Source of the DNA: a virus
Taxonomy: Duplodnaviria > Heunggongvirae > Uroviricota > Caudoviricetes
Reading direction: 5' to 3' (one strand)
IMG/VR virus record: IMGVR_UViG_3300029033_000135
Length of the DNA stretch: 30,187 nucleotides
Of this stretch, positions 1-30,187 are shown piece by piece; within the stretch, counting starts at the first letter, position 1; every line of letters starts with the position of its first letter. The notes under the pieces were generated by a model, which was not told the origin of the DNA, searched no databases, and saw nothing but the letters and a program-made list of their open reading frames with translations. The position numbers and the translations under genes are program-made.

Positions 1-168
1 GGTGAGCGCCATAATGCACTTGATGACGCCCGTTACCAGGCAAAATACGTTTCAGTTATCTGGCAAAAACTGATCCCGAGTCAGGCTGATTCTTAATGTT
101 CAACTGTCGCCGGTTGTGACTGGTATTCTGCAACCGGCGCTCGTCTGATGTAAGAGATAAAGAAATCG

Positions 169-420
169 ATGAGCGAAGTAATCATGATTGTCTCTCCCGG
201 CAAATGGGTATCCGAAGAGCAGTTAATTGCGCTGAAAGGAATAAAAAAAGGTACGTTAAAAAAGGCCCGGGAAAAATCGTTTATGGAAGGAAGGGAATAT
301 AAGCATGTCGCTCATGACGGTATGCCATGGGATAACAGTCCATGCTTTTACAACCTGGAAGAAATTGATCGCTGGATTGAGCGCCAGGCATCAGCGAGAC
401 CAAGACGTCATCTTACTTGA
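169..420 (+). CDS. xis: Excisionase-like protein (Xis family)
   Basis: 83-aa basic protein ending 20 nt before the integrase start; contains GREY (EGREYKHVAHDG), similar to the DGREY segment of lambda Xis. Confidence 0.6.
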   Translation: MSEVIMIVSPGKWVSEEQLIALKGIKKGTLKKAREKSFMEGREYKHVAHDGMPWDNSPCFYNLEEIDRWIERQASARPRRHLT

Positions 421-439
421 CTAAAAGCCACACTAACTA

Positions 440-1735
440 ATGAGAGAAGTTGAAATGAAATATCCGACAGGCGTGGAAAACCATGGAGGGAAATTACGTA
501 TCTGGTTTGTTTATAAAGACGTAAGAGTCAGGGAAAATCTGGGGGTTCCTGACACAGCAAAAAACAGGCGCGTTGCAGGTGAACTACGCTCCTCTGTTTG
601 TTACGCAATAAAAACTGGTGTTTTCGACTATGCAAAACAGTTTCCCTCCTCACGCAATCTGGAAAAATTTGGTGAGGCCCGACAAGATTTAACCATAAAA
701 GAACTGGCTGAAAAATTTCTGGCACTGAAAGAAACTGAAGTCGCCAAAACATCACTCAACACATACCGTGCCGTCATCAAAAATATCCTGAGCATAATCG
801 GTGAAAAAAATCTTGCCTCATCGATTAATAAAGAAAAATTACTGGAGGTTCGTAAAGAGTTACTGACTGGATACCAGATCCCCAAAAGTAACTATATTGT
901 TACACAACCAGGGAGATCGGCTGTAACTGTAAATAATTACATGACAAATCTTAACGCCGTGTTCCAGTTTGGTGTTGATAACGGTTACCTGGCAGATAAT
1001 CCGTTTAAGGGGATCTCGCCATTAAAGGAATCAAGAACCATTCCGGATCCTCTTTCGCGGGAAGAATTTATCCGTCTTATCGATGCGTGCAGAAATCAGC
1101 AAGCAAAAAATTTATGGTGTGTTTCTGTTTATACTGGAGTTCGCCCTGGTGAGCTGTGTGCACTTGGATGGGAGGACATAGATCTGAAAAATGGAACAAT
1201 GATGATCAGGAGAAATTTAGCAAAAGACCGTTTCACGGTACCAAAAACACAGGCGGGAACCAATCGGGTCATTCATCTTATTAAGCCAGCAATCGACGCT
1301 CTCCGGAGTCAGATGACATTAACGAGACTGAGCAAAGAGCATATCATTGATGTTCACCTCAGAGAGTATGGCAGAACAGAAAAACAAAAATGCACCTTTG
1401 TTTTTCAACCTGAAGTGTCAGCGAGAGTAAAAAATTATGGTGACCATTTTACCGTTGACTCAATAAGGCAGATGTGGGACGCAGCGATAAAACGTGCCGG
1501 ACTCCGCCATCGAAAATCATATCAGTCGAGACATACTTATGCCTGCTGGTCGCTGACAGCTGGTGCTAACCCGGCATTTATAGCAAACCAGATGGGCCAT
1601 GCAGATGCGCAAATGGTATTTCAGGTATACGGAAAATGGATGTCTGAAAACAATAATGCACAGGTAGCTTTGTTAAATACACAGTTAAGCGAGTTTGCCC
1701 CAACCATGCCCCATAACGAAGCAATGAAAAATTAA
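440..1735 (+). CDS. int: Phage tyrosine integrase (site-specific recombinase), apparently intact
   Basis: 431-aa ORF with C-terminal catalytic signature (RPGELCALGWEDID ... SRHTYACWSLTAG ... QMGHAD ... VYGKWM). An alternative start is the Met at 455 (MKYPTG). Confidence 0.9.
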   Translation: MREVEMKYPTGVENHGGKLRIWFVYKDVRVRENLGVPDTAKNRRVAGELRSSVCYAIKTGVFDYAKQFPSSRNLEKFGEARQDLTIKELAEKFLALKETEVAKTSLNTYRAVIKNILSIIGEKNLASSINKEKLLEVRKELLTGYQIPKSNYIVTQPGRSAVTVNNYMTNLNAVFQFGVDNGYLADNPFKGISPLKESRTIPDPLSREEFIRLIDACRNQQAKNLWCVSVYTGVRPGELCALGWEDIDLKNGTMMIRRNLAKDRFTVPKTQAGTNRVIHLIKPAIDALRSQMTLTRLSKEHIIDVHLREYGRTEKQKCTFVFQPEVSARVKNYGDHFTVDSIRQMWDAAIKRAGLRHRKSYQSRHTYACWSLTAGANPAFIANQMGHADAQMVFQVYGKWMSENNNAQVALLNTQLSEFAPTMPHNEAMKN

Positions 1736-1922
1736 TTTAATATTTATCAAATAGTTAACACGCATGACTCTTGAAATCCATAAATTCAAGCGCAGTGCCC
1801 AGCCATCCCGATACTGCTGCTTTCACCAAATCCTTAGTGCTTCTTTCATGTTTTTCTATTGTCATAATGGTTATCTCTAAAAAAGAGGTAAGATGCGTAC
1901 TACTTACTCGCCGTTATTGGTA

Positions 1923-2942
1923 TTATTCAGAAAAAGTGAGTAAGACTTTGCAGCAATGTTTTTGATCCTGTTCAAATAAACTAATGGCATCAGCAACATG
2001 CTGGAAATCAAACGTATGGGTAATTAATTTTTCTGGTTTAATTAACCCTTTACTTAACCAGTCGATAACAACCGGAAATTTATTTGCATTTAAGCGTGAA
2101 GAGAAAATAGAGAGTTCTTTTCCGGTAATTCCTTGCTGAATCACTTCAGACGGTTCACTGGAGAAGCCCATCAATACAATACGTGCCGCTGGAGAAGCCA
2201 GCGTTACGGCCTCTTTCAGGATAGAAGGATGACAAGCCGCATCGATAATTAATGTCGGCTTGATGCCTTTTTCAGCGAAAATCTCGCCAAGCGGTGTCTG
2301 GCTGTTATTAATCGCCCTGTCTGCCCCGCTCTCTTTCGCTTTTTCCAGTCGTTCATCAATGCGATCGGCAACAATCACATTTTTAACGTTATAGACGCCT
2401 TTTAATACCTGAACGATCGTCAGGCCGATTGGACCGGCACCATAAACCAGAACGGTATCATTTTCAGTCGGTTGACCATGTCCGGTTACGTTAGCCGCAA
2501 TGGTAAAAGGTTCGATCATCACCGCATATTGATCGGCCACTGCTTCAGGAATTTTCCACGCATTTTTTGCCGGAACCACGGCATATTCACTGAAACCACC
2601 GTCAGCGTGCACACCTAATACAGCAAGTGTCGTACAAACGTTCGGTTTACCTATAGAGCACGGATAGCAATGCCCACAGCTGACCACCGGATCGACAGCA
2701 ACACGTTCGCCGACTCTGGCGCTTTCCACGCCGTCACCCACCGCATCAATGACGCCAAAGAATTCATGTCCAATGACGCGCGGATATTTCGCAAAAGGAT
2801 TATGCCCACGATAAATATGGCTATCTGAACCACAAATTCCGGCAAGTTTCACTTTTACTCGTACTTCACCCGCTGACGGGGTGGGTATTTCACGTTCGAC
2901 AATCGCCAGTTGATTCGGTTTTTCAATTAATATGCTTTTCAT
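1923..2942 (-). CDS. rspB: Zn-dependent alcohol dehydrogenase family starvation-sensing protein RspB
   Basis: Matches remembered K-12 RspB from MKSILIEKPNQL to KVLLTFSE; Zn-ADH motifs GHEFFG and CGHCYPC. ATG at 2942 chosen over the extended ORF start at 2966. Confidence 0.9.
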   Translation of the reverse strand: MKSILIEKPNQLAIVEREIPTPSAGEVRVKVKLAGICGSDSHIYRGHNPFAKYPRVIGHEFFGVIDAVGDGVESARVGERVAVDPVVSCGHCYPCSIGKPNVCTTLAVLGVHADGGFSEYAVVPAKNAWKIPEAVADQYAVMIEPFTIAANVTGHGQPTENDTVLVYGAGPIGLTIVQVLKGVYNVKNVIVADRIDERLEKAKESGADRAINNSQTPLGEIFAEKGIKPTLIIDAACHPSILKEAVTLASPAARIVLMGFSSEPSEVIQQGITGKELSIFSSRLNANKFPVVIDWLSKGLIKPEKLITHTFDFQHVADAISLFEQDQKHCCKVLLTFSE

Positions 2943-2953
2943 TATCTTACTCC

Positions 2954-4168
2954 TTACCAGTTCCACAGCGTGCCATCTTCCAGACGTGCGACTGGTAGAT
3001 AAGCAGGTTCATAGGGATATTTCGCCGCCAGCTTTTCATCGAATTCGATGCCAAGACCCGGTTTGTCTCCCGGATGCATATAGCCGTTATCGAAAGTCCA
3101 GTTGTGCGGGAAGACTTCGAGCATTTGTTCGGAATAACCCATGTATTCCTGGACACCGAAATTGGGGACCCACAGATCAAAGTGCAGCGCTGCAGCCATG
3201 CAGACTGGTGACAAATCGGAAGGACCGTGTGAGCCAGTACGTACCTGATACAGCGAAGCAAAATCGGCAATCCGGCGCATACCGGTAATTCCGCCTGCAT
3301 GGGTCAGCGTGGTGCGGATATAATCGATGAGTTGCTCTTCAATCAGTTGTTTGCAGTCCCAGATGCTGTTGAAGACTTCACCCACTGCGATGGGTGTGAC
3401 GGTATGTTGGCGAATGAGACGGAAGCATTCCTGGTTTTCTGCAGGCGTCGGGTCTTCCATCCAGAACATGCGATAATCTTCAATGCTTTTACCAAAGCGC
3501 GCCGCTTCAATAGGCGTTAAGCGATGGTGCATGTCATGCAGCAAATGTTCATTAAAACCAAACTTGTTACGTACCGCGTCAAACAATTTCGGCATGAAAT
3601 CGAGGTATTTCTCCGTCGACCACAGCTGCTCTTCCGGCCACTGTCCTTTGGTTGCGGGTTCATAAGCCAGACCTTTACCTTTCGACATGCCGTAGGTGGT
3701 TTTCATACCAGGGATTCCGCACTGCACGCGGATGGCTTTGAATCCCAGCTCCTGATGACGGGCATAATCATCCAGAGCTTCATCAATACTGTGACCGGTG
3801 GTATGGCAATAAACCATCACCCCTTCACGAGACGCGCCGCCGAGTAACTGGTAAAGCGGCATGTTGGCAGCTTTGGCTTTAATATCCCACAGCGCCATAT
3901 CAACCGCTGAAATGGCCGACATCGTAACCGGACCGCGACGCCAGTAAGCACCTTTATAGAAAAACTGCCAGATATCTTCGATACGGTGCGCATCGCGACC
4001 AATAAGCTGCGGACAAAGGTGATCCTGCAAATAAGAGGCCACGGAAAGCTCACGTCCATTGAGGGTGGCATCCCCAAGGCCCGTAATACCGTCCTCAGTG
4101 GTGATTTTTAATGTGACGAAATTACGCCCCGGACAGGTAACAAAAACTTCAGCCTTTACGATCTTCAT
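2954..4168 (-). CDS. rspA: Enolase-superfamily starvation-sensing protein RspA (mannonate dehydratase-like)
   Basis: Matches remembered K-12 RspA ([17 protein letters not shown] ... EDGTLWNW); stop 12 nt upstream of rspB start. Start placed at MKIVK (4168) rather than the extended ORF start at 4201. Confidence 0.9.
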
Positions 4169-4373
4169 GTTCGATTCCTTGCATCGCTTGTCGTGATGCA
4201 TGAAATCTACGCAACTGAGCTACTACCATACAAGTATAAAGATCGAAAAAAGCCGGAGTGATCACAAAAAAAGGCGTATATTTGCGCTGTGAATGGTTGA
4301 CAAAAGATGAAATAGAATACCTTTTGTCAGCTGACACTTCCTCTTATCTTATTGATAAAATGGATTTATGTTC

Positions 4374-4700
4374 CTACGTGCGCCCCCAGCCCGCAACAAT
4401 GATCAACATGCCGCAAAGCGCAATCAACGCACCCGTCCAGTCATAAAGAGTCAGTTTCACGCCATCCACAACGCGCAGCCACATCAACGCCGTGCAGACA
4501 TAAACGCCACCATAAGCCGCGTAAACACGCCCACTCGCCGCTGGATGCAACGTTAACAACCAGACAAACAGCGCCAGTGAAATCCCCGCCGGAAGCAACA
4601 GCCAGATACTGGCGTTTCGTTTTAACCACAACCAGGGCAGAAAGCATCCAATAATTTCACACAGCGCAGTAGCAAAAAATAGTAACGTTGTTTTAATCAT
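4374..4700 (-). CDS. ynfA: UPF0060 inner membrane protein YnfA
   Basis: 108-aa hydrophobic protein ([27 protein letters not shown]...) matching remembered YnfA and its locus position. Confidence 0.85.
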
Positions 4701-4834
4701 CTTTGTCTCTTATTGACATCATGTATAGTTATAGGGCGACATAATATCATCAATATAAACACCCTCCTGGTACGTTTTGCGTCCGCAGTGGATGGTGTAG
4801 AATCACCTTTAATCATTCATACAGGGAATGAATT

Positions 4835-5176
4835 ATGAAAATCACTCTCAGCAAACGAATCGGCCTGCTCGCTATTCTGCTGCCTTGCGCACTGGCATTG
4901 AGCACAACTGTTCATGCCGAAACTAACAAACTGGTGATTGAGTCTGGCGACAGTGCACAAAGCCGCCAGCACGCCGCTATGGAAAAAGAGCAATGGAATG
5001 ACACGCGCAATCTGCGCCAGAAAGTGAATAAACGCACTGAAAAAGAGTGGGATAAAGCCGACGCCGCTTTTGATAACCGCGATAAATGTGAGCAAAGCGC
5101 CAACATCAATGCCTACTGGGAGCCCAATACTTTGCGCTGCCTGGACCGTCGAACTGGCCGCGTTATTACCCCCTAA
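4835..5176 (+). CDS. ynfB: Secreted protein YnfB (UPF0482), signal peptide
   Basis: 113 aa with N-terminal signal peptide ([28 protein letters not shown]); conserved position between ynfA and speG. Confidence 0.85.
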
Positions 5177-5210
5177 CCTGTTATTGATTTAAGGAATGTA
5201 AGGACACGTT

Positions 5211-5771
5211 ATGCCAAGCGCCCACAGTGTTAAGCTACGCCCGCTGGAGCGTGAAGATTTACGCTATGTACATCAACTCGACAACAACGCCAGTGTGATG
5301 CGTTACTGGTTTGAGGAACCCTACGAAGCCTTTGTTGAACTCTCTGATCTGTATGATAAGCATATTCACGATCAGAGCGAACGGCGCTTTGTGGTGGAAT
5401 GTGACGGCGAAAAAGCCGGTCTGGTGGAGCTGGTGGAAATTAACCATGTTCATCGCCGCGCAGAATTTCAGATAATTATCTCCCCGGAGTATCAGGGGAA
5501 AGGTCTGGCAACCCGTGCCGCCAAATTAGCAATGGACTATGGCTTTACCGTTCTCAATCTCTATAAGCTGTATCTGATCGTTGATAAAGAGAATGAAAAA
5601 GCGATTCACATTTACCGCAAGCTTGGCTTTTCGGTTGAAGGTGAATTGATGCACGAGTTCTTTATTAATGGTCAATATCGTAATGCCATTCGCATGTGTA
5701 TATTCCAGCATCAGTATCTGGCAGAGCACAAAACACCGGGTCAGACTCTCCTGAAGCCGACCGCACAATAG
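5211..5771 (+). CDS. speG: Spermidine N1-acetyltransferase SpeG (GNAT family)
   Basis: 186 aa; full-length match to remembered SpeG ([26 protein letters not shown] ... QTLLKPTAQ). Confidence 0.95.
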
Positions 5772-5773
5772 CA

Positions 5774-6484
5774 TTAATAATAATCGATCGTATTTTTGAT
5801 GGTGTAAACCCGTTCGACGGCGGGTTTTACTCCTTCATCAACAATGATTAGCTGACAGTCCACCGGATTAGCGTGACTGTCATATTCACAGCTCTGTTTT
5901 ACATTACCAACCCGTTGATTATTCAGTAAAGTAACCGCTGTGTAATCTAATTTTTTGATCGGATCCGTTGATGGCGTGGCGCTGACAGATAATGTTTTGT
6001 CGTTACTTTTCGTGGTTTTACCCAGCGGATAACCCTGATCATCATAGCGATATTCCATCTGCATTTGTTTGCTGCTGGCTTTAATCACGAAGCCATTATC
6101 ATCGGTTTCCCAACTCACCCCGGCAGAAGGTAATTCTGCTAGCTGGCATTTTCCCTGTAAACGTACTCTCTTCTCCAGCGTCTCGGCATCACGGTAATAA
6201 TTGGCGTCCAGTACCAGAGCGACCACGGTATTATTTTCCAGATCCAGTAATTCGAGTGAATCAAAACAGCCTTCTTCCGACAAAGTCCCAGAAACACGTT
6301 TCGTCACTTCACCTTGCTCATCCATTAATGTCTGAGTGAAATCTTTTACCGGACCACGCAGCGGATCAAAATCGAATTCATTAGAGAAACTGGCCATCTC
6401 AGGGGTAAATGAAAGTGTTACCTCTGTGCGGTCACATCCTGTGAGGAATATCGCGAGTAAGCATGGTAGTAATTTGTATTTCAC
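5774..6484 (-). CDS. ynfC: Lipoprotein YnfC (UPF0257)
   Basis: Lipobox LLAIFLTGC after a short signal sequence. Start set at the GTG at 6484 giving M-KYKLLPC; the upstream ATG at 6520 adds 12 residues absent from the remembered protein. Confidence 0.8.
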   Translation of the reverse strand: MKYKLLPCLLAIFLTGCDRTEVTLSFTPEMASFSNEFDFDPLRGPVKDFTQTLMDEQGEVTKRVSGTLSEEGCFDSLELLDLENNTVVALVLDANYYRDAETLEKRVRLQGKCQLAELPSAGVSWETDDNGFVIKASSKQMQMEYRYDDQGYPLGKTTKSNDKTLSVSATPSTDPIKKLDYTAVTLLNNQRVGNVKQSCEYDSHANPVDCQLIIVDEGVKPAVERVYTIKNTIDYY

Positions 6485-6591
6485 AACAGTCACCAGAGAG
6501 TAGAGATGATTCTCAATCATAGTAGCAAATACAGTACTTTACACGTTAAATGCTATGCTTAAAGAAGTTATCTTCGCGTAAGGAGCTTATG

Positions 6592-6897
6592 ATGAAACTC
6601 TCAACCTGCTGTGCCGCGCTTCTGCTCGCCCTCGCCTCACCCGTGGTACTCGCCGCGCCGGGATCCTGTGAGCGCATACAGAGCGATATATCACAGCGCA
6701 TTATCAATAATGGCGTACCCGAAAGCAGCTTCACGTTAAGTATTGTACCCAATGACCAGGTTGATCAGCCTGATTCCCAGGTCGTCGGCCATTGCGCTAA
6801 TGATACGCATAAAATTCTCTATACCCGCACCACCAGCGGTAACGTCTCTGCTCCCGCGCAGTCTACCCAGGATGGCGCGCCTGCCGAACCGCAGTAA
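6592..6897 (+). CDS. ynfD: Secreted protein YnfD (DUF1161), signal peptide
   Basis: SD taaggag at 6579-6585 precedes the ATG at 6592; product MKLSTCCAALLLALASPVVLA... has a signal peptide. The ORF-track start at 6550 is rejected. Confidence 0.8.
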   Translation: MKLSTCCAALLLALASPVVLAAPGSCERIQSDISQRIINNGVPESSFTLSIVPNDQVDQPDSQVVGHCANDTHKILYTRTTSGNVSAPAQSTQDGAPAEPQ

Positions 6898-6914
6898 TAC
6901 ATTATCGACTGAAC

Positions 6915-6935
6915 GCCGGATACGACACATCCGGC
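6915..6935 (+). terminator. Stem-loop downstream of ynfD (gccggat-N7-atccggc), possible weak terminator or REP-like element
   Basis: 7-bp perfect inverted repeat 18 nt after the ynfD stop; only a short T tract (gattt) follows. Confidence 0.3.
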
Positions 6936-6982
6936 GATTTGAACATACAACATAATCCCACCTTATTACTCATACCCTTCTA

Positions 6983-6996
6983 TTGATATGGATTAA
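6983..6996 (+). promoter_or_regulatory. Putative FNR/CRP-family binding site upstream of ynfE (TTGAT-N4-ATTAA)
   Basis: One mismatch from the FNR consensus TTGAT-N4-ATCAA, about 100 bp upstream of the ynfE ATG in an AT-rich promoter region; the ynfEFGH operon is known to be anaerobically expressed. Confidence 0.4.
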
Positions 6997-7095
6997 TAAT
7001 TCTTAACCCAAAATGGGTAGACTCCCTCTATTGTTAGCGCGCTAAATATTCAATATATAAACATTTATATAACGATAAAGAACAGGGAGTGAGTT

Positions 7096-9522
7096 ATGTC
7101 CAAAAATGACCGAATGGTGGGCATCAGCCGCAGAACACTCGTTAAATCAACCGCGATAGGTTCTCTGGCGCTGGCTGCAGGCGGTTTTTCTTTACCGTTC
7201 ACCCTGCGCAGTGCAGCGGCAACGGTACAACAGGCCAGCGAAAAAGTGATCTGGGGTGCCTGTTCCGTCAACTGTGGTAGCCGCTGTGCACTTCGTCTAC
7301 ATGTTAAAGATAATGAAGTGACCTGGGTGGAAACTGACAATACCCGCAGCGATGAGTACGGCAACCATCAGGTACGCGCCTGTTTGCGCGGTCGCTCCAT
7401 CCGCCGGCGTATTAATCATCCCGATCGCTTGAATTACCCAATGAAACGCGTGGGTACACGCGGTGAAGGCAAATTCGAACGGATTAGCTGGGATGAAGCC
7501 CTGGATACTATCGCCAGTAGCCTGAAAAAAACCGTCGAACAATATGGCAATGAGGCTGTATATATTCAGTACTCTTCGGGGATTGTTGGCGGCAATATGA
7601 CCCGCTCTTCGCCATCAGCCTCGGCGGTCAAACGCCTGATGAACTGCTACGGCGGTTCACTCAATCAGTATGGCTCCTACAGCACCGCGCAAATTTCCTG
7701 TGCCATGCCCTACACCTACGGCAGTAATGATGGCAACAGCACCACGGATATTGAAAACAGCAAGCTGGTCGTGATGTTTGGTAACAACCCGGCAGAAACC
7801 CGCATGAGCGGCGGTGGCATCACTTATCTTCTTGAAAAAGCGCGCGAGAAATCGAACGCCAAAATGATTGTTATCGATCCGCGATATACCGATACGGCTG
7901 CTGGTCGTGAAGATGAATGGCTCCCTATTCGCCCGGGCACCGATGCCGCGCTGGTTGCGGGTATTGCCTGGGTATTGATTAACGAAAATCTCGTTGATCA
8001 ACCTTTTCTCGATAAATACTGCGTCGGCTATGACGAAAAAACCTTACCCGCAGATGCACCCAAAAATGGTCACTATAAAGCCTATATTCTTGGTGAAGGT
8101 GATGATAACACAGCGAAAACGCCGCAGTGGGCTTCGCAAATTACCGGTATCCCGGTAGACCGTATCATCAAACTGGCGCGTGAAATTGGCACAGCAAAAC
8201 CCGCTTATATCTGCCAGGGCTGGGGGCCGCAACGCCAGGCAAACGGCGAACTGACTGCACGCGCTATTGCTATGTTACCTATTTTGACGGGCAATGTCGG
8301 CATCAGCGGCGGAAATAGTGGCGCGCGTGAATCGACCTATACCATTACCATAGAACGCCTGCCGGTGCTGGATAATCCGGTCAAAACGTCAATCTCCTGC
8401 TTCAGCTGGACAGATGCTATCGATCATGGTCCGCAAATGACGGCAATCCGCGACGGCGTCCGCGGCAAAGATAAACTGGATGTGCCCATTAAGTTCATCT
8501 GGAACTACGCGGGAAATACCCTCGTTAATCAGCATTCTGACATCAACAAAACGCATGAAATTCTGCAGGACGAATCGAAATGCGAAATGATTGTGGTCAT
8601 CGAAAACTTTATGACCTCATCGGCAAAATATGCCGACATTCTGCTGCCAGACCTGATGACCGTTGAGCAGGAAGATATTATTCCTAACGACTACGCCGGT
8701 AACATGGGATATCTCATTTTCCTCCAGCCTGTCACCAGCGAAAAATTCGAACGCAAACCGATTTACTGGATCCTGAGTGAAGTCGCGAAACGTCTTGGAC
8801 CTGACGTCTATCAAAAGTTCACAGAAGGTCGCACGCAGGAACAATGGTTACAACATCTGTACGCCAAAATGCTTGCCAAAGATCCGGCGTTACCGTCTTA
8901 CGACGAACTGAAAAAAATGGGTATCTATAAGCGTAAAGATCCCAATGGCCATTTTGTCGCCTACAAAGCATTTCGTGACGACCCCGAGGCAAATCCACTT
9001 AAAACGCCTTCCGGTAAGATTGAAATTTATTCCAGCAGGCTGGCGGAAATTGCCCGTACCTGGGAACTGGAAAAAGATGAAGTGATAAGCCCATTGCCAG
9101 TTTATGCCTCAACCTTTGAAGGCTGGAACTCCCCTGAACGTAGAACCTTCCCACTGCAACTGTTTGGTTTCCATTACAAATCCCGTACTCACTCGACCTA
9201 CGGCAATATTGATCTCCTGAAGGCTGCCTGCCGTCAGGAGGTGTGGATCAACCCTATAGATGCGCAGAAACGTGGGATTGCCAACGGCGATATGGTGCGG
9301 GTGTTTAACCATCGTGGCGAAGTTCGGCTACCAGCCAAAGTAACACCACGTATTCTCCCTGGAGTTAGCGCTATGGGCCAGGGAGCCTGGCACGAGGCCA
9401 ATATGTCTGGCGATAAAATCGACCATGGCGGCTGTGTGAATACGCTAACCACTCTGCGCCCTTCACCACTGGCGAAGGGAAACCCGCAGCACACTAATCT
9501 GGTCGAGATCGAAAAAATATAA
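7096..9522 (+). CDS. ynfE: Tat-exported molybdopterin oxidoreductase catalytic subunit YnfE (DmsA paralog, selenate reductase)
   Basis: 808 aa; twin-arginine signal (SRRTLVKST), N-terminal Cys cluster (CSVNCGSRCALRLHV), molybdopterin oxidoreductase family architecture. Confidence 0.95.
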   Translation: MSKNDRMVGISRRTLVKSTAIGSLALAAGGFSLPFTLRSAAATVQQASEKVIWGACSVNCGSRCALRLHVKDNEVTWVETDNTRSDEYGNHQVRACLRGRSIRRRINHPDRLNYPMKRVGTRGEGKFERISWDEALDTIASSLKKTVEQYGNEAVYIQYSSGIVGGNMTRSSPSASAVKRLMNCYGGSLNQYGSYSTAQISCAMPYTYGSNDGNSTTDIENSKLVVMFGNNPAETRMSGGGITYLLEKAREKSNAKMIVIDPRYTDTAAGREDEWLPIRPGTDAALVAGIAWVLINENLVDQPFLDKYCVGYDEKTLPADAPKNGHYKAYILGEGDDNTAKTPQWASQITGIPVDRIIKLAREIGTAKPAYICQGWGPQRQANGELTARAIAMLPILTGNVGISGGNSGARESTYTITIERLPVLDNPVKTSISCFSWTDAIDHGPQMTAIRDGVRGKDKLDVPIKFIWNYAGNTLVNQHSDINKTHEILQDESKCEMIVVIENFMTSSAKYADILLPDLMTVEQEDIIPNDYAGNMGYLIFLQPVTSEKFERKPIYWILSEVAKRLGPDVYQKFTEGRTQEQWLQHLYAKMLAKDPALPSYDELKKMGIYKRKDPNGHFVAYKAFRDDPEANPLKTPSGKIEIYSSRLAEIARTWELEKDEVISPLPVYASTFEGWNSPERRTFPLQLFGFHYKSRTHSTYGNIDLLKAACRQEVWINPIDAQKRGIANGDMVRVFNHRGEVRLPAKVTPRILPGVSAMGQGAWHEANMSGDKIDHGGCVNTLTTLRPSPLAKGNPQHTNLVEIEKI

Positions 9523-9579
9523 CCCACGACAACCATAAATTCTGGCATGACATTTTGTTTGAAAAGCAATAAGTGAGTA

Positions 9580-12006
9580 ATGATGAAAATCCATACCACA
9601 GAGGCGCTCATGAAGGCTGAAATCAGCCGTAGAAGTCTGATGAAAACCTCCGCACTTGGCAGTCTTGCGCTGGCAAGCAGTGCTTTCACTCTGCCATTTT
9701 CCCAAATGGTCCGGGCGGCAGAGGCTCCGGTAGAAGAGAAAGCGGTCTGGAGTTCCTGCACCGTTAACTGCGGGAGCCGCTGTCTGTTACGTTTGCATGT
9801 GAAAGATGACACCGTGTACTGGGTGGAGTCTGATACGACAGGTGACGACGTCTACGGTAACCATCAGGTTCGAGCGTGTTTACGCGGGCGCTCTATCCGC
9901 CGACGGATGAATCATCCTGATAGGTTGAAATATCCCATGAAGCGCGTCGGCAAGCGCGGTGAAGGTAAATTTGAACGGATAAGTTGGGACGAAGCCCTGG
10001 ATACCATCAGTGATAATCTTCGGCGGATCCTGAAAGATTACGGCAATGAGGCTGTACATGTCCTGTACGGAACAGGCGTAGATGGCGGAAACATCACCAA
10101 CTCAAACGTCCCGTACCGTCTGATGAACTCTTGCGGTGGTTTTCTCAGTCGCTATGGCAGCTACAGTACCGCACAGATCAGTGCCGCAATGAGTTATATG
10201 TTCGGTGCCAATGATGGCAACAGCCCGGATGATATCGCCAATACGAAACTGGTCGTTATGTTCGGAAATAACCCGGCAGAAACGCGGATGAGCGGCGGTG
10301 GTGTCACTTACTACGTCGAGCAAGCCCGCGAACGTTCAAACGCACGCATGATCGTCATCGATCCACGTTATAACGACACTGCTGCCGGGCGTGAAGATGA
10401 ATGGCTGCCCATTCGCCCTGGCACCGATGGCGCACTGGCCTGTGCGATTGCCTGGGTACTGATTACTGAAAACATGGTCGATCAGCCATTTCTCGACAAA
10501 TATTGTGTTGGTTACGATGAAAAAACGCTGCCCGCCAACGCACCACGTAACGCGCATTATAAAGCCTATATTCTGGGCGAAGGGCCTGACGGCATAGCTA
10601 AAACGCCGGAATGGGCAGCAAAAATCACCAGCATCCCGGCAGAAAAAATTATCCAGTTGGCACGAGAGATCGGTTCAGCAAAACCTGCTTATATTTGTCA
10701 GGGTTGGGGGCCACAACGACATTCCAACGGCGAGCAAACGTCCCGCGCTATTGCCATGCTTTCCGTTCTCACCGGTAACGTCGGCATAAACGGCGGCAAC
10801 TCAGGTGTACGCGAAGGTAGCTGGGATCTGGGGGTAGAATGGTTCCCGATGCTTGAGAATCCTGTTAAAACGCAGATTTCCGTCTTTACATGGACAGATG
10901 CCATCGACCATGGTACGGAAATGACCGCGACCCGTGATGGTGTTCGTGGAAAAGAAAAACTGGATGTCCCCATCAAGTTTTTATGGTGCTACGCCAGTAA
11001 CACATTGATCAATCAACATGGCGACATCAATCACACCCATGAGGTGCTTCAGGATGACAGCAAGTGCGAGATGATTGTTGGCATTGACCACTTCATGACG
11101 GCCTCGGCTAAGTATTGCGATATCCTGTTGCCCGACCTGATGCCAACAGAGCAAGAAGACCTTATCTCTCATGAATCTGCAGGGAATATGGGCTATGTGA
11201 TCCTCGCCCAACCCGCAACCTCAGCAAAATTTGAACGCAAACCCATCTACTGGATGCTGAGTGAAGTCGCCAAACGCTTAGGACCAGACGTTTATCAAAC
11301 CTTTACTGAAGGTCGCAGTCAGCATGAATGGATCAAATATCTCCATGCGAAAACGAAGGAACGTAACCCTGAGATGCCCGACTACGAGGAGATGAAAACG
11401 ACCGGGATCTTTAAGAAAAAATGCCCGGAAGAACACTACGTCGCTTTCCGCGCATTCCGTGAAGATCCACAGGCAAACCCGTTGAAAACACCTTCGGGGA
11501 AAATCGAAATTTATTCTGAACGACTGGCGAAGATTGCAGATACCTGGGAATTGAAAAAAGATGAAATTATTCATCCCCTTCCTGCGTATACCCCAGGTTT
11601 TGATGGCTGGGACGATCCCCTGCGGAAAACCTATCCACTGCAGTTAACGGGCTTCCACTACAAGGCGCGTACCCACTCCAGCTACGGCAATATTGATGTG
11701 TTACAGCAGGCCTGCCCACAAGAGGTGTGGATCAACCCCATTGATGCTCAGGCTCGCGGTATCCGTCATGGCGATACCGTGCGGGTATTTAACAATAATG
11801 GAGAAATGCTGATTGCCGCAAAAGTGACTCCGCGTATTCTGCCTGGCGTTACCGCCATCGGGCAAGGTGCGTGGCTTAAAGCGGATATGTTTGGTGACCG
11901 GGTCGATCACGGCGGCAGTATCAATATTCTGACCTCTCACCGCCCTTCACCGCTGGCAAAGGGAAACCCGTCGCACAGCAATCTTGTCCAGATCGAAAAG
12001 GTTTAA
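9580..12006 (+). CDS. ynfF: Tat-exported molybdopterin oxidoreductase YnfF (tandem paralog of YnfE)
   Basis: 808-aa ORF with Tat motif (SRRSLMKTS) and Cys cluster (CTVNCGSRCLLRLHV); collinear with YnfE along its whole length. The second Met at 9583 is an alternative start. Confidence 0.95.
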   Translation: MMKIHTTEALMKAEISRRSLMKTSALGSLALASSAFTLPFSQMVRAAEAPVEEKAVWSSCTVNCGSRCLLRLHVKDDTVYWVESDTTGDDVYGNHQVRACLRGRSIRRRMNHPDRLKYPMKRVGKRGEGKFERISWDEALDTISDNLRRILKDYGNEAVHVLYGTGVDGGNITNSNVPYRLMNSCGGFLSRYGSYSTAQISAAMSYMFGANDGNSPDDIANTKLVVMFGNNPAETRMSGGGVTYYVEQARERSNARMIVIDPRYNDTAAGREDEWLPIRPGTDGALACAIAWVLITENMVDQPFLDKYCVGYDEKTLPANAPRNAHYKAYILGEGPDGIAKTPEWAAKITSIPAEKIIQLAREIGSAKPAYICQGWGPQRHSNGEQTSRAIAMLSVLTGNVGINGGNSGVREGSWDLGVEWFPMLENPVKTQISVFTWTDAIDHGTEMTATRDGVRGKEKLDVPIKFLWCYASNTLINQHGDINHTHEVLQDDSKCEMIVGIDHFMTASAKYCDILLPDLMPTEQEDLISHESAGNMGYVILAQPATSAKFERKPIYWMLSEVAKRLGPDVYQTFTEGRSQHEWIKYLHAKTKERNPEMPDYEEMKTTGIFKKKCPEEHYVAFRAFREDPQANPLKTPSGKIEIYSERLAKIADTWELKKDEIIHPLPAYTPGFDGWDDPLRKTYPLQLTGFHYKARTHSSYGNIDVLQQACPQEVWINPIDAQARGIRHGDTVRVFNNNGEMLIAAKVTPRILPGVTAIGQGAWLKADMFGDRVDHGGSINILTSHRPSPLAKGNPSHSNLVQIEKV

Positions 12007-12016
12007 AGAGTAGCCC

Positions 12017-12130
12017 ATGACCACACAATATGGATTTTTTATCGATTCCAGCCGCTGTACTGGCTGTAAAACCTGCGAACTGGCGTGCAAAGATTTTAAA
12101 GTTGGTTACGTATCGTTTAAAATCAATTAG
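12017..12130 (+). pseudogene. ynfG: 5' fragment of ynfG (Fe-S subunit), truncated after codon 28 at the junction with the inserted element
   Basis: ATG at 12017 encodes MTTQYGFFIDSSRCTGCKTCELACKDFK, identical to the remembered YnfG N-terminus including the first ferredoxin Cys motif. From 12101 it diverges (VGYVSFKIN) and stops at 12128-12130. Confidence 0.8.
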
Positions 12131-12174
12131 ATAGCCCGTCATTTCTGCGCTCACACGTCCCAACATTGAAAAAC

Positions 12175-12208
12175 ATGCAAAGCTTTGTAAGCCGATGCAA
12201 AGCTTTGT
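12175..12208. promoter_or_regulatory. Two copies of a 14-bp repeat (atgcaaagctttgt), each containing the perfect 10-bp palindrome CAAAGCTTTG, 20 bp centre to centre
   Basis: Direct observation: copies at 12175-12188 and 12195-12208, about 75 bp inside the junction. Operator-like geometry for a dimeric DNA-binding protein. Confidence 0.4.
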
Positions 12209-12354
12209 GTGTCTCACTTTTGTCCCAATACCAATCCGAATCCACCCTTTGTCATCATTGAGAAATGGCAAGGAAGAAAAGGATGTTACTGCACGATTTG
12301 ACAAATCCGCCAGAGCTATCGCATATTGACCGCACTGAACAAATAAGCGGTCAT

Positions 12355-12382
12355 CCGCACCCGATAGCTTTGCGGCTTTTTT
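12355..12382 (+). terminator. Weak stem-loop plus T tract upstream of the HNH gene
   Basis: ccgca-N11-tgcgg followed by cttttttattt; short stem and large loop, so weak. Confidence 0.3.
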
Positions 12383-12400
12383 ATTTATATCGGGCTTCTC

Positions 12401-12838
12401 ATGAAAAACCTTTTAAATAATTTTCTTGACAATTGCATTGAAAATATTTTACCAAAAGATGATTTTGGTTATGGGCGTCTTTTAATCGGCTCAAAGGGTA
12501 AACGTATTAAAACTGGCGCGCATAGGTTAATTTACCGAATTTTTATTGGAGAAATTCCTGCGGGCATGGTTGTCAGGCATTCTTGCGATAATCCTGCATG
12601 TTGTAATCCAAAGCATTTACTAATAGGAACAATCCTTGATAATAATGCTGATCGACAGAAACGAAAACGCCAAGCACGTCATGAAAAACATGGGCGAGCA
12701 AAACTAACTAAAGAGCAAGTGCTATTTATAAGAGCTAATGAAATGAGTATACCAAATTCAGTTCTTGCAGATAAATACAGGGTCTCCAATAGCTTAATAT
12801 GGCAAATAAAAAACTATCGCATTTGGAATGAATTGTAA
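12401..12838 (+). CDS. HNH homing-type endonuclease
   Basis: 145 aa; HNH_3-like core AHRLIYRIFIGEIPAGMVVRHSCDNPACCNPKHLLIGT followed by a basic tail. Confidence 0.8.
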   Translation: MKNLLNNFLDNCIENILPKDDFGYGRLLIGSKGKRIKTGAHRLIYRIFIGEIPAGMVVRHSCDNPACCNPKHLLIGTILDNNADRQKRKRQARHEKHGRAKLTKEQVLFIRANEMSIPNSVLADKYRVSNSLIWQIKNYRIWNEL

Positions 12839-12916
12839 CCACGCTGTTGACGACAGCATCCAATAGTGACTATACTCCGCGCCGAGACCTCGAAAACCTC
12901 CCAAAAGCGGATTAAG

Positions 12917-12943
12917 CCAACCCCGTCAGTGTTGGATTTTTTA
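12917..12943 (+). terminator. Putative intrinsic terminator after the HNH gene
   Basis: ccaac-N9-gttgg stem followed by atttttta, about 80 nt after the HNH stop. Confidence 0.45.
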
Positions 12944-13118
12944 TGCCTGTCATTCAGTGATGGCACAATGTGCGGTCACATCCCCGATCCATGTCGGGAG
13001 GGCGACGAATACAACACCCGCAAGGGGAATAAGTCCGCGGTATCTTTTGGGCCGTTTCGAGCCTCCCGGCACCACATTTTGTGGTGGCATTTCTCGAAAA
13101 AAGCCAAAGGAGGTCATC

Positions 13119-13736
13119 ATGACCACTCAACTCATCCCTGTGTTTGAAGGTACAATCTCAAATGAACCTACGCTTCTGGTGAACGCGCGTGATTTGCATG
13201 GGTTTTTAGAGGTAGGTAAAGATTTTTCTAACTGGATACGGGCCAGGCTAAACGAGTATGGATTCGTAGAAAATTTAGACTACATTCTATTTTCGCCAAA
13301 TTTGGCGAAAACTCTAGGCCGCCGCCGCAAGGACTACCACCTCACCCTGGACACAGCCAAAGAGCTTGCGATGGTTGAACGAAACGAAAAAGGCCGCCAG
13401 ATCCGCCGCTACTTCATCGAGTGCGAAAAGAAACTTCGCAACATTCAGCCAGTACAAGCAGAATCACAGCCACAATTTACCGCCGAGGAAATCATCCTCC
13501 TTTGCTACATGCAACTCTGGATGGAAAAAGCCCAGGACCTTAGCAAGCAGCTGTACCCCATAATGAAAGAGCTGAACTCCTCATACACGAACAAGCTGTA
13601 TGACATTGCGTTTGAGACTATCTACATGGTGACGAAGAACAGAGACGCGNNNNNNNNNNNNNCGTCTCGACATGTCAAGTTCCGTTATCCAGCGGGCCAT
13701 GCCAATGCTGAAAAGCCTGCGGGCAAGACAATTTGA
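13119..13736 (+). CDS. Phage antirepressor-like protein (ORF6N / P22 AR N-terminal type domain); C-terminus uncertain because of the assembly gap
   Basis: Strong SD aaggaggt (13107-13114) before the ATG at 13119. N-terminal domain PVFEGT..LLVNARDLHGFLEVGKDFSNWIRARLNEYGFVENLDY is typical of ORF6N/antirepressor domains. A 14-N gap at 13649-13662 makes the downstream frame and stop (13736 or 13743) unknown. Confidence 0.7.
   Translation: MTTQLIPVFEGTISNEPTLLVNARDLHGFLEVGKDFSNWIRARLNEYGFVENLDYILFSPNLAKTLGRRRKDYHLTLDTAKELAMVERNEKGRQIRRYFIECEKKLRNIQPVQAESQPQFTAEEIILLCYMQLWMEKAQDLSKQLYPIMKELNSSYTNKLYDIAFETIYMVTKNRDAXXXXXSRHVKFRYPAGHANAEKPAGKTI
13649..13662. other. Run of 14 N (assembly gap or masked bases) inside the antirepressor gene
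   Basis: Direct observation; flanked by GAGACG (13641-13646) and its reverse complement CGTCTC (13663-13668). Confidence 0.95.
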
Positions 13737-13747
13737 ATTCTGAAACC

Positions 13748-13770
13748 AAAGGAGCTTCGGCTCCTTTTTT
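13748..13770 (+). terminator. Rho-independent terminator downstream of the antirepressor gene
   Basis: aaaggagc-TTCG-gctccttt hairpin (UUCG tetraloop) followed by a T run. Confidence 0.85.
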
Positions 13771-13939
13771 CATGCCTGAACGACAACGCCGCTGAAATCG
13801 AAGAGTTAATACAATAAAGAGAAGAGCTCAGTACATTAGATAAACATTTTTTATCATTATCTCATTGCCTTTATTCAAAAAAATAGTTACATAACGTTAC
13901 TAGGTAAAATGCAAACCCTCGCTATTTTTATCAGATTGT

Positions 13940-15166
13940 ATGCCGGTAACTATAACAAAAATCAGAACTGGAGAAGATGTTTTGTCAGCAGCCATTCACC
14001 GCATTGAATGGTTGTTTGAAACATTCTCTTCTGTATGTTTATCTTTTTCTGGCGGTAAAGATTCCACTGTACTTTTCCATCTTGTAGCCGAAGTGGCCTA
14101 CAGGAAGAAACGTCGTTTTTCTGTATTGTTCATTGACTGGGAAGCCCAGTATCAATGCACCATTGATCATATACAGAAGATGCGGATGATGTACCAAGAT
14201 GTAACAGATACCTTTTACTGGGTTGCACTTCCCCTGACGACAGTAAATGGTGTCTCGCAGTTTCAGCCTGAGTGGATATGCTGGGAGCCCGGTGTAGAGT
14301 GGGTTCGACAGCCACCGGAAGATGCTATTACTGATATGGCGTATTTCCCCTTTTACCGCTACGCCATGACTTTTGAAGAATTTGTCCCAGCTTTTTCTTC
14401 CTGGTTCGCAAGTAACCAATGTAGCGTGGCAATACTGACTGGAGTCCGCGCGGATGAATCTCTTAACAGATTTATGGGACTGGTTTCCCAACGAAAACTG
14501 AGATATGCAGATGATAAACCCTGGACCACGGCGTCACCTGAAGGTTTTTACTACACCATGTATCCGCTGTATGACTGGAAAACCAACGATATCTGGGTAT
14601 ATAACGCTAAAACCTGTGCAATCTACAATCCTCTGTATGATTTGATGTACCGTGCAGGCATTCCTCTACGTAATATGCGTGTCTGTGAGCCTTTTGGCCC
14701 GGAACAGCGTAAGGGACTATGGCTTTATCATGTTCTGGAGCCAGAAACTTGGGCACGGATGTGTGAACGAGTATCTGGTGCTGCCAGTGGGGCTCTTTAT
14801 GCCAATGAAAGCGGGGCCTATTTTGCCCTGCGTAAACGGATGTCAAAACCATCCCATCATACCTGGCGCAGCTATGCGTTCTTCCTGCTGGACGTAATGC
14901 CGGAAAGAACGGCTGAACACTACCGCAACAAGATAGCAGTCTACCTGCGCTGGTATCAGAACCGGGGATTCCCGGATGATATCCCGGATGAACAGGAAAA
15001 TGATCTGGGCTGCCGGGATGTTCCCTCCTGGCGACGTATTTGTAAGACTCTCATAAAGAATGATTTCTGGTGCCGAACGCTCTCCTTCAGCCCCAACAAA
15101 CCCCGGCACTATGAACGTTACCTGCAGCGTATGAATGAAAGGAGGAAGGAATGGGGAATTCTGTGA
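13940..15166 (+). CDS. ibrA: PAPS-reductase-like PP-loop ATP pyrophosphatase (IbrA-like)
   Basis: 408 aa; PP-loop motif SFSGGKDS at residues 34-41 (nt 14039-14062), with a long C-terminal extension. A TTG at 13985 with GGAG upstream is an alternative start. The ibrA assignment is from memory of the IbrA/IbrB regulator family. Confidence 0.7.
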   Translation: MPVTITKIRTGEDVLSAAIHRIEWLFETFSSVCLSFSGGKDSTVLFHLVAEVAYRKKRRFSVLFIDWEAQYQCTIDHIQKMRMMYQDVTDTFYWVALPLTTVNGVSQFQPEWICWEPGVEWVRQPPEDAITDMAYFPFYRYAMTFEEFVPAFSSWFASNQCSVAILTGVRADESLNRFMGLVSQRKLRYADDKPWTTASPEGFYYTMYPLYDWKTNDIWVYNAKTCAIYNPLYDLMYRAGIPLRNMRVCEPFGPEQRKGLWLYHVLEPETWARMCERVSGAASGALYANESGAYFALRKRMSKPSHHTWRSYAFFLLDVMPERTAEHYRNKIAVYLRWYQNRGFPDDIPDEQENDLGCRDVPSWRRICKTLIKNDFWCRTLSFSPNKPRHYERYLQRMNERRKEWGIL

Positions 15167-15795
15167 CACCAGAGGTGGAGGTGCTGAGCAAGATGATTCG
15201 ACAGTACTTCAGTCAGGAACAATCTGAAGAGAAAACCATACAGGCCCTGAACCATCTCCGCTGCGTACTCCATGAGATCAGCCCCTTTGCTCAAGAACCA
15301 GTGGACTGTGTGCTGTGGGTAAAAGCGGATGAAATTGTCGCTAACGATTATAATCCCAATGTCATGGCCCCAAGCGAAAAAAAATTACTGAAACAATCTC
15401 TGGAAAAAGACGGTTTTACTCAACCAATTGTTGTTTCGGAAGAAACAAGCCATTACCTGGTGGTGGATGGTTTTCATAGGCAGTTACTAGGTAGAAGAAC
15501 AGTTACTGGAAAACGCCTGAAAGGCTGGCTACCAGTAACCTGTATTAATCCAGACCGAAAGGGACAAACCTCACGTATTGCCGCGACTATCCGACATAAC
15601 AGAGCCAGGGGGAAACACCAGATAACCTCAATGTCTGATATTGTCAGAGATCTTTCACGTCTTGGCTGGACTGATGAACGTATCGGAACAGAACTGGGGA
15701 TGGACCAGGATGAAGTTCTGAGGTTAAAGCAGATTAGCGGGCTAACGGAGTTATTTCAGCAGGCAGATTTCAGCCCTGCATGGACTGTTACATAA
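15151..15795 (+). CDS. ibrB: ParB/Srx-like nuclease-domain protein with C-terminal HTH (IbrB-like)
   Basis: 214 aa; ParB/sulfiredoxin-fold motif LVVDGFHRQ and a C-terminal HTH-like segment (TDERIGTELGMDQDEVLRLKQISGL). Its start overlaps the upstream stop by 16 nt and has the SD aaaggaggaagga. Confidence 0.7.
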   Translation: MGNSVTPEVEVLSKMIRQYFSQEQSEEKTIQALNHLRCVLHEISPFAQEPVDCVLWVKADEIVANDYNPNVMAPSEKKLLKQSLEKDGFTQPIVVSEETSHYLVVDGFHRQLLGRRTVTGKRLKGWLPVTCINPDRKGQTSRIAATIRHNRARGKHQITSMSDIVRDLSRLGWTDERIGTELGMDQDEVLRLKQISGLTELFQQADFSPAWTVT

Positions 15796-15816
15796 AGTTA
15801 GGTTAGGCCTGTGGAG

Positions 15817-15851
15817 CCGGGGAATCGGAATTAAACATCTTCCCTCCCCGG
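15817..15851. terminator. Stem-loop between convergent ibrB-like and gepA-like genes (ccgggg ... ccccgg)
   Basis: Inverted repeat lies between the two stop codons; no clear U tract on either strand, so function is uncertain. Confidence 0.3.
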
Positions 15852-15883
15852 TAAATACAAATAAGGGCTGAACATCATCCCGA

Positions 15884-16408
15884 CTACCTCAGATCACCTA
15901 ATAATATATCAAGATTATTTTGCGCATTAATGCTATTCGCCATTACTGTTGCTGCTTCTGGCAACTTTCCAAGAGCAATAAATATATTCTTAAGGCTGAT
16001 TGGAATTGATGAACCATGCGGATCGCGCCACTCACCGCAAATTCTGTGAGTTTCATCACAAAGCCTGAACGCATCCCAACCTCCATATTGACCAAAAATT
16101 ATGTCCATTGACTCTATTTCTGCGGGCGATAACTCCCCCAGCTCATCAACAGAAGAAAATGTACGCCACATTTCAACCTTATGATCCGCTACATCAGATA
16201 TCCATGATTCCCACGGACTGTACTCGTTTTCACTTCCATCCTTAACCAAAGAATATGTCTGCGATAAAACGGGTCCTTTGTTCATAGAGAAATAATGATC
16301 ACCACTAATGGGAAAACCATACAACTCCATTGCTTTGCGGTCAGAGAGATACATCAGCTTAATGAAACGCATAGATCCGCCATGTTTTTTCAGCAAATAC
16401 GCTGCCAT
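15884..16408 (-). CDS. Phage-associated GepA-like protein (DUF4065 / Panacea antitoxin-type domain), no adjacent toxin gene
   Basis: 174 aa; N-terminus MAAYLLKKHGGSMRFIKLMYLSDRKAMELYGFPISGDHYFSMNKGPVLS fits my recollection of the DUF4065/GepA family N-terminus. It stands alone with 150 bp of spacer upstream. Confidence 0.6.
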   Translation of the reverse strand: MAAYLLKKHGGSMRFIKLMYLSDRKAMELYGFPISGDHYFSMNKGPVLSQTYSLVKDGSENEYSPWESWISDVADHKVEMWRTFSSVDELGELSPAEIESMDIIFGQYGGWDAFRLCDETHRICGEWRDPHGSSIPISLKNIFIALGKLPEAATVMANSINAQNNLDILLGDLR

Positions 16409-16558
16409 TTACGCAACTTTTTCTTCATTAAACATAAATCGGCTCTCTGTCTCACATGAAATACTCTTTCTGACTATATGTTAATAGCTCCGGTTATTAC
16501 AGGTTAATGTGTGTTTATTTCTTAATCAGCCCCGCACTTCCGTACGGGGCCATTTCTG

Positions 16559-19500
16559 TTAATCCACTCCCACTTTTTTGTTGTACTCGCGGTTAAAGCG
16601 ATCCACGGCAACCTTCATATCCCGCTCTACCGATTTCACCATCGCCGCCTGCTGCGCCAGACTGAGAGAACTGTCGGCATAAATGGCATCGCGCTGTTTG
16701 CGCAAATCCTTCAGTCTCTTCCGGGTATCCTGCATAAGCCCGTTCATCAACAATTTTCCGTTGTTCTCGTCAATGAACGCCGTTCTTTCTGCACCGGTCA
16801 GACTCTTCAGCTCTGCGTGATACTGCGCAACCTCTGTCATCCGGTCGTACATCTTCTGCTGGTCTGCATACGGCATCACCTCACCCGAAATTTTCCCCAG
16901 GAAGGGCACCTGCTGCTCCGGTATATCAATACCGTTCAGCGATTTCACCGCCGCATCTGTGGTTTTGGAAATGAAGCGCCCTGTCCCTCCGGAGATATAG
17001 TCAATCCAGAATTTCAGCGATTCCGGTGTGATATCCACCGCGCCGGGACGATACTGGCTGCCACCTGAGAACGCATTCAGCCAGGATGCAAACGCCTTGT
17101 ACGCCTCAGGCGTTGAACGTCTGCCCAGCTGGCTGTCCGGTTTCGGTGTGCCAAATGGCATGTTCTCCTGGTAAATCTGCGCCCCCATGAAGTTTTCATT
17201 CATGGCAAGGTTCGCAAACGGACGCAGAATGGTCGGCGCTGCATTTTTCAGCAATGCCCCGGACAGTGTTTCCGACGTTTCACTGCCCACAGGACTGAAT
17301 GCCCCCAGGATACCACCGACAACATTACCGGCAGCACGTGAAGCAGTCAGGTCGCCCGCTGCCACACCTTCAGCAGTATGCCCGAGCAGGAAGAAAACGT
17401 TGTACCCGTAAGGCAGAGGAATACTCCAGTACTCTCCGGCCTTGCCCCCGAACACCGATTTCATAATGACGAGGTTACGCTCTTTCACATGAGACGGCAC
17501 CTTGTCATACCAGTTAACCCCGTCATCATCCTCCCCCGCAACACTGCGGTTAAGCGAGCCAAGCAGATAACCCGCTCCCACAGCTGCAAGCGCGATTTTC
17601 TGCGGTACATTGAGATTCTTCCAGCGAAGGCGCTCCGGTAACGGCCCGTCGCCATTAAGATGTCCGAGCGTTCTCACCAGGTTTGCGGTCCCCTGAATGC
17701 TGGCGTTGGCAAACATATACAGCGAGTTCATCAGCGCTCCCTGCTCACCACGACGGTTAAAGTTCACCGTCATGTTTTTGGCAAGAGATGCCGCCTGCTG
17801 GCGTGACAAACCGGCATCACGGGCGTGTTTATAGGCAGAAAGACGCAGAGCGTTTTCAACCGCGCCGTTGGCATCCTCGACCAGGTTCAGGAACGAATGC
17901 CATGCACCGATACTCTGGCCTTTCCATCCTCCCTTCGCCAGCGATACAAGGCGATCCATTTCCTTCTGCTGGCCTTCAAGGTCACCCATGTTAAACCAGC
18001 CGGTTTTACCTCCGTCCTCAACAAACTCTTTCCACACCTTCTGCCACTGCGCACCGTTGCCCGTGAGGGTTTTACCACGCAGACTGGCGTATACGGCAGA
18101 CATGGCAGACCGGCTGTCTTTCACCACAGCCAGGGCGGATAAGTTATCCAGCCCTTTCAGTTTACCGTCGCTCCTTCCCTGCTCCGCCTTCAGGTTCATC
18201 ACCGCCGTCTGCACGTCACGGATGAAGTTACTGACCAGGAATTCCGGGTTATACGACGTGTTCACCGTTGCCAGGAAGCGGTTAACTTTCCCCAGCGTGC
18301 GGATTACGGCGTTACTGGTTTCCGGTCCCATATTCTTCATCGCACGCATCAGGCGCGGATCATGGAGTTTGATGTAGTACGTTTTGCCGTTCTTTTTGGT
18401 GGTGAAGTACCGGTCTGCCATCATTGCCATCGGTACAGGACGTTCGACAACTTCGTGACGGGTTTCACCGGTTTCCGGAACAACACGCTCTGCAATCGCA
18501 CGCATGGTGTCCGGTCGCTCATTGGTGAATACCTGCCAGTAATCCTTGTCTGGATTATCCTGTACCAGTTTCAGGAAGGCGTTACCTACTTCATTTTTGC
18601 GATTGCGGATCAGCGATTCGCTCAAGTCCTGTATCGCCTGAGTGGACGGAGACTGTGCGCGGGATGCACGCCCCATGGCCTGCCTGCTTTCACGTCCGCC
18701 GATAGTGAAGCCTTTACCTGTACGGGGCAGTGACACCACACCGTCAACATCCTGGCCTTTCAGAGGAACGTAGTAACGGTAGGCGTTCTGCCAGGCATCC
18801 ACCACACCGCTCTCTTCCAGTCCGGCCTCACGGATAAGCTCACGGCGACGGGCCAGCATATCGTCAACAATCCCTGCCAGACGGTCATACTGTGCCTGTT
18901 TGCCACTGTTACGCACACGCTGCATGATTTCCGCCGCTTCCGCGTTGGTCATCCCCGAACCGCCGTCCGGCATTTTCGGGTTGATTTTCGCGATATGCGC
19001 GTTACGTTCCGGCGCGTGACGGGCGTAGAGGTACTCATCCAGATCGGCCTGCGCAATTTTGTAGTCCGCCAGTAATTTAGCCAGCGGCTGAACATAGCGC
19101 TCCTTCATCACGTTCAGGTCGTTTTCCGCCTTCCCGTGGAAGAGTTCTTCCGCCATATAAGCGTTGTTACTGTCGTCTATTTTTCCGCCAGTTTTACGGA
19201 TATTCTCCTGAACAGCTTTCAGCACCTGGAATTTATCCTGCATCTGGCGCACAAAACGCGATGCAATTGTCTCTTCCGGTGTCAGACTGCTGGTACGGGA
19301 GTAATGCGGCCCCTTGCGAATATCTTCAGGATAGAGTATTTTATCCGCAGAGCCGCGATAAGAATGTTCCCCTTTGGGCAATTGGAGCCCTCTGTGCAGA
19401 AGGTTATCGCGGCTTAATTTTTCTCTCCGGTACAACGTTAACCCGGTCATTTCCATACTCTTCAGTTTTTTTCCATTTTCTGTACCGTAAACAGAAGCTA

Positions 19501-22500
19501 CCTTGTTGATTTCCAGACGCGACCGGACAGCCTTCATGTGTACCGCTGACACCACCGGATCACCATTTTTATCCACGGCATCAAGCAGCATCACAACCGC
19601 ATTTCTTTCTGTCGCTGAGTGGTAAATTGCATCCGGATCGTGCATCAGTTCCGGTAGTCTCTCGATAACATCCATCGGCACCACATGTTTCACACCATTG
19701 GTGGCCTTACGCACAGTGTCGCGGGAGATAACCAGCGGCAAATCTGGTGCGCCAAGGTGACGCAATACCGGCGGCGTACGCCCGATGTTTACCGTTAAAT
19801 CCGTTGAGCGCAGAGACTTCATCATTCTGGCAAGGTCATCACGATAACGCTCGCCCTCACCTTCCGGCACTTTGAACGGATCAGGCTTACCGCTACGGGA
19901 GTACTGAGACGATGCGCCAGCGCCATCCTCACGCGGCGTGTAACCTTCCCGCACACGCTGGCCTAACGTGCGAATAGTTTCGCGAACAAGTCTGATATCG
20001 TTCAGCTCTGTCGGCTTCAGTAACCCCGTGCGACGCAGTACCCCTTTGACCAGGGCAACAACACGCTCCCACGCCGCCACAAATTTATTCGGCTGTTTCT
20101 CCGCCATATGTGCCAGAAATTCACCCGCCTGCACTTCCGGTGATTCCTTACCATAAGACGCATCAACCTTACGCCAGGCTTCACGGATGGTGGCGTTATC
20201 ACTGTCACGGGTTTTCAGCACGGTCTTAATAATCGTCTGATATTCCGCTGGCGTGACTACATGCTCCATTGCATGGTGGATAATCTCGTGACGCAGCTTC
20301 TCGCGAACGGTCCGCCCGTCAGGAATGTTATCCGCCACCAGGACAATTTCACGTTTATCCGGACGATAGAACGCATGCACCCTGCCGTAACCGTCGAACG
20401 ATTCACCCGCCAGCGCTTCAGCCTCTTTCTGTGACTTCACCACGCGGACCTTCAGGTCACTGTCCTTAATGCCACTCATCACGCCACGGGCAACCGCTTC
20501 AACCTGCGGGACCGGGCTGCCTTTGGCTTCCGCACTGCGGTTAACATCCGAAATGAGATTGCCTTCAGGTGTGCGGGTCACGCCCTTACGGGAATAAAAC
20601 GCAACGCCCTTGTCCGTCTCACGGGTTTTCAGCGTACTGAACAGGTGATCGAATGCATCACGAATACCGCCATCCAGTTCCGCATTCGTCGGATAAGCCC
20701 AGGTGTTATCTGTGTTGTGCTCAGGTGCCTTACGGATATTGACCAGATAATCATTCTCCACGCCAGCCGTACGCGCTTTATCCTGAACATAACGCTCAAA
20801 GGCACGCGCCGCCATTTCAACATCCGTTGACCAGTACGGTTTTGAGCGCACCTCATCGAGAAGCGCTGAACGACGCGGCATGTCACTGCTGTTGATCGCT
20901 TTCATCACGCCTTTAAACGCGTCGTAAACCTCCTGACGTACCGGATATTCCGCATCAACATATCTGCCGTCTTTAAATACGCGCCCGGCACGCTGTGCTT
21001 CCGTCATATAGTCGCCACCTGACGTGATCTTCCCGTCAGTGGAAACATCATAACGACCAAAATAATTATCCAGTGAATGGAACCATTCGTGGGCCAGCGC
21101 CCCCGGTCCGTTACCTTTTGTCAGGTTGATTGCCACCTCACCCGGCTCATAGTGTGCCGCCGCCTTACCCTTACCACGGGCACCAAAAGCAAGCCCAAGA
21201 CGACCGTTCAGAGAAAGCGCTTTTGTCGGCACGTTCAGCACATCAGCCAGGTCATGCAGCGAGTCATAAGCCCGGTTCAAATCAGCCTGACGACGCGGAC
21301 CTTCCACATAATTACCAAACTGCACACCACGAAAACCAAACGCATCACTGAACTGCTCCGGCGAAACATCCCCCTTGCGGCGTTCTGGTCCGGTACGATC
21401 GCGGTTGGTGGCGTTACGCTGCTCCTCACGCGAAATCTCCCGCATCTCCTTCACATGACGAACAAGCTCATCACGATGTGAATCAATGTACTTACGCGCA
21501 TCACTGGCTGACTTAAAGCCACCTCTCACCCGCATTTTGTTTTTGCCATAAGCGATAAAAATATCGCCACTGCGGGTATTCCGGTAAACGTCAAAGCGGA
21601 TTTTGTCATCCGGTGACGGTGCCGTTTTTTCATCTCCTTTCGCCTGTGACTTTTCCTCCAGCTCTGCAAACCAGACTTTCGCCTTTGTCAGTAATTCATC
21701 CCTGCTTTCCGAGAAAAAGAGGTTAGTCCCCTTATTGTCCTTATTGCGCAGTGAATAAAGTTTCTGTGGCGGATCGTAACGCTTCCCTCCTGCCGCCTGA
21801 TACACACCCGATACCACCCGATAAGCAGAAGCCTTGTCCATCTGTGAGGGTGGCAGAGTGCGTAACAGTTGCCAGGTATCCGCGTAACGGGAGGGCATTC
21901 TGCCTTCCATCCATTCTGCGAGGCGTTTCGCGCTGACCGTTCCGTTCAGCATTTCCGATACACTGTGTCGTACTTTTTTTACGCTCTCCCCCCAGCCAGC
22001 CGTATTGTGTTTCGTCTTCGCCGGAATATCGCTACGATACAGCGCTATCATTGCCAGGGTGTCAGCATCAGCCCCTTCGCTCGCCAGTTTTGCGTAGTCC
22101 GGTTTCGGGAACAGTTTGCTCAGCGGCTGCGTGGCATAATCCCTGTCTTCCAGCGTTTTACCCAGTGTTTCAGCAAGCTGTGCATAACGGTGTTTGGCTG
22201 CCCCTTTAATTTCCTCGCCAAAGTCTTCAATTTTTTTGCCCCTGACTTCACCTCCGCGCACAGTAGCTTCCCTGTCAGTAGAGACAGTTGTTTCAGATTC
22301 AGGTGCGATTGTCTCAGGCTGCGGGATGTCACGATTTCCTCCGGCCTGTCGACGTACTTCTGCCTGCTGTGCGAGCTCAGGCAATGAGTTACGAACAGTT
22401 CGGGGAAGCTGATCAGGCTGAGGCATACGGACATTGTGTGTAATGTCCGGAGCCGGTAGACCTTCACGTACCAGCGCTGTGGCGTTCTGCTCATCCGGTG

Positions 22501-24940
22501 ACGGCAGACCACGACGAACTGTTTCGCCCTCCAGTATTTCCCCCTGGCGACCAGCGGCGTTTTCCGGTGCCGGAGCACGTCCTTTCTGGAAACTCTGGCC
22601 CTTAACCTCACCGGTTGTGGTAAAACGACCACCACGTCCGGCCTGATTCTCATCCGGCGTACGCGCCACCTCTCCCGGTAACGGATATCCCTGTCCGGGA
22701 TGAATATCGCCGGGGGCGGGCAGACGCGGACGCTCAGTTAACTCCTGTGCTGTCGGACCGGCATCACCTTCAGCCATCTGGGAATGCACCAGTTCTTCCG
22801 CCGTCGGCGCGTTGCCACGGGCAAGACGGGCCTGCACTTCTGTATCATCCCCCGTAAAACCACGGAATCGCGGGTCACGCATGAACGCGGGCTGTTCCAT
22901 CGGATCAGCATCAGTAATACGCTCTCCGTCAGCCAGAGTGTTAATGGTCTCCGTTGCCACATCTTCAGAGAACGCAGGATTATCCATTTCAACGGCATAC
23001 TGATTCTCGCCTTTCTTCACTACGGACGGTTTCAGGCCGGTGGCGCTGGCATTGCGGAAAACGTCGCTCCCCAGAGCACTTTTTTCATCCGTGAAATAAC
23101 GGTTGTCCGGACGCACCTTTTCAATGCGTTCTGCTGGTCTGGACGCACCACTCCCGTTAATTTCAATACGAACTTCATCCGGATCGCGGAACCGCACCGT
23201 CGGGTAAATACTCCCGTCGCCATCATCCGCATTTTCCGGCTGTGGCTGTGCCTCCGGTCTGGCCTCCTGCTGAGGGCGAAGCACATCACGGATAGCCTGT
23301 AACTGCTGCTCTTCAGTATCAGTACGCCCTTCCTTCAGGCTGAGTTTTCGGTATTCCTCAAGCAGTTCAGGGCGCGGCTTCGCCTTCAGCTCATCCATTA
23401 CCGCCTGTCGCTTCGCCTGTTCATCCAGTTCATTCAACAGCTGGCTGGCGGCTTCCCGGCGATGAACGGCAGACGTGTCTTCCTCATGTGCCATATCCGC
23501 ATCAGCATACTGTTCCAGAAGCTGCTCGCGATTCATCCCCTGCATGGATTCACGATGCTGTGCCACCGGATCAACCGGTTCGGGTTGCGGAGCCGATTCG
23601 TCCTGAGGAACGCTTTCAGCCTCACGCATGGCGGTTTCTTCTGCGGCATGACGTCTGCCACGATATCCGGCAACCGCACCGAATGGTGCCCCCATCGCAG
23701 CACCAAGGGCTGCACCTTCGATCGTTGCGTCAGCCACGCCCTCCCCCGGTGACACATCCATTCCGGCGGTCTCACGCAATGCCGTGTTTTCCTGATAGCG
23801 TGAATAGCCACCCTGCGCCGCATTAATCGTCCCCTGTTCCGTGGCATTTCTGACAATGCCGCTTTTAACGGTCTTCGCCGTGCCCCGCATCGCCAGATTA
23901 AGCAACTGAGCATCGCCCAGTTTTGCCGCCATGGCATTCACAGCCAGCAATTCAGGATCTGTTGCCAGCTGCGCGCGCACCTCATCGGCAACACGCTCTT
24001 TTGCCAGATCCATTTTCTGGCGATCAGTAAGCTGTGCGTGCTGCGGATCTGCATCAATTGACAAAAACGTCTGCTGAAATTTCGGGGACTTCGCCAGCTC
24101 AGAGTAATCCGCGTTAAGAACAGAGTCTGCTGCTGCCATTGCACTCTGCCCCTGTGCGCTGGCTGAGGAATGGGTGATCAGGCCTGCCTGGAATAAATCC
24201 GGCATTTTTTTATCGACAGCTTCTGCTGCCAGTGCGGTAGCTCTTTCCGGCTGCATCCCTGCCGCAATGTATTTTTTCTCCAGCCCGGCGGTCAGCACTT
24301 TTCGCAGAGTGACTTCACCCAGCTTTTTAGTCACACCGCCTGCAACCATATCAGGTACAAGGGCACCAATCAGGTTTACGCCCTTCGCCACCCAGACCGC
24401 AGAATCATCATATCCTTCAGTCATCGGTGTATTCAGCGCCCGCTGCGCCCCCGGCGACATCTTGCCAGTCAGCCATTCATCCGAGGCTTTAGCGCCGCCA
24501 CTGACTGCCTTGCCTGTGACCTTCAGACCTTTACCGACAATATCAGTAACCGCATTTTTTCCATCAGGCAGAGTGTCGATGACCTCATCCGCCCCCTTGC
24601 TGCCACCGACAAAAATATCCTGAACAGTTGCGACTCCCGGCAGCCCCATACGGCTGAACTCATTTAAAATACGCGCCCCTGTTTTTACCGGGCTCTGAAT
24701 CATCGCATCACCGAGTCCACGGGCCATTTCCCCTGCCCCCCGGACGGACTGGGCGACACCTTTCCCCATAGTTGGCAATACATCGCCCAGGCTGAACGAC
24801 GTGCTGTTGTCCTTCCAGCGATTGGGATCGGAGAAAAACGCATCATAGCGGTCAGTCTCGCCCGGCTGCTGAATGTTCAGGCTGTTGCGGTTCTGGTTGC
24901 CAAATTGCGCTTCAGGGCGCTGTTCATCGGAATAAGCCAT
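16559..24940 (-). CDS. Giant 2793-aa multidomain protein with two HExxH motifs; polyvalent-protein-like, function unknown
   Basis: One uninterrupted ORF with SD ggag 8 nt before the ATG. Gly/Ala-rich N-terminal part; acidic Pro/Gln-rich low-complexity linker (about residues 430-900); HEWFH at residues 1284-1288 (nt 21077-21091); HEIIHHAMEH at 1551-1560 (nt 20276-20290 for HEIIH). No Walker A motif was found by eye. Confidence 0.8.
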   Translation of the reverse strand: MAYSDEQRPEAQFGNQNRNSLNIQQPGETDRYDAFFSDPNRWKDNSTSFSLGDVLPTMGKGVAQSVRGAGEMARGLGDAMIQSPVKTGARILNEFSRMGLPGVATVQDIFVGGSKGADEVIDTLPDGKNAVTDIVGKGLKVTGKAVSGGAKASDEWLTGKMSPGAQRALNTPMTEGYDDSAVWVAKGVNLIGALVPDMVAGGVTKKLGEVTLRKVLTAGLEKKYIAAGMQPERATALAAEAVDKKMPDLFQAGLITHSSASAQGQSAMAAADSVLNADYSELAKSPKFQQTFLSIDADPQHAQLTDRQKMDLAKERVADEVRAQLATDPELLAVNAMAAKLGDAQLLNLAMRGTAKTVKSGIVRNATEQGTINAAQGGYSRYQENTALRETAGMDVSPGEGVADATIEGAALGAAMGAPFGAVAGYRGRRHAAEETAMREAESVPQDESAPQPEPVDPVAQHRESMQGMNREQLLEQYADADMAHEEDTSAVHRREAASQLLNELDEQAKRQAVMDELKAKPRPELLEEYRKLSLKEGRTDTEEQQLQAIRDVLRPQQEARPEAQPQPENADDGDGSIYPTVRFRDPDEVRIEINGSGASRPAERIEKVRPDNRYFTDEKSALGSDVFRNASATGLKPSVVKKGENQYAVEMDNPAFSEDVATETINTLADGERITDADPMEQPAFMRDPRFRGFTGDDTEVQARLARGNAPTAEELVHSQMAEGDAGPTAQELTERPRLPAPGDIHPGQGYPLPGEVARTPDENQAGRGGRFTTTGEVKGQSFQKGRAPAPENAAGRQGEILEGETVRRGLPSPDEQNATALVREGLPAPDITHNVRMPQPDQLPRTVRNSLPELAQQAEVRRQAGGNRDIPQPETIAPESETTVSTDREATVRGGEVRGKKIEDFGEEIKGAAKHRYAQLAETLGKTLEDRDYATQPLSKLFPKPDYAKLASEGADADTLAMIALYRSDIPAKTKHNTAGWGESVKKVRHSVSEMLNGTVSAKRLAEWMEGRMPSRYADTWQLLRTLPPSQMDKASAYRVVSGVYQAAGGKRYDPPQKLYSLRNKDNKGTNLFFSESRDELLTKAKVWFAELEEKSQAKGDEKTAPSPDDKIRFDVYRNTRSGDIFIAYGKNKMRVRGGFKSASDARKYIDSHRDELVRHVKEMREISREEQRNATNRDRTGPERRKGDVSPEQFSDAFGFRGVQFGNYVEGPRRQADLNRAYDSLHDLADVLNVPTKALSLNGRLGLAFGARGKGKAAAHYEPGEVAINLTKGNGPGALAHEWFHSLDNYFGRYDVSTDGKITSGGDYMTEAQRAGRVFKDGRYVDAEYPVRQEVYDAFKGVMKAINSSDMPRRSALLDEVRSKPYWSTDVEMAARAFERYVQDKARTAGVENDYLVNIRKAPEHNTDNTWAYPTNAELDGGIRDAFDHLFSTLKTRETDKGVAFYSRKGVTRTPEGNLISDVNRSAEAKGSPVPQVEAVARGVMSGIKDSDLKVRVVKSQKEAEALAGESFDGYGRVHAFYRPDKREIVLVADNIPDGRTVREKLRHEIIHHAMEHVVTPAEYQTIIKTVLKTRDSDNATIREAWRKVDASYGKESPEVQAGEFLAHMAEKQPNKFVAAWERVVALVKGVLRRTGLLKPTELNDIRLVRETIRTLGQRVREGYTPREDGAGASSQYSRSGKPDPFKVPEGEGERYRDDLARMMKSLRSTDLTVNIGRTPPVLRHLGAPDLPLVISRDTVRKATNGVKHVVPMDVIERLPELMHDPDAIYHSATERNAVVMLLDAVDKNGDPVVSAVHMKAVRSRLEINKVASVYGTENGKKLKSMEMTGLTLYRREKLSRDNLLHRGLQLPKGEHSYRGSADKILYPEDIRKGPHYSRTSSLTPEETIASRFVRQMQDKFQVLKAVQENIRKTGGKIDDSNNAYMAEELFHGKAENDLNVMKERYVQPLAKLLADYKIAQADLDEYLYARHAPERNAHIAKINPKMPDGGSGMTNAEAAEIMQRVRNSGKQAQYDRLAGIVDDMLARRRELIREAGLEESGVVDAWQNAYRYYVPLKGQDVDGVVSLPRTGKGFTIGGRESRQAMGRASRAQSPSTQAIQDLSESLIRNRKNEVGNAFLKLVQDNPDKDYWQVFTNERPDTMRAIAERVVPETGETRHEVVERPVPMAMMADRYFTTKKNGKTYYIKLHDPRLMRAMKNMGPETSNAVIRTLGKVNRFLATVNTSYNPEFLVSNFIRDVQTAVMNLKAEQGRSDGKLKGLDNLSALAVVKDSRSAMSAVYASLRGKTLTGNGAQWQKVWKEFVEDGGKTGWFNMGDLEGQQKEMDRLVSLAKGGWKGQSIGAWHSFLNLVEDANGAVENALRLSAYKHARDAGLSRQQAASLAKNMTVNFNRRGEQGALMNSLYMFANASIQGTANLVRTLGHLNGDGPLPERLRWKNLNVPQKIALAAVGAGYLLGSLNRSVAGEDDDGVNWYDKVPSHVKERNLVIMKSVFGGKAGEYWSIPLPYGYNVFFLLGHTAEGVAAGDLTASRAAGNVVGGILGAFSPVGSETSETLSGALLKNAAPTILRPFANLAMNENFMGAQIYQENMPFGTPKPDSQLGRRSTPEAYKAFASWLNAFSGGSQYRPGAVDITPESLKFWIDYISGGTGRFISKTTDAAVKSLNGIDIPEQQVPFLGKISGEVMPYADQQKMYDRMTEVAQYHAELKSLTGAERTAFIDENNGKLLMNGLMQDTRKRLKDLRKQRDAIYADSSLSLAQQAAMVKSVERDMKVAVDRFNREYNKKVGVD

Positions 24941-24951
24941 ACAGACTCCAT

Positions 24952-24977
24952 AAAAAAACCCGGCACAATGACCGGGT
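24952..24977 (-). terminator. Intrinsic terminator between the 421-aa gene and the giant ORF
   Basis: On the minus strand: acccgg-N8-ccgggt hairpin followed by seven U, immediately upstream of the giant ORF SD. Confidence 0.7.
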
Positions 24978-25008
24978 ATCAGGAAATAGTATTAACGGGA
25001 ATGGTGAA

Positions 25009-26274
25009 TTACTGCGCGTAATTCTGTTTCAGACCACGGATAAACTCAGATGCAGAGGCCGCACTATCATCTCTGGCCTGTTCCCCCCTGGCCTTTTGAA
25101 TACGGAGAAAATTCGCATACCCGTTCTCCAGCAATTTCTGATTCTGAGGCTCCAGCATTTCTGGCTGACGGGAAGCAACTTCTCTGGCGAATGCCTGCTT
25201 ATCCGGATCATCACCCGCCCAACTGGTAATCCCTTGTTGAATTTTTTGCTGCTGAATTTTCTGCTGATGTTGCGGTGAACCAGTTGCAGCGTAATACTCA
25301 TCCACCGCCGCCTGAGCATTCCCGCCGTTCTTGATCGCTTCCGCCGCTACACTGCTGGCTCCTTCCTGAAGTTTCGCCAGAGAAAGTCCCTGCTGCTTCG
25401 GCGTGAAATAGCCGAAATTTTTCGAAATTTCCGCGAATTTACTGCGATCCCTGACAAGCTCAACAGCCTTATCAACAGGCACCGCCAGCACGGTTTGATC
25501 ATCAGGATGTGCACTGCCGTATTCTGTTACAGGTTTATGCGCGGTGGAGCCATCGCTGTATGTGAGATCAAGGCCAATAAGTACGTACCCTTCCTGCTGC
25601 GCCGGTACGATACTGCCAATCCTGGCCTCTTTTATCGTCTTTTTCCCGGTTGAATCGGGCATGCCAATACGCTGTTGCAGTTCCGGGCCAAACACCCCGG
25701 AAAGGACATCAAGATTCTCCGGCGTATTAAGTGAAGCGATAGCCCTGTCCGGCTTGTCATCAAAGATTTTTTGCAGGTTGTTCACGGCCTGACCCGCTTT
25801 CGCTACATAGCCATCATTCGCCATCAGCCTCAGCGGATTACCCTCTGACAACTGGCCGTAAAGACGCATTGCTGCATCCCGATCGCCAGCATCCACAGCC
25901 TTTCCAAGCGCCGCCATCACAGGCTGATCGCGCGCCAGCATATCGTTATACTCAAGCCATCGCTGGTTGTATTTCTGCATCCGGAGTCGCTGCTGCTCCA
26001 TACCCAGCGACGCATTCCGGTAATTCTGGTTGGCGTTAAATTCACGTTCTTTAAGCGCATAATCACGGTCATCAACTTTGGCTTTGTAATCAAAGTCACG
26101 CTGATCAACGTTTTTATTATGTTCAAACTGCGACTGCGCAAACTCAAAATCTCGCTCGTTATTTTTCTGTTGCTGAGCAAGCTGTGCTTCTCGCAAACCA
26201 AGCTCCTTACGACGGGTCATTGCCTGGTCAACCGTGCTGAATCCGGCAAGTAACCCCTGTGCAAATCCGCTCAT
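25009..26274 (-). CDS. Hypothetical 421-aa protein, Gln/Asn-rich, coiled-coil-like
   Basis: ORF with SD aaggag 7 nt upstream; repetitive charged/Gln-rich sequence (QQKIQQQKIQQ); no recognisable catalytic motif. Confidence 0.6.
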   Translation of the reverse strand: MSGFAQGLLAGFSTVDQAMTRRKELGLREAQLAQQQKNNERDFEFAQSQFEHNKNVDQRDFDYKAKVDDRDYALKEREFNANQNYRNASLGMEQQRLRMQKYNQRWLEYNDMLARDQPVMAALGKAVDAGDRDAAMRLYGQLSEGNPLRLMANDGYVAKAGQAVNNLQKIFDDKPDRAIASLNTPENLDVLSGVFGPELQQRIGMPDSTGKKTIKEARIGSIVPAQQEGYVLIGLDLTYSDGSTAHKPVTEYGSAHPDDQTVLAVPVDKAVELVRDRSKFAEISKNFGYFTPKQQGLSLAKLQEGASSVAAEAIKNGGNAQAAVDEYYAATGSPQHQQKIQQQKIQQGITSWAGDDPDKQAFAREVASRQPEMLEPQNQKLLENGYANFLRIQKARGEQARDDSAASASEFIRGLKQNYAQ

Positions 26275-26284
26275 TCACCACTCC

Positions 26285-26536
26285 TTAAAACAACGAGCCA
26301 GCAAGACCACCTATGACAGCACCAATAGCCGCACCGGGGAGACCACCAACGGCAGCGCCCATAGCCGCCCCCGTACCAATGCCCGTACCGATATTCTGCT
26401 TGTTCTGCGCTTTCTGTTGCGCCGCCATCTGCTTGTTAGCAGCCTCAATTTCTTCACGTCGCCTGTCGGCGTCACTTATTCCCTGTAATGCCTCTCGACG
26501 TGACTGATTCGCAATATCCAGTAAACCGTATCCCAT
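26285..26536 (-). CDS. Small glycine-zipper membrane protein (83 aa)
   Basis: C-terminal GxxxG-type zipper IGTGIGTGAAMGAAVGGLPGAAIGAVIGGLAGSLF. Start set at the ATG at 26536 (SD aagggga) rather than the ORF-track start at 26575, which overlaps the upstream gene. Confidence 0.55.
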   Translation of the reverse strand: MGYGLLDIANQSRREALQGISDADRRREEIEAANKQMAAQQKAQNKQNIGTGIGTGAAMGAAVGGLPGAAIGAVIGGLAGSLF

Positions 26537-26546
26537 ATCGTTCCCC

Positions 26547-26993
26547 TTACCCTGACACCAGTTGTCCACCAACACTCAGTTGCTGTCTTGCAGGTGCAGA
26601 AGCACCAGTCAGTATGTTCATCTGGCGATCCTGCTCTGCTTCCCGTATACCATTTTTCGCGCCAGCAATTGCCAGTGCATTACGTAAACCCAGCGTGTTA
26701 CTGTTGGGATTATCCGGACGGTTTACCCCGTATCTCGCCATCTGGTTATCCTGTGCCATCTGCGCTGTACGGAGACTGGAAGTGGCAAGGCCACCTACCC
26801 GGGCAAGCTGTGCATTCATCAGGCTGTTGTTCTCACCAAGGTCAGCCAGCCTTGCCACGCGGGGCAAATATCTGGTTCGCCAGTCGTCGTATTGCTGGCG
26901 TGTCAGCGCGGCGGATGTCTGCCAGTCACCCTGTGGGCGGGCTGCGCCTGAATAACCAGCCCTTGCGAGAGTTTCGTATTTGCCATACTCCAT
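26547..26993 (-). CDS. Hypothetical 148-aa protein
   Basis: ORF with SD ggag upstream, tightly packed between neighbours; no recognisable motif. Confidence 0.5.
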   Translation of the reverse strand: MEYGKYETLARAGYSGAARPQGDWQTSAALTRQQYDDWRTRYLPRVARLADLGENNSLMNAQLARVGGLATSSLRTAQMAQDNQMARYGVNRPDNPNSNTLGLRNALAIAGAKNGIREAEQDRQMNILTGASAPARQQLSVGGQLVSG

Positions 26994-26995
26994 AA

Positions 26996-27652
26996 TTACA
27001 GTCTCCAGTTCTGAGCCTGATGCTGAATAGCATTAGCGCCGGTGCCTGGCGTTTTAGCGCCGCCACCACCTCCGTTACCGCCAGCCTTATGCATCGCGTA
27101 CGCACCTACAGCTCCCAGACCAGCGCCAACAAGAGAAGCTCGCCCCTGTTGTTTCGTAAACGCCGCCTGTGCATCCGATTTGGCTTTTGCCAGACTGCTG
27201 TCAGCCAAGGAGTTAAAACTCTGTAACGCATCTGCCTTCTGACCGGAACCGAGAGCCGCAACATCCTGTAGCCCGGCAACATACTTATCTGCCTGCGATA
27301 CCTGCCCCCGTGTGGTTGTGTCAATCTGCCCGGTTACCTGATCACTCTGGTTCGCATTCATTACCGCGTTAAAGCGACCACTGGACGGGTCAACACCGGA
27401 CTGAGCAAGATTACCCGCCAGCTCCTTCCGTGCTTCGCCAAACTGTTTCTGATACCCCAGATTTGTGGTGCCAGCAATATTGTCGTACTGCTGCTCACTG
27501 TTCAGGTCATCGACCTTTTCCATGAAGTTATCTTCAGCCGGGCGGAGGATTTTTTGATAATCCTGCCACCCTTTCCAGGCCACTTCTTCCTGTGCTATTT
27601 GCGCTGCTGTTGGTTTTACTTTGGTATCACCACCGCCTTTTTTTCCGCCCAT
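26996..27652 (-). CDS. Hypothetical 218-aa Gly-rich protein (MGGKKGGG ... GGNGGGGGAKTPG)
   Basis: ORF beginning right after a terminator, with Gly-rich termini; resembles small virion-internal or ejection-type proteins in composition only. Confidence 0.5.
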   Translation of the reverse strand: MGGKKGGGDTKVKPTAAQIAQEEVAWKGWQDYQKILRPAEDNFMEKVDDLNSEQQYDNIAGTTNLGYQKQFGEARKELAGNLAQSGVDPSSGRFNAVMNANQSDQVTGQIDTTTRGQVSQADKYVAGLQDVAALGSGQKADALQSFNSLADSSLAKAKSDAQAAFTKQQGRASLVGAGLGAVGAYAMHKAGGNGGGGGAKTPGTGANAIQHQAQNWRL

Positions 27653-27669
27653 TATGGCCCCCTGGATAA

Positions 27670-27692
27670 CAAAAAACCCTGCCGGGGCAGGG
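27670..27692 (-). terminator. Intrinsic terminator upstream of the 218-aa gene
   Basis: On the minus strand: ccctgcc-cc-ggcaggg hairpin followed by a U run (tttttt). Confidence 0.65.
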
Positions 27693-27743
27693 TCAGAATG
27701 TGAATTGCAATTGGTTTACACACGATAATGAATACAGTGGCAG

Positions 27744-28145
27744 TCAGACCGCTATCCTGAACACCATGAAGCCATCCTCATCATCCGGCATTCGCTCAAA
27801 GCCCAGACGTTTTCCCAGCCGGATAAATCCCCGCCTTGCCGTGTGGAATTCAGCCCAGCGTCCGCCAGCCAGACGGGTTAATGTCTTCACCTCCGGCAGA
27901 TAACGCTCAACACCGGCACTCCCCGTACACACACCCAGCAACACCAGAACATAAGGGATACCGTCGTCACTGAGCACAGAACGCAGCACCAGAAAACCAT
28001 CCGGTGCCTCAAAGCAAAATGCCTGCTTTTTAAGGCAGGCGTCTTTAACTTCATTCATAAATTCAGGGTTGCGGGAATTTCTCACAACACGCTGCATATA
28101 CCGGAGAATTGTGTCGTCCATTCTCTCACCAGAAACGGGTGCCAT
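27744..28145 (-). CDS. Hypothetical 133-aa protein
   Basis: ORF downstream of the hok-like gene on the same strand; no family recognised. Confidence 0.45.
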   Translation of the reverse strand: MAPVSGERMDDTILRYMQRVVRNSRNPEFMNEVKDACLKKQAFCFEAPDGFLVLRSVLSDDGIPYVLVLLGVCTGSAGVERYLPEVKTLTRLAGGRWAEFHTARRGFIRLGKRLGFERMPDDEDGFMVFRIAV

Positions 28146-28201
28146 ATCGGCTGAACCTCAGCAACCAGTTGACGGGGACTTTCGTCCCCGTCGCGGTTTT
28201 C

Positions 28202-28342
28202 CTACTGCTTACACTGTAAGAACGCCGCAAACTCCGCTCCCCACAAATTCAGCCGGAACTCACACAACGAGCCGTGTAACATCCAGATGGTGAAGATCAC
28301 CGTCATACAAATTGTGACGGTGATGAGCGATTTTTGCGACAT
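28202..28342 (-). CDS. Hok/Gef-family type I toxin-like small membrane protein (46 aa)
   Basis: Translated by hand (too short for the ORF track): MSQKSLITVTICMTVIFTIWMLHGSLCEFRLNLWGAEFAAFLQCKQ. The pattern IC.T..FT.....SLCE.R....E.AAFL matches Hok/Gef; SD aggagg lies 8 nt upstream. Confidence 0.6.
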   Translation of the reverse strand: MSQKSLITVTICMTVIFTIWMLHGSLCEFRLNLWGAEFAAFLQCKQ

Positions 28343-28403
28343 AGCGCTTGCCTCCTGAGTGGAGAGGCGCTAACCTTCTACTTGCTTAAGGTATGATGGT
28401 TAG

Positions 28404-28440
28404 GGCCTCGGGTTAACATTAAAGTTGACTCGGGGCCTTT
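28404..28440 (+). ncRNA. Possible Sok-like antisense RNA hairpin, or hok leader structure
   Basis: 14-bp stem ggcctcgggttaac / gttgactcggggcc with three G-U wobble pairs that work only in plus-strand RNA, followed by ttt; lies antisense to the hok-like leader. Confidence 0.25.
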
Positions 28441-28522
28441 CCACATCAGGCCTTCAGGTTCACCTTCCAGCCATCAGCCGAAAGGCACCCGCGCATAATC
28501 TACGATTTTTGCCCTGCACGGG

Positions 28523-28551
28523 CAACAAAAAACCCGCTATCACAGCGGGTT
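28523..28551 (-). terminator. Intrinsic terminator downstream of the lom-like gene
   Basis: On the minus strand: aacccgct-N5-agcgggtt hairpin followed by tttttt, 23 nt after the stop. Confidence 0.8.
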
Positions 28552-28573
28552 ATGACATGTTGTCGGGTATTAC

Positions 28574-29308
28574 TCAGAATTTCAGGCCAATGCCTACAAT
28601 AACCCCACTCGTGCGCCAGTCACCGGATCCGGAGCTTTCATACGCGACATCCATAGCAACACTTTCATTCAGGTTAAATTGTGCACCAGCAGCCCATGCA
28701 AGTGCTGTTTTTTTAGTACTCTTGCTTTCAGAAAAACTACCGGCACCATGATTAAGATTGTCGTTAATTTTCAAGTCAGTGGTGACTTTTGCACCCCCCA
28801 TACCAGCCATTGCATACACACTGAGGTATTCGTTAAACCGCCACGAAGGACCGGATAGTAGACTCCAGTAATTAGCCCTGATATCAGTTCTCGCTGAAGC
28901 TGCCGGATTTTTAACCTCTCTGGATTCATCTCCTGGGTTAATATCAATAAATGCCTGCGCATTAGTCATAGAACGCGCCCATGTAAAAGATGTTATAACA
29001 CCAATCTCATCCGTTATCTCATAACGATACCTGATGCTCATCCCCTGAGGAGATTTGCCTTTGCCATCATGCCCCCGGACAGAAGCATCTGCATATTCGC
29101 CTGAATTGAAGTAGTGTCTGTTTGTAAAACGGTTAAAAGTATCAAGATTATAAAGACTTAAATCCTTAACAAAATTGTTCAGTCCAGAGAGCTGAAGATG
29201 AGCGTATCCGAAAGAAACTGTACTGTCACCTTGTGCTGCACAGGCAGGGGCTGCTACAAAACTCATCACAAAAGTTGTGCACGCAAAAATAATTCTGGTA
29301 TGTTTCAT
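28574..29308 (-). CDS. Ail/Lom/OmpX-family outer-membrane beta-barrel protein (244 aa)
   Basis: Signal peptide (MKHTRIIFACTTFVMSFVAAPACAAQG), alternating amphipathic beta strands, and C-terminal GIGLKF ending in an aromatic residue as in Lom/Ail/PagC; AT-rich upstream region. Confidence 0.7.
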   Translation of the reverse strand: MKHTRIIFACTTFVMSFVAAPACAAQGDSTVSFGYAHLQLSGLNNFVKDLSLYNLDTFNRFTNRHYFNSGEYADASVRGHDGKGKSPQGMSIRYRYEITDEIGVITSFTWARSMTNAQAFIDINPGDESREVKNPAASARTDIRANYWSLLSGPSWRFNEYLSVYAMAGMGGAKVTTDLKINDNLNHGAGSFSESKSTKKTALAWAAGAQFNLNESVAMDVAYESSGSGDWRTSGVIVGIGLKF

Positions 29309-29394
29309 TTTTAGACTTTTCCTATAATAAAATAACCCCGTATTATCTAAGATGAATTTAGTTTTATTACTTAATATTCATACTGACAGGCATA

Positions 29395-30012
29395 TCAGTC
29401 ATACATTGATGAATTAATGACCAACACTTTATCTATATACGGCTTCCGAATATCCCATGTTGCACGACCGGAATAATGCTCACAGGAATATATTTTATTT
29501 CCTGTAGCCCCCGTTGATGTGGTGTAAATCGGTCGGTCATAAGGTGTACGCTGCCAGTTATAATACCCAACCAGTGCAGGCATAATTGCGCATGGATATC
29601 CAAGATCCTTCTCAAACTTGATATCAACTGGTATTAATTTCGCGTCAAGCAGCATCATTTCGCCATGGTAAATCATCTCACCCGACGGGTTATACATGGC
29701 AATACCATACTCAGAAGGTTGAGTAACCATATTCGCAAAAGCATAAACAGTCGTAACACCAGGATTCGTTCCCCTGACAATTTGATGAAGCCTTAAGGCA
29801 TGATATCCATCAATCTGTTCATGTGTGTACATGACATCGGCCTTTTTCTCTGTTCTGATAAAGAAAAAACAACTTTTTCCTGACGGGATTGATGTTTTAA
29901 AAAAAGCCTTCTCAGTCGCCGGAATAGTTCCCTTATTGATCAGACACTGAGGCGTAAACCCCGGGCTTATCCACAAGCTGCCATCTGGTTTCGTAATGCT
30001 TAAACCATACAT
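29395..30012 (-). CDS. Hypothetical protein (205 aa from the ATG at 30012; 208 aa from the GTG at 30021)
   Basis: ORF in an AT-rich segment; SD-like gggggtga precedes the ATG at 30012; no recognisable motif. Confidence 0.45.
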   Translation of the reverse strand: MYGLSITKPDGSLWISPGFTPQCLINKGTIPATEKAFFKTSIPSGKSCFFFIRTEKKADVMYTHEQIDGYHALRLHQIVRGTNPGVTTVYAFANMVTQPSEYGIAMYNPSGEMIYHGEMMLLDAKLIPVDIKFEKDLGYPCAIMPALVGYYNWQRTPYDRPIYTTSTGATGNKIYSCEHYSGRATWDIRKPYIDKVLVINSSMYD

Positions 30013-30187
30013 ACAACTCACCCCCAGAATGTATAAATATATGACCCCATCCCCTGCTCAAGATTCGACCACGTCACCGTATTGCCATTAATGGTTATCT
30101 TCGGTACTGGATTTGCCCCTATATTTCCAGACACCTGTTATCACTTAACCCATTACTGGCCTGCTGCCGTAGATATTCCCGTGGCGA

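Follow-up and report, generated by a model that had tools for sequence, protein, structure and literature searches.

The left attachment site (attL) of a lambdoid prophage of ~59 kb, 933W-like and belonging to the φPOC-J13 / 75-02 / PhiR5_2 group (Sepvirinae), very probably lies at positions 12095-12101 of the window, the 30,187-nt stretch of DNA analyzed here, where the phage occupies an attB inside ynfG; we put the probability of this reading at about 0.95. Both the integration site and the phage family are already known, because published Stx phages integrate at ynfG (PMC4193171, PMC5447701, PMC10562709), and the window represents a further instance. The value for annotation is that the 37-codon open-reading frame at 12017-12130 can be recorded as a ynfG pseudogene stub and 12095-12101 as the attL core.

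Truncation of ynfG at the chromosome-phage boundary

The features on either side of the boundary were as follows:

7096-9522: ynfE, intact, without internal stops
9583-12006, plus strand: ynfF, intact, without internal stops, the final gene of the ynfEFGH-dmsD operon to be complete left of the junction
12017-12130, plus strand: truncated ynfG, 28 native and 9 phage-derived codons followed by TAG
12095-12101, no strand: attL core/overlap region TTTAAAG, 7 bp, common to attB, attL, and attR
12102-12384, no strand: phage P′ arm of attL, nearly identical to the POCJ13 terminus and to the EC2 prophage

When aligned with ynfG of K-12 MG1655, the window was identical at 85 of 85 nucleotides from 12017 to 12101, and the first differing base was 12102, with unrelated sequence onward. 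The ATG of the truncated gene (12017-12019) is located 10 nt past the TAA (12004-12006) of the intact ynfF. Codon 29 (12101-12103) is changed from GAT to GTT, so that 28 native codons are kept, and the product reads MTTQYGFFIDSSRCTGCKTCELACKDFK up to the boundary and VGYVSFKIN beyond it, ending after 37 codons at a TAG at 12128-12130 (full translation from 12017, MTTQYGFFIDSSRCTGCKTCELACKDFKVGYVSFKIN). Past the same breakpoint, K-12 YnfG reads …KDFK-DLGPEVSFRRIYEY…. An earlier note on this DNA had proposed an element junction inside ynfG that truncates the gene, and this was borne out by the K-12 alignment, by recurrence of the junction in 82 genomes and by the phage DNA downstream; its count of 28 intact native codons and a stop after 37 was confirmed by translation. 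The divergence that it placed at 12101 is correct at the level of the codon (codon 29) and one base early at the level of the nucleotide.

Only Cys group I (C14, C17, C20, C24) is kept in the stub, where Pfam recognized a single Fer4 motif at residues 6-25 and nothing else, and the identical stub in NCTC9112 and EC2 carries the RefSeq label "4Fe-4S binding protein, incomplete, missing C-terminus". The open-reading frame in the window is not the single polypeptide of ~205 aa with four Cys groups that defines a functional YnfG/DmsB subunit. The Shine-Dalgarno sequence of the truncated gene reads AAAGAG, not AAGGAG, through a G-to-A change at 12007 that is present in none of K-12, NCTC9112, and EC2; this change may reflect relaxed selection on the ribosome-binding site of a pseudogene, or it may be a neutral polymorphism.

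The chromosomal flank to the left of the junction is ordinary E. coli, with 99.8% identity to several strains including STEC1589 and STEC1590 and with K-12 synteny (rspBA-ynfABspeGynfCD-ynfEF). YnfF matches the K-12 protein at all residues, and YnfE matches at 800 of 809 translated positions, counting the stop. Near the far left of the window, at 440-1735 on the plus strand and just upstream of rspB, is an intact gene for a 431-aa tyrosine integrase (Arm-DNA-bind_2 and Phage_integrase domains), at a position where K-12 presumably has intQ, the integrase gene of the defective Qin prophage. Another mobile element is likely to adjoin the window there, ~10 kb upstream of the ynfG prophage.

Recurrence of the junction in complete genomes

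A 100-bp attL probe (12052-12151) was searched against 5,426 complete E. coli genomes with a threshold of at least 80% coverage. Matches were obtained in 5,316 genomes, and the probe was covered to at least 80% in 82 of the 5,426. Genomes with the junction of the window include RM10410 and STEC1589. In an even-step sample (40 listed), genomes without the junction matched probe bases 1-50 only, which end at 12101. In most of the matching genomes (5,316 in all), ynfG is uninterrupted, with the site occupied in 82. An attR probe was covered in 89 of the 5,426 genomes, with C227-11 and other O104:H4 outbreak strains among them, and none of the genomes had either half of ynfG twice. A degenerate att pattern searched across 185,579 species-representative genomes returned only an empty attB in three Escherichia genomes and chance matches in unrelated taxa.

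This recurrence bears directly on whether the junction could be an assembly artefact in which a chromosomal contig was joined chimerically to a phage contig. The window is not gap-free, as it contains a run of 13 Ns at 13650-13662, but this run lies 1.5 kb away within the ant gene. Moreover, 82 complete and mostly long-read E. coli genomes share the identical junction, and its position agrees to the base with the end of the POCJ13 record, itself a prophage. Misassembly at 12101, which the earlier note had named as a threat to its claim, is excluded for practical purposes because the same junction recurs in those 82 genomes, and we regard an artefact as vanishingly unlikely.

The attR junction was also observed in the O104:H4 2011 outbreak lineage, in C227-11 and FDAARGOS strains (e.g., NZ_CP011331.1, 1833881-1833980). 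Because the junction is present there, this lineage also has a prophage of the same integrase type that splits ynfG. The Stx2a phage of O104:H4, located at wrbA, is separate from it.

The attachment core and its flanking arms

The core TTTAAAG was found at attB in K-12, at attL in the window, EC2, and NCTC9112, and at attR in EC2, and is the only segment common to all three kinds of site. The K-12 attB reads aaagatTTTAAAGatcttgg (also given as …gcaaagatTTTAAAGatcttggcc…), the attL of the window reads aaagatTTTAAAGttggttacg (also given as …gcaaagatTTTAAAGttggttacg…), and the attR of EC2 reads agcaacaacTTTAAAGatcttgg (also given as …gagcaacaacTTTAAAGatcttggcc… and, in other lengths, as …caacaacTTTAAAGatcttggcc… and GAGCAACAACTTTAAAGATCTTGGCC). 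Relative to K-12, the breakpoint at 12101/12102 is the same in NCTC9112 and EC2. Direct reading of attB reveals an imperfect inverted repeat around the core, AAGAT-TTTAAAG-ATCTT, and the reconstructed attP holds the palindrome CAACTTTAAAGTTG; an overlapping palindrome at attR was also picked up by a repeat search. Lambda-type tyrosine integrases likewise use an overlap of 7 bp, and the putative cleavage positions within TTTAAAG are assigned by analogy with lambda Int.

The earlier note had suspected an attachment core overlapping the 5′ end of ynfG, which holds for TTTAAAG at 12095-12101, and had drawn this from a resemblance just past the junction, VSF-K-I against VSFRRI, which is not the core. 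The resemblance could in principle mark an extended core to the right of the junction, as shuffling the 27-nt phage arm produced a shared 3-residue word in only ~2% of cases, but that rate carries little weight when the observation was made post hoc. The matching residues are offset by two codons and lie on the wrong side of the junction, and their Ser codons come from different families (TCG vs AGT; GTATCGTTT vs GTCAGTTTC). To the right of the core, 3 of 15 positions are identical without gaps, and 1004 of 2000 shuffles equalled or beat the best local alignment between the two right arms of 60 nt. In addition, attR places the end of the shared segment at 12101. An extended core was rejected on its register, its differing Ser codons and the chance-level similarity of the right-arm DNA; it is very improbable, and the 7-bp core is retained.

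To the left of the core, the phage arm resembles ynfG at 9 of 15 positions (p ~0.007, post hoc), and core-type binding sites for Int common to both could account for this similarity. To the right, the reverse complement of the POCJ13 record starts ttggttacgtatcgtttaaaatcaattag..., corresponding to the window from 12102 onward. The P′ arm contains two direct copies of ATGCAAAGCTTTGT at 12175-12188 and 12195-12208, 20 nt apart, and a related motif, ATGCAAAGAAAGC, is found in the other (P) arm at the end of int (positions 13660-13672 of L004) in EC2, POCJ13, and PhiR5_2. Both motifs are conserved in POCJ13, PhiR5_2, EC2, and NCTC9112 and, by analogy, are candidate integrase arm-type or accessory-protein sites.

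The far end of the prophage in related genomes

The window ends ~18 kb into the prophage, and the other junction and core repeat, which the earlier note had proposed to locate, were found in the closest relative, EC2, where the two cores are 59,364 bp apart. The far end of EC2 consists of a tyrosine integrase gene (387 aa; Pfam Phage_integrase, E = 1.5e-45), 52 nt leading to the same core at attR (…gagcaacaacTTTAAAGatcttggcccgg…), ynfG codons 27-205, and intact ynfH and dmsD. The EC2 integrase is identical to that of POCJ13 at 385 of 387 residues and differs from that of PhiR5_2 at one residue. The layout with int beside the junction is the same in POCJ13 and PhiR5_2, an observation made in relatives, as the window stops short of this region. 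The attP arm and integrase are of the POCJ13 type, with the arm matching from 12102 and the integrase 99% identical in EC2 and PhiR5_2. Joining the left flank, core, and right flank of EC2 in silico gave a 205-aa YnfG identical to K-12 at 205 of 205 residues, and the same result was obtained with the left flank of the window in place of that of EC2.

Many phages that integrate within a gene rebuild the gene they enter, and the phage end at attR might likewise restore a functional ynfG and keep operon function. In the relatives, the displaced ynfG fragment starts at codon 27 and is preceded by 13 in-frame open codons upstream of the core, with no ATG and with two GTG codons 5 to 6 codons from the core. 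The above-chance, post hoc resemblance of the left phage arm to ynfG, its being in frame, and these GTG codons would favor such a reconstruction, but the in-frame opening extends only 13 codons, has neither an ATG nor an obvious Shine-Dalgarno sequence, and encodes …FQVVSNN-FKDLG…, with 0 of the 4 cysteines C14, C17, C20, and C24, and the RefSeq annotation of the fragment is that of a pseudogene whose N-terminus is missing. Reconstruction of ynfG on the attR side was rejected on the missing ATG, the 13 open codons, and the absent Cys motif and is extremely unlikely. The earlier note had allowed that the far end might restore ynfH and dmsD; in relatives, these two genes and the 3′ part of ynfG are retained, but no functional ynfG is rebuilt.

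The element in this particular genome might instead be a decayed remnant in which the 3′ part of ynfG, ynfH, and dmsD were deleted or relocated and not simply displaced. The far end is beyond the window, IS elements interrupt related prophages, and the attL and attR counts (82 and 89 genomes) imply that not all genomes have both canonical junctions. The two counts are nevertheless close, the 18 kb of prophage in the window and the full-length EC2 prophage are collinear, at 98.7% identity over 97% of the former, the large open-reading frames of that stretch are intact, and EC2, the one related genome examined end to end, has both junctions. We consider a remnant improbable and favor simple displacement by a complete prophage. 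In lysogens among the relatives, ~59 kb separate ynfH and dmsD from the ynfE promoter, and both genes lie directly behind int and share its orientation.

Gene content of the prophage within the window

The interval 12102-16500 matched 188 phage records, mostly Stx-converting phages. The phage-derived genes in the window were as follows:

12401-12838, plus strand: HNH endonuclease gene, free-standing, in an AT-rich cassette (Pfam HNH_3, E = 9.6e-13)
12957-13736, plus strand: phage antirepressor, AntA/AntB + P22_AR_C (Pfam AntA, E = 3e-26)
13940-15166, plus strand: ibrA (PAPS-reductase/DUF3440, by Pfam), prophage cargo
15151-15795, plus strand: ibrB (by Pfam), prophage cargo
15884-16408, minus strand: SocA_Panacea-domain protein (by Pfam)
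16559-24940, minus strand: polyvalent protein of 2,793 aa, LPD38 + LPD5 + LPD1 + MuF_C (by Pfam)
28202-28342, minus strand: Hok/Gef toxin gene, prophage cargo
28574-29308, minus strand: Lom (by Pfam)

The description of the downstream sequence as phage-like in the earlier note thus agrees with the antirepressor, IbrA/IbrB, polyvalent protein, and Lom identified by Pfam and with the Stx-phage matches.

By alignment, the HNH cassette (~12385-12850, GC 35-40%) replaces a truncated antA-like gene of POCJ13 and EC2, and its borders, the terminator-like GCGGCTTTTTTAT at the left and GTTGACGAC… at the right, are conserved in the window, POCJ13, and EC2. The cassette DNA had no match in the 5,426 complete E. 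coli genomes or the 50,697 phage records, and the nearest proteins to its 145-aa product, at 43-45% amino acid identity, are from virulent phages (Aeromonas, Bacillus, T7-like). The cassette looks like a rare acquisition of a free-standing homing endonuclease or moron. The antirepressor has a counterpart in EC2 annotated as "phage antirepressor Ant", and its true start probably lies further downstream. Its open-reading frame is interrupted by the run of Ns, and because the matching EC2 stretch is 18 nt, the 13 Ns are a placeholder or mask and not a true length; the ant frame across the run is not trustworthy.

IbrA and IbrB are annotated in phage PhiR5_2, and an "IbrB-like" protein is annotated in EC2. 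The SocA/Panacea-domain protein was noted with no recognized toxin partner, and the order of its gene and that of the polyvalent protein is the same in EC2 and NCTC9112. A giant polyvalent protein is typical of 933W/Stx-type short-tailed phages; of the short-tailed virion module, the window shows the polyvalent protein and lom, and the N4-gp56-type capsid, portal, and terminase were seen in EC2 only. Downstream of Q, EC2 has a SASA/NanS-p-type esterase and no annotated Shiga toxin gene, and the window ends before the stx region. Further in, the EC2 prophage has a YadA-C-terminal-domain gene, presumably an Eib-like gene. The ibrAB genes encode regulators of the immunoglobulin-binding Eib proteins. 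The cargo suggests an stx-negative, Eib-type version of the Stx-phage chassis.

Predicted consequences for the ynfEFGH-dmsD operon

In the mechanism we propose, the phage tyrosine integrase would target attB in codons 27-29 of ynfG, and attP (…gagcaacaacTTTAAAGttggttacg…) and attB would recombine within the TTTAAAG overlap, splitting ynfG in two. The 28-codon stub, which is the piece in the window, would stay behind the ynfE promoter, and ynfG codons 27-205 together with ynfH and dmsD would end up ~59 kb away, downstream of int. As long as the prophage is resident, the FNR-dependent ynfE promoter would no longer be coupled to ynfH and dmsD. If excised precisely, the prophage would leave a restored operon, giving the empty site GCAAAGATTTTAAAGATCTTGG and the circular attP CAACAACTTTAAAGTTGGTTACG.

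In DmsB-type subunits, four Cys groups ligate four [4Fe-4S] clusters. With Cys group I on one piece and groups II-IV on the other, neither ynfG fragment would be expected to form a functional four-cluster electron-transfer subunit, and because neither fragment could do so, YnfE and YnfF would lose their dedicated electron wire. YnfG is described as connecting YnfE to the quinol-oxidising YnfH in electron transfer (PMC5203670), and loss of YnfEFGH activity can, from the sequence, soundly be expected. Polarity on ynfH and dmsD is plausible. The dmsD gene belongs to the ynfEFGH-dmsD operon, and its product is essential for DmsABC maturation (PMC12096835, PMC4464133). A literature search for an independent dmsD promoter returned only statements placing the gene in this operon, and scans for promoter and terminator consensus sequences around attL and attR gave promoter counts no higher than in shuffled sequence.

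Because ynfH and dmsD are moved from the ynfE promoter to a position behind int, lysogeny could alter the supply of DmsD, a chaperone that the main DMSO reductase, DmsABC, requires in trans, and might act as a reversible, phage-controlled respiratory switch of the "active lysogeny" type, an idea that we consider unlikely. If true, it would concern a site occupied in 82-89 complete genomes, O104:H4 outbreak strains included. Loss of the selenate/tellurate reductase YnfEFGH, or a change in dmsD expression, would be a modest but real cost to or effect on the host.

Comparison with known systems

The Stx1a phage φPOC-J13 was reported at S. flexneri locus S1742 by Gray et al. (2014), and in new MG1655 lysogens of this phage, insertion in ynfG, the homologue of S1742, was detected by PCR (PMC4193171). 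The same gene is the integration site of the S. sonnei Stx1 phage 75/02 (PMC5447701) and of a 62.5-kb Stx1a prophage in E. coli RM10410 (PMC10562709). The chromosomal primer of Gray et al. maps to 11777-11801 of the window with 0 mismatches and their phage primer to 12959-12977 on the minus strand with 2 mismatches, giving a junction amplicon of 1,201 bp in silico compared to the 1,155 bp reported (PMC4193171). This difference in size fits the exchange of the antA-like gene for the HNH cassette.

POCJ13 (Diegovirus POCJ13, Sepvirinae; NC_025434/KJ603229) is Stx1a-converting and integrated in S1742/ynfG. It shares with the prophage in the window the target gene, a base-exact junction, a nearly identical sequence over the first ~283 nt of the phage arm, and an antirepressor region with 94.7% identity. 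Its record has the layout of an excised prophage, in which one end is the base at 12102 of the window and the other falls just before the core, beside the integrase, and both Shigella phages, POCJ13 and 75/02, align from this first prophage base. However, within the 4.4 kb of prophage that follow the junction in the window, just 25% align to POCJ13, which lacks ibrAB and the HNH cassette at the position where the window has both.

PhiR5_2 (PV340546.1) was the best phage match, with 98.3% identity across 83% of these 4.4 kb; its ibrAB-ant arrangement and att arms are the same, and its integrase is that of EC2 but for one residue. The EC2 prophage matched the window's 18 kb of prophage at 98.7% identity over 97% of its length and is annotated as a 933W-like lambdoid podovirus with an N4-gp56-type capsid, portal, terminase, lysis cassette, and nin region, as well as a NanS-p-like esterase, cII, and Bet/Exo/Gam. 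PhiR5_2, EC2, and NCTC9112 all differ from the window in having the truncated antA-like gene in place of the HNH cassette. The S. sonnei 75/02 phage, the RM10410 prophage, and phiSTEC1589-Stx1c occupy the same locus and show partial similarity in the ant region, but these are stx-positive, with other cargo and mosaic segments, whereas the window ends before the stx region. In other strains, phages of the φPOC-J13 type can carry stx1a or stx1c, which makes an occupied ynfG useful as a flag in the typing of STEC and Shigella.

The system resembles lambda in having a tyrosine integrase beside one junction, a 7-bp identical overlap, and imperfect inverted repeats in attB, and the repeated arm motifs are, by analogy, candidate arm-type sites. 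Among intragenic Stx-phage sites, wrbA (933W, Sp5) provides the comparison. The ynfG prophage differs from lambda- and wrbA-type systems in that its target is near the 5′ end of the coding sequence and the displaced part of the gene is left without a phage-supplied replacement.

Follow-up and report, generated by a model that had tools for sequence, protein, structure and literature searches.

What does an overlapping pair of genes, one encoding a PP-loop enzyme and the other a ParB-like protein, do in the accessory region of a prophage, and is it the remainder of a DNA-modification system that has lost its other subunits? We address this question for such a pair in a 30,187-nucleotide stretch of viral DNA (Caudoviricetes; IMG/VR virus record IMGVR_UViG_3300029033_000135), referred to below as the window.

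Layout and surroundings of the gene pair

The first gene, ibrA (13940..15166, plus strand), is a 408-aa ORF with an ATG start, encoding a PP-loop ATP-pyrophosphatase with a PAPS-reductase fold and a C-terminal helical DUF3440 domain. The second, ibrB (15151..15795, plus strand), also starts with ATG and is a 214-aa ORF for a ParB/Srx-fold protein with an HTH-like C-terminal region. An earlier note, made from the sequence alone, had described a 408-aa ORF containing SFSGGKDS that overlaps a 214-aa ORF containing DGFHR by 16 nt, and the ORF listing matches this description exactly, the overlap beginning with the start codon of ibrB (ATG at 15151) and ending with the stop codon of ibrA (TGA, 15164-15166). 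Ahead of this start, within the 3' coding end of ibrA, stands the Shine-Dalgarno sequence AGGAGG (15140..15145, plus strand), the ribosome-binding site of ibrB, and together with the overlap this site indicates that translation of ibrB is coupled to that of ibrA, as the note had proposed.

A hairpin resembling an intrinsic terminator (AAAGGAGC-TTCG-GCTCCTTT followed by a T run; 13748..13771, plus strand), read directly from the sequence and missing from the output of a consensus terminator scan, lies directly 3' of an antirepressor gene and sets ibrAB apart from the upstream transcription unit. The AT-rich stretch that follows, 5' of ibrA (13772..13939, plus strand), is the presumed promoter region, and an alignment of four upstream regions from different genomic contexts contained no conserved promoter or binding site 5' of ibrA.

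Pfam searches agree with the flanking genes named previously, assigning the antirepressor (12957-13736) to AntA/P22_AR_C and the GepA-like gene on the other side (15884-16408, minus strand) to Panacea/SocA. The latter adjoins ibrAB in six near-identical loci only, and is not regarded here as a member of the module, while an HNH endonuclease gene present in the window (12401-12838) is lacking from most close relatives. In line with the claim that the window lacks a cysteine desulfurase, an SMC-like ATPase and a restriction enzyme, the annotation of the near-identical RefSeq region contains none of the three, and there are no ParA or BREX genes within the window.

Identity and distribution of ibrAB

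An exact-sequence look-up names the two proteins of the window IbrA (UniRef RepID Q8KU24) and IbrB (RepID Q8KU23). The "IbrAB-like" label given earlier was thus well chosen: the pair is ibrA/ibrB of E. coli themselves, already known, named and annotated in RefSeq, and is no new module. Phage PhiR5_2 encodes an identical IbrA and IbrB, its record starting IbrA at a shorter frame (394 vs 408 codons). Within the window, ibrAB sits at the attachment-site end of a 933W-like (Stx-like) prophage inserted in ynfG, where phages of the 933W type carry variable cargo. It occupies the far prophage end, with the late genes on the other strand; its proposed location in a prophage accessory region is therefore confirmed.

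The IbrA and IbrB proteins of E. coli ECOR-9 have exactly the same sequences as those of the window, with no detectable difference, and represent the same locus in another strain. We take their setting also to be the same, with overlapping genes, homology to an Stx2 prophage, antirepressor genes, and a chromosomal junction near minute 35.8 (the ynfE-G region). It was in ECOR-9 that Sandt, Hopper and Hill reportedly found, in 2002, that ibrA and ibrB together activate silent prophage eib genes, and to our knowledge the activation of silent prophage genes is the sole function known for ibrAB.

Of 5426 complete E. coli genomes, 1930 (36%) carry alleles of ibrAB at 80% nucleotide identity or above, and in this species the bare pair is found in prophages, in pathogenicity islands and in a virulence-plasmid context. 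The island and plasmid copies have no phage around them, and one O157 copy adjoins a PerC-family regulator. As a genomic object, ibrAB is accordingly ordinary, with RefSeq annotation and alleles in roughly one in three complete E. coli genomes.

The earlier statement that homologues are known only as regulators of eib leaves out an operon of E. coli K-12, ybdNM. Its products, the paralogues YbdN and YbdM (b0602/b0601), are 57% and 61% identical to IbrA and IbrB, and share their two-domain architecture, gene order and gene overlap, but ybdNM differs from ibrAB in being a chromosomal operon near ahpCF, with no phage, that is conserved across Enterobacteriaceae. Published work describes ybdNM as tightly repressed by a dedicated LysR regulator, YbdO/CitR, and as silenced by H-NS, and deletion of ybdO in K-12, which derepresses ybdN, is accompanied by higher expression of the cys regulon. 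No biochemical or mechanistic data for IbrA, IbrB, YbdN or YbdM were found in the literature searched.

Domain composition of IbrA and IbrB

Profile searches uphold the PP-loop assignment of the earlier note, since IbrA matches both PAPS_reduct (1.5e-16) and DUF3440 (5.2e-33) in Pfam above the gathering score. The ParB assignment stands at the level of the family: IbrB alone matches ParB_N weakly (1.6e-3, below the gathering score), but 16 of 17 diverse IbrB homologues match it (best 8.9e-10), and the IbrB family profile matches solved ParB, Noc and Spo0J structures in the PDB, with SbnI and SerK also among its matches. In PHROGs, IbrA belongs with phrog_2302 (5.8e-86) and IbrB with phrog_2159 (4.9e-91), and the Pfam and PHROGs scores of the two proteins are far beyond chance. 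Direct sequence searches of the PDB with both proteins returned remote PP-loop and ParB matches only, and unusually long IbrA-like and IbrB-like proteins contained no informative domain fusions beyond PAPS_reduct, DUF3440 and ParB_N. A single ABC_tran fragment seen among these long proteins is probably a gene-calling artefact.

The PP-loop SFSGGKDS of IbrA occupies residues 35-42 (codons 14042..14065, plus strand); across 48 diverse homologues G39, K40 and S42 never vary, and conservation at S37, G38 and D41 is at least 90%. Three further features, D66/E68, GxRxDES and YPxYDWxxxDIW, show little or no variation among family members, and from these motifs and the nearly invariant PP-loop SGGKDS we infer an ATP-type chemistry for IbrA. 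In an AF2 model (pLDDT 76), the N-terminal ~240 residues have their best fold matches in FAD synthase/FMN adenylyltransferase, CysD and APS/PAPS reductases (Foldseek E about 2e-6), relatives with which they share 15-17% identity. The DUF3440 region (residues ~240-408; 14657..15163, plus strand) is family-specific and helical in the model, with its Pfam match at residues 240-343 and low pLDDT at 248-259 and 375-387.

Of the cysteines in IbrA, Cys249, Cys368 and Cys378, all in the DUF3440 region, are partly conserved, and an alignment of 153 homologues has no column that is at least 90% cysteine. The best four cysteine columns of that alignment reach 61-84%, with mixed patterns of co-occurrence, and all four are occupied in the IbrA of the window, by Cys114, Cys249, Cys368 and Cys378. 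In the enterobacterial clade these four residues may form a metal site of its own, and the chemistry of this clade may therefore differ.

In IbrB, the motif DGFHR (residues 106-110; codons 15466..15480, plus strand) is a histidine-containing variant of ParB box II, the sulfiredoxin-type nucleotide-binding motif. A set of 17 diverse homologues shows no variation at D106, G107, H109 or R110, and in a set of 104 each of these residues is conserved at 90% or more. RHNRARG (residues 148-154; codons 15592..15612, plus strand) forms a second family signature by conservation, and across the same 104 homologues NDYNPN, DGFHR, RHNRARG and the LGMxxDEVLRLKQ tail are all conserved. The HTH-like region lies at residues ~160-198 (15628..15744, plus strand), and includes the conserved LGMxxDEVLRLKQxxGL. 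For the HTH claimed earlier the support is weak, comprising a match of residues 160-193 to phrog_6831 "transcriptional regulator" (6.9e-4) and a match to HTH-like repeats in a profile search. As the AF2 model of IbrB, built with 33 close homologues, reaches a pLDDT of 48 and is too poor to confirm the HTH, both this domain and the binding of IbrB to DNA are predictions.

Gene neighbourhoods across the family

The family is large, forming over 6,800 clusters at a 90% identity threshold, and IbrA homologues occur in 220 phage records. When the partner was sought among all ORFs, each of the 114 testable loci, which come from many phyla, had a ParB-like gene beside ibrA in the same orientation, with a start/stop overlap of the two genes in 75 of the 114. 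Extra partners that recur are limited to an SNF2 helicase gene directly upstream of the pair (10 loci, 4 phyla) and a GNAT-like ORF between the two genes (13 loci), and across the 114 loci no DndD/E-like or desulfurase-like family and no known defence-system partner recurs. Matches to PADLOC among the neighbours all trace to generic SNF2 helicases. The earlier note had viewed the pair as a core "without the other subunits"; these are indeed absent from the window, but their absence is no local peculiarity, since the bare pair is the rule in every locus tested. Consequently, ibrAB is an obligately paired, autonomous two-gene cassette without other conserved neighbours, and no stripped-down Dnd system.

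Some phage neighbourhoods could be taken to suggest a role late in infection. The Mycobacterium phage Pipefish has the pair directly upstream of its large terminase gene, and the Faecalibacterium phage FP_Taranis has it between a RinA-like late activator and TerS/TerL, each with a second ParB-like gene nearby. A potential explanation is that the pair is an accessory to packaging or late expression, in which the ParB-like protein recognises phage DNA around the packaging or late-operon region and IbrA supplies the enzymatic activity. We consider this unlikely, because the pair of the window lies at the far prophage end with the late genes on the other strand, that of the Streptococcus phage PY1 is in the early/replication region, and packaging genes are missing around the chromosomal, island and plasmid copies.

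The position of ibrAB among typical prophage accessory cargo, beside a Panacea-domain gene, could also be read as that of an anti-phage defence or superinfection-exclusion module, acting for example by nucleotide depletion or abortive infection, and it has been suggested that ParB/Srx proteins of conflict systems serve as effectors that degrade nucleotides. However, a search of PADLOC-DB 2.0 for known anti-phage defence systems returned nothing for IbrB and weak, partial PP-loop matches for IbrA, the diverse neighbourhoods contain no recurrent defence partner, and the Panacea gene is a neighbour in near-identical loci only. Moreover, the family is also carried by phages that we take to be virulent, among them the group of Pipefish, so that a defensive role for a resident prophage appears distinctly unlikely.

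Such phages would fit a pair that acts on the DNA of its carrier. IbrB might target DNA while IbrA adenylates a base or the backbone, a non-sulfur group then shielding phage or mobile DNA from restriction or from Dnd- and BREX-type defences. Consistent with such DNA modification or anti-restriction are the number of phage records with IbrA homologues, the placing of the Pipefish pair directly upstream of terminase, the recurrent SNF2 helicase and GNAT-like ORF, the variable cargo region occupied in 933W-like phages, and the occurrence of PAPS reductases in Aca-regulated operons, which are putative anti-defence operons. Yet despite the presence of ibrAB in so many complete E. coli genomes and of ybdNM in K-12, we know of no unexplained DNA modification reported from strains with either, and copies on islands and plasmids free of phage are odd for a system protecting phage genomes. 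Anti-Dnd activity of a Vibrio phage fusion of a PAPS domain with Dam also speaks for it (bioRxiv 10.1101/2021.05.05.442762), although the tested Vibrio domain differs from IbrA in architecture. On balance, we regard shielding of this kind as a serious but doubtful alternative.

A possible mechanism

The explanation that we favour, tentatively and at somewhat short of even confidence, is that the ibrAB operon is phage accessory cargo whose products relieve gene silencing through ATP-dependent adenylylation at DNA marked by IbrB. IbrA and IbrB, made by coupled translation, would act as a pair. IbrB, through its nucleotide-binding ParB/Srx fold and C-terminal HTH, would mark sites on DNA, and IbrA, as an ATP-using PP-loop pyrophosphatase/adenylyltransferase, would adenylylate a target at those sites, either nucleic acid or a DNA-bound protein. 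Silencing would thereby be relieved and genes of mobile elements transcribed, such as the eib genes of co-resident prophages; insertion of sulfur would have no part in this process.

Several lines of evidence are consistent with this proposal. The presence of adenylyl-transferring enzymes (FAD synthase and CysD) among the closest folds of the modelled IbrA counts in its favour, and action on DNA is suggested by the ParB_N assignment, the HTH-like tail and the SNF2 helicase gene upstream in 10 loci. A regulatory setting is indicated by the LysR repression of ybdNM, by the PerC-family neighbour of the O157 copy and by the RinA-like neighbour in FP_Taranis. Against it, homologues that lie beside terminase in phages we take to be virulent can be explained by action on the phage's own DNA no less readily than by gene regulation.

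A broader hypothesis, which we put forward as doubtful, is that IbrAB/YbdNM form the core of an undescribed, sulfur-free and ATP-driven system for covalent marking of DNA or DNA-bound proteins, an epigenetic switch with an optional SNF2 translocase and GNAT, by which phages and mobile elements of many phyla activate or protect their own DNA. The interest of ibrAB lies in its mechanism, given a large, obligately paired family found in phages of many phyla and on the K-12 chromosome. If its chemistry were solved, it might reveal a new modification of nucleic acid or chromatin, or a new route by which mobile elements wake silenced genes. The options are narrowed by the finding that the pair needs no conserved gene partner and tends to associate with SNF2 helicases, and tractable models exist in the K-12 operon ybdNM and in PhiR5_2, a phage able to infect MG1655.

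Comparison with known systems

The earlier note had linked the pair to the core of the Dnd, Ssp and Dpd systems. This link holds at the level of superfamilies only: DndC/DndB and SspD/SspB likewise combine a PP-loop enzyme of the PAPS-reductase superfamily with a partner that is of the ParB/Srx superfamily or binds DNA, and the DGxHR-type motif of IbrB resembles the DGQHR of DndB. The specific models are not matched. IbrA scores 17.8 bits against the DndC model TIGR03183 (cut-off 290.4), and its PADLOC matches to DndC reach 17.6-20.6 bits over residues ~160-260 only. Neither DndB nor DpdB models match IbrB, for which PADLOC returns 0 families and Pfam never DndB, the 17 relatives included. Published work shows that DndC needs three Fe-S cysteines and a cysteine dyad for sulfur transfer, and the 4Fe-4S and dyad cysteines required of a DndC or SspD are not conserved across the IbrA family. 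Furthermore, IbrA carries DUF3440, whereas the DndC and SspD models do not, and DndD/DndE, SspB/SspC and a desulfurase are absent from the window, with none recurrent across the 114 loci.

These comparisons bear on whether ibrAB could be a minimal phosphorothioation system of the Dnd/Ssp type, in which the host's IscS would serve as sulfur donor. The shared superfamilies and the DGxHR-type partner would fit, and IscS is indeed known to replace the desulfurase DndA in Dnd systems. However, IscS could stand in for the desulfurase only, leaving the equivalents of DndD/E and SspB/C absent, and with DndC scores so far below the cut-off, no widely conserved cysteine and no DndB match, we judge such a system very unlikely. 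The cassette is probably no Dnd-type sulfur system.

Database names such as "phosphoadenosine phosphosulfate reductase" would instead make IbrA a true PAPS/APS reductase, an auxiliary metabolic gene boosting sulfur assimilation, and the raised cys regulon of the K-12 ybdO deletion provides an indirect lead in this direction. Nevertheless, IbrA falls far short of the CysH and APS-reductase models (NF002537, 32.9 vs 154 bits; TIGR02057, 31.2 vs 254.2; TIGR02055, 21.2 vs 235.3), and its translation lacks the C-terminal ECGLH tail with the catalytic cysteine of CysH. The PP-loop of CysH is degenerate, whereas the full SGGKDS of IbrA is of the ATP-pyrophosphatase type. CysH, CysD and FMN adenylyltransferase share the nucleotide-binding motifs and N-terminal fold of IbrA, but IbrA has in addition a helical domain of 170 residues and an obligate ParB-like partner, neither of which plays a part in sulfate reduction, and a metabolic role of this kind is hardly credible. 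Membership in BrxP of BREX type 4 is likewise unsupported, as IbrA matches this 779-position model at 28 bits over residues 17-96 only.

Nor is IbrB a canonical ParB: where ParB and VirB have the CTP motif GERRxR, box II of IbrB reads DGFHR, its ParB_N match lies below the gathering score, and the window has no ParA gene. Closer in design are VirB, SbnI/SerK and DpdB, which also join a ParB/Srx N-terminal domain to a DNA-binding part, although, unlike IbrB, none of them is known to work with a partner of the PAPS-reductase fold. VirB is a ParB-family protein that counteracts H-NS silencing, and SbnI is a regulator of the ParB/Srx fold that is also a kinase, providing a precedent for transcription activation or phosphotransfer by this fold.

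For IbrA, the Vibrio phage fusion of a PAPS domain with Dam offers a further parallel, having conferred resistance to the host's Dnd system when transferred with one other gene (bioRxiv 10.1101/2021.05.05.442762). It differs from IbrA in being a single 479-aa protein without DUF3440 or a ParB partner, but shares with it a phage-borne domain of the PAPS-reductase family, for which a counter-defence role is, in the Vibrio phage, experimentally supported (bioRxiv 10.1101/2021.05.05.442762).

Identity and prophage setting

The gene pair in the window is a real feature that is already known and common. In the ORF listing, ibrA (13940-15166, + strand) and ibrB (15151-15795, + strand) encode 408 and 214 aa, and the ibrB ATG at 15151 lies 16 nt ahead of the end of ibrA, whose TGA occupies 15164-15166; given this overlap and an AGGAGG at 15140-15145, read from the sequence before the ibrB ATG, translational coupling of ibrB to ibrA is plausible. 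SFSGGKDS forms residues 35-42 of IbrA and DGFHR residues 106-110 of IbrB, and the two-gene structure described in the earlier note (ORFs, overlap and both motifs) is thus confirmed. In Pfam, IbrA matched PAPS_reduct (1.5e-16) and DUF3440 (5.2e-33), while the sole match of IbrB was to ParB_N, at a sub-threshold 1.6e-3; in PHROGs, IbrA matched a PAPS-reductase phage family (5.8e-86) and IbrB a ParB-like phage family (4.9e-91). The label 'IbrAB-like' was apt, but understates the case: by exact-sequence look-up the proteins bear the UniRef names 'IbrA ... RepID=Q8KU24_ECOLX' and 'IbrB ... RepID=Q8KU23_ECOLX', each occurs on at least 1000 contigs, and Escherichia phage PhiR5_2 (listed host K-12 MG1655) carries identical proteins annotated IbrA and IbrB. 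Their RefSeq names are 'phosphoadenosine phosphosulfate reductase' and 'IbrB-like domain-containing protein', respectively.

In a near-identical E. coli chromosome, the host part reads rspBA-ynfABC-speG-ynfD-ynfE-ynfF, followed by a truncated 4Fe-4S gene (ynfG), antirepressors, ibrA, ibrB, a Panacea gene, the gene of a 2790-aa LPD38 polyvalent protein and, beyond it, more phage genes, Hok, Lom and a tail fibre gene; ibrAB therefore occupies the attachment-site end of a 933W/Stx-like prophage that has inserted into ynfG. Sandt and colleagues reportedly described, in 2002, an ECOR-9 'IbrAB island' homologous to an Stx2 prophage, with antirepressor genes and one boundary near minute 35.8, which we take to be the same place as the prophage site in the window. 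Here the prophage breaks ynfG at ~12006-12300 (compare 13718-13801 of L123, a related E. coli genome); ynfG encodes the 4Fe-4S subunit and comes right after ynfF. Since the prophage sits just behind ynfF, ant-ibrAB lies downstream of ynfEF in the same orientation, and transcripts started at the anaerobic ynf promoter might conceivably run on into it. A long hairpin stands at 12173-12212, between the ynfEF and ant-ibrAB genes.

An HNH_3 homing-type endonuclease gene (12401-12838, + strand), situated between the antirepressor and the end of the prophage, looks like a recent insertion, because PhiR5_2 and the majority of the nearest E. coli relatives match only from ~12846. The antirepressor ORF (12957-13736) contains a run of 13 Ns at 13650-13662 (masked bases or an assembly gap), where its translation reads XXXXX. 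A Panacea/SocA-domain (antitoxin-like) gene (15884-16408, - strand) stands beside ibrAB only in near-identical loci; no toxin-sized ORF adjoins it, the gaps to its neighbours being only 88 and 150 nt. A gene convergent with ibrAB (16559-24940, - strand) encodes a polyvalent protein of 2793 aa that has an LPD38 domain and a zincin-like HEWFH motif; LPD38-type polyvalent proteins are proposed counter-defence factors, injected together with phage DNA. In the left part of the window, an integrase gene (440-1735, + strand) is part of a second prophage, which abuts rspB and thus leaves the host segment rspB-ynfF with a prophage on either side; in the related genome (L123:1-3436), genes for an excisionase and an exonuclease precede the integrase gene.

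Relatives and gene neighbourhoods

E. coli K-12 has a paralogous operon, ybdN-ybdM (3748-5570 of the fetched locus L122), with a 28-nt overlap and identities of 57% (IbrA/YbdN) and 61% (IbrB/YbdM). Its repressor is YbdO/CitR; when ybdO is deleted, ybdN is up by 5.5 log2 units and the cys regulon as a whole (cysD, N, C, J, I, A, W, U) by 2-2.8 log2, and, separately, YbdM protein was 29-fold higher in cells with a CTX-M-15 plasmid (PMC9068703, PMC8764527, cited together). Both the cys regulon and the YbdM response, unexplained so far, may point to what the IbrAB/YbdNM family does. Of 5426 complete E. coli genomes, 1930 carry ibrAB alleles of ≥80% nucleotide identity, and 19 records hold the window's own allele (≥99% identity). 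The bare pair is also found in an island of Nissle 1917, in an O157:H7 island adjoining a PerC-family regulator and cah, and next to iro/fec genes on a large plasmid; alignment revealed no conserved DNA upstream of ibrA between these contexts.

The wider family is large: clustering at 90% identity yields over 6,800 clusters, and at 50% identity there are 1,811 representatives (E up to 0.001). IbrA homologues occur in 220 phage records, including Flavobacterium, Mycobacterium, Arthrobacter and Streptococcus phages. The survey took in 40 viral and 80 genomic loci, covering Enterobacterales, Bacillota, Bacteroidota, Actinomycetes, Lentisphaeria, candidate phyla, Rickettsiales and others. All 114 loci with room for an IbrB-type gene have one adjoining ibrA and on its strand, in the order A then B in 110 and overlapping in 75. 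No other gene was generally conserved beside ibrAB among the surveyed loci, and each of those examined has the pair as a complete, autonomous cassette. Two partners recur.

One partner is a SNF2-family helicase gene directly upstream of ibrA and often overlapping it, present in 10 of the 114 loci (L106:8575-10014, L121:8508-9989, L089:8565-9977, L096:7957-9603, L091:2330-3511 and five more), which represent 4 phyla and 6 of the 30 sequence groups and come from Bacillota, Bacteroidota and Beta- and Deltaproteobacteria. At some of them a conserved ~397-aa protein without a Pfam match precedes the helicase. The other is an ORF of 114-157 aa between ibrA and ibrB (13/114 loci: L089, L104, L108, L109, L111-L114, L116-L119 and L121, e.g. 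L121:11230-11640), with the motif FYxYMGxFFGSRxxxxxxNDRIYDDxxKxWY; three variants exceed the Pfam GNAT acetyltransferase threshold, and the clostridial versions matched no Pfam family. That ibrAB is an anti-phage defence system is disfavoured, as PADLOC found no recurrent defence system among its neighbours, the matches being the same SNF2 proteins on generic ZorD, DpdE and DrmD models.

The position of ibrAB in phage genomes varies, the window copy being at a prophage end. In Mycobacterium phage Pipefish the large terminase gene follows it directly, and in Faecalibacterium phage FP_Taranis it has a RinA-like activator on one side and TerS/TerL on the other; in Streptococcus phage PY1 it belongs to the early/replication region, behind a helicase. 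Pipefish (L125:1-693) and FP_Taranis (L126:4324-5010) have a second ParB-like-annotated gene just upstream, giving the arrangement ParB-like, IbrA, IbrB, terminase; this gene had no Pfam match at E up to 0.001. The main rival to the reading preferred below, covalent DNA modification for counter-defence, draws on such homologues adjoining terminase genes in phages taken to be virulent and on the SNF2 and GNAT partners. It is also kept plausible by a Vibrio phage PAPS-Dam fusion that, transferred with a second gene, overcomes Dnd (bioRxiv 10.1101/2021.05.05.442762) and by the suggestion of Feussner et al., who place PAPS reductases within Aca-regulated, putatively anti-defence operons.

Protein features and proposed function

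Across 48-153 diverse homologues, the IbrA PP-loop residues G39, K40 and S42 with D66/E68, the GxRxDES segment (R170, E173, S174, R177) and YPxYDWxxxDIW (D212, W213, D217) are invariant or nearly so. In the AF2 model of IbrA (pLDDT 76), the N-terminal domain best matches solved structures of human FAD synthase, CysD and APS/PAPS reductases at 15-17% identity, and the helical DUF3440 part had no structural match. The full SGGKDS loop is of the ATP-pyrophosphatase type, as in CysD and DndC, unlike the degenerate loop of CysH. The ParB fold proposed earlier for IbrB is sub-threshold in this protein alone, yet ParB_N was matched by 16 of 17 diverse homologues (DndB by none of the 17), and the family profile matches solved ParB, Noc and Spo0J chains together with SbnI and SerK, making a ParB assignment solid at the family level. 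IbrB combines a histidine-type box II (DGFHR), the Srx/SerK/DndB-like rather than the GERR CTP-clamp variant, with a conserved RHNRARG segment.

On the most likely reading, ibrAB would be a two-protein nucleotide-dependent machine acting on DNA, in which IbrB would pick the DNA and IbrA would carry out an adenylylation-type step that uses ATP. In genetic work the pair reportedly activates silent prophage genes; the literature searched gave no mechanism for IbrA/IbrB or YbdN/YbdM. What makes the pair worth studying is only its long-standing mechanistic puzzle, for which good model systems exist.

Comparison with known systems

No IbrA cysteine reaches 90% conservation in 153 homologues. Cys249, within RVCEPFG, is 84% conserved and lines up with the SIGCxPCT region of APS reductases; Cys114, Cys368 and Cys378 are 61-71% conserved; all four co-occur in 55 of the 153 sequences, including that of the window, and every partial combination is seen too. 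DndC, in contrast, requires three Fe-S cysteines and a cysteine dyad. This difference, and a TIGR03183 score of 17.8 bits against a cut-off of 290.4, lead us to disfavour a phosphorothioation system and to reject IbrA as a DndC. A role in sulfur assimilation is likewise disfavoured, the CysH models scoring 21-33 bits against cut-offs of 154-254. BrxP was also rejected (28 bits, over 80 residues only). Where the earlier note saw the core pair of the Dnd, Ssp and Dpd systems without their other subunits, the kinship stands, but ibrAB is complete and autonomous in itself and without Dnd-specific features, and its likeness to these systems is at the superfamily level only.

Follow-up and report, generated by a model that had tools for sequence, protein, structure and literature searches.

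The window, by which we mean the whole stretch of 30,187 nucleotides in IMG/VR record IMGVR_UViG_3300029033_000135, begins as Escherichia coli chromosome, with an integrase gene followed by speG, ynfC, ynfE and ynfF, and from about 12.1 kb on it carries one end of a short-tailed prophage of the 933W-like, Stx-phage type. Over its segment 15000-17500, the window shares 100% identity with E. coli EC2 and with several further genomes, against 98.6% with phage PhiR5_2. Within this segment lies a gene for a Panacea-domain (PanA) protein, which is found 150 nt 3' of a giant gene on the same strand and is convergent with ibrB across 88 nt (Table 1). The first-pass annotation of this DNA, made from the letters and a list of open reading frames, had described the gene as standing alone in this arrangement, and the ORF coordinates agree.

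Table 1. Features of the Panacea locus, with coordinates in the window.
Feature	Coordinates	Strand	Basis
ibrA, PAPS reductase + DUF3440	13940-15166	+	Pfam, annotation
ibrB, ParB-like	15151-15795	+	Pfam, annotation
GC-rich inverted repeat, CCGGGGA...TCCCCGG	15817-15851		Sequence, fold, comparison with L081
Stub of the partner (putative toxin) gene, MMFSPY	15861-15878	-	Comparison with intact partner start
Panacea-domain ORF, 174 aa incl. stop codon	15884-16408	-	ORF list, PF13274
Single AAGCTGATG (KLM) unit	16352-16360	-	Alignments with intact form, cM8a and homologues
Ancestral first nine codons, MFNEEKVA + TAA	16409-16435	-	Translation, homologue and DNA alignments
GC-rich hairpin, GGAA tetraloop	16528-16551	-	Fold, alignment of seven relatives
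Giant polyvalent protein gene, 2793 aa	16559-24940	-	Pfam, annotation of relatives

The Panacea/DUF4065 assignment proposed in that annotation is borne out by a nearly end-to-end match to the Pfam family SocA_Panacea, PF13274 (70.7 bits against a cut-off of 25.7, E = 2.5e-19, profile positions 2-112 of 113). The protein also matches phrog_1281 (E = 2e-38), and in E. coli EC2 the gene bears the PGAP name 'Panacea domain-containing protein'. The GPV motif and the invariant Y, R, H, E and W residues are kept, Pfam detects no added DNA-binding or other domain, and a PADLOC search with PanA gave no match. In an AF2 model of P0009, a 57%-identical homologue (pLDDT 93, pTM 0.90), helices and short strands follow in the order expected for the compact alpha-helical PanA core with its two short beta-strands, with helix 1 at residues 4-18 and the conserved helix 2 at residues 24-42; searches of the PDB by sequence and by Foldseek returned no usable solved Panacea structure.

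No toxin gene lies beside the Panacea ORF, as had been noted before: neither spacer holds a toxin-sized ORF, only a 15-aa stub and chance ORFs, and tblastn of four proteins of the partner family described below against the whole window, giant gene included, gave nothing significant (best E = 0.16). The spacer towards the giant gene contains a GC-rich hairpin that begins 8 nt past the giant stop codon and has a 10-bp stem and a GGAA loop (-20.5 kcal/mol, z = -4.9); the fold confirms its earlier description as lacking a U tract. The hairpin is identical in seven of seven aligned sequences (the window, PhiR5_2, NCTC9112, S1-KEN-03-A, 933W, 75/02 Stx and cM8a) and is part of the 3' end of the giant gene, not of the Panacea gene. 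On the other side, the inverted repeat probably serves to terminate the genes that converge on it. Its likeness to the hairpin after the intact partner gene (L081 6990-7035) is loose, and against shuffled sequence its fold has no significant energy advantage (z = -0.4 and -1.5). Rfam assigned no family to the spacers, giving sub-threshold chance matches only, and a promoter scan found no sigma-70-like promoter between the giant and Panacea genes. The sole predicted 'terminator' match was dismissed; it sits inside a coding start.

Several neighbouring genes deserve mention in their own right. At the prophage end, between ynfF and ibrA (12401-13736), lie an ORF for an HNH endonuclease (145 aa, HNH_3) and one for an AntA/P22AR antirepressor; an HNH gene is missing from this place in the annotation of EC2, and the strain of the window may therefore differ from EC2 in this segment. 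In PADLOC, IbrA is weakly matched to BrxP and DndC. Genes for a Hok/Gef family toxin and an Ail/Lom outer-membrane protein lie at about 28200-29310, a position carried over from the L001 annotation with an offset of 1001, and belong to the late genes upstream of the giant gene; in 933W, hokW/sokW is found instead on the other side of the slot.

The partner gene and the intact module of sister prophages

Homologues of the window protein at 46-69% identity, from Mixta, Yersinia, a P2-like E. coli prophage and a Salmonella lambdoid prophage, have directly 3' of them a gene of 133-142 aa that overlaps the PanA gene or lies at most 10 nt from it. In the phage collection, PanA stands just upstream of this partner in nine of nine records, and among ten phage records with a full-length PanA only PhiR5_2, the relative of the window, is without the partner. 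A scan of genome contigs, with one genome per species, yielded 61 partner loci in hosts ranging from Enterobacterales to Acidobacteriota, Planctomycetota and Gemmatimonadota, and in 60 of them the ORF immediately before the partner, in the same orientation, is a PanA, the one exception being cut by a contig end; a word-indexed protein search with the partner gave four matches. The general statement that Panacea proteins are encoded in bicistronic pairs, on which the first-pass annotation had relied, is thus true of this clade.

The partner family corresponds to phrog_19071 (about 134 aa, with the motifs HLHI(I/V)CNDP and GEH.FI.HPSY), whose phage records include SKA5, Lys8385Vzw, YeP1-3, Sirocco and ST13-OXA48phi12.5. 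The protein belongs to no Pfam, NCBIfam or PADLOC family, and we found no characterisation of a partner family of the phrog_19071 type. Modelling suggests a MazF/CcdB-like fold, and the protein is a putative toxin at the level of that fold. On this model, the partner would be a MazF/CcdB-fold toxin neutralised by direct binding of PanA, as in the validated PanAT pairs. A PanA module has been delimited by a toxin gene at most 100 nt from the PanA gene, in an arrangement conserved across species (PMC8832971); contigs L081-L092 and 60 of the 61 family loci have a putative toxin gene so placed, whereas the window has only a 6-codon stub.

An intact form of the window's own module is present in sister prophages. 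The 90%-identity cluster of the window protein includes P0104 (186 aa), and on the contigs that carry it, L081-L086, a giant LPD5/LPD1/MuF_C/LPD38 gene is followed by a 123-nt spacer, a PanA gene of 186 aa, a 5-nt gap and a 133-aa partner, after which come the convergent phage genes next to ynfF. The PanA of the L081 type has Gln9 and KLMKLM, and the partner runs MMFTPYRRGTILAPSG...KYCV. Contigs L088-L092 also have the giant gene, a PanA of 186 aa and a partner of 133 aa, and in L088, L090 and L092 the pair is followed by convergent ibrB-ibrA.

By blastn, the window is 95.2% identical to L081 over 735 nt, from the end of the giant gene to a point 18 nt inside the partner, and homology with L088 ends at the same point. 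In the window, the PanA stop codon is followed by tcggg (5 nt) and then by ATG ATG TTC AGC CCT TAT, which reads MMFSPY; the frame of this stub, MMFSPYLYLPGREDV and then a stop, stays open to 15831 as a meaningless 15-aa ORF, and past the stub come a 65-nt segment with the GC hairpin and the end of ibrB. Because homology stops 18 nt into the partner, the putative toxin gene has been deleted or replaced from codon 7 on. The ibrAB module (13940-15795, plus strand) adjoins this deletion junction. Other E. coli ibrB alleles are about 84% identical to that of the window (84-87% with L088 included), with homology ending at about 15789, and since the identity is only that high, the junction looks like modular recombination rather than a simple internal deletion in an L088-type prophage.

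The ibrB allele of the window seems limited to 19 genomes that carry the orphan PanA. In L088 (2698-2844 and 4045-4192), as in L090 and L092, a direct repeat of about 148 nt (copies 88-94% identical, 1347 nt apart) consists of the last 120 nt or so of the giant gene plus the GC hairpin, present twice and flanking the module in these prophages, where the PanA-partner pair is followed by ibrBA; this repeat looks like a recombination scar, and a crossover between its copies could excise the module.

Lesions in the antitoxin gene and decay of the same slot in relatives

Full-length homologues have 182-188 residues, most commonly 185, and nine Enterobacterales and related homologues start MF..E(K/R).AQMAAYLL. 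At this place, the window reads MFNEEKVA, a stop, and MAAYLL: the ancestral ATG is at 16433-16435 and an in-frame TAA at 16409-16411, so that the annotated ATG (16406-16408) is the codon right after a nonsense codon that the first-pass annotation missed. The TAA occupies codon 9 in four of four full-length orphan copies aligned (the window, PhiR5_2, NCTC9112 and S1-KEN-03-A), where the remnants of 933W, 75/02 Stx and cM8a and contigs L088-L092 have CAA (Gln); Gln is also residue 9 of the intact form (P0104/L081) and of 44 of 70 homologues.

A second lesion affects the 9-nt unit AAGCTGATG, which encodes KLM and is present once in the window, 75/02 Stx and PhiR5_2, twice in the intact form and three times in cM8a. 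The family consensus at the repeat is KLMKLL with an invariant Leu (KLMKLM in the intact form), and the window has evidently lost three codons by slippage, which removed an invariant Leu column. Compared with the 186-aa form, the antitoxin frame is therefore not intact, having both the TAA at ancestral codon 9 and the 3-codon deletion. Going by the helix positions of the P0009 model, the TAA would strip the start of helix 1, and the KLM deletion would hit the start of helix 2. Residues that are conserved in close homologues have also been replaced, as R93W, H122G and D153N. As an observation on the repeat itself, AAGCTGATG is a slippage-prone, in-frame repeat inside a conserved PanA helix.

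At the nucleotide level, the window PanA is 95% identical to the intact 186-aa PanA, and the comparison with the L081 copy gives 9 synonymous and 9 nonsynonymous changes (pN/pS 0.26); the last 1.5 kb of the giant gene, compared with L081 in the same way, gives 0.08. At Q9, K26-L27-M28, R93, V116, H122 and D153, the intact form has the consensus residue of the 13 closest homologues and the window is changed. When these changes are polarised with 70 homologues, K26, L27, V116 and D153 are clear majorities, and R93 and H122 are merely the commonest residue. Within the orphan lineage, 4 nonsynonymous changes and no synonymous one separate the PanA gene of the window from that of PhiR5_2; for ibrA next to it the figures are 0 and 3, a contrast for which our own calculation on these small numbers gives a Fisher exact p of about 0.03. 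These comparisons point to a relaxation of constraint after the loss of the toxin.

The same slot has decayed in related phages. In 933W, an unannotated segment ahead of L0135 has PanA codons 1-27, followed by a frameshifting deletion and then by the last 20 or so PanA codons, and L0135 (62 aa, phrog_1925; L002 3734-3922) consists of the first 11 or so residues of the partner fused in frame to residues of about 85-121, the core of the partner (roughly residues 12-84) having been removed by an in-frame internal deletion. Matching remnants of the 933W type occur in about 100 complete E. coli genomes. In 75/02 Stx and cM8a, PanA is kept for 37 to 43 codons, to the Glu of ...KAME, and this remnant abuts the terminator region found 3' of the partner in L081. 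The deletions in 933W, 75/02 Stx and cM8a are independent events in the same slot. Many shortened PanA variants are present in the protein database. Insertion elements are also found here, with an IS1 in the giant-PanA spacer of JNEC-KY204 (L019 1980-2677) and an IS3 that truncates both PanA and the giant gene in S1-CAM-02-A (L015 4774-5987). Among 5,426 complete E. coli genomes, 18 have a full orphan copy (one of them with an IS1 in the spacer upstream of the gene), one has an IS3-truncated copy, and 109 have only a 98-nt piece of the 933W type; the full Panacea gene is present in one of 186 related phage records.

A probably decaying antitoxin and the competing readings

We propose that the gene is probably what survives, in partly degraded form, of a type II PanA-PanT module, namely its antitoxin half; its origin from this module is shown directly by the sequence comparison. 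The PanA-PanT module has its place at the late-region end of 933W-like (Sepvirinae-type) prophages, just after the giant gene, and in the lineage of the window the partner was lost from codon 7 on where the ibrAB module now adjoins. The antitoxin gene, unneeded because the toxin is gone, would be drifting. At most, re-initiation at the ATG after the TAA would yield a PanA without its first 9 residues, with no cognate target in the cell. We infer that the PanA remnant has lost its function.

Some features count against decay. The 174-codon frame is still open, and PGAP has not flagged it as a pseudogene; the TAA is followed by the conserved Met10 ATG, where termination-reinitiation could give a nearly full-length protein; pN/pS against the intact copy is below 1; and orphan-type sequences are on more database contigs than intact-type ones (119 and 212 contigs listed for the orphan-type clusters, 6 and 50 for the intact-type clusters). 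The structure may tolerate the loss of KLM, given that the residues in front of it, R-F-I, are conservative replacements for K-L-M. The open frame, however, is weak evidence against decay, because the orphan copies differ by at most 1% and little time has passed.

The open frame and a TAA-ATG favourable for re-initiation would also suit a functional orphan PanA which, re-initiated and without residues 1-9, neutralises the MazF-like toxin of sister prophages and aids superinfection or displacement. Encounters of this kind are plausible, since other members of the phage family still carry the cognate module intact at the same integration site, and there are documented cases of phages using orphan antitoxins in counter-defence, one being directed against DarTG1 (PMC11825919). 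The three substitutions specific to the window all lie in C-terminal helices, and adaptation as well as drift could explain them. Yet helix 1 loses conserved N-terminal residues to the nonsense codon, positions that close homologues conserve have been substituted, the spacer is without a sigma-70-like promoter, and sister phages have lost the gene repeatedly, without apparent cost. The full orphan copy is confined to the 18 genomes counted above, and a partner gene of the L081 or P2 type at 80% coverage or more was found in 0 of the 5,426 complete E. coli genomes by blastn, which ran at the DNA level, where divergent members of the family would escape; intact pairs occur only in some draft assemblies (L081-L092). 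In addition, each PanA antitoxin examined to date has protected against its cognate toxin and no other (PMC8832971). The first-pass annotation had suggested that the Panacea protein neutralises a toxin encoded elsewhere, possibly as a counter-defence factor, and this suggestion is not supported: the cognate gene was downstream and has been deleted, the antitoxin gene is damaged, and no intact cognate gene was found at the DNA level in the complete E. coli genomes. We regard a functional orphan PanA as unlikely, and its narrower form, in which truncated PanA translated via UAA-AUG acts in anti-addiction or counter-exclusion against the PanT of sister prophages at the ynf site and the antidote is kept on purpose, as decidedly improbable. 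A residual anti-addiction role of the orphan PanA is possible but unsupported.

Polyvalent phage proteins can carry effector domains, and the giant and Panacea genes are on the same strand, 150 nt apart. As its other proposal, the first-pass annotation had placed a toxic domain within the C-terminal part of the giant protein, which Panacea would then neutralise. The comparative data speak against this. Among phage records that share the giant 3' end, 185 of 186 are without a Panacea body, so that the giant protein does not need Panacea, and of the roughly 2,000 E. coli genomes that match this region only 18 have the full Panacea gene. The Pfam content of the giant protein (LPD5, LPD1, MuF_C and LPD38 only) marks a 'polyvalent' virion-type protein, and no segment of it resembles the cognate partner. 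The true partner has been identified on the opposite side of the Panacea gene. A toxic domain in the giant protein is thus scarcely credible; the giant gene is an upstream neighbour, the counterpart of 933W L0134, and not the partner of Panacea. The domain might also have been turned into a sensor or regulator that works on its own, without any toxin: a sensor hypothesis for Panacea has been put forward (PMC10440598), and the survey in PMC8832971 detected no conserved two-gene locus for about half of its DUF4065 proteins. The closest relatives of the window protein are all paired, though, it has no extra domain, and the lesions and the decay pattern count against this reading as well, which we hold to be very unlikely. 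The orphan Panacea gene is most likely a case of ordinary gene decay, with no sign of a new counter-defence factor.

Relation to known systems and significance

Among the closest known systems are the PanA-PanT pairs whose toxins are MazF/PemK-like, which form clusters T5/T6 of Kurata et al. (2022, PNAS, PMC8832971) and include a validated pair from Pseudomonas moraviensis; we liken the module to these pairs by its features. Common to both are a stand-alone Panacea antitoxin without an extra N-terminal domain, a prophage location, the order in the intact sister module (antitoxin first, toxin gene a few nt later), and a partner without a Pfam match and with a MazF/CcdB-like predicted fold. The window differs from these pairs in the deletion of its putative toxin gene and in a nonsense codon that shortens its antitoxin gene. 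The accessible part of the PMC8832971 supplement does not list accessions of the orphan PanA or the partner. Membership of the partner in the T1 cluster was ruled out, the partner being unrelated to gp16 of Salmonella phage Emek (hhalign probability 0.2%). Emek itself has a different PanA pair (L087 14764-15637), of the T1 cluster and reported to be non-toxic, right after P22-like ejection and DNA-transfer genes; the place that it occupies is comparable to the slot behind the giant gene, and the partners are unrelated.

Phage orphan antitoxins with a counter-defence role include T4 Dmd, which acts against RnlA/LsoA. Like the anti-DarTG1 enzymes of T4-like phages (PMC11825919), the window gene is a phage homologue of an antitoxin without an adjacent toxin. 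Orphan genes of the anti-DarTG1 type, however, are intact, conserved in phage groups and matched by host toxins, whereas the window gene is damaged, rare (18 of 5,426 genomes), repeatedly lost rather than maintained across related phages, and without a cognate toxin system detected in the host population, as represented by the complete E. coli genomes searched at the DNA level. The Panacea/DUF4065 domain is also common to the window protein and SocAB of Caulobacter crescentus, from which the Pfam family takes its name. SocA is a ClpXP adaptor for the toxin SocB. The partner family described here is modelled with a MazF/CcdB-like fold, and no adaptor role is indicated.

Further counterparts are 933W L0135 and the short ORFs after L0134 in Stx phages (phrog_1925, phrog_3658 and phrog_28947), which occupy the same locus and derive from the same ancestral module. 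The window shares PanA with these relics up to codon 27-37, and in 933W also the 3' end of PanA and the ends of the partner. The cores of both genes have been lost in 933W, and everything past PanA codon 37 in 75/02 Stx; the window has kept the PanA body and lost the putative toxin.

Comparison with the sister prophages shows directly that the lone 'Panacea domain-containing protein' found in this prophage group descends from one PanA-toxin module, of which it is a relic. The same origin is shown for L0135 of 933W and for the tiny hypothetical ORFs 3' of L0134 in the cases of 933W, 75/02 Stx and cM8a; for other Stx phages, relic status is an extension from the remnants that they share. In annotation, such relics are not to be read as independent accessory or counter-defence genes. 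The phrog_19071 family, being tightly linked to one PanA clade across several phyla, is a candidate toxin or defence system. The locus as a whole presents a series of stages of toxin-antitoxin decay in an accessory-gene slot of these prophages.

Follow-up and report, generated by a model that had tools for sequence, protein, structure and literature searches.

A giant cysteine-free polyvalent protein of short-tailed Shiga-toxin-type phages is probably a head-packed ejection protein carrying effector domains

Results and discussion

A known giant protein with a probable role in ejection

The window analysed here, a 30,187-nucleotide stretch of DNA from a tailed phage (IMG/VR record IMGVR_UViG_3300029033_000135), contains an open reading frame of 2793 codons whose product is an already-described polyvalent protein of short-tailed Shiga-toxin-type phages, and is thus a known protein and not a discovery. 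Published data on its orthologues and the domain analysis below make it probable that the protein is an internal virion protein packed in the head, namely a podovirus ejection protein that carries effector domains, and that products of the genes upstream are needed with it to infect. The coordinates of the reading frame, its domains and its neighbours are collected in Table 1.

Table 1. Positions of the giant gene, its domains and the neighbouring genes in the window
Feature	Position (nt)	Strand	Remarks
Giant ORF, 2793 aa	16559..24940	minus	ATG start; 0 Cys; orthologue of Sp5 ORF80/ECs1242 and phi24B gp47 (vb_24B_48)
Conserved C-terminal module, aa ~1880-2793	16562..19303	minus	mostly helical; contains LPD38
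LPD38 (Pfam), aa 2476-2681	16898..17515	minus	164.6 bits
MuF_C (PBECR), Pfam aa 1750-1839	19424..19693	minus	model domain aa ~1695-1832
Zincin-like domain 2, aa ~1470-1670	19931..20533	minus	HEIIH at nt 20276-20290; downstream Glu E1607
Zincin-like domain 1, CLCA_X-type, aa 1182-1440	20621..21397	minus	HEWFH at nt 21077-21091
LPD5, aa 1051-1200	21341..21790	minus	Pfam PF18799, E 2.5e-45; alpha/beta fold
Acidic Pro/Gln-rich linker, aa 441-920 (approx.)	22181..23620	minus	net charge -30
N-terminal Gly/Ala-rich region, aa 1-440	23621..24940	minus	Gly+Ala 26%
Glycine-zipper-like apolar stretch, aa 406-433	23642..23725	minus	weak Pfam Gly-zipper matches, E 0.01-0.05
Terminator-like hairpin with T-run	24958..24977	minus	directly upstream of the giant-ORF start codon and GGAG
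421-aa gene	25009..26274	minus	0 Cys; PHROG 601; Sp5 ORF79/ECs1241 (essential), phi24B gp48 (virion protein)
83-aa glycine-zipper gene	26285..26536	minus	0 Cys; Pfam Gly-zipper_YMGG, E 1.6e-6; phi24B gp49
148-aa gene	26547..26993	minus	0 Cys; PHROG 596; phi24B gp50 (virion protein)
218-aa gene	26996..27652	minus	0 Cys; Gly-rich C-terminal stretch; PHROG 611; Sp5 ORF76/ECs1238, phi24B gp51 (virion protein)

Orthologues are found in the virion and are required for infection

A comparison with the large reading frames of short-tailed lambdoid phages, proposed in an earlier note made from the sequence of this DNA, identified Sp5 ORF80 of E. coli O157:H7 Sakai (95.4% identity) and phi24B gp47 (94.5%) as orthologues. 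Sp5 ORF80 has the same length and keeps both HExxH motifs, and both phages share the five-gene upstream cassette and have the gene last in the late operon. The insertion site and the host strain differ (adjacent to ynfF here, the Sp5 locus in Sakai), as do the downstream accessory genes, which here encode Panacea, IbrAB and Ant, and the N-terminal third is more diverged from Sp5 (dS 0.27-0.35). The evidence from virions and genetics was obtained with these orthologues, not with the strain at hand.

The same note had proposed proteomics of virions as a check on packaging, and the phi24B data provide it: gp47 was detected by mass spectrometry in purified virions as an abundant protein (422 peptides, 93.6% coverage), at an estimated 19-35 copies or so per virion. 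It is missing from the cryo-EM map and model, in which the tail is complete without it. The virion proteins gp48, gp50 and gp51 are given a structure-based copy number of 'ND', and gp49, the equivalent of the 83-aa protein, had a low signal in virions. Moreover, most gp47 spectra from stored virions came from the uppermost gel slices, indicating that any self-cleavage ahead of infection is partial at most; the peptide table itself is pooled over gel slices. The phi24B GenBank entry places the start upstream of the hairpin, which adds 14 residues including two cysteines (annotated length 2807-2811 aa), and a search for the N-terminal tryptic peptide that would fix the start codon found none in the part of the phi24B peptide data available to us.

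In Sp5, deletion of ORF80 abolished plaques and lysogens and was complemented in trans, while DNase-protected DNA stayed at a normal level; deletion of ORF79, the neighbour of 421 aa, had the same effect, and deletion of ORF76 (218 aa) strongly reduced infectivity (PMC5155283). As the orthologue is essential on plain K-12 (PMC5155283), the giant protein has a core role in infection and not merely an accessory anti-defence one. In addition, a different LPD38 protein of phage PTXU04 is needed for efficient infection.

The Sp5 authors drew another conclusion. Heads of the ORF80 deletion looked normal and were filled with DNA but were not labelled by an anti-tail-fibre antibody, from which a role in tail assembly was concluded, and a match to COG1483 (AAA+) was cited (PMC5155283). 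On that account the protein would act in the producing cell as an assembly factor, possibly an AAA+ ATPase, and would not be ejected. The missing label is not explained by a simple passenger inside the head. The ATPase suggestion was rejected, since a motif scan of the giant protein found neither GxxxxGK[ST] nor [AG]xxxxGK[ST], that is, no Walker A motif, and no ATPase fold was recognised; this agrees with the earlier expectation that a helicase or STAND-type NTPase is unlikely. We regard a pure tail-assembly role as unlikely.

The reading frame is genuine and ordinary for its lineage

The boundaries and length given in the earlier note (16559-24940, 2793 aa) were confirmed, on the minus strand, with a GGAG Shine-Dalgarno sequence 5 nt ahead of the ATG. 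The DNA is 100% identical to a gene of NZ_CP058571 named 'LPD38 domain-containing protein' in RefSeq, and PHROG 616 matches the protein over its full length. The size had been called exceptional for a lambdoid prophage, which does not hold: each of the 186 matching phage records has a near-identical gene, as do 427 of the 5426 complete E. coli genomes. For its phage lineage the gene is therefore nothing unusual, and it has been annotated before.

The frame could also be an artefact of assembly or a pseudogene in decay, and a few older phage records (phi191, Stx1-converting phage, Stx2 II) do split the region into small reading frames. Against this, the gene is full length in 186/186 phage and 424/428 E. 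coli records, the Sakai protein has the same length, and peptides cover nearly all of the phi24B protein. Furthermore, dN/dS against the Sp5 orthologue was 0.116 overall and no more than 0.31 in each segment, showing that the frame is a real coding sequence; the artefact explanation is effectively refuted.

Domain organization

The domain-by-domain search and structure prediction suggested earlier resolved the protein into at least six domain units, with Pfam LPD5, LPD1, MuF_C and LPD38 and with zincin and BECR folds. Besides LPD38, the Pfam scores were 154.7 bits for LPD5, 82.5 for LPD1 and 63.8 for MuF_C, against cut-offs of about 27. These four families lie above their gathering scores and bear out the polyvalent architecture that the note had suggested. 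Searches of the whole protein against PDB sequences gave nothing below E 0.5, no peptidoglycan hydrolase (lysozyme, transglycosylase, M15/M23) was found in Pfam, NCBIfam or PHROGs, and a strongly hydrophobic transmembrane helix was not found (maximum Kyte-Doolittle 19-mer 1.38).

The conserved core is the C-terminal module of ~914 aa, which is without a solved structural relative. Related proteins keep it whole while exchanging the domains N-terminal to it (among them methyltransferase, ART, GGDEF and InPase). Its helical character, the great length of the protein and a gene position within the late operon's tail region would suit a structural protein of the external tail or a ruler akin to a tape measure. 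The earlier note had named homology to such proteins as a counter-case to its own reading; no tape-measure or tail family was matched in Pfam or PHROGs, the phage is short-tailed, its complete tail was modelled in phi24B without this protein, and the protein contains enzyme-type domains, so that a tail or ruler function is very improbable.

The first of the two HExxH motifs (HEWFH, aa 1284-1288) lies in zincin-like domain 1, whose C-terminal half corresponds to Pfam LPD1. The motif sits on a helix and is accompanied by a further acidic ligand, consistent with a zincin fold. Residues 1182-1437 match positions 3-245 of the 250 of the CLCA_X profile (NCBIfam NF041907, E 1.7e-44), although the score of 152 bits is under the curated cut-off of 260, which makes the domain related to this subfamily but not part of it. 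The CLCA_X (CLCA-like) zincins (Lenart et al., 2013; PMC3650047) are phage- and plasmid-borne and often lie within very long proteins; their published consensus is HExxHxxxD (PMC3650047), compared with HExxHxxD here. The preceding LPD5 region was confident in the AlphaFold2 model and co-occurs with zincin-like domain 1 in many unrelated proteins.

The second motif (HEIIHHAMEH, aa 1551-1560, nt 20261-20290) lies in a domain that matched no Pfam family, including the polyvalent MPTase model, and whose profile had no match below E 0.08 among PDB sequences. Its relatives, counted at E <= 1e-3 among representatives at 50% identity, form 392 clusters, and most of them are embedded in proteins 1.4-6 thousand aa long. 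Among 144 representative sequences, E1552, H1555 and E1607 are conserved in 100%, H1551 in 98% and E1614 in 92%, and all five residues are also invariant in A3; HExxH with a conserved downstream Glu is the gluzincin pattern. The composition of the giant protein predicts about 0.05 HExxH motifs by chance, compared with the two observed. Both occur exactly where the earlier note had placed them, are near-invariant in distant homologues and sit in conserved zincin-like domains, for which the sequences predict peptidase activity.

The MuF_C domain was modelled with a RelE/BECR RNase-like fold, and a putative RNase activity is predicted from it. With a RelE/BECR-like fold, the domain does not match the wording 'MuF-C metallopeptidase' of the phi24B preprint. 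A Foldseek search of the central model against the PDB gave no match below E 0.25, the weak top matches being anthrax lethal factor and RelE/HigB-type toxins. For specialists, the result is a corrected domain map with two zincins, one of them not in Pfam, and with an RNase-like domain rather than a peptidase in MuF_C; the large C-terminal module without a solved relative may be of use to them as well.

At the N-terminal end, the Gly/Ala-rich region described in the note was recovered. It is the part of the protein most diverged from Sp5 and contains an uncharged run at aa 409-426. A search with the N-terminal 460 aa returned homologues from E. coli and Salmonella only (61-100% identity), an alignment too shallow to say more. 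The acidic linker of roughly 470 residues was likewise located as described; it is enriched in D+E (19.0% vs. 13.8% in the whole protein), P (8.8% vs. 5.0%) and Q (6.9% vs. 4.3%), had no Pfam match even at E 10, and is under purifying selection (dN/dS 0.127). The near-repeats noted in it were traced to aa 810-832 (nt 22445-22513), where they amount to a 7-residue near-repeat (RGLPSPD / EGLPAPD). Across the unassigned segments, Pfam at E <=10 returned only weak glycine-zipper and Peptidase_M76 hints.

Relation to polyvalent and DarB-type proteins

Domains of the LPD5, LPD1, MuF_C and LPD38 type were defined as polyvalent-protein domains by Iyer, Burroughs, Anand, de Souza and Aravind (Iyer et al., 2017; PMC5512222). 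As in that class, the protein is a multidomain giant that combines them with metallopeptidase-type domains and is encoded among virion genes, but the unit conserved here spans ~914 aa compared with the 189 positions of the LPD38 model. As a class, polyvalent proteins are defined as conflict effectors, whereas infection depends on the orthologue of the giant protein and on another LPD38 protein.

The rival drawn from this class is a protein that purely carries counter-defence effectors, like P1 DarB, being packaged and injected against restriction or other host defences, and is dispensable for DNA delivery. A part in phage-host conflict has been argued for polyvalent domains (PMC5512222), relatives swap their N-terminal effector domains, diversification among E. 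coli prophages is greatest in the N-terminal third, and the 'DarB-like antirestriction' family (PHROG 10089), made up of large phage proteins that are packaged, matches the LPD38 part (E 8.6e-30). However, this last match is limited to aa 2354-2681, and the methyltransferase and helicase domains of DarB were not found in the giant protein. Moreover, the Sp5 orthologue is essential on K-12 with phage from K-12 lysogens, where restriction is no issue, and the PTXU04 protein is also required for efficient infection. We consider a purely counter-defence function rather unlikely. A putative anti-defence role may nonetheless belong to the central domains, alongside the core role; the modelled zincin and BECR folds would be compatible with it, as they would be with host takeover.

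Comparison with ejection proteins and a proposed course of infection

There is not one cysteine among the 3663 residues of the giant protein and the four proteins encoded directly upstream, while most other proteins of the same prophage contain 0.5-2.7%. Likewise, 34 LPD38-module proteins contain 2 cysteines in 42,355 aa. The ejected proteins gp15 and gp16 of T7, gp7, gp20 and gp16 of P22, and gp50, gp51 and gp52 of N4 are cysteine-free too, a shared signature that could be useful to specialists.

The virion RNA polymerase of N4, gp50 (3500 aa), is packaged and injected. With gp51 and gp52 it offers a parallel in gene order, a giant gene coming last in the structural operon after small virion-protein genes, and N4 is also a podophage with an N4-gp56-family capsid protein; gp50 differs in having no sequence similarity to the giant protein and in its polymerase domain, which is absent here. 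T7 gp14/gp15/gp16 and P22 gp7/gp20/gp16 are internal virion proteins needed for infectivity and not for DNA packaging (PMC8954989), as the orthologues are, and they too are encoded in contiguous cassettes. They are three smaller proteins, compared with a single polypeptide of ~300 kDa here, which has no lytic transglycosylase domain; T7 gp16 and many other ejection proteins, though not all, contain a peptidoglycan hydrolase. BLASTP of the giant and five upstream proteins against the internal proteins of T7, P22 and N4 found nothing, and no fold similarity of the giant protein to their ejection proteins was seen.

We propose the following course for a head-packed ejection protein. Synthesis of the protein would occur late in infection, and some 20 copies would be packed into each head. 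Infection would require it together with the 421-, 218- and 148-aa products and perhaps the 83-aa one. Once the phage has adsorbed, the protein, largely unfolded, would pass out of the head by way of the portal-tail channel. The helical C-terminal module with LPD38 would provide the core function, in packaging or as a conduit across the envelope, and the glycine-zipper stretches may engage membranes. The middle part would deliver enzymes into the cell, namely LPD5, the two putative metallopeptidase domains and the RelE/BECR-type RNase-like domain, and the working parts of the polypeptide may arise through cleavage by one or both peptidases.

A bolder version, which we consider less likely than not, is that the five cysteine-free genes (218, 148, 83, 421 and 2793 aa) might encode a distinct podovirus ejection apparatus with no relation in sequence or fold to the T7 and P22 ones, in which a conduit-enzyme fusion of ~300 kDa is cut after ejection by its own two zincins and releases the RNase-like domain. 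If this were true, a total lack of cysteine would be a general and easily computed mark of tail-ejected phage proteins. Short-tailed Stx phages are vehicles for the spread of Shiga toxin genes, and the giant protein and its four upstream neighbours are obvious candidates for the machinery that moves DNA across the envelope; two of these five proteins are essential in Sp5, and four of the five are virion proteins left unplaced by the phi24B structure.

Gene neighbourhood and base composition

In a lambdoid prophage of the short-tailed Stx type (Sepvirinae-like), inserted beside ynfF, the giant gene closes the late structural operon. Upstream and co-directional with it are genes for an N4-gp56-family capsid protein, an adaptor, a tail fibre, a tail-tip protein, lom and hok. 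The note had described four small terminator-separated genes ahead of it. There are five between hok/lom and the giant gene (133, 218, 148, 83 and 421 aa), and the last four lie 2-10 nt apart with hairpin-free junctions. Terminator-like hairpins on the minus strand were found only at 28551-28531, 27694-27675 and 24977-24958. The total of terminator-like sites in the scan was not above that of shuffled sequence, so the term 'terminator-separated' would depend on these three individual hairpins only. The 218-aa protein also matched PHROG 8003 'virion structural protein' weakly, and the 83-aa protein has a hydrophobic C-terminal stretch.

Downstream, the gene that had been called an orphan GepA-like gene proved to be one: its 174-aa product has a SocA_Panacea (GepA-type) domain (E 2.5e-19), and no co-directional partner reading frame adjoins it. 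The higher G+C content of the giant gene relative to the lom/hok block, taken earlier as a sign of separate origin, is real (0.547 vs. 0.482 for the block from the 133-aa gene to lom; 0.446 downstream). It is not particular to the giant gene, being common to the four genes upstream (0.528), with which it forms one conserved cassette; it is the low-G+C lom/hok block, and not the giant gene, that looks like an insert.

An intact giant gene ends the late structural operon

The giant gene was confirmed as a single uninterrupted ORF with GGAG five bases ahead of its ATG, and its DNA matches, at 100% identity, an E. coli EC2 gene (NZ_CP058571) named 'LPD38 domain-containing protein' by RefSeq. As the earlier note had observed, it is richer in G+C than the lom/hok neighbourhood (0.547 vs. 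0.482 in the block from the 133-aa gene to lom), and aa 441–920 form an acidic, Pro/Gln-rich linker (D+E 19%, P 8.8%, Q 6.9%, net charge −30). Comparison with the orthologue in Sp5, a prophage of E. coli O157:H7 Sakai, gave a dN/dS of 0.116 overall, at most 0.31 in every segment and 0.127 in the linker; therefore, the whole ORF is coding sequence under selection. Full-length copies 94–95% identical at the DNA level occurred in 186 phage records, most of them from Stx-converting phages (P13374, PA2, phi24B and others), and 427 of 5426 complete E. coli genomes carried a matching gene, mostly 90–95% identical. The ORF, previously regarded as exceptional for its kind of prophage, is therefore normal for this lineage, and PHROG 616 is a full-length profile of its product. 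The population and selection data exclude the explanation that the ORF is an artefact of assembly.

On the same strand, genes for an N4-gp56-family major capsid protein, adaptor, tail fibre, tail-tip fibre, and lom and hok are followed by genes of 133, 218, 148, 83 and 421 aa and then by the giant gene, downstream of which lie a Panacea-domain gene, IbrB/IbrA and antirepressor genes, with ynfF beyond them. This order places the giant gene at the end of the late structural operon in a short-tailed prophage of the Stx type. The four small upstream genes that had been described as separated by terminators proved to be five, the last four of which are closely spaced and have no intervening hairpins; terminator-like sites in the window are not commoner than in shuffled sequence.

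The phi24B GenBank entry (vb_24B_48, L006 5149–13572) places the start 14 codons upstream, MPGHCAGFFYGVC-MAYS..., reading across the terminator-like hairpin (cf. window 24940–24977) and bringing in the only two cysteines. The true start looks like the GGAG-preceded ATG used in the window and in Sakai.

Positions of the giant ORF, its domains and its motifs
Feature	Position	Strand	Remark
Giant ORF	16559..24940	minus	2793 aa, ATG start, uninterrupted
Hairpin + T-run	24977-24958	minus	directly upstream of the giant-ORF start
LPD5	aa 1051-1200	minus	Pfam
HEWFH	aa 1284-1288, nt 21077-21091	minus	zincin 1
LPD1	aa 1361-1440	minus	Pfam
HEIIHHAMEH	aa 1551-1560, nt 20261-20290	minus	zincin 2
MuF_C	aa 1750-1839	minus	Pfam
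LPD38	aa 2476-2681	minus	Pfam

Orthologues are essential virion proteins

The Sakai counterpart of the cassette is ECs1237–ECs1242, in which ECs1242 (ORF80; 2793 aa) is 95.4% identical to the giant protein and keeps both HExxH motifs. Among the 43 Sp5 genes deleted by Mondal et al. (PMC5155283), loss of ORF80 or of ORF79 (the 421-aa gene) abolished both plaques and lysogens, was complemented in trans, and left DNA packaging normal and heads normal-looking; loss of ORF76 (the 218-aa gene) resulted in very poor infection. The authors proposed a role in tail assembly and noted a COG1483 AAA+ hit (PMC5155283). A tail-assembly AAA+ ATPase is not supported by our analysis: the giant protein has no Walker A motif, as had been noted from the sequence, matches no ATPase family or fold, and is abundant in virions.

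The packaging that the earlier note had proposed is borne out by phi24B gp47, which is 94.5% identical to the window protein and was detected in purified virions with 422 peptides and 93.6% coverage, at an estimated 19–35 copies per particle, and was proposed as an ejection protein (10.64898/2026.04.10.717836). The cryo-EM model does not include gp47, nor was density assigned to three further virion proteins, gp48 (421 aa), gp50 (148 aa) and gp51 (218 aa) (10.64898/2026.04.10.717836). A tape-measure protein is excluded by family searches and by the phi24B tail model. For the orthologues, both virion residence and essentiality are established. The giant gene belongs to a described protein class, is annotated in RefSeq accordingly and has near-identical orthologues with genetic and proteomic data.

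The same preprint set aside gp49 (83 aa), which gave a low signal, as a 'bacteriocin' contaminant (10.64898/2026.04.10.717836). Its window counterpart, an 83-aa glycine-zipper protein (26285–26536), lies inside the conserved cysteine-free cassette, flanked by virion proteins, and may be a genuine virion component that is low-copy or poorly detected.

Absence of cysteine

The giant protein and the products of the four genes just upstream (218, 148, 83 and 421 aa; window 25009–27652, minus) contain no cysteine in 3663 residues, and most other proteins of the same prophage contain 0.5–2.7%. Across 34 LPD38-module proteins, variable N-terminal parts included, only 2 of 42,355 residues are cysteine; in the distant metagenomic phage L004, the LPD38 protein has none and its 2181-aa upstream neighbour two. 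The classical ejected proteins T7 gp15 and gp16, P22 gp7, gp20 and gp16, and N4 gp50 (3500 aa), gp51 and gp52 are cysteine-free like the giant protein, and most other virion proteins of the three phages contain cysteine. N4, whose capsid protein is of the same family as that of the window prophage, also has the gene for its giant packaged protein at the end of the structural operon, after those for small virion proteins. Ejection proteins exit partly unfolded through a narrow channel into the oxidising periplasm, according to a review that does not mention cysteine (PMC8954989). The signature is circumstantial support for ejection and does not prove it; absence of cysteine may serve to predict which proteins are ejected.

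Domain architecture

Pfam found LPD5, LPD1, MuF_C and LPD38, consistent with the suggestion that this is a polyvalent protein (Iyer et al., 2017, PMC5512222), and both HExxH motifs occupy exactly the positions first reported, against about 0.05 expected by chance for this composition. The NCBIfam model CLCA_X, a phage- and plasmid-borne family (Lenart et al., 2013, PMC3650047), matches aa 1182–1437 end to end (E 1.7e-44, with a score short of the subfamily cut-off); HEWFH and LPD1 therefore belong to a single zincin domain of ~250 aa, each in one of its halves. Conservation is 90% or higher at H1284, E1285, H1288, D1291, E1375 and E1382 across 47 sequences (20–78% identity), and this zincin also accompanies LPD5 in numerous other proteins, among them stand-alone proteins of ~500 aa.

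Zincin 2 (aa ~1470–1670, window 19931–20533; consensus LRHExxHxGL ... AEExxAxxAE ... LRxxG) has no Pfam-A model and no sequence relative in the PDB. A query with aa 1450–1700 against 50%-identity representatives retrieved 392 clusters, almost all of them within proteins of 1.4–6 thousand aa. H1551, E1552, H1555 and E1607 are invariant or nearly so, and E1614 nearly so, a gluzincin-like pattern.

MuF_C (window 19424–19858) matches the fold of RelE/BrnT/CdiA-CT RNase toxins and was classed as a PBECR RNase domain (PMC5512222). The phi24B preprint names it a peptidoglycan-degrading metallopeptidase (10.64898/2026.04.10.717836), an assignment we rejected: the fold is RelE-type, and the metallopeptidase signatures sit in two other domains.

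The N-terminal 440 aa are the most diverged part, with homologues confined to E. coli and Salmonella, and include a glycine-zipper-like stretch (aa 406–433), similar to stretches in the 83-aa and 218-aa neighbours. Variants of this domain within E. coli fall to 76% identity, and dS against Sp5 is 0.27–0.35 in the N-terminal third (window 22181–24940, aa 1–920) vs. 0.03–0.22 elsewhere, suggesting that this end of the gene has evolved as a mosaic.

The C-terminal LPD38 module aligns with the archaeal virus MetMV of Methanosarcina (MK170447 40102–42492; 28% identity, 88% of its length, E 2e-82), which would give it an unexpectedly wide host range. In L004 (3386–14251), a 1416-aa LPD38 protein is preceded by the separate 2181-aa protein, which bears a zincin-2-like motif (LFHEATHGGL ... 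EEMIAY ... LRKNGF; pairwise alignment alone not significant, E 0.96). This arrangement suggests that the functions can be split over two genes.

Proposed role in infection

The giant protein, of 300 kDa, is most likely an ejection (pilot) protein carried inside the virion. It would be a late product, packaged in about 20 copies alongside the 421-, 218- and 148-aa proteins. We infer all steps after adsorption: upon infection, it would exit via the tail, with the glycine-zipper segments engaging membranes, the central enzymes delivered into the cell and the C-terminal module supplying the indispensable function. One or both zincins may cut the giant polypeptide, the role given to peptidases of polyvalent proteins by Iyer et al. 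(PMC5512222). In phage PTXU04, an unrelated LPD38 protein is needed for efficient infection.

Against ejection, anti-tail-fibre labelling was not detected on ΔORF80 or ΔORF79 heads (PMC5155283), and in stored phi24B virions most of the giant protein is found at high molecular weight (10.64898/2026.04.10.717836). Searches of the giant protein found nothing similar to known ejection proteins and revealed neither a peptidoglycan hydrolase nor a clear transmembrane helix. The earlier note's observation is confirmed and its interpretation supported, except for the anti-defence purpose: a purely accessory anti-defence carrier conflicts with the essentiality of the orthologue on K-12, and such a function may still fit the central cargo domains.

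Accessory genes and host flank

The gene described as an orphan GepA-like gene is indeed a SocA/Panacea-domain (GepA-type antitoxin-like) gene (window 15884–16408, minus) with no adjacent co-directional toxin candidate; Sp5 carries different genes at the equivalent position. An IbrA (PAPS-reductase-like) and IbrB (ParB-like) pair (13940–15795, plus) lies in the accessory region that separates the giant gene from the end of the prophage, beside the antirepressor genes, where Rfam also matched sRNA-Xcc1 (12993–13078, plus; 74.5 bits, gathering score 53). The host flank (1–12100) holds two intact 808-aa ynfE/ynfF-type ORFs (7096–9522 and 9580–12006), unlike the EC2 region (L001), where ynfE is split by an island bearing its own integrase; the window therefore derives from a related but different genome.

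Follow-up and report, generated by a model that had tools for sequence, protein, structure and literature searches.

A probable internal-virion protein cassette in a 933W/phi24B-like short-tailed prophage

The window analysed here (30,187 nucleotides; IMG/VR record IMGVR_UViG_3300029033_000135) is a 933W/phi24B-like prophage in which four minus-strand genes, encoding proteins of 218, 148, 83 and 421 aa, lie upstream of an open reading frame (ORF) of 2793 aa. Our preferred reading, to which we give a probability of about 0.72, is that these genes, a fifth gene (p133) and the giant gene make up the cassette for internal-virion (ejection) proteins in a short-tailed prophage of the 933W/phi24B type. 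A first-pass annotation had likened the four products, together with the giant, to ejection or internal-core proteins, and had proposed virion mass spectrometry, a synteny comparison and a remote homology search as checks. Proteomics, synteny and remote homology provide three independent lines of support for that proposal. The ejection activity of the cassette is what we infer from them, and channel formation is putative.

The four ORFs lie where they had been placed, on the same strand as the giant ORF: p218 (27652..26996), p148 (26993..26547), p83 (26536..26285) and p421 (26274..25009), all minus strand. They are orthologous to phi24B gp51 (933W L0130), gp50, gp49 and gp48 and belong to PHROGs 611, 596, 594 and 601, respectively. 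The gene for the giant polyvalent protein (24940..16559, minus strand), orthologue of phi24B gp47, is the last of the cassette; p133 (28145..27744, minus strand; 133 aa; PHROG 610) is a fifth conserved member and stands first in the block. Because the spacers are 2, 10 and 10 nt, followed by 68 nt between p421 and the giant ORF, the four genes are near-abutting, as the first-pass annotation had it, and not overlapping, as it had also allowed. Terminator-like hairpins followed by T-runs, found by a consensus scan and visible in the sequence, separate p133 from p218 (27675..27694, minus strand) and p421 from the giant ORF (24958..24977, minus strand). The module had been called G+C-rich, which is true in a relative sense: its genes range from 0.51 to 0.555, against 0.40-0.48 in the adjoining lom/hok moron region. 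Residue counts bear out the described Gly- and Gln-rich composition of the products (p218: G 14%, A 15%, Q 11%; p148: A 15%, R 10%, G 10%, Q 9%; p83: G 18%, A 19%; p421: Q 10%, A 12%). In the mechanical ORF list p83 appears as a 96-aa form with a GTG start. Since all 22 aligned homologues begin with MGYGLLD at the ATG (22/22), and an AGGGG stands 7 nt upstream of this codon, we take its true length to be 83 aa.

The four ORFs are real, conserved genes under purifying selection. Amino-acid identity to the phi24B and Shigella phage 75/02 orthologues is 87-97% (87-96% for the four proteins against phi24B), and dN/dS is 0.05-0.16 across all genes of the block (p133, 0.13-0.16; p218, 0.08-0.11; p148, 0.05-0.07; p83, 0.11; p421, 0.14-0.16). 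There are 186 Stx-type phage records that match the region, at 80-97% identity, and of 5426 complete E. coli genomes 424 carry the block. One group of Stx2a prophage records has an IS3-family element inside the p421 orthologue; these prophages must then be defective, unless the gene is dispensable.

Gene order is conserved far beyond the Stx phages. Both Aeromonas phage phiARM81mr and Vibrio phage 1.205.O have the series p133, p218, p148, p83, p421, giant, directly following the nozzle and tail-needle/fibre genes, and the series recurs in nearly all of 79 IMG/VR loci, down to 22% identity. About 80 phage loci in all carry the block, always after the nozzle and needle genes, and at the loci compared the four proteins always accompany the giant gene. 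The synteny comparison thus finds both the progression from small through medium to largest and the place behind the tail genes kept in relatives. We conclude that the four genes are part of the core morphogenesis block, not cargo.

This bears on the alternative that the first-pass annotation had ranked lower, a cargo system acting on membranes. Under it the block would be a moron serving the lysogen, encoding a glycine-zipper bacteriocin or toxin with accessories, or, in gp48, a "transcription factor" regulator. True morons (lom and hok-like) do adjoin the block, RefSeq names the 83-aa protein "bacteriocin", Pfam returns weak matches for it (Bacteriocin_IIc, E 0.0033; MccV, E 0.32), and in GenBank the phi24B 421-aa protein carries a note that refers to a transcription initiation factor. 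However, the bacteriocin match scores 17.8 bits against a cutoff of 27.1 and reflects Gly/Ala composition, NCBIfam gives p83 only far-sub-threshold glycine-zipper matches, and the surroundings of the block showed no genes for export or immunity. PADLOC gave no significant match to a defence model (one weak Csx1, E 0.007), and p421 has no DNA-binding domain that we could find. The G+C content of the block is like that of the structural genes and unlike that of the AT-rich morons, and distant relatives that carry the cassette right after their nozzle and needle genes lack the Stx-phage morons. With the proteins also present in phi24B virions, we regard a cargo role as very improbable.

The virion evidence comes from a 2026 phi24B proteome, in which purified virions contain orthologues of all four proteins and the giant. 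The supplement lists 10962 peptide-spectrum matches (PSMs) for gp47, 1634 for gp48 (p421), 523 for gp51 (p218), 129 for gp50 (p148; 83 of them in the whole-virion digest) and 13 for an 86-aa ORF orthologous to p83. By this count the giant is the second most abundant phage protein in the virions. In the whole-virion digest gp48 ranks fifth among phage proteins, and its gel peak lies one slice from that of the 409-aa capsid protein. Detection of p83 rests on essentially one peptide, EALQGISDADR, with 12 PSMs. No tryptic site occurs in the C-terminal half of p83. The p133 orthologue was not found in the phi24B virion proteome. The phi24B authors proposed gp47 as an ejection protein and regarded gp48 and the p83 orthologue as contamination. 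Presence in CsCl-type preparations is in itself no proof of internal location. A crude spectral count from the whole-virion digest, normalised to 12 portal copies, gives about 37 copies of gp48, 32 of gp51, 48 of gp50, 23 of gp47 and 6 of p83; the same normalisation gives 6.2 for the hexameric nozzle. By this crude measure, three of the four small-gene products and the giant are at or above portal abundance.

The cryo-EM work on phi24B is the ground for a further reading, in which the proteins belong to the tail as a plug or at its periphery, for example in the nozzle lumen or as flexible surface decorations, averaged out in the maps and without a role after DNA release. The proteins are virion-associated yet unnamed in the reconstructions: gp48-gp51 are never named in the main text, nor are they among the modelled parts listed in the abstract, and gp47 is stated to be absent from the model. 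In intact particles the authors also note "internal tail contents" that were not resolved. A plug, however, would not need glycine-zipper membrane segments or a long helical protein, and the estimated copy numbers are too high for the nozzle lumen. We consider a purely tail-bound role improbable; and as the contents of the tail lumen would be expelled before the DNA anyway, this reading merges with the ejection model.

Remote homology provides the third line of support for an ejection cassette. The first-pass annotation had described one product as a glycine-zipper membrane protein, and this is confirmed for p83, in which a charged N-terminal helix is followed by a C-terminal glycine zipper ending in GSLF-COOH. 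The zipper segment (residues 49-83; 26288..26392, minus strand) is a Gly/Ala run that extends over 35 residues with no charged one among them and has G50, G56, G68, G72, G76 and F83 as invariant positions, and p83 matches Pfam Gly-zipper_YMGG at E 2.2e-6 (27.7 bits, just under the 28.9-bit cutoff). RefSeq phage records call p83 a "bacteriocin", and some RefSeq E. coli genomes have it as "YMGG-like glycine zipper-containing protein". Further glycine-zipper-like segments occur at about residues 171-186 of p218, at the N-terminus of p421 and at residues 407-426 of the giant. The p83 zipper and the C-terminus of P22 gp7 have the motif P(W)GAxIGxGxGxxGSLF in common. HHalign aligns p83 with gp7 residues 189-229 (probability 89%, E 2e-6; reversed control, E 0.11) and the N-terminus of p218 with that of mature gp7 (probability 25-63%, E 7e-4 to 7e-5; reversed controls, E 0.07-0.11), in both cases over short Gly/Ala/Gln-rich segments of 35-63 columns in which profile scores can be inflated. 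HMMER alone, in a small database, finds gp7 only at E 0.02. The earlier statement that none of the proteins carries an assignable motif is therefore only partly true, since profile methods can assign the gp7-like termini of p83 and p218.

The N-terminus of p218 has the sequence GGKKGGG, its Q/A-rich body is predicted to be helical, and near the C-terminus lies a short Gly-zipper-like hydrophobic segment (residues about 171-186, SLVGAGLGAVGAYAM; 27095..27142, minus strand) with conserved V175, G176, G180 and Y185. This segment draws p83-family ORFs into the jackhmmer hit list of p218. The p218 family forms 742 clusters at 50% identity; many members carry an N-terminal extension of 20-45 aa, and p218 itself shows no sign of an N-terminal leader that is cleaved off. 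Every one of 22 family members examined (22/22) matches phrog_8003, "virion structural protein". HHalign further links p218 to Bcep22 gp70 and the 277-aa protein of GP4 (AXG67766) with a probability of 96.6% and E 6e-10, and the PHROG hits are reciprocal. Judged by these matches, p218 is a gp7-like, Bcep22-gp70-like virion protein. In HHalign, the p148 profile matches the p218 family (probability 73%, E 3e-5) and the same region of Bcep22 gp70 (probability 88%, E 3e-6). By these matches p148 is a paralogue of the p218 core; it has no hydrophobic segment.

The mid-size p421 carries a Gly-rich motif at its N-terminus, and its AF2 model is mostly helical, with a predicted helix about 113 residues long (17-129), a conserved beta-hairpin domain (strands at 213-266) and a C-terminal helical bundle (299-420, pLDDT about 85). 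Invariant residues are G3, A5, G7, L9, A10, G11, G204, D207, G242, T250 and D259. No PDB or BFVD match was found for p421 outside its own family, and no significant similarity to P22 gp20, T7 gp15 or Bcep22 gp74. Because the AF2 models are poor (overall pLDDT 65 for p421 and 40 for p218), the structural roles discussed below are guesses. The place of p133 is kept in the Aeromonas, Vibrio and IMG/VR loci and is that of P22 gp14, T7 gp13 and the Bcep22/GP4 acyltransferase, to none of which p133 has detectable sequence similarity.

In the giant, Pfam recognises LPD5 (1051-1200), LPD1 (1361-1440), MuF_C (1750-1839) and LPD38 (2476-2681), and HExxH motifs occur at residues 1284 and 1551. A conserved C-terminal module (residues 1894-2777; 16610..19261, minus strand) contains LPD38 and two Gly-rich hydrophobic segments (2447-2464 and 2536-2552) and is homologous to residues 3706-4590 of Bcep22 gp75 (27% identity over 944 columns, E 1e-65). 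Pfam found no peptidoglycan-hydrolase or lytic transglycosylase domain in the giant, and no LPD domain was found in the four small genes. LPD5, LPD1, LPD38 and MuF_C (PBECR) place the giant in the polyvalent-protein class. Passages of Iyer et al. 2017 (PMC5512222) report LPD38 as specific to phage-type polyvalent proteins and predict that such proteins are packaged and injected with the DNA; these passages cover giant proteins, not small upstream genes.

The company of a giant polyvalent protein raises the possibility that the small proteins are internal head proteins serving it as partners for packaging or positioning, like Hdf, DarA and DdrA for DarB in P1. They would load, fold or protect the effector and be co-injected, and would form no conduit. 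The giant proteins of Bcep22 and GP4 are annotated as DarB-like, the JC1 authors suggest that the unknown virion proteins include Dar partners yet to be identified, and wherever the four proteins occur in the loci compared, the giant gene is there too. At roughly 30-50, their crude copy estimates are also closer to those of internal head proteins than to P22 gp7, which has 12 copies. However, the giant has no helicase or methyltransferase domain by Pfam, and what it has in common with Bcep22 gp75 is confined to the LPD38-containing C-terminal module. In addition, p83 and p218 resemble P22 gp7 and not any Dar protein, and a short-tailed phage requires a trans-envelope extension, for which no other candidates are encoded past the tail genes. 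A Dar-like role in place of a conduit is in our judgement unlikely; the two roles are not mutually exclusive.

Comparison with known systems favours the ejection cassette. In the Lederbergvirus P22, gp14-gp7-gp20-gp16 occupies the same position, directly after the tail-needle gene, with the same size order (~130-150, ~220, ~420-470 aa, then the largest). PMC8402733 describes the P22 E-proteins as packaged in the head, injected and forming a trans-periplasmic conduit. The gp7 C-terminal zipper (...TPWGAAIGGGIGLLGSLF) is the one matched by p83, the mature gp7 N-terminus (KGGKGGADKSAKYAAEAQKYAAD...) resembles that of p218 (MGGKKGGGDTKVKPTAAQIAQEE...), and gp14, the counterpart of p133 by position, is a non-virion protein. 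In P22, however, gp7 is a single gene, whereas gp7-like features here are spread over p218, p148 and p83; gp20 has no detectable similarity to p421; gp16, at 609 aa, is not similar to the 2793-aa giant with its polyvalent-protein domains; and the capsid is T=7 rather than T=9. T7 gp13-gp14-gp15-gp16 has the same gene order and size progression after the tail genes, with a small protein bearing membrane segments, a mid-size helical protein and the largest last. It has no sequence similarity to the cassette, its lytic transglycosylase domain has no counterpart in the giant by Pfam, and no ordered core stack is reported in the phi24B maps. According to reviews, mid-size gp15-like ejection proteins are assigned mainly by size and synteny, and small gp14-like ones are expected to have predicted transmembrane helices.

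In DEV, an N4-like T=9 podophage of the Schitoviridae, a small membrane protein (gp73, the pore), a helical protein of about 500 aa (gp72, the 521-aa tunnel) and a giant (gp71, a 3398-aa virion RNA polymerase) are likewise neighbours, in one operon. The DEV giant was seen by mass spectrometry and is invisible in the cryo-EM map; its C-terminal part binds the tunnel protein, and the C-terminal part is the conserved one here. The comparison is one of architecture; gene order relative to the giant is reversed, and the giant here carries LPD and MuF_C domains in place of an RNA polymerase. Bcep22-like and GP4-like T=9 podophages have homologues of the 933W portal, capsid and head-closure (nozzle) proteins, and the tail of GP4 is very similar to the phi24B tail. 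Bcep22 gp69-gp75, GP4 AXG67763-67767 and JC1 gp63-gp69 are cassettes of the same kind. Those of Bcep22 and GP4 encode a small non-virion protein, a p218 homologue (annotated as a virion protein in both phages), a virion protein of ~510-530 aa with a Gly-rich N-terminus similar to that of p421, and a giant with a homologous C-terminal 900 aa. The virion proteome reported for JC1, a Bcep22-like phage, contains gp64, gp67, gp68 and gp69, encoded around the giant gene. Bcep22 and GP4 combine the p218-like domain with a C-terminal Gly-zipper ending in F in a single protein, as P22 gp7 does, and there are no separate p148 or p83 equivalents. These cassettes also differ in an inserted PAPS-reductase gene, in a first gene recognisable as an acyl-CoA N-acyltransferase, and in mid-size proteins (phrog_9667) without detectable similarity to p421 beyond 24 N-terminal residues.

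The layout is best read as three genes that share out a gp7-like membrane component, together with one gene for a helical mid-size protein and one for a giant polyvalent protein. The proteins may be packaged within the head, close to the portal, with p133, not detected in virions, acting as an assembly factor. Upon release of the central needle they would exit via the tail before the DNA and refold in the envelope. There p83, probably with p218, would form an oligomeric pore by placing its glycine-zipper segment in a membrane, a role modelled on P22 gp7, T7 gp14 and DEV gp73, and p148, as a soluble p218 paralogue, could co-assemble with both. The p421 protein, which has a Gly-rich peptide at its N-terminus and a long helix, may oligomerise into the periplasm-spanning part, as modelled on P22 gp20, T7 gp15 and DEV gp72. 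At the inner membrane, the channel would be completed by some 900 aa of conserved C-terminal module in the giant, whose variable N-terminal two-thirds (LPD5, LPD1, the MuF_C/PBECR predicted RNase and two HExxH motifs) would be a delivered effector array. Most likely, the machinery is of a kind already known, to which these genes had never before been assigned.

All four genes that the first-pass annotation placed upstream of the giant ORF are present on the minus strand, in the right half of the window, which corresponds to the late region of a prophage of the short-tailed Stx type. We name them by product length: p218 (27652..26996), p148 (26993..26547), p83 (26536..26285) and p421 (26274..25009) encode proteins of 218, 148, 83 and 421 aa, and the giant ORF (24940..16559, minus strand, 2793 aa) follows p421. 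A fifth gene, p133 (28145..27744, minus strand, 133 aa, PHROG 610), lies upstream of p218 and outside the set originally described. The tight packing reported for the four genes holds in that they nearly abut; their stops and starts are separated by spacers of 2, 10 and 10 nt that contain purine runs resembling Shine-Dalgarno sequences. Hairpins resembling terminators lie 5' of p218 and 3' of p421. Computed compositions agree with the Gly-rich, Gln-rich or low-complexity character already noted, and the module is G+C-rich only relative to the neighbouring AT-rich lom/hok moron region. For the third gene we rejected a 96-aa GTG form from the ORF list in favour of the 83-aa ATG form, because all homologues start MGYGLLD at that ATG.

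Comparison with phage phi24B and Shigella phage 75/02 gives protein identities of 87-97% with dN/dS of 0.05-0.16, so these are genuine genes under purifying selection. Window positions 24900-27800 match 186 phage records at 80-97% identity (GER2 and PhiR5_2 being the best), almost all of them Stx-converting or related Escherichia/Shigella phages of the Sepvirinae. The block occurs in 424 of 5426 complete E. coli genomes (about 8%), none of which carries the four genes at above 96.6% identity, and it is annotated there as 'hypothetical protein' or, for p83, 'YMGG-like glycine zipper-containing protein'.

The place of these genes in phage genomes argues for a role in morphogenesis. By tblastn, Aeromonas phage phiARM81mr and about 100 Vibrio phages carry distant homologues of p218 and p421 next to each other. 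In phiARM81mr and Vibrio phage 1.205.O the cassette directly follows the nozzle ('head-closure') and tail needle/fibre genes in the same order, and it also follows them in 75/02 and phi24B. Successive products in the annotated relatives measure about 120-130, 200-212, 117-124, 77-85 (the glycine-zipper protein), 442-466 and 3100-3200 aa, and pairwise alignment with these relatives confirms the homology of all five small proteins, p133 included. A first homologue search returned only near-identical E. coli proteins, and sequence diversity was therefore taken from IMG/VR, where a scan with the p421 alignment found 79 loci at 99% to 22% identity. Iterative HMM searches of the ORFs at these loci recover the five-gene block in unchanged order in essentially every locus long enough to hold it. 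The synteny comparison proposed in the first-pass annotation shows cassette order kept in about 80 loci beside tail genes. An operon of small, mid-size and largest genes next to tail genes is the arrangement of the podophage ejection class, and the four genes are core morphogenesis genes rather than cargo.

In Stx phages, lom, a hok-like gene and a membrane-protein gene are inserted between the tail genes and the block, which therefore appears detached from the structural genes. The hok-like ORF (28146-28573, minus strand) lies between p133 and lom and encodes a short Hok/Gef-like product, MSQKSLITVTICMTVIFTIWMLHGSLCEFRLNLWGAEFAAFLQCKQ; its counterpart in 75/02 is annotated 'MokW-like host killing'. 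It is flanked by terminator-like hairpins, and no Rfam family reaches threshold there. The Lom/Ail-family outer-membrane protein (28574-29308, minus strand; Pfam Ail_Lom, E 2e-33) and a 208-aa 'membrane associated protein' (29395-30021, minus strand; phrog_425, moron category) occupy an AT-rich stretch with G+C of about 0.41 that divides tail genes from cassette in Stx-type phages.

Published data bear directly on virion association. Supplementary spectral counts accompany the cryo-EM and proteomic study of phi24B in an April 2026 preprint (10.64898/2026.04.10.717836), and the phi24B CDSs orthologous to the window genes lie at the coordinates given in its proteome file. The preparation comprised both intact and DNA-ejected particles, about 52,000 and 36,000 respectively. 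Mass spectrometry of virions, one of the checks suggested in the first-pass annotation, finds the orthologues of all four proteins and of the giant protein in purified virions; the data concern phi24B orthologues 87-96% identical to the window proteins, not this prophage. Total PSMs were 10962 for gp47 (the 2811-aa giant), 1634 for gp48 (421 aa, p421 orthologue), 523 for gp51 (p218), 129 for gp50 (p148) and 13 for an 86-aa ORF at 47581-47838, gp49 (p83). gp49 was identified from the peptide EALQGISDADR, whose sequence the window protein shares exactly, and the C-terminal half of this orthologue has no tryptic site. When counts from the whole-virion digest are normalised to protein length and scaled to 12 portal copies, the crude copy estimates per virion are about 37 for gp48, 32 for gp51, 48 for gp50, 23 for gp47 and 6 for gp49; on that scale the hexameric nozzle comes out at 6.2 and Lom at about 2. 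On these rough figures the orthologues are not trace contaminants. The orthologue of p133 was not found in the portion of the phi24B proteome file available, and the Riley 2012 paper on lysogen expression in phi24B does not mention these genes by locus tag.

The phi24B authors named fifteen candidate structural proteins, proposed gp47 alone as an ejection protein, and treated as contaminants both 'a transcription regulation factor' and 'a homolog of a bacteriocin' (10.64898/2026.04.10.717836). That exclusion was made because of annotation only: gp48 bears the label 'Transcription factor?' in the proteome file, and RefSeq labels p83 a 'bacteriocin'. The label fares poorly for p83, since Bacteriocin_IIc scores 17.8 bits against 27.1, MccV gives E 0.32 (Pfam), and the conserved block contains no transporter or immunity gene. 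Synteny, composition and presence in virions, together with the absence of family-level matches, contradict a moron, bacteriocin or transcription-factor role for the four; the cargo membrane-acting system that the first-pass annotation had held as its lesser option is likewise not supported. The preprint states that gp47 is absent from the phi24B model, and gp48-gp51 are neither named in its main text nor included in the abstract's list of modelled parts (10.64898/2026.04.10.717836). These are real, conserved genes, syntenic with tail genes, whose orthologues are virion-associated and are not named among the ordered parts of shell and tail. They could instead plug the tail lumen, a reading that merges with ejection. 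We infer that the proteins are internal virion proteins and are ejected, and the individual roles and the formation of a pore or tube proposed below have the same standing.

Family searches gave little for these proteins. PHROGs 594, 596, 601, 610 and 611 all carry the label 'unknown function'; the four proteins, when scanned with Pfam, NCBIfam and PADLOC, gave only sub-threshold glycine-zipper and bacteriocin matches for p83 and one weak Csx1 match; and single-sequence and profile searches of PDB sequences with p421, p218 and p148 found nothing below E 0.03. Profile comparison with other podophages was more informative. The p218 family comprises 742 clusters at 50% identity, and each of 22 diverse members matches phrog_8003, 'virion structural protein', with a best E of 2.6e-15. 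This PHROG includes Bcep22 gp70 and a 277-aa 'virion-associated' protein of GP4, which in turn match phrog_611 (E 3e-11 and 4e-10). HHalign aligns the p218 family with these two proteins over 164 columns (probability 96.6%, E 6e-10), and a 150-sequence p218 profile finds them by hmmsearch at E 2e-22 and 2e-20. On this profile evidence, p218 is homologous to the gp70/GP4 virion protein family. The p148 family matches gp70 with 88% probability in the same region as p218, and matches p218 itself with 73% probability, so p148 and p218 are paralogues.

A second link leads to P22 gp7, and it is confined to the two ends of that protein. For the p83 family the match is to gp7 residues 189-229, its C-terminal 41 residues, with 89% probability and E 2e-6, compared with E 0.11 for a reversed-profile control. 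The C-terminal motif in common is specific: ...STPWGAAIGGGIGLLGSLF-COOH in P22, ...GGPWGAVIGAGVGYIGSLF-COOH in a Vibrio homologue and ...GLPGAAIGAVIGGLAGSLF-COOH in the window. The p218 N-terminus matches that of mature gp7 (residues 11-78) with 25% probability and E 7e-4 for a 22-sequence profile, and with 63% and E 7e-5 for the 150-sequence profile; reversed controls gave E 0.07-0.11. The aligned N-termini are MGGKKGGGDTKVKPTAAQIAQEE (p218), KGGKGGADKSAKYAAEAQKYAAD (gp7) and MGGKGGGDAPAPDP (GP4). By hmmscan there was no match to phrog_598, 'DNA ejection', the gp7 family. According to a RefSeq note, a host protease removes the first 20 residues of gp7. Many p218-family members (P0378, P0381, P0384, P0388 and others) carry an extension of 20-45 residues before the conserved GGxGG motif, which could recall this cleaved leader or could equally reflect mis-called start codons.

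The first-pass annotation had also noted a glycine-zipper membrane protein in the module. This is p83, whose residues 49-83 form an uncharged glycine zipper, the kind of membrane segment expected of a small ejection protein; p218 has a shorter one. The match of p83 to Pfam Gly-zipper_YMGG (PF13441) reaches 27.7 bits (E 2.2e-6) against a cutoff of 28.9 bits, and RefSeq (PGAP) names some orthologues 'YMGG-like glycine zipper-containing protein'. In Bcep22 gp70 and the GP4 277-aa protein, a p218-like body is joined to a C-terminal Gly-rich hydrophobic tail ending in F, which is the gp7 architecture in a single chain. The C-termini of these two proteins (...GAGIMAF and ...GGAALMVF) resemble the p83 zipper by eye, and the match is not significant. 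A gp7-like ancestor was probably retained whole in P22-like and Bcep22/GP4-like phages and split and duplicated into p218, p148 and p83 in the 933W/Aeromonas/Vibrio lineage. We call the gp7 link probable because the matches to gp7 are short and of low complexity.

Remote homology searching, which the first-pass annotation had recommended, therefore succeeded for p218 and p148 (gp70) and for p83 and p218 (the ends of gp7), and gave no relative of p421 beyond its own family, by sequence or predicted fold. The AlphaFold2 model of p421 (pLDDT 65, pTM 0.34) has no Foldseek match in the PDB and matches only its own family in BFVD; that of p218 (pLDDT 40) is unusable. The alignments behind both models contained only E. 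coli-type and Aeromonas-type sequences. The p421 model has a disordered Gly-rich N-terminus, in which G3, A5, G7, L9, A10 and G11 are invariant in the alignment, followed by a predicted single helix of about 113 residues, or about 17 nm (residues 17-129), a predicted conserved beta-hairpin domain (T238, D241, G242, P248, T250, D259) and a better predicted C-terminal helical bundle. We rejected as unproven the homology of p421 to Bcep22 gp74, the GP4 509-aa protein, P22 gp20 or T7 gp15: only a 24-residue N-terminal motif aligned, with HHalign E of 0.05 or higher. The similar motifs in gp20 (GGFLAGIG), Bcep22 gp74 (GAFAQGLMQG) and the GP4 509-aa protein (GGFAGGMSQG) are too short for testing.

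A 1264-bp IS3-family element splits the p421 orthologue after about codon 81 (about window position 26032) in record LC616032.1, where it spans 1331-2594. Two ORFs lie within the element, one of 100 aa (HTH_Tnp_1) and one of 272 aa (rve), and a 3-bp duplication borders it. LC616032 is one of a group of similar Stx2a-converting prophage records with this insertion, and the resulting two-piece match appears in 16 of the 25 best matches listed. The insertion counts against essentiality of the gene and possibly represents a natural knock-out.

The fifth gene, p133, belongs to the conserved block in all relatives. Its position is that of P22 gp14, T7 gp13 and the acyl-CoA N-acyltransferase of Bcep22 and GP4, with no detectable similarity to any of them. 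Since an acyltransferase fills this position in Bcep22 and GP4, we examined p133 as a degenerate GNAT acetyltransferase; neither Pfam (22 members) nor HHalign supported the idea.

The giant protein combines several domains of the polyvalent type. LPD5, LPD1, MuF_C and LPD38 all score above Pfam cutoffs, and several LPD/effector domains in one phage polypeptide, encoded next to structural genes, are what define a polyvalent protein in PMC5512222. The preprint calls MuF_C (residues 1750-1839) a metallopeptidase domain (10.64898/2026.04.10.717836); Iyer et al. (PMC5512222) instead describe it as a predicted PBECR-type RNase, and we adopt that prediction. HExxH motifs occur at residues 1284 (HEWFH) and 1551 (HEIIH), between or after the LPD5 and LPD1 matches, and Gly-rich hydrophobic segments at 407-426, 2447-2464 and 2536-2552. 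Pfam detects no peptidoglycan-degrading domain, unlike in T7 gp16 and JC1 gp69; such a domain is not universal in the ejection class. The C-terminal 900 aa or so (window 16610-19261, minus strand, including LPD38) are 27% identical to Bcep22 gp75, a 4602-aa protein (E 1e-65), and the N-terminal parts of the two are unrelated. Because this is the only part in common, we regard it as the conserved 'machine' portion, and the comparison suggests that the N-terminal two-thirds are variable cargo, with a conserved machine module fused to exchangeable effector domains. A relationship to P22 gp16 was tested, and no similarity was found.

A possible alternative, not exclusive of ejection, is that the small proteins are Dar-like partners of the giant protein. 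The giant ORF lacks the DarB-type helicase and methyltransferase domains of the P1 Dar system (Pfam), none of the four proteins has an annotated relative of the DarA/Hdf kind in PHROG or Pfam, and the gp7 link favours a channel over a Dar-like role.

Downstream, two plus-strand genes (13940-15795) adjoin the end of the giant gene. One encodes a 408-aa PAPS-reductase-like/DUF3440 protein that matches BrxP and DndC weakly in PADLOC; the product of the other, 214 aa long, has a weak ParB/Noc-like match. The ejection cassettes of Bcep22 and GP4 include a PAPS-reductase gene of 241-242 aa, which appears to be unrelated. An Rfam sRNA-Xcc1 match (RF02221; 12993-13078, plus strand; 74.5 bits, gathering score 53) overlaps the 5' part of an AntA-type antirepressor ORF (12957-13736). 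Window positions 1-12100 are mostly chromosomal, with zinc-dependent alcohol dehydrogenase-family, enolase-superfamily (MR_MLE), GNAT and UPF0257 genes and two tandem 808-aa molybdopterin oxidoreductases like E. coli ynfE/ynfF. The junction of prophage and chromosome should lie near 12.0-12.4 kb, and a tyrosine integrase at 440-1735 seems too distant to be that of this prophage.

The design of the cassette is that of known podophage ejectosomes, such as the 14-7-20-16 set of P22, the 13-14-15-16 set of T7, and the gp73 pore, gp72 tunnel and gp71 giant of the N4-like phage DEV. Particles of P22 mutants in 7, 20 or 16 look normal, are filled with DNA and adsorb, yet fail to infect unless complemented in trans. 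The DEV giant protein is detected by mass spectrometry and invisible in maps, and its C-terminal part binds the tunnel protein. In the review literature, small ejection proteins have predicted transmembrane helices, and mid-size ones are paired by size and synteny, not sequence. On the strength of this design, the DEV parallels and the review literature, p83, p218 and p148 would form the membrane-inserting gp7/gp14-like component, p421 would act in the periplasm, the giant protein would serve at the inner membrane through its C-terminal module and have its remainder delivered as effectors, and p133 may act as a non-virion assembly factor. We put at roughly 40% the chance that the cassette is a distinct, very widespread type of podophage ejectosome, in which duplication and splitting of an ancestral gp7-like pore protein gave rise to three polypeptides (p218, its soluble paralogue p148 and the free glycine-zipper peptide p83), p421 is a tunnel protein of new fold, and the inner-membrane part has become the C-terminal anchor of a polyvalent effector array of roughly 2800 aa.

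Podophage ejection proteins are well known as a kind, and the giant protein had already been proposed as one. Within the searchable literature, the assignment of the four upstream genes and p133 to the ejection apparatus appears to be new, as do the link to gp7 and Bcep22 gp70, the split architecture and the re-reading of two 'contaminants' as structural proteins. If the model is correct, gp48 and gp49 of phi24B, abundant virion proteins of medically important Stx phages, have been misread as contaminants. The assignment permits functional annotation of PHROGs 594, 596, 601, 610 and 611, which are found across hundreds of E. coli genomes and in numerous prophages of Aeromonas and Vibrio as 'unknown function', 'hypothetical protein' or, misleadingly, 'bacteriocin'.

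Short-tailed Stx phages carry Shiga-toxin genes among E. coli and Shigella, and their receptor is the essential BamA. How DNA crosses the envelope after needle release is listed as open in the only structural study (10.64898/2026.04.10.717836). Assigning these genes to the ejection apparatus accounts for abundant virion proteins left 'unplaced' or called 'contaminant' and gives concrete targets for the study of DNA entry. A common gp7-like protein would connect P22-type, 933W-type and Bcep22/GP4-type podophages and, should the proposed architecture hold, channel building and anti-host effector delivery would be one coupled machine.

Follow-up and report, generated by a model that had tools for sequence, protein, structure and literature searches.

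A predicted hok/sok-family toxin-antitoxin cassette with no Mok frame coupled into hok, carried beside lom in a 933W/Sp5-like Escherichia coli prophage

A 30,187-nucleotide stretch of Caudoviricetes DNA (IMG/VR record IMGVR_UViG_3300029033_000135; hereafter, the window) in all likelihood carries a self-contained type I toxin-antitoxin cassette of the hok/sok family (~390 bp, 28525-28134), belonging to an E. coli prophage of the 933W/Sp5 type. The cassette is an accessory gene ("moron") located between lom and the next late gene. Its minus strand encodes a 46-residue Hok/Gef-family peptide, its plus strand encodes a predicted Sok-like RNA opposite the hok leader, and no Mok reading frame is coupled into hok in the window. 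An earlier reading made from the letters alone (the sequence-only reading) had proposed a phage-borne Hok-family gene in a type I toxin-antitoxin layout and was right in this, with a plus-strand hairpin that is homologous in sequence to the SokC terminator hairpin. Taken alone, the result is ordinary, being one more hok/sok cassette whose toxin was already annotated and reported as toxic.

Related loci were sought with an alignment of seven peptides as the query; pairing statistics refer to 61 copies, and counts of leader open reading frames (ORFs), promoters, and variants refer to 65 unique copies. The cassette was found in 1,552 of 5,426 complete E. coli genomes (29%). It stands in two phage settings that are unrelated to each other, one behind lom and the other behind ogr of P2-like prophages, and conservation of its promoters and helices (Table 1) extends over E. 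coli, Salmonella, E. albertii, and Citrobacter. Its edges are sharp: mean pairwise identity is 0.49 upstream of the hok -35 element and 0.68 to 0.86 downstream of it, and conservation stops at ~28134, with an identity of 0.48 beyond. P2-type copies have an intrinsic terminator ~20 nt past the fold-back inhibition (fbi) element; none lies there in the window, so the hok transcript may read into the next gene. A whole-window Rfam scan returned no second hok/sok locus.

Table 1. Features of the cassette, with positions and strands in the window
Feature	Position	Strand	Basis or remark
Predicted hok promoter, -35 (TTGCCC)	28520..28525	-	Read from sequence
Predicted hok promoter, -10 (TAGATT)	28497..28502	-	Read from sequence; conserved as TAGATT or TAAATT
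tac element, 5' end of hok mRNA, pairs with 3' fbi	28474..28492	-	MFE fold, conservation
Leader ORF, 22 codons (MWKGPESTLMLTRGPNHHTLSK)	28378..28446	-	Unlikely to be a gene; not conserved
anti-tac element, alternative partner of the 5' end in processed mRNA	28432..28441	-	Stem 1 of the Rfam RF01794 consensus
Hairpin sequestering the hok RBS	28343..28371	-	MFE folds; anti-SD CCUCUCC (28367-28361) versus AGGAGG (28356-28351)
hok gene, 46-aa Hok/Gef-family membrane toxin	28202..28342	-	Pfam, PHROG, RefSeq
Conserved hairpin after the hok stop codon	28171..28192	-	Folding, covariation
fbi (fold-back inhibition) element, right edge of the cassette	28135..28154	-	MFE fold, conservation
Predicted Sok promoter, -35 (TTGCCT)	28348..28353	+	Overlaps the hok RBS on the opposite strand
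Predicted Sok promoter, -10 (TAACCT)	28371..28376	+	In 64/65 unique copies
Predicted Sok-like antisense RNA, ~60 nt	28383..28443	+	Both ends inferred; homology to annotated sokC
Sok hairpin, 14-16 bp, three G.U pairs	28404..28437	+	Complement is an imperfect target hairpin in hok mRNA
Hypervariable stretch, Sok 5' single-stranded tail and target	28384..28403		21 variants with indels in 65 unique copies

The predicted hok promoter has a 17-nt spacer, and TTGCC of its -35 element is conserved in both lom-type and P2-type copies. A promoter consensus scan flagged neither this promoter nor that of Sok, the hok -35/-10 pair being under the 9-of-12 rule. From the position of the -10 element, the transcript is predicted to start at ~28492-28490, at an GCGGGUGCC motif that also opens the hokW and hokC mRNA leaders. 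In the MFE fold of the full-length transcript, the two ends of the mRNA form a 17-bp helix (28492-28484 with 28135-28143 and 28481-28474 with 28147-28154). The tac-fbi helices are 97 to 98% paired in the 61 copies versus 32 to 47% in slid controls, and C. braakii (CGACC/GGUCG) and S. diarizonae (CGAU/AUCG) show compensatory changes in them.

Following the hok stop codon is a hairpin with a 9-bp stem and a 4-nt loop (-20.4 kcal/mol with flanks; z = -4.7; 0/200 shuffles as stable), which is 99.8% paired in the 61 copies and has four pairs changed on both sides (one, for example, is A-U in 35 copies and G-C in 26). The sequence-only reading had taken this stem-loop for the 3' fold-back element of the mRNA. 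The stem-loop itself is real, but we rejected it as a fold-back or terminator element, since the hok strand has no U-run after it and the element complementary to the 5' end is the fbi (28154-28135), ~30 nt further 3'. The hairpin that holds the hok ribosome binding site (RBS) has a local stability of -14.8 kcal/mol, and its basal helix is 99.7% paired with G-C/G.U variation; the anti-tac helix is 97.7% paired and almost invariant. For the RNA structure, 90.3% of cells are paired in the 61 copies, compared with 32 to 47% in slid controls, and the covariation score is 0.115 versus 0.077 for shuffles (0/500 reach 0.115), with 10 pairs changed on both sides.

A covariance-model search, a check that the sequence-only reading had named, matched the leader to Rfam RF01794 (sok/hok leader) over the full length of the model (1-157; E = 2.4e-7), at a score of 40.7 bits that lies under the gathering score of 59; the hokC leader scores 118 bits. 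On this comparison, the leader of the window is a divergent relative, below the curated cut-off. The match had seemed to fall on the wrong strand, which was resolved at hokC/sokC, where the model is seen to be built in the hok-sense orientation; the match in the window has the same orientation.

On the opposite strand, the start of the predicted Sok-like RNA was placed 7 nt past the -10 hexamer by analogy with the annotated 5' end of sokW in 933W, upstream of which the identical TAACCT stands at the same distance. The predicted Sok -35 element reads TTGCTC, TTGCCT, TTGACT, or TTGTCT in 64 of the 65 copies, with a spacer of 17 to 18 nt, and occupies the same position in hokW and hokC. The stem with G-U wobbles that the sequence-only reading had assigned to plus-strand RNA alone proved real: the fold of plus-strand RNA (28383-28445) reaches -29.5 kcal/mol (z = -5.4) and that of its minus-strand complement -16.0 kcal/mol (z = -2.7), and in 61/61 copies stability is higher for the plus-strand hairpin. 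Three A.C or C.A mismatches of the hok strand are G.U pairs on the plus strand (pair 28433-28408, for instance, is a hok-strand C.A, and hence a plus-strand U.G, in 64/65 copies), and in the 61 unique copies, pairing extends to 94.8% of cells on the plus strand versus 79.9% on the hok strand. The tac-fbi helices show the opposite strand bias, pairing better on the hok strand. One compensatory change, G-C to A-U, is found in the Sok stem base of C. braakii. The stem base of the SokC hairpin (GCCUCGGG...CUCGGGGC) is nearly identical to that of the window, and by sequence the plus-strand hairpin is a homolog of the Sok terminator hairpin. Termination of the predicted Sok after this hairpin is uncertain, since only UUUCC follows and makes a poor terminator tail; a terminator scan flagged no Sok terminator.

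The stretch that would form the single-stranded 5' tail of Sok, together with its target, has a mean pairwise identity of 0.62, compared with 0.83 to 0.87 in its flanks. With the same 390-bp cassette present in two unrelated temperate-phage lineages, this hypervariable antisense-recognition segment makes a tractable system for antitoxin specificity.

Neither in the window nor in 933W is any of the three frames open from the Sok target to the hok AUG, and no start codon follows the last stop. No overlapping leader ORF occurs in 41 of the 65 unique copies; a leader ORF with heterogeneous starts runs into hok in 24/65, and for these copies, Mok-type coupling is possible. The position of the mok start codon of hokC and hokW reads GAGG-N8-AUCAUACCUUAA in the window and holds no start codon: where mokC has GAGG-N8-AUG, the window has GAGG-N8-AUC and then a stop three codons on. 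The missing mok frame, a standard part of hok/sok loci, had been overlooked in the sequence-only reading. Literature searches turned up nothing relevant on hok loci without mok or on a small RNA beside lom in Sp5.

We propose the following regulation for the cassette. A sigma-70-type promoter would give a ~360-nt hok mRNA from the minus strand, and the full-length mRNA would be inert, with its 5' end locked to the fbi by the 17-bp helix and the hok RBS buried in its local hairpin. Trimming of the 3' end would free the 5' end to pair with GGAAAGGCCCC (anti-tac), and this tac:anti-tac pairing would release GAGGC, which could then capture the anti-SD and leave the hok RBS exposed. A Sok-like RNA of ~60 nt, transcribed from the plus strand by a promoter overlapping the hok RBS, would be fully complementary to the leader (~28383-28443); by covering anti-tac and GAGGC, it would restore sequestration and create a substrate for RNase III. 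Upon decay of Sok, Hok would be made and inserted into the inner membrane. Unlike in classical hok/sok loci, no Mok reading frame coupled into hok would take part.

In folding models, adopting the tac:anti-tac conformer carries a penalty of 0.7 kcal/mol for processed mRNA, compared with 14.4 kcal/mol for full-length mRNA. In unconstrained partition-function folding, the hok Shine-Dalgarno (SD) sequence was paired in all modelled states, and neither 3' processing nor Sok binding produced a switch; a switch in SD accessibility appeared only with the tac:anti-tac helix enforced. Because the RBS is paired in every modelled state and its opening costs 6.4 kcal/mol (versus 2.9 for hokW and 4.1 for hokC), the activation step is, in these models, not explained by thermodynamics alone. 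Helices of the proposed active conformer had no double compensatory change in the 61 copies because they are nearly invariant.

The toxin peptide of the window is 72_1589, of Hok cluster 72, in the Hok survey of Escalera-Maurer et al. (bioRxiv 10.1101/2025.08.07.668861). As a tentative interpretation, plausible but short of probable, we suggest that in cluster 72 hok/sok has a natural variant that works independently of mok. The former mok RBS, GAGGC, would be freed after 3' processing and expose the hok RBS, and Sok would act by covering anti-tac and GAGGC instead of blocking mok translation. The 20-nt Sok tail, unconstrained by coding, could then diversify (21 variants), making co-resident copies orthogonal. 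The locus may also share in the lysis-timing phenotype attributed to hokW alone, since Sp5 and 933W carry it besides hokW-sokW. An abundant cluster (29% of complete E. coli genomes) with no conserved mok frame would, if regulated, offer a natural way to ask whether hok-family loci can do without Mok coupling, a question that the survey (bioRxiv 10.1101/2025.08.07.668861) explicitly left open.

An unlikely alternative is that the locus is a classical Mok-dependent one, in which the ORF opened by AUG 28446 is the Mok equivalent and Sok blocks its initiation; on reaching UAG 28380-28378, 7 nt short of the SD hairpin, terminating ribosomes would unwind the hairpin and permit initiation of hok. The AUG, with GAAGG before it, occurs in 61/65 unique copies, the predicted 3' end of Sok abuts it, and the leader ORF of the window stops just upstream of the SD hairpin; some copies (MNCRE44 and E. 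albertii) have an ORF that begins at this AUG and extends into hok, and C. braakii has an ORF starting with GUG that terminates in UGAUG at the hok start. Equilibrium folding, moreover, offered no other route to opening the SD. Against this, the frame of the ORF is not conserved, its stop lying anywhere between -78 and +137, counted from the hok AUG; the 933W leader ORF has only 8 codons and ends inside the hairpin loop; and C. braakii and S. diarizonae, the two members that diverge most, do not have the AUG, which is otherwise present in 61/65 copies. Conservation of the AUG can be explained by RNA structure, because it lies within the invariant anti-tac GAUGUGGAAAGGCCCC, and the share of copies with an overlapping ORF (24/65) is about the one-third expected from random framing. 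The 22-codon ORF is on these grounds probably not a gene, and with neither frame nor stop conserved, we rejected it as a conserved Mok and kept it only as a minor rival to the mok-independent reading.

It is less probable still that hok is an orphan or decaying gene that is never translated, with no functional Sok and a plus-strand hairpin that is the mere complement of mRNA structure. In E. coli K-12, many of the hok loci on the chromosome are considered inactive (bioRxiv 10.1101/2025.08.07.668861, discussion); here, the hok SD is strongly sequestered, mok is absent, Sok would end in a weak terminator tail, and the Rfam match scores under its threshold. The peptide is nevertheless under purifying selection: dN/dS over the hok ORF is ~0.23, and among the 10 ORF variants that encode the identical peptide of the window, 10/10 variable sites are synonymous. 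Both promoters and all helices were kept in E. coli, Salmonella, E. albertii, and Citrobacter, and the cassette moved intact between two phage lineages. The three hok-strand mismatches that become G.U pairs on the plus strand in 61/61 copies would be unexpected if no plus-strand RNA existed. A role in prophage maintenance or abortive infection, as put forward in the sequence-only reading, is speculation.

The toxin gene was found where the sequence-only reading had placed it, as a 46-codon minus-strand ORF (28342-28202; product, MSQKSLITVTICMTVIFTIWMLHGSLCEFRLNLWGAEFAAFLQCKQ) with a good SD, AGGAGG, 8 nt upstream of its AUG, and the product is Hok-like as that reading had it. The peptide matched Pfam PF01848 (HOK_GEF) at 33.2 bits (gathering score, 22; E = 4e-8), residues 8-44 aligning to profile positions 6-42 of 42, and PHROG 251 over its full length at 85.8 bits (E = 2.8e-24). 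It holds M1, C12, T14, L26, C27, E28, and E37 (survey alignment row 1589), which are all seven residues of the family logo, given as M1, C16, T18, L30, C31, E32, and E41 in >80% of 1,264 Hoks in the survey (bioRxiv 10.1101/2025.08.07.668861). Identity to named Hoks is low (24 to 42%), and the peptide did not reach the cut-offs of the NCBIfam HokA equivalog NF007290 (38.4 versus 89) or the Hok subfamily NF007279 (22.7 versus 73); judged by sequence, the cluster 72 peptide, with 42% identity to HokA, is not HokA. PADLOC-DB gave no family at E <= 0.01 for the hok peptide or the downstream ORF. That the ORF arose by chance, as a short hydrophobic frame whose likeness to Hok reflects transmembrane composition only, may draw on its length, hydrophobicity, low identity, and missed NCBIfam cut-offs, but this is refuted by the Pfam score above threshold, the full-length PHROG match, the seven conserved residues, flanking RNA homologous to hok leaders, and variation that tracks codon positions. 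The similarity therefore extends beyond generic transmembrane composition, a limit that the sequence-only reading had itself raised.

The description of the ORF as unannotated holds for older phage records (933W and VT2-Sakai), which leave the locus unannotated, but not for RefSeq, where WP_000078907.1 is the peptide of the window and is named "Hok/Gef family protein." In the survey, 72_1589 is listed in Table S2 of tested sequences, and 42/45 tested Hok homologs were toxic; 72_1589 is not among the nontoxic three (19_179, 60_1482, and 69_1540). P2-prophage copies of the cassette encode 72_1621 or close variants, and 72_1621 was likewise cloned and is within the 42/45 homologs reported as toxic (bioRxiv 10.1101/2025.08.07.668861). 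The toxin is thus not new, being annotated in RefSeq and having had the toxicity of the exact peptide reported by others (2025-26 preprint). The survey covered coding sequences only and places Mok, Sok, and mRNA structure outside its analysis; it does not contain the anatomy of the RNAs, the missing mok, or the pair of phage contexts described here.

The paradigm of the family, hok/mok/sok (parB) of plasmid R1, has the same logic (summarised in Takada et al. 2021, PMC8621323): its mRNA is stable, paired at its ends, and inert; the leader is targeted by an antisense RNA; the RBS is sequestered; and the product is a small membrane toxin. Peptide identity to R1 Hok is 27%, the carrier is a phage here and a plasmid there, and there is no Mok frame here for Sok to target. 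The locus hokC(gef)/mokC/sokC of E. coli K-12 has a leader that can be aligned with that of the window through RF01794; identity to the HokC peptide is 26%.

Also closely comparable is hokW-mokW-sokW of 933W and Sp5 (VT2-Sakai), likewise a phage-borne type I locus of the hok/sok family, in the same phage genomes; so far, no other phage-borne relative has been studied (Takada et al. 2021, PMC8621323). In both loci, the ends pair as 5' GCGGGUGC/3' GCACCCGC, a hairpin follows the stop codon, the RBS pairs with an upstream CCUCU, and the Sok promoter, predicted in the present locus, has a -10 TAACCT and overlaps the hok leader. A phage record labels the ORF "MokW-like host killing," but identity with hokW-sokW was rejected: HokW has 51 aa (MKQQKAM...), hokW lies near attR, and 933W and VT2-Sakai contain both loci. 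The peptide here has 46 aa, shares 29% identity with HokW, and belongs to cluster 72 (HokW, to cluster 35); its gene is proximal to lom in the late region, with no counterpart of the in-frame mokW extension. For hokW-sokW, there is experimental support for dependence on RNase III and Hfq and for a role in lysis, and for the present locus, there is support for toxicity of the peptide only. In Sp5, hokW-sokW speeds lysis and phage release, and ΔhokW-sokW delays lysis and halves phage yield (PMC8621323). 933W and Sp5 are reference Stx2 phages, and since both carry the second, unannotated hok locus described here, the published ΔhokW-sokW phenotypes were measured with another Hok toxin gene in the prophage.

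The locus is a real hok/sok-family cassette, if an ordinary one, set apart from characterised loci by the absence of a conserved mok frame and overlooked in reference Stx2 phage annotations. Its toxin is not novel, having been annotated, catalogued and reported toxic before. The sequence-only reading had described an unannotated Hok-like ORF with a good Shine-Dalgarno sequence; the ORF was found on the minus strand of 28146-28573 with AGGAGG upstream, and its product is a family member (Pfam HOK_GEF, 33.2 bits, gathering threshold 22; PHROG 251 'MokW-like host killing', 85.8 bits along the full peptide length). Scores against the NCBIfam HokA and Hok models were both under cut-offs, and named Hoks were 24-42% identical to the peptide. 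The ORF is unannotated in 933W, but RefSeq already names it 'Hok/Gef family protein' (WP_000078907.1); identical DNA occurs in E. coli prophages, and the cassette is carried by 1,552 of 5,426 complete E. coli genomes. In a 2025-26 Hok-diversity survey (bioRxiv 10.1101/2025.08.07.668861), the exact window peptide appears as 72_1589, in the table of experimentally tested homologs and in a high-abundance cluster; arabinose induction was toxic for 42 of 45 homologs, and 72_1589 is absent from the three named there as non-toxic. The main experiment proposed earlier, controlled expression of the peptide, has thus in effect been reported. The peptide is under purifying selection (dN/dS ~0.23); ten ORF variants encode exactly the window peptide, and their 10 differing sites are all synonymous.

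Features of the hok cassette and its predicted promoters
Feature	Coordinates	Strand	Remarks
lom terminator	28551-28531		Precedes hok promoter (minus-strand reading)
Predicted hok promoter, -35 TTGCCC	28525-28520	minus	17-nt spacer to -10
Predicted hok promoter, -10 TAGATT	28502-28497	minus	
hok ribosome-binding site, AGGAGG	28356-28351	minus	8 nt from AUG
hok ORF	28342-28202	minus	Product MSQKSLITVTICMTVIFTIWMLHGSLCEFRLNLWGAEFAAFLQCKQ
Predicted Sok promoter, -35 TTGCCT	28348-28353	plus	17-nt spacer
Predicted Sok promoter, -10 TAACCT	28371-28376	plus	Found in 64/65 copies

The hok promoter would start the mRNA near 28492, at GCGGGUGCC, a motif that also opens the hokW and hokC leaders; consensus promoter scans flagged neither the hok nor the Sok promoter. 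In the minimum free energy (MFE) fold of 28492-28130, 28492-28484 paired with 28135-28143 and 28481-28474 with 28147-28154, the hok-type pairing of the mRNA 5' end (tac) with the 3' fold-back inhibition element (fbi). This puts the fold-back element at 28154-28135 and not at the stem-loop 28192-28171 to which it had been assigned, although that stem-loop is a real hairpin (9 bp, 4-nt loop, −20.4 kcal/mol with flanks, z = −4.7). Read as plus-strand sequence, this hairpin (28170-28193) precedes CGGTTTTCCT, has a terminator-like score and might also halt antisense transcription entering from downstream. The hok ribosome-binding site was paired with CCUCUCC (28367-28361) in a local hairpin of −14.8 kcal/mol.

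In a 61-sequence alignment, the combined structure was 90.3% paired (32-47% with partners slid 1-3 columns), and its covariation score was 0.115 against 0.077 for shuffled alignments (reached by 0 of 500 shuffles), the structure having been taken from one of the aligned sequences, which are related. Ten pairs changed on both sides, four of them in the hairpin after the hok stop codon, which was 99.8% paired. The end-pairing helix was mainly invariant or varied by wobble, with double compensatory changes read from the alignment in divergent copies (window, CGGCU/AGCCG; C. braakii, CGACC/GGUCG; S. diarizonae, CGAU/AUCG).

A leader stem with G-U wobbles favouring plus-strand RNA had also been noted, and the asymmetry held: 28404-28437 folded at −29.5 kcal/mol (z = −5.4) as plus-strand RNA versus −16.0 kcal/mol (z = −2.7) as minus-strand RNA, because three positions mismatched on the hok strand (A.C or C.A) form G.U pairs in plus-strand RNA. 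The Sok promoter elements, placed as in hokW and hokC (in 933W, an identical TAACCT precedes the annotated start of sokW by 7 nt), predict a ~60-nt RNA from ~28383 to ~28443, comprising a single-stranded 5' tail and then the hairpin; the tail behind the hairpin, just UUUCC, is one weak point. Across the family, 94.8% of hairpin cells paired on the plus strand versus 79.9% on the hok strand, with the plus strand stabler in 61/61 copies, and the tac-fbi helix had the reverse bias (97.3% versus 91.0%, favouring the hok strand). Opposite biases of this kind would be expected from a pair of RNAs that overlap in opposite orientations.

A covariance-model search, also proposed earlier, matched Rfam RF01794 ('sok') to 28490-28331 on the minus strand (E = 2.4e-7), but its 40.7 bits fell short of the gathering score of 59. 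At the genuine hokC/sokC locus the model scored 118 bits, again on the hok-sense strand and with annotated sokC on the opposite strand, so the orientation in the window is as expected. Although named 'sok antitoxin', RF01794 spans the hok start codon in hok sense (502-654 versus 553-611 for sokC in L003, the K-12 hokC copy), and the strand of its matches needs to be read with this in mind. The window leader is a divergent homolog.

Both hokW and hokC have a leader frame, mok, that extends in frame (MLNTCR...) into hok. In the window and 933W, all three frames were closed from the Sok target to the hok AUG, with the last stop followed by no start codon; mokC has GAGG-N8-AUG, whereas the window has GAGG-N8-AUCAUACCUUAA. 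Among 65 unique copies (E. coli, Salmonella, E. albertii, Citrobacter and IMG/VR), 41 had no leader ORF overlapping the hok start; the remaining 24 had heterogeneous starts (ATG −130, ATG −103, TTG −46, GTG), all in a single open frame, about the one-third expected from an indel-randomised frame. A 22-codon ORF from AUG 28446, ending 35 nt upstream of hok, is a minor rival explanation and is not taken to be a gene: its stop position varies between copies from −78 to +137, it is missing from the two most divergent members, and its AUG lies within an invariant structural element. The hypervariable Sok 5' tail/target (28403-28384, 20 nt), where conservation within the cassette is lowest (identity 0.62; 21 variants with indels), is consistent with loss of coding constraint.

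The data establish family membership, the RNA helices, their strand asymmetry, the lack of mok and selection acting on the peptide; how the locus is switched on is drawn from known systems. In the hok/sok paradigm (summarised in PMC8621323), end-paired mRNA is inert, 3' trimming activates it, and Sok pairs with the leader. By analogy, full-length hok mRNA here would be inert through its paired ends and activated by 3' trimming; Sok would pair with the leader to form an RNase III substrate, and its decay would allow Hok to be made. No state modelled by equilibrium folding freed the ribosome-binding site, whose opening cost 6.4 kcal/mol (2.9 for hokW and 4.1 for hokC), so thermodynamics alone does not account for the normally Mok-dependent step. 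In a candidate mok-independent switch, tac (28490-28480) would pair with an alternative partner, anti-tac (28441-28432), in processed mRNA, where this conformer lay 0.7 kcal/mol above the MFE versus 14.4 kcal/mol in full-length mRNA. GAGGC (28409-28405) and CUAACC (28403-28398) would then capture GCCUC and GGUUAG (28375-28364), leaving the ribosome-binding site within a 3-bp stem; Sok would cover anti-tac as well as GAGGC. The switch helices were 97.4% paired in 61 copies with one-sided, wobble-compatible variation only, and the model is therefore consistent with the data yet unproven.

Identity with hokW-sokW of Sp5, the characterised phage-borne system (PMC8621323), was ruled out by the size and sequence of HokW (51 aa, MKQQKAM...), by genome position and by the presence of both loci in 933W and VT2-Sakai. 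In 933W, hokW lies near attR with mokW in frame and sokW annotated, and the window locus corresponds to a 430-bp stretch without annotation that separates lom from the next gene, where the copy is intact and encodes an identical peptide (25662-25802 in the 933W copy L004; NC_000924.1, about 45661-45801). VT2-Sakai (Sp5) likewise has an identical, unannotated 46-aa ORF between lom and the next gene (NC_000902.1, 44701-44841; 1202-1342 in copy L100). These reference Stx2 phages have two hok loci each, with hokW/mokW/sokW annotated, and published ΔhokW-sokW Sp5 strains thus still had a Hok toxin gene. An Rfam scan of the whole window found no second hok/sok locus.

Copies ~80% identical occurred in a very different setting, the right-hand end of P2-like prophages, directly after the ogr/Delta gene and beside the attachment junction (serS, ihfA or tRNA-Leu); one such copy was plasmid-borne. 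Mean pairwise identity among the 65 unique copies was 0.76-0.88 within 28523-28134 and about 0.48 beyond, a drop that marks out a mobile cassette of ~390 bp. P2-type copies have an intrinsic terminator ~20 nt past the fbi element, absent from lom-type copies, including the window. Two mosaic copies (L005, 1660-1800, and L067) had a leader near-identical to the 933W type and a strongly diverged Hok (MPQKTIIVSILCITILVIVWMIHNSHCEFRLNIMWSQFAAFLQCKQ, 54% identity), suggesting that the cassette has recombined internally or diversified rapidly. In an IMG/VR copy (L036, 1349-1714), the promoter and 5' tac region were swapped for unrelated sequence and the remainder was intact; end pairing should be impossible in this natural 5'-truncated variant. 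Near-identical enterobacterial P2-type cassettes in assemblies labelled Xanthomonas pisi, Planococcaceae MAG and Vagococcus sp. (L013, L014 and L016), one with a masked N run across the leader, are most likely contaminating contigs.

Prophage maintenance and abortive infection, both raised earlier, are possible roles; PADLOC returned no matching defence model, and the sole studied phage-borne relative, hokW-sokW, promotes lysis and phage release on induction (PMC8621323). The annotated ATG (28145) of the downstream ORF (27744-28145, minus strand) falls within the fbi element. The PHROG 610 profile (228.7 bits, function unknown) aligns to this ORF from residue 9 only, so its true start is probably ATG 28121 (MDDTILRY..., preceded by GGTGAGAG), just beyond the hok cassette. 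The sole Rfam match above gathering score in the window was sRNA-Xcc1 (RF02221, 74.5 bits; 12993-13078, plus strand), which runs across the beginning of a 259-aa ORF (12957-13736) and has no connection with the hok locus.
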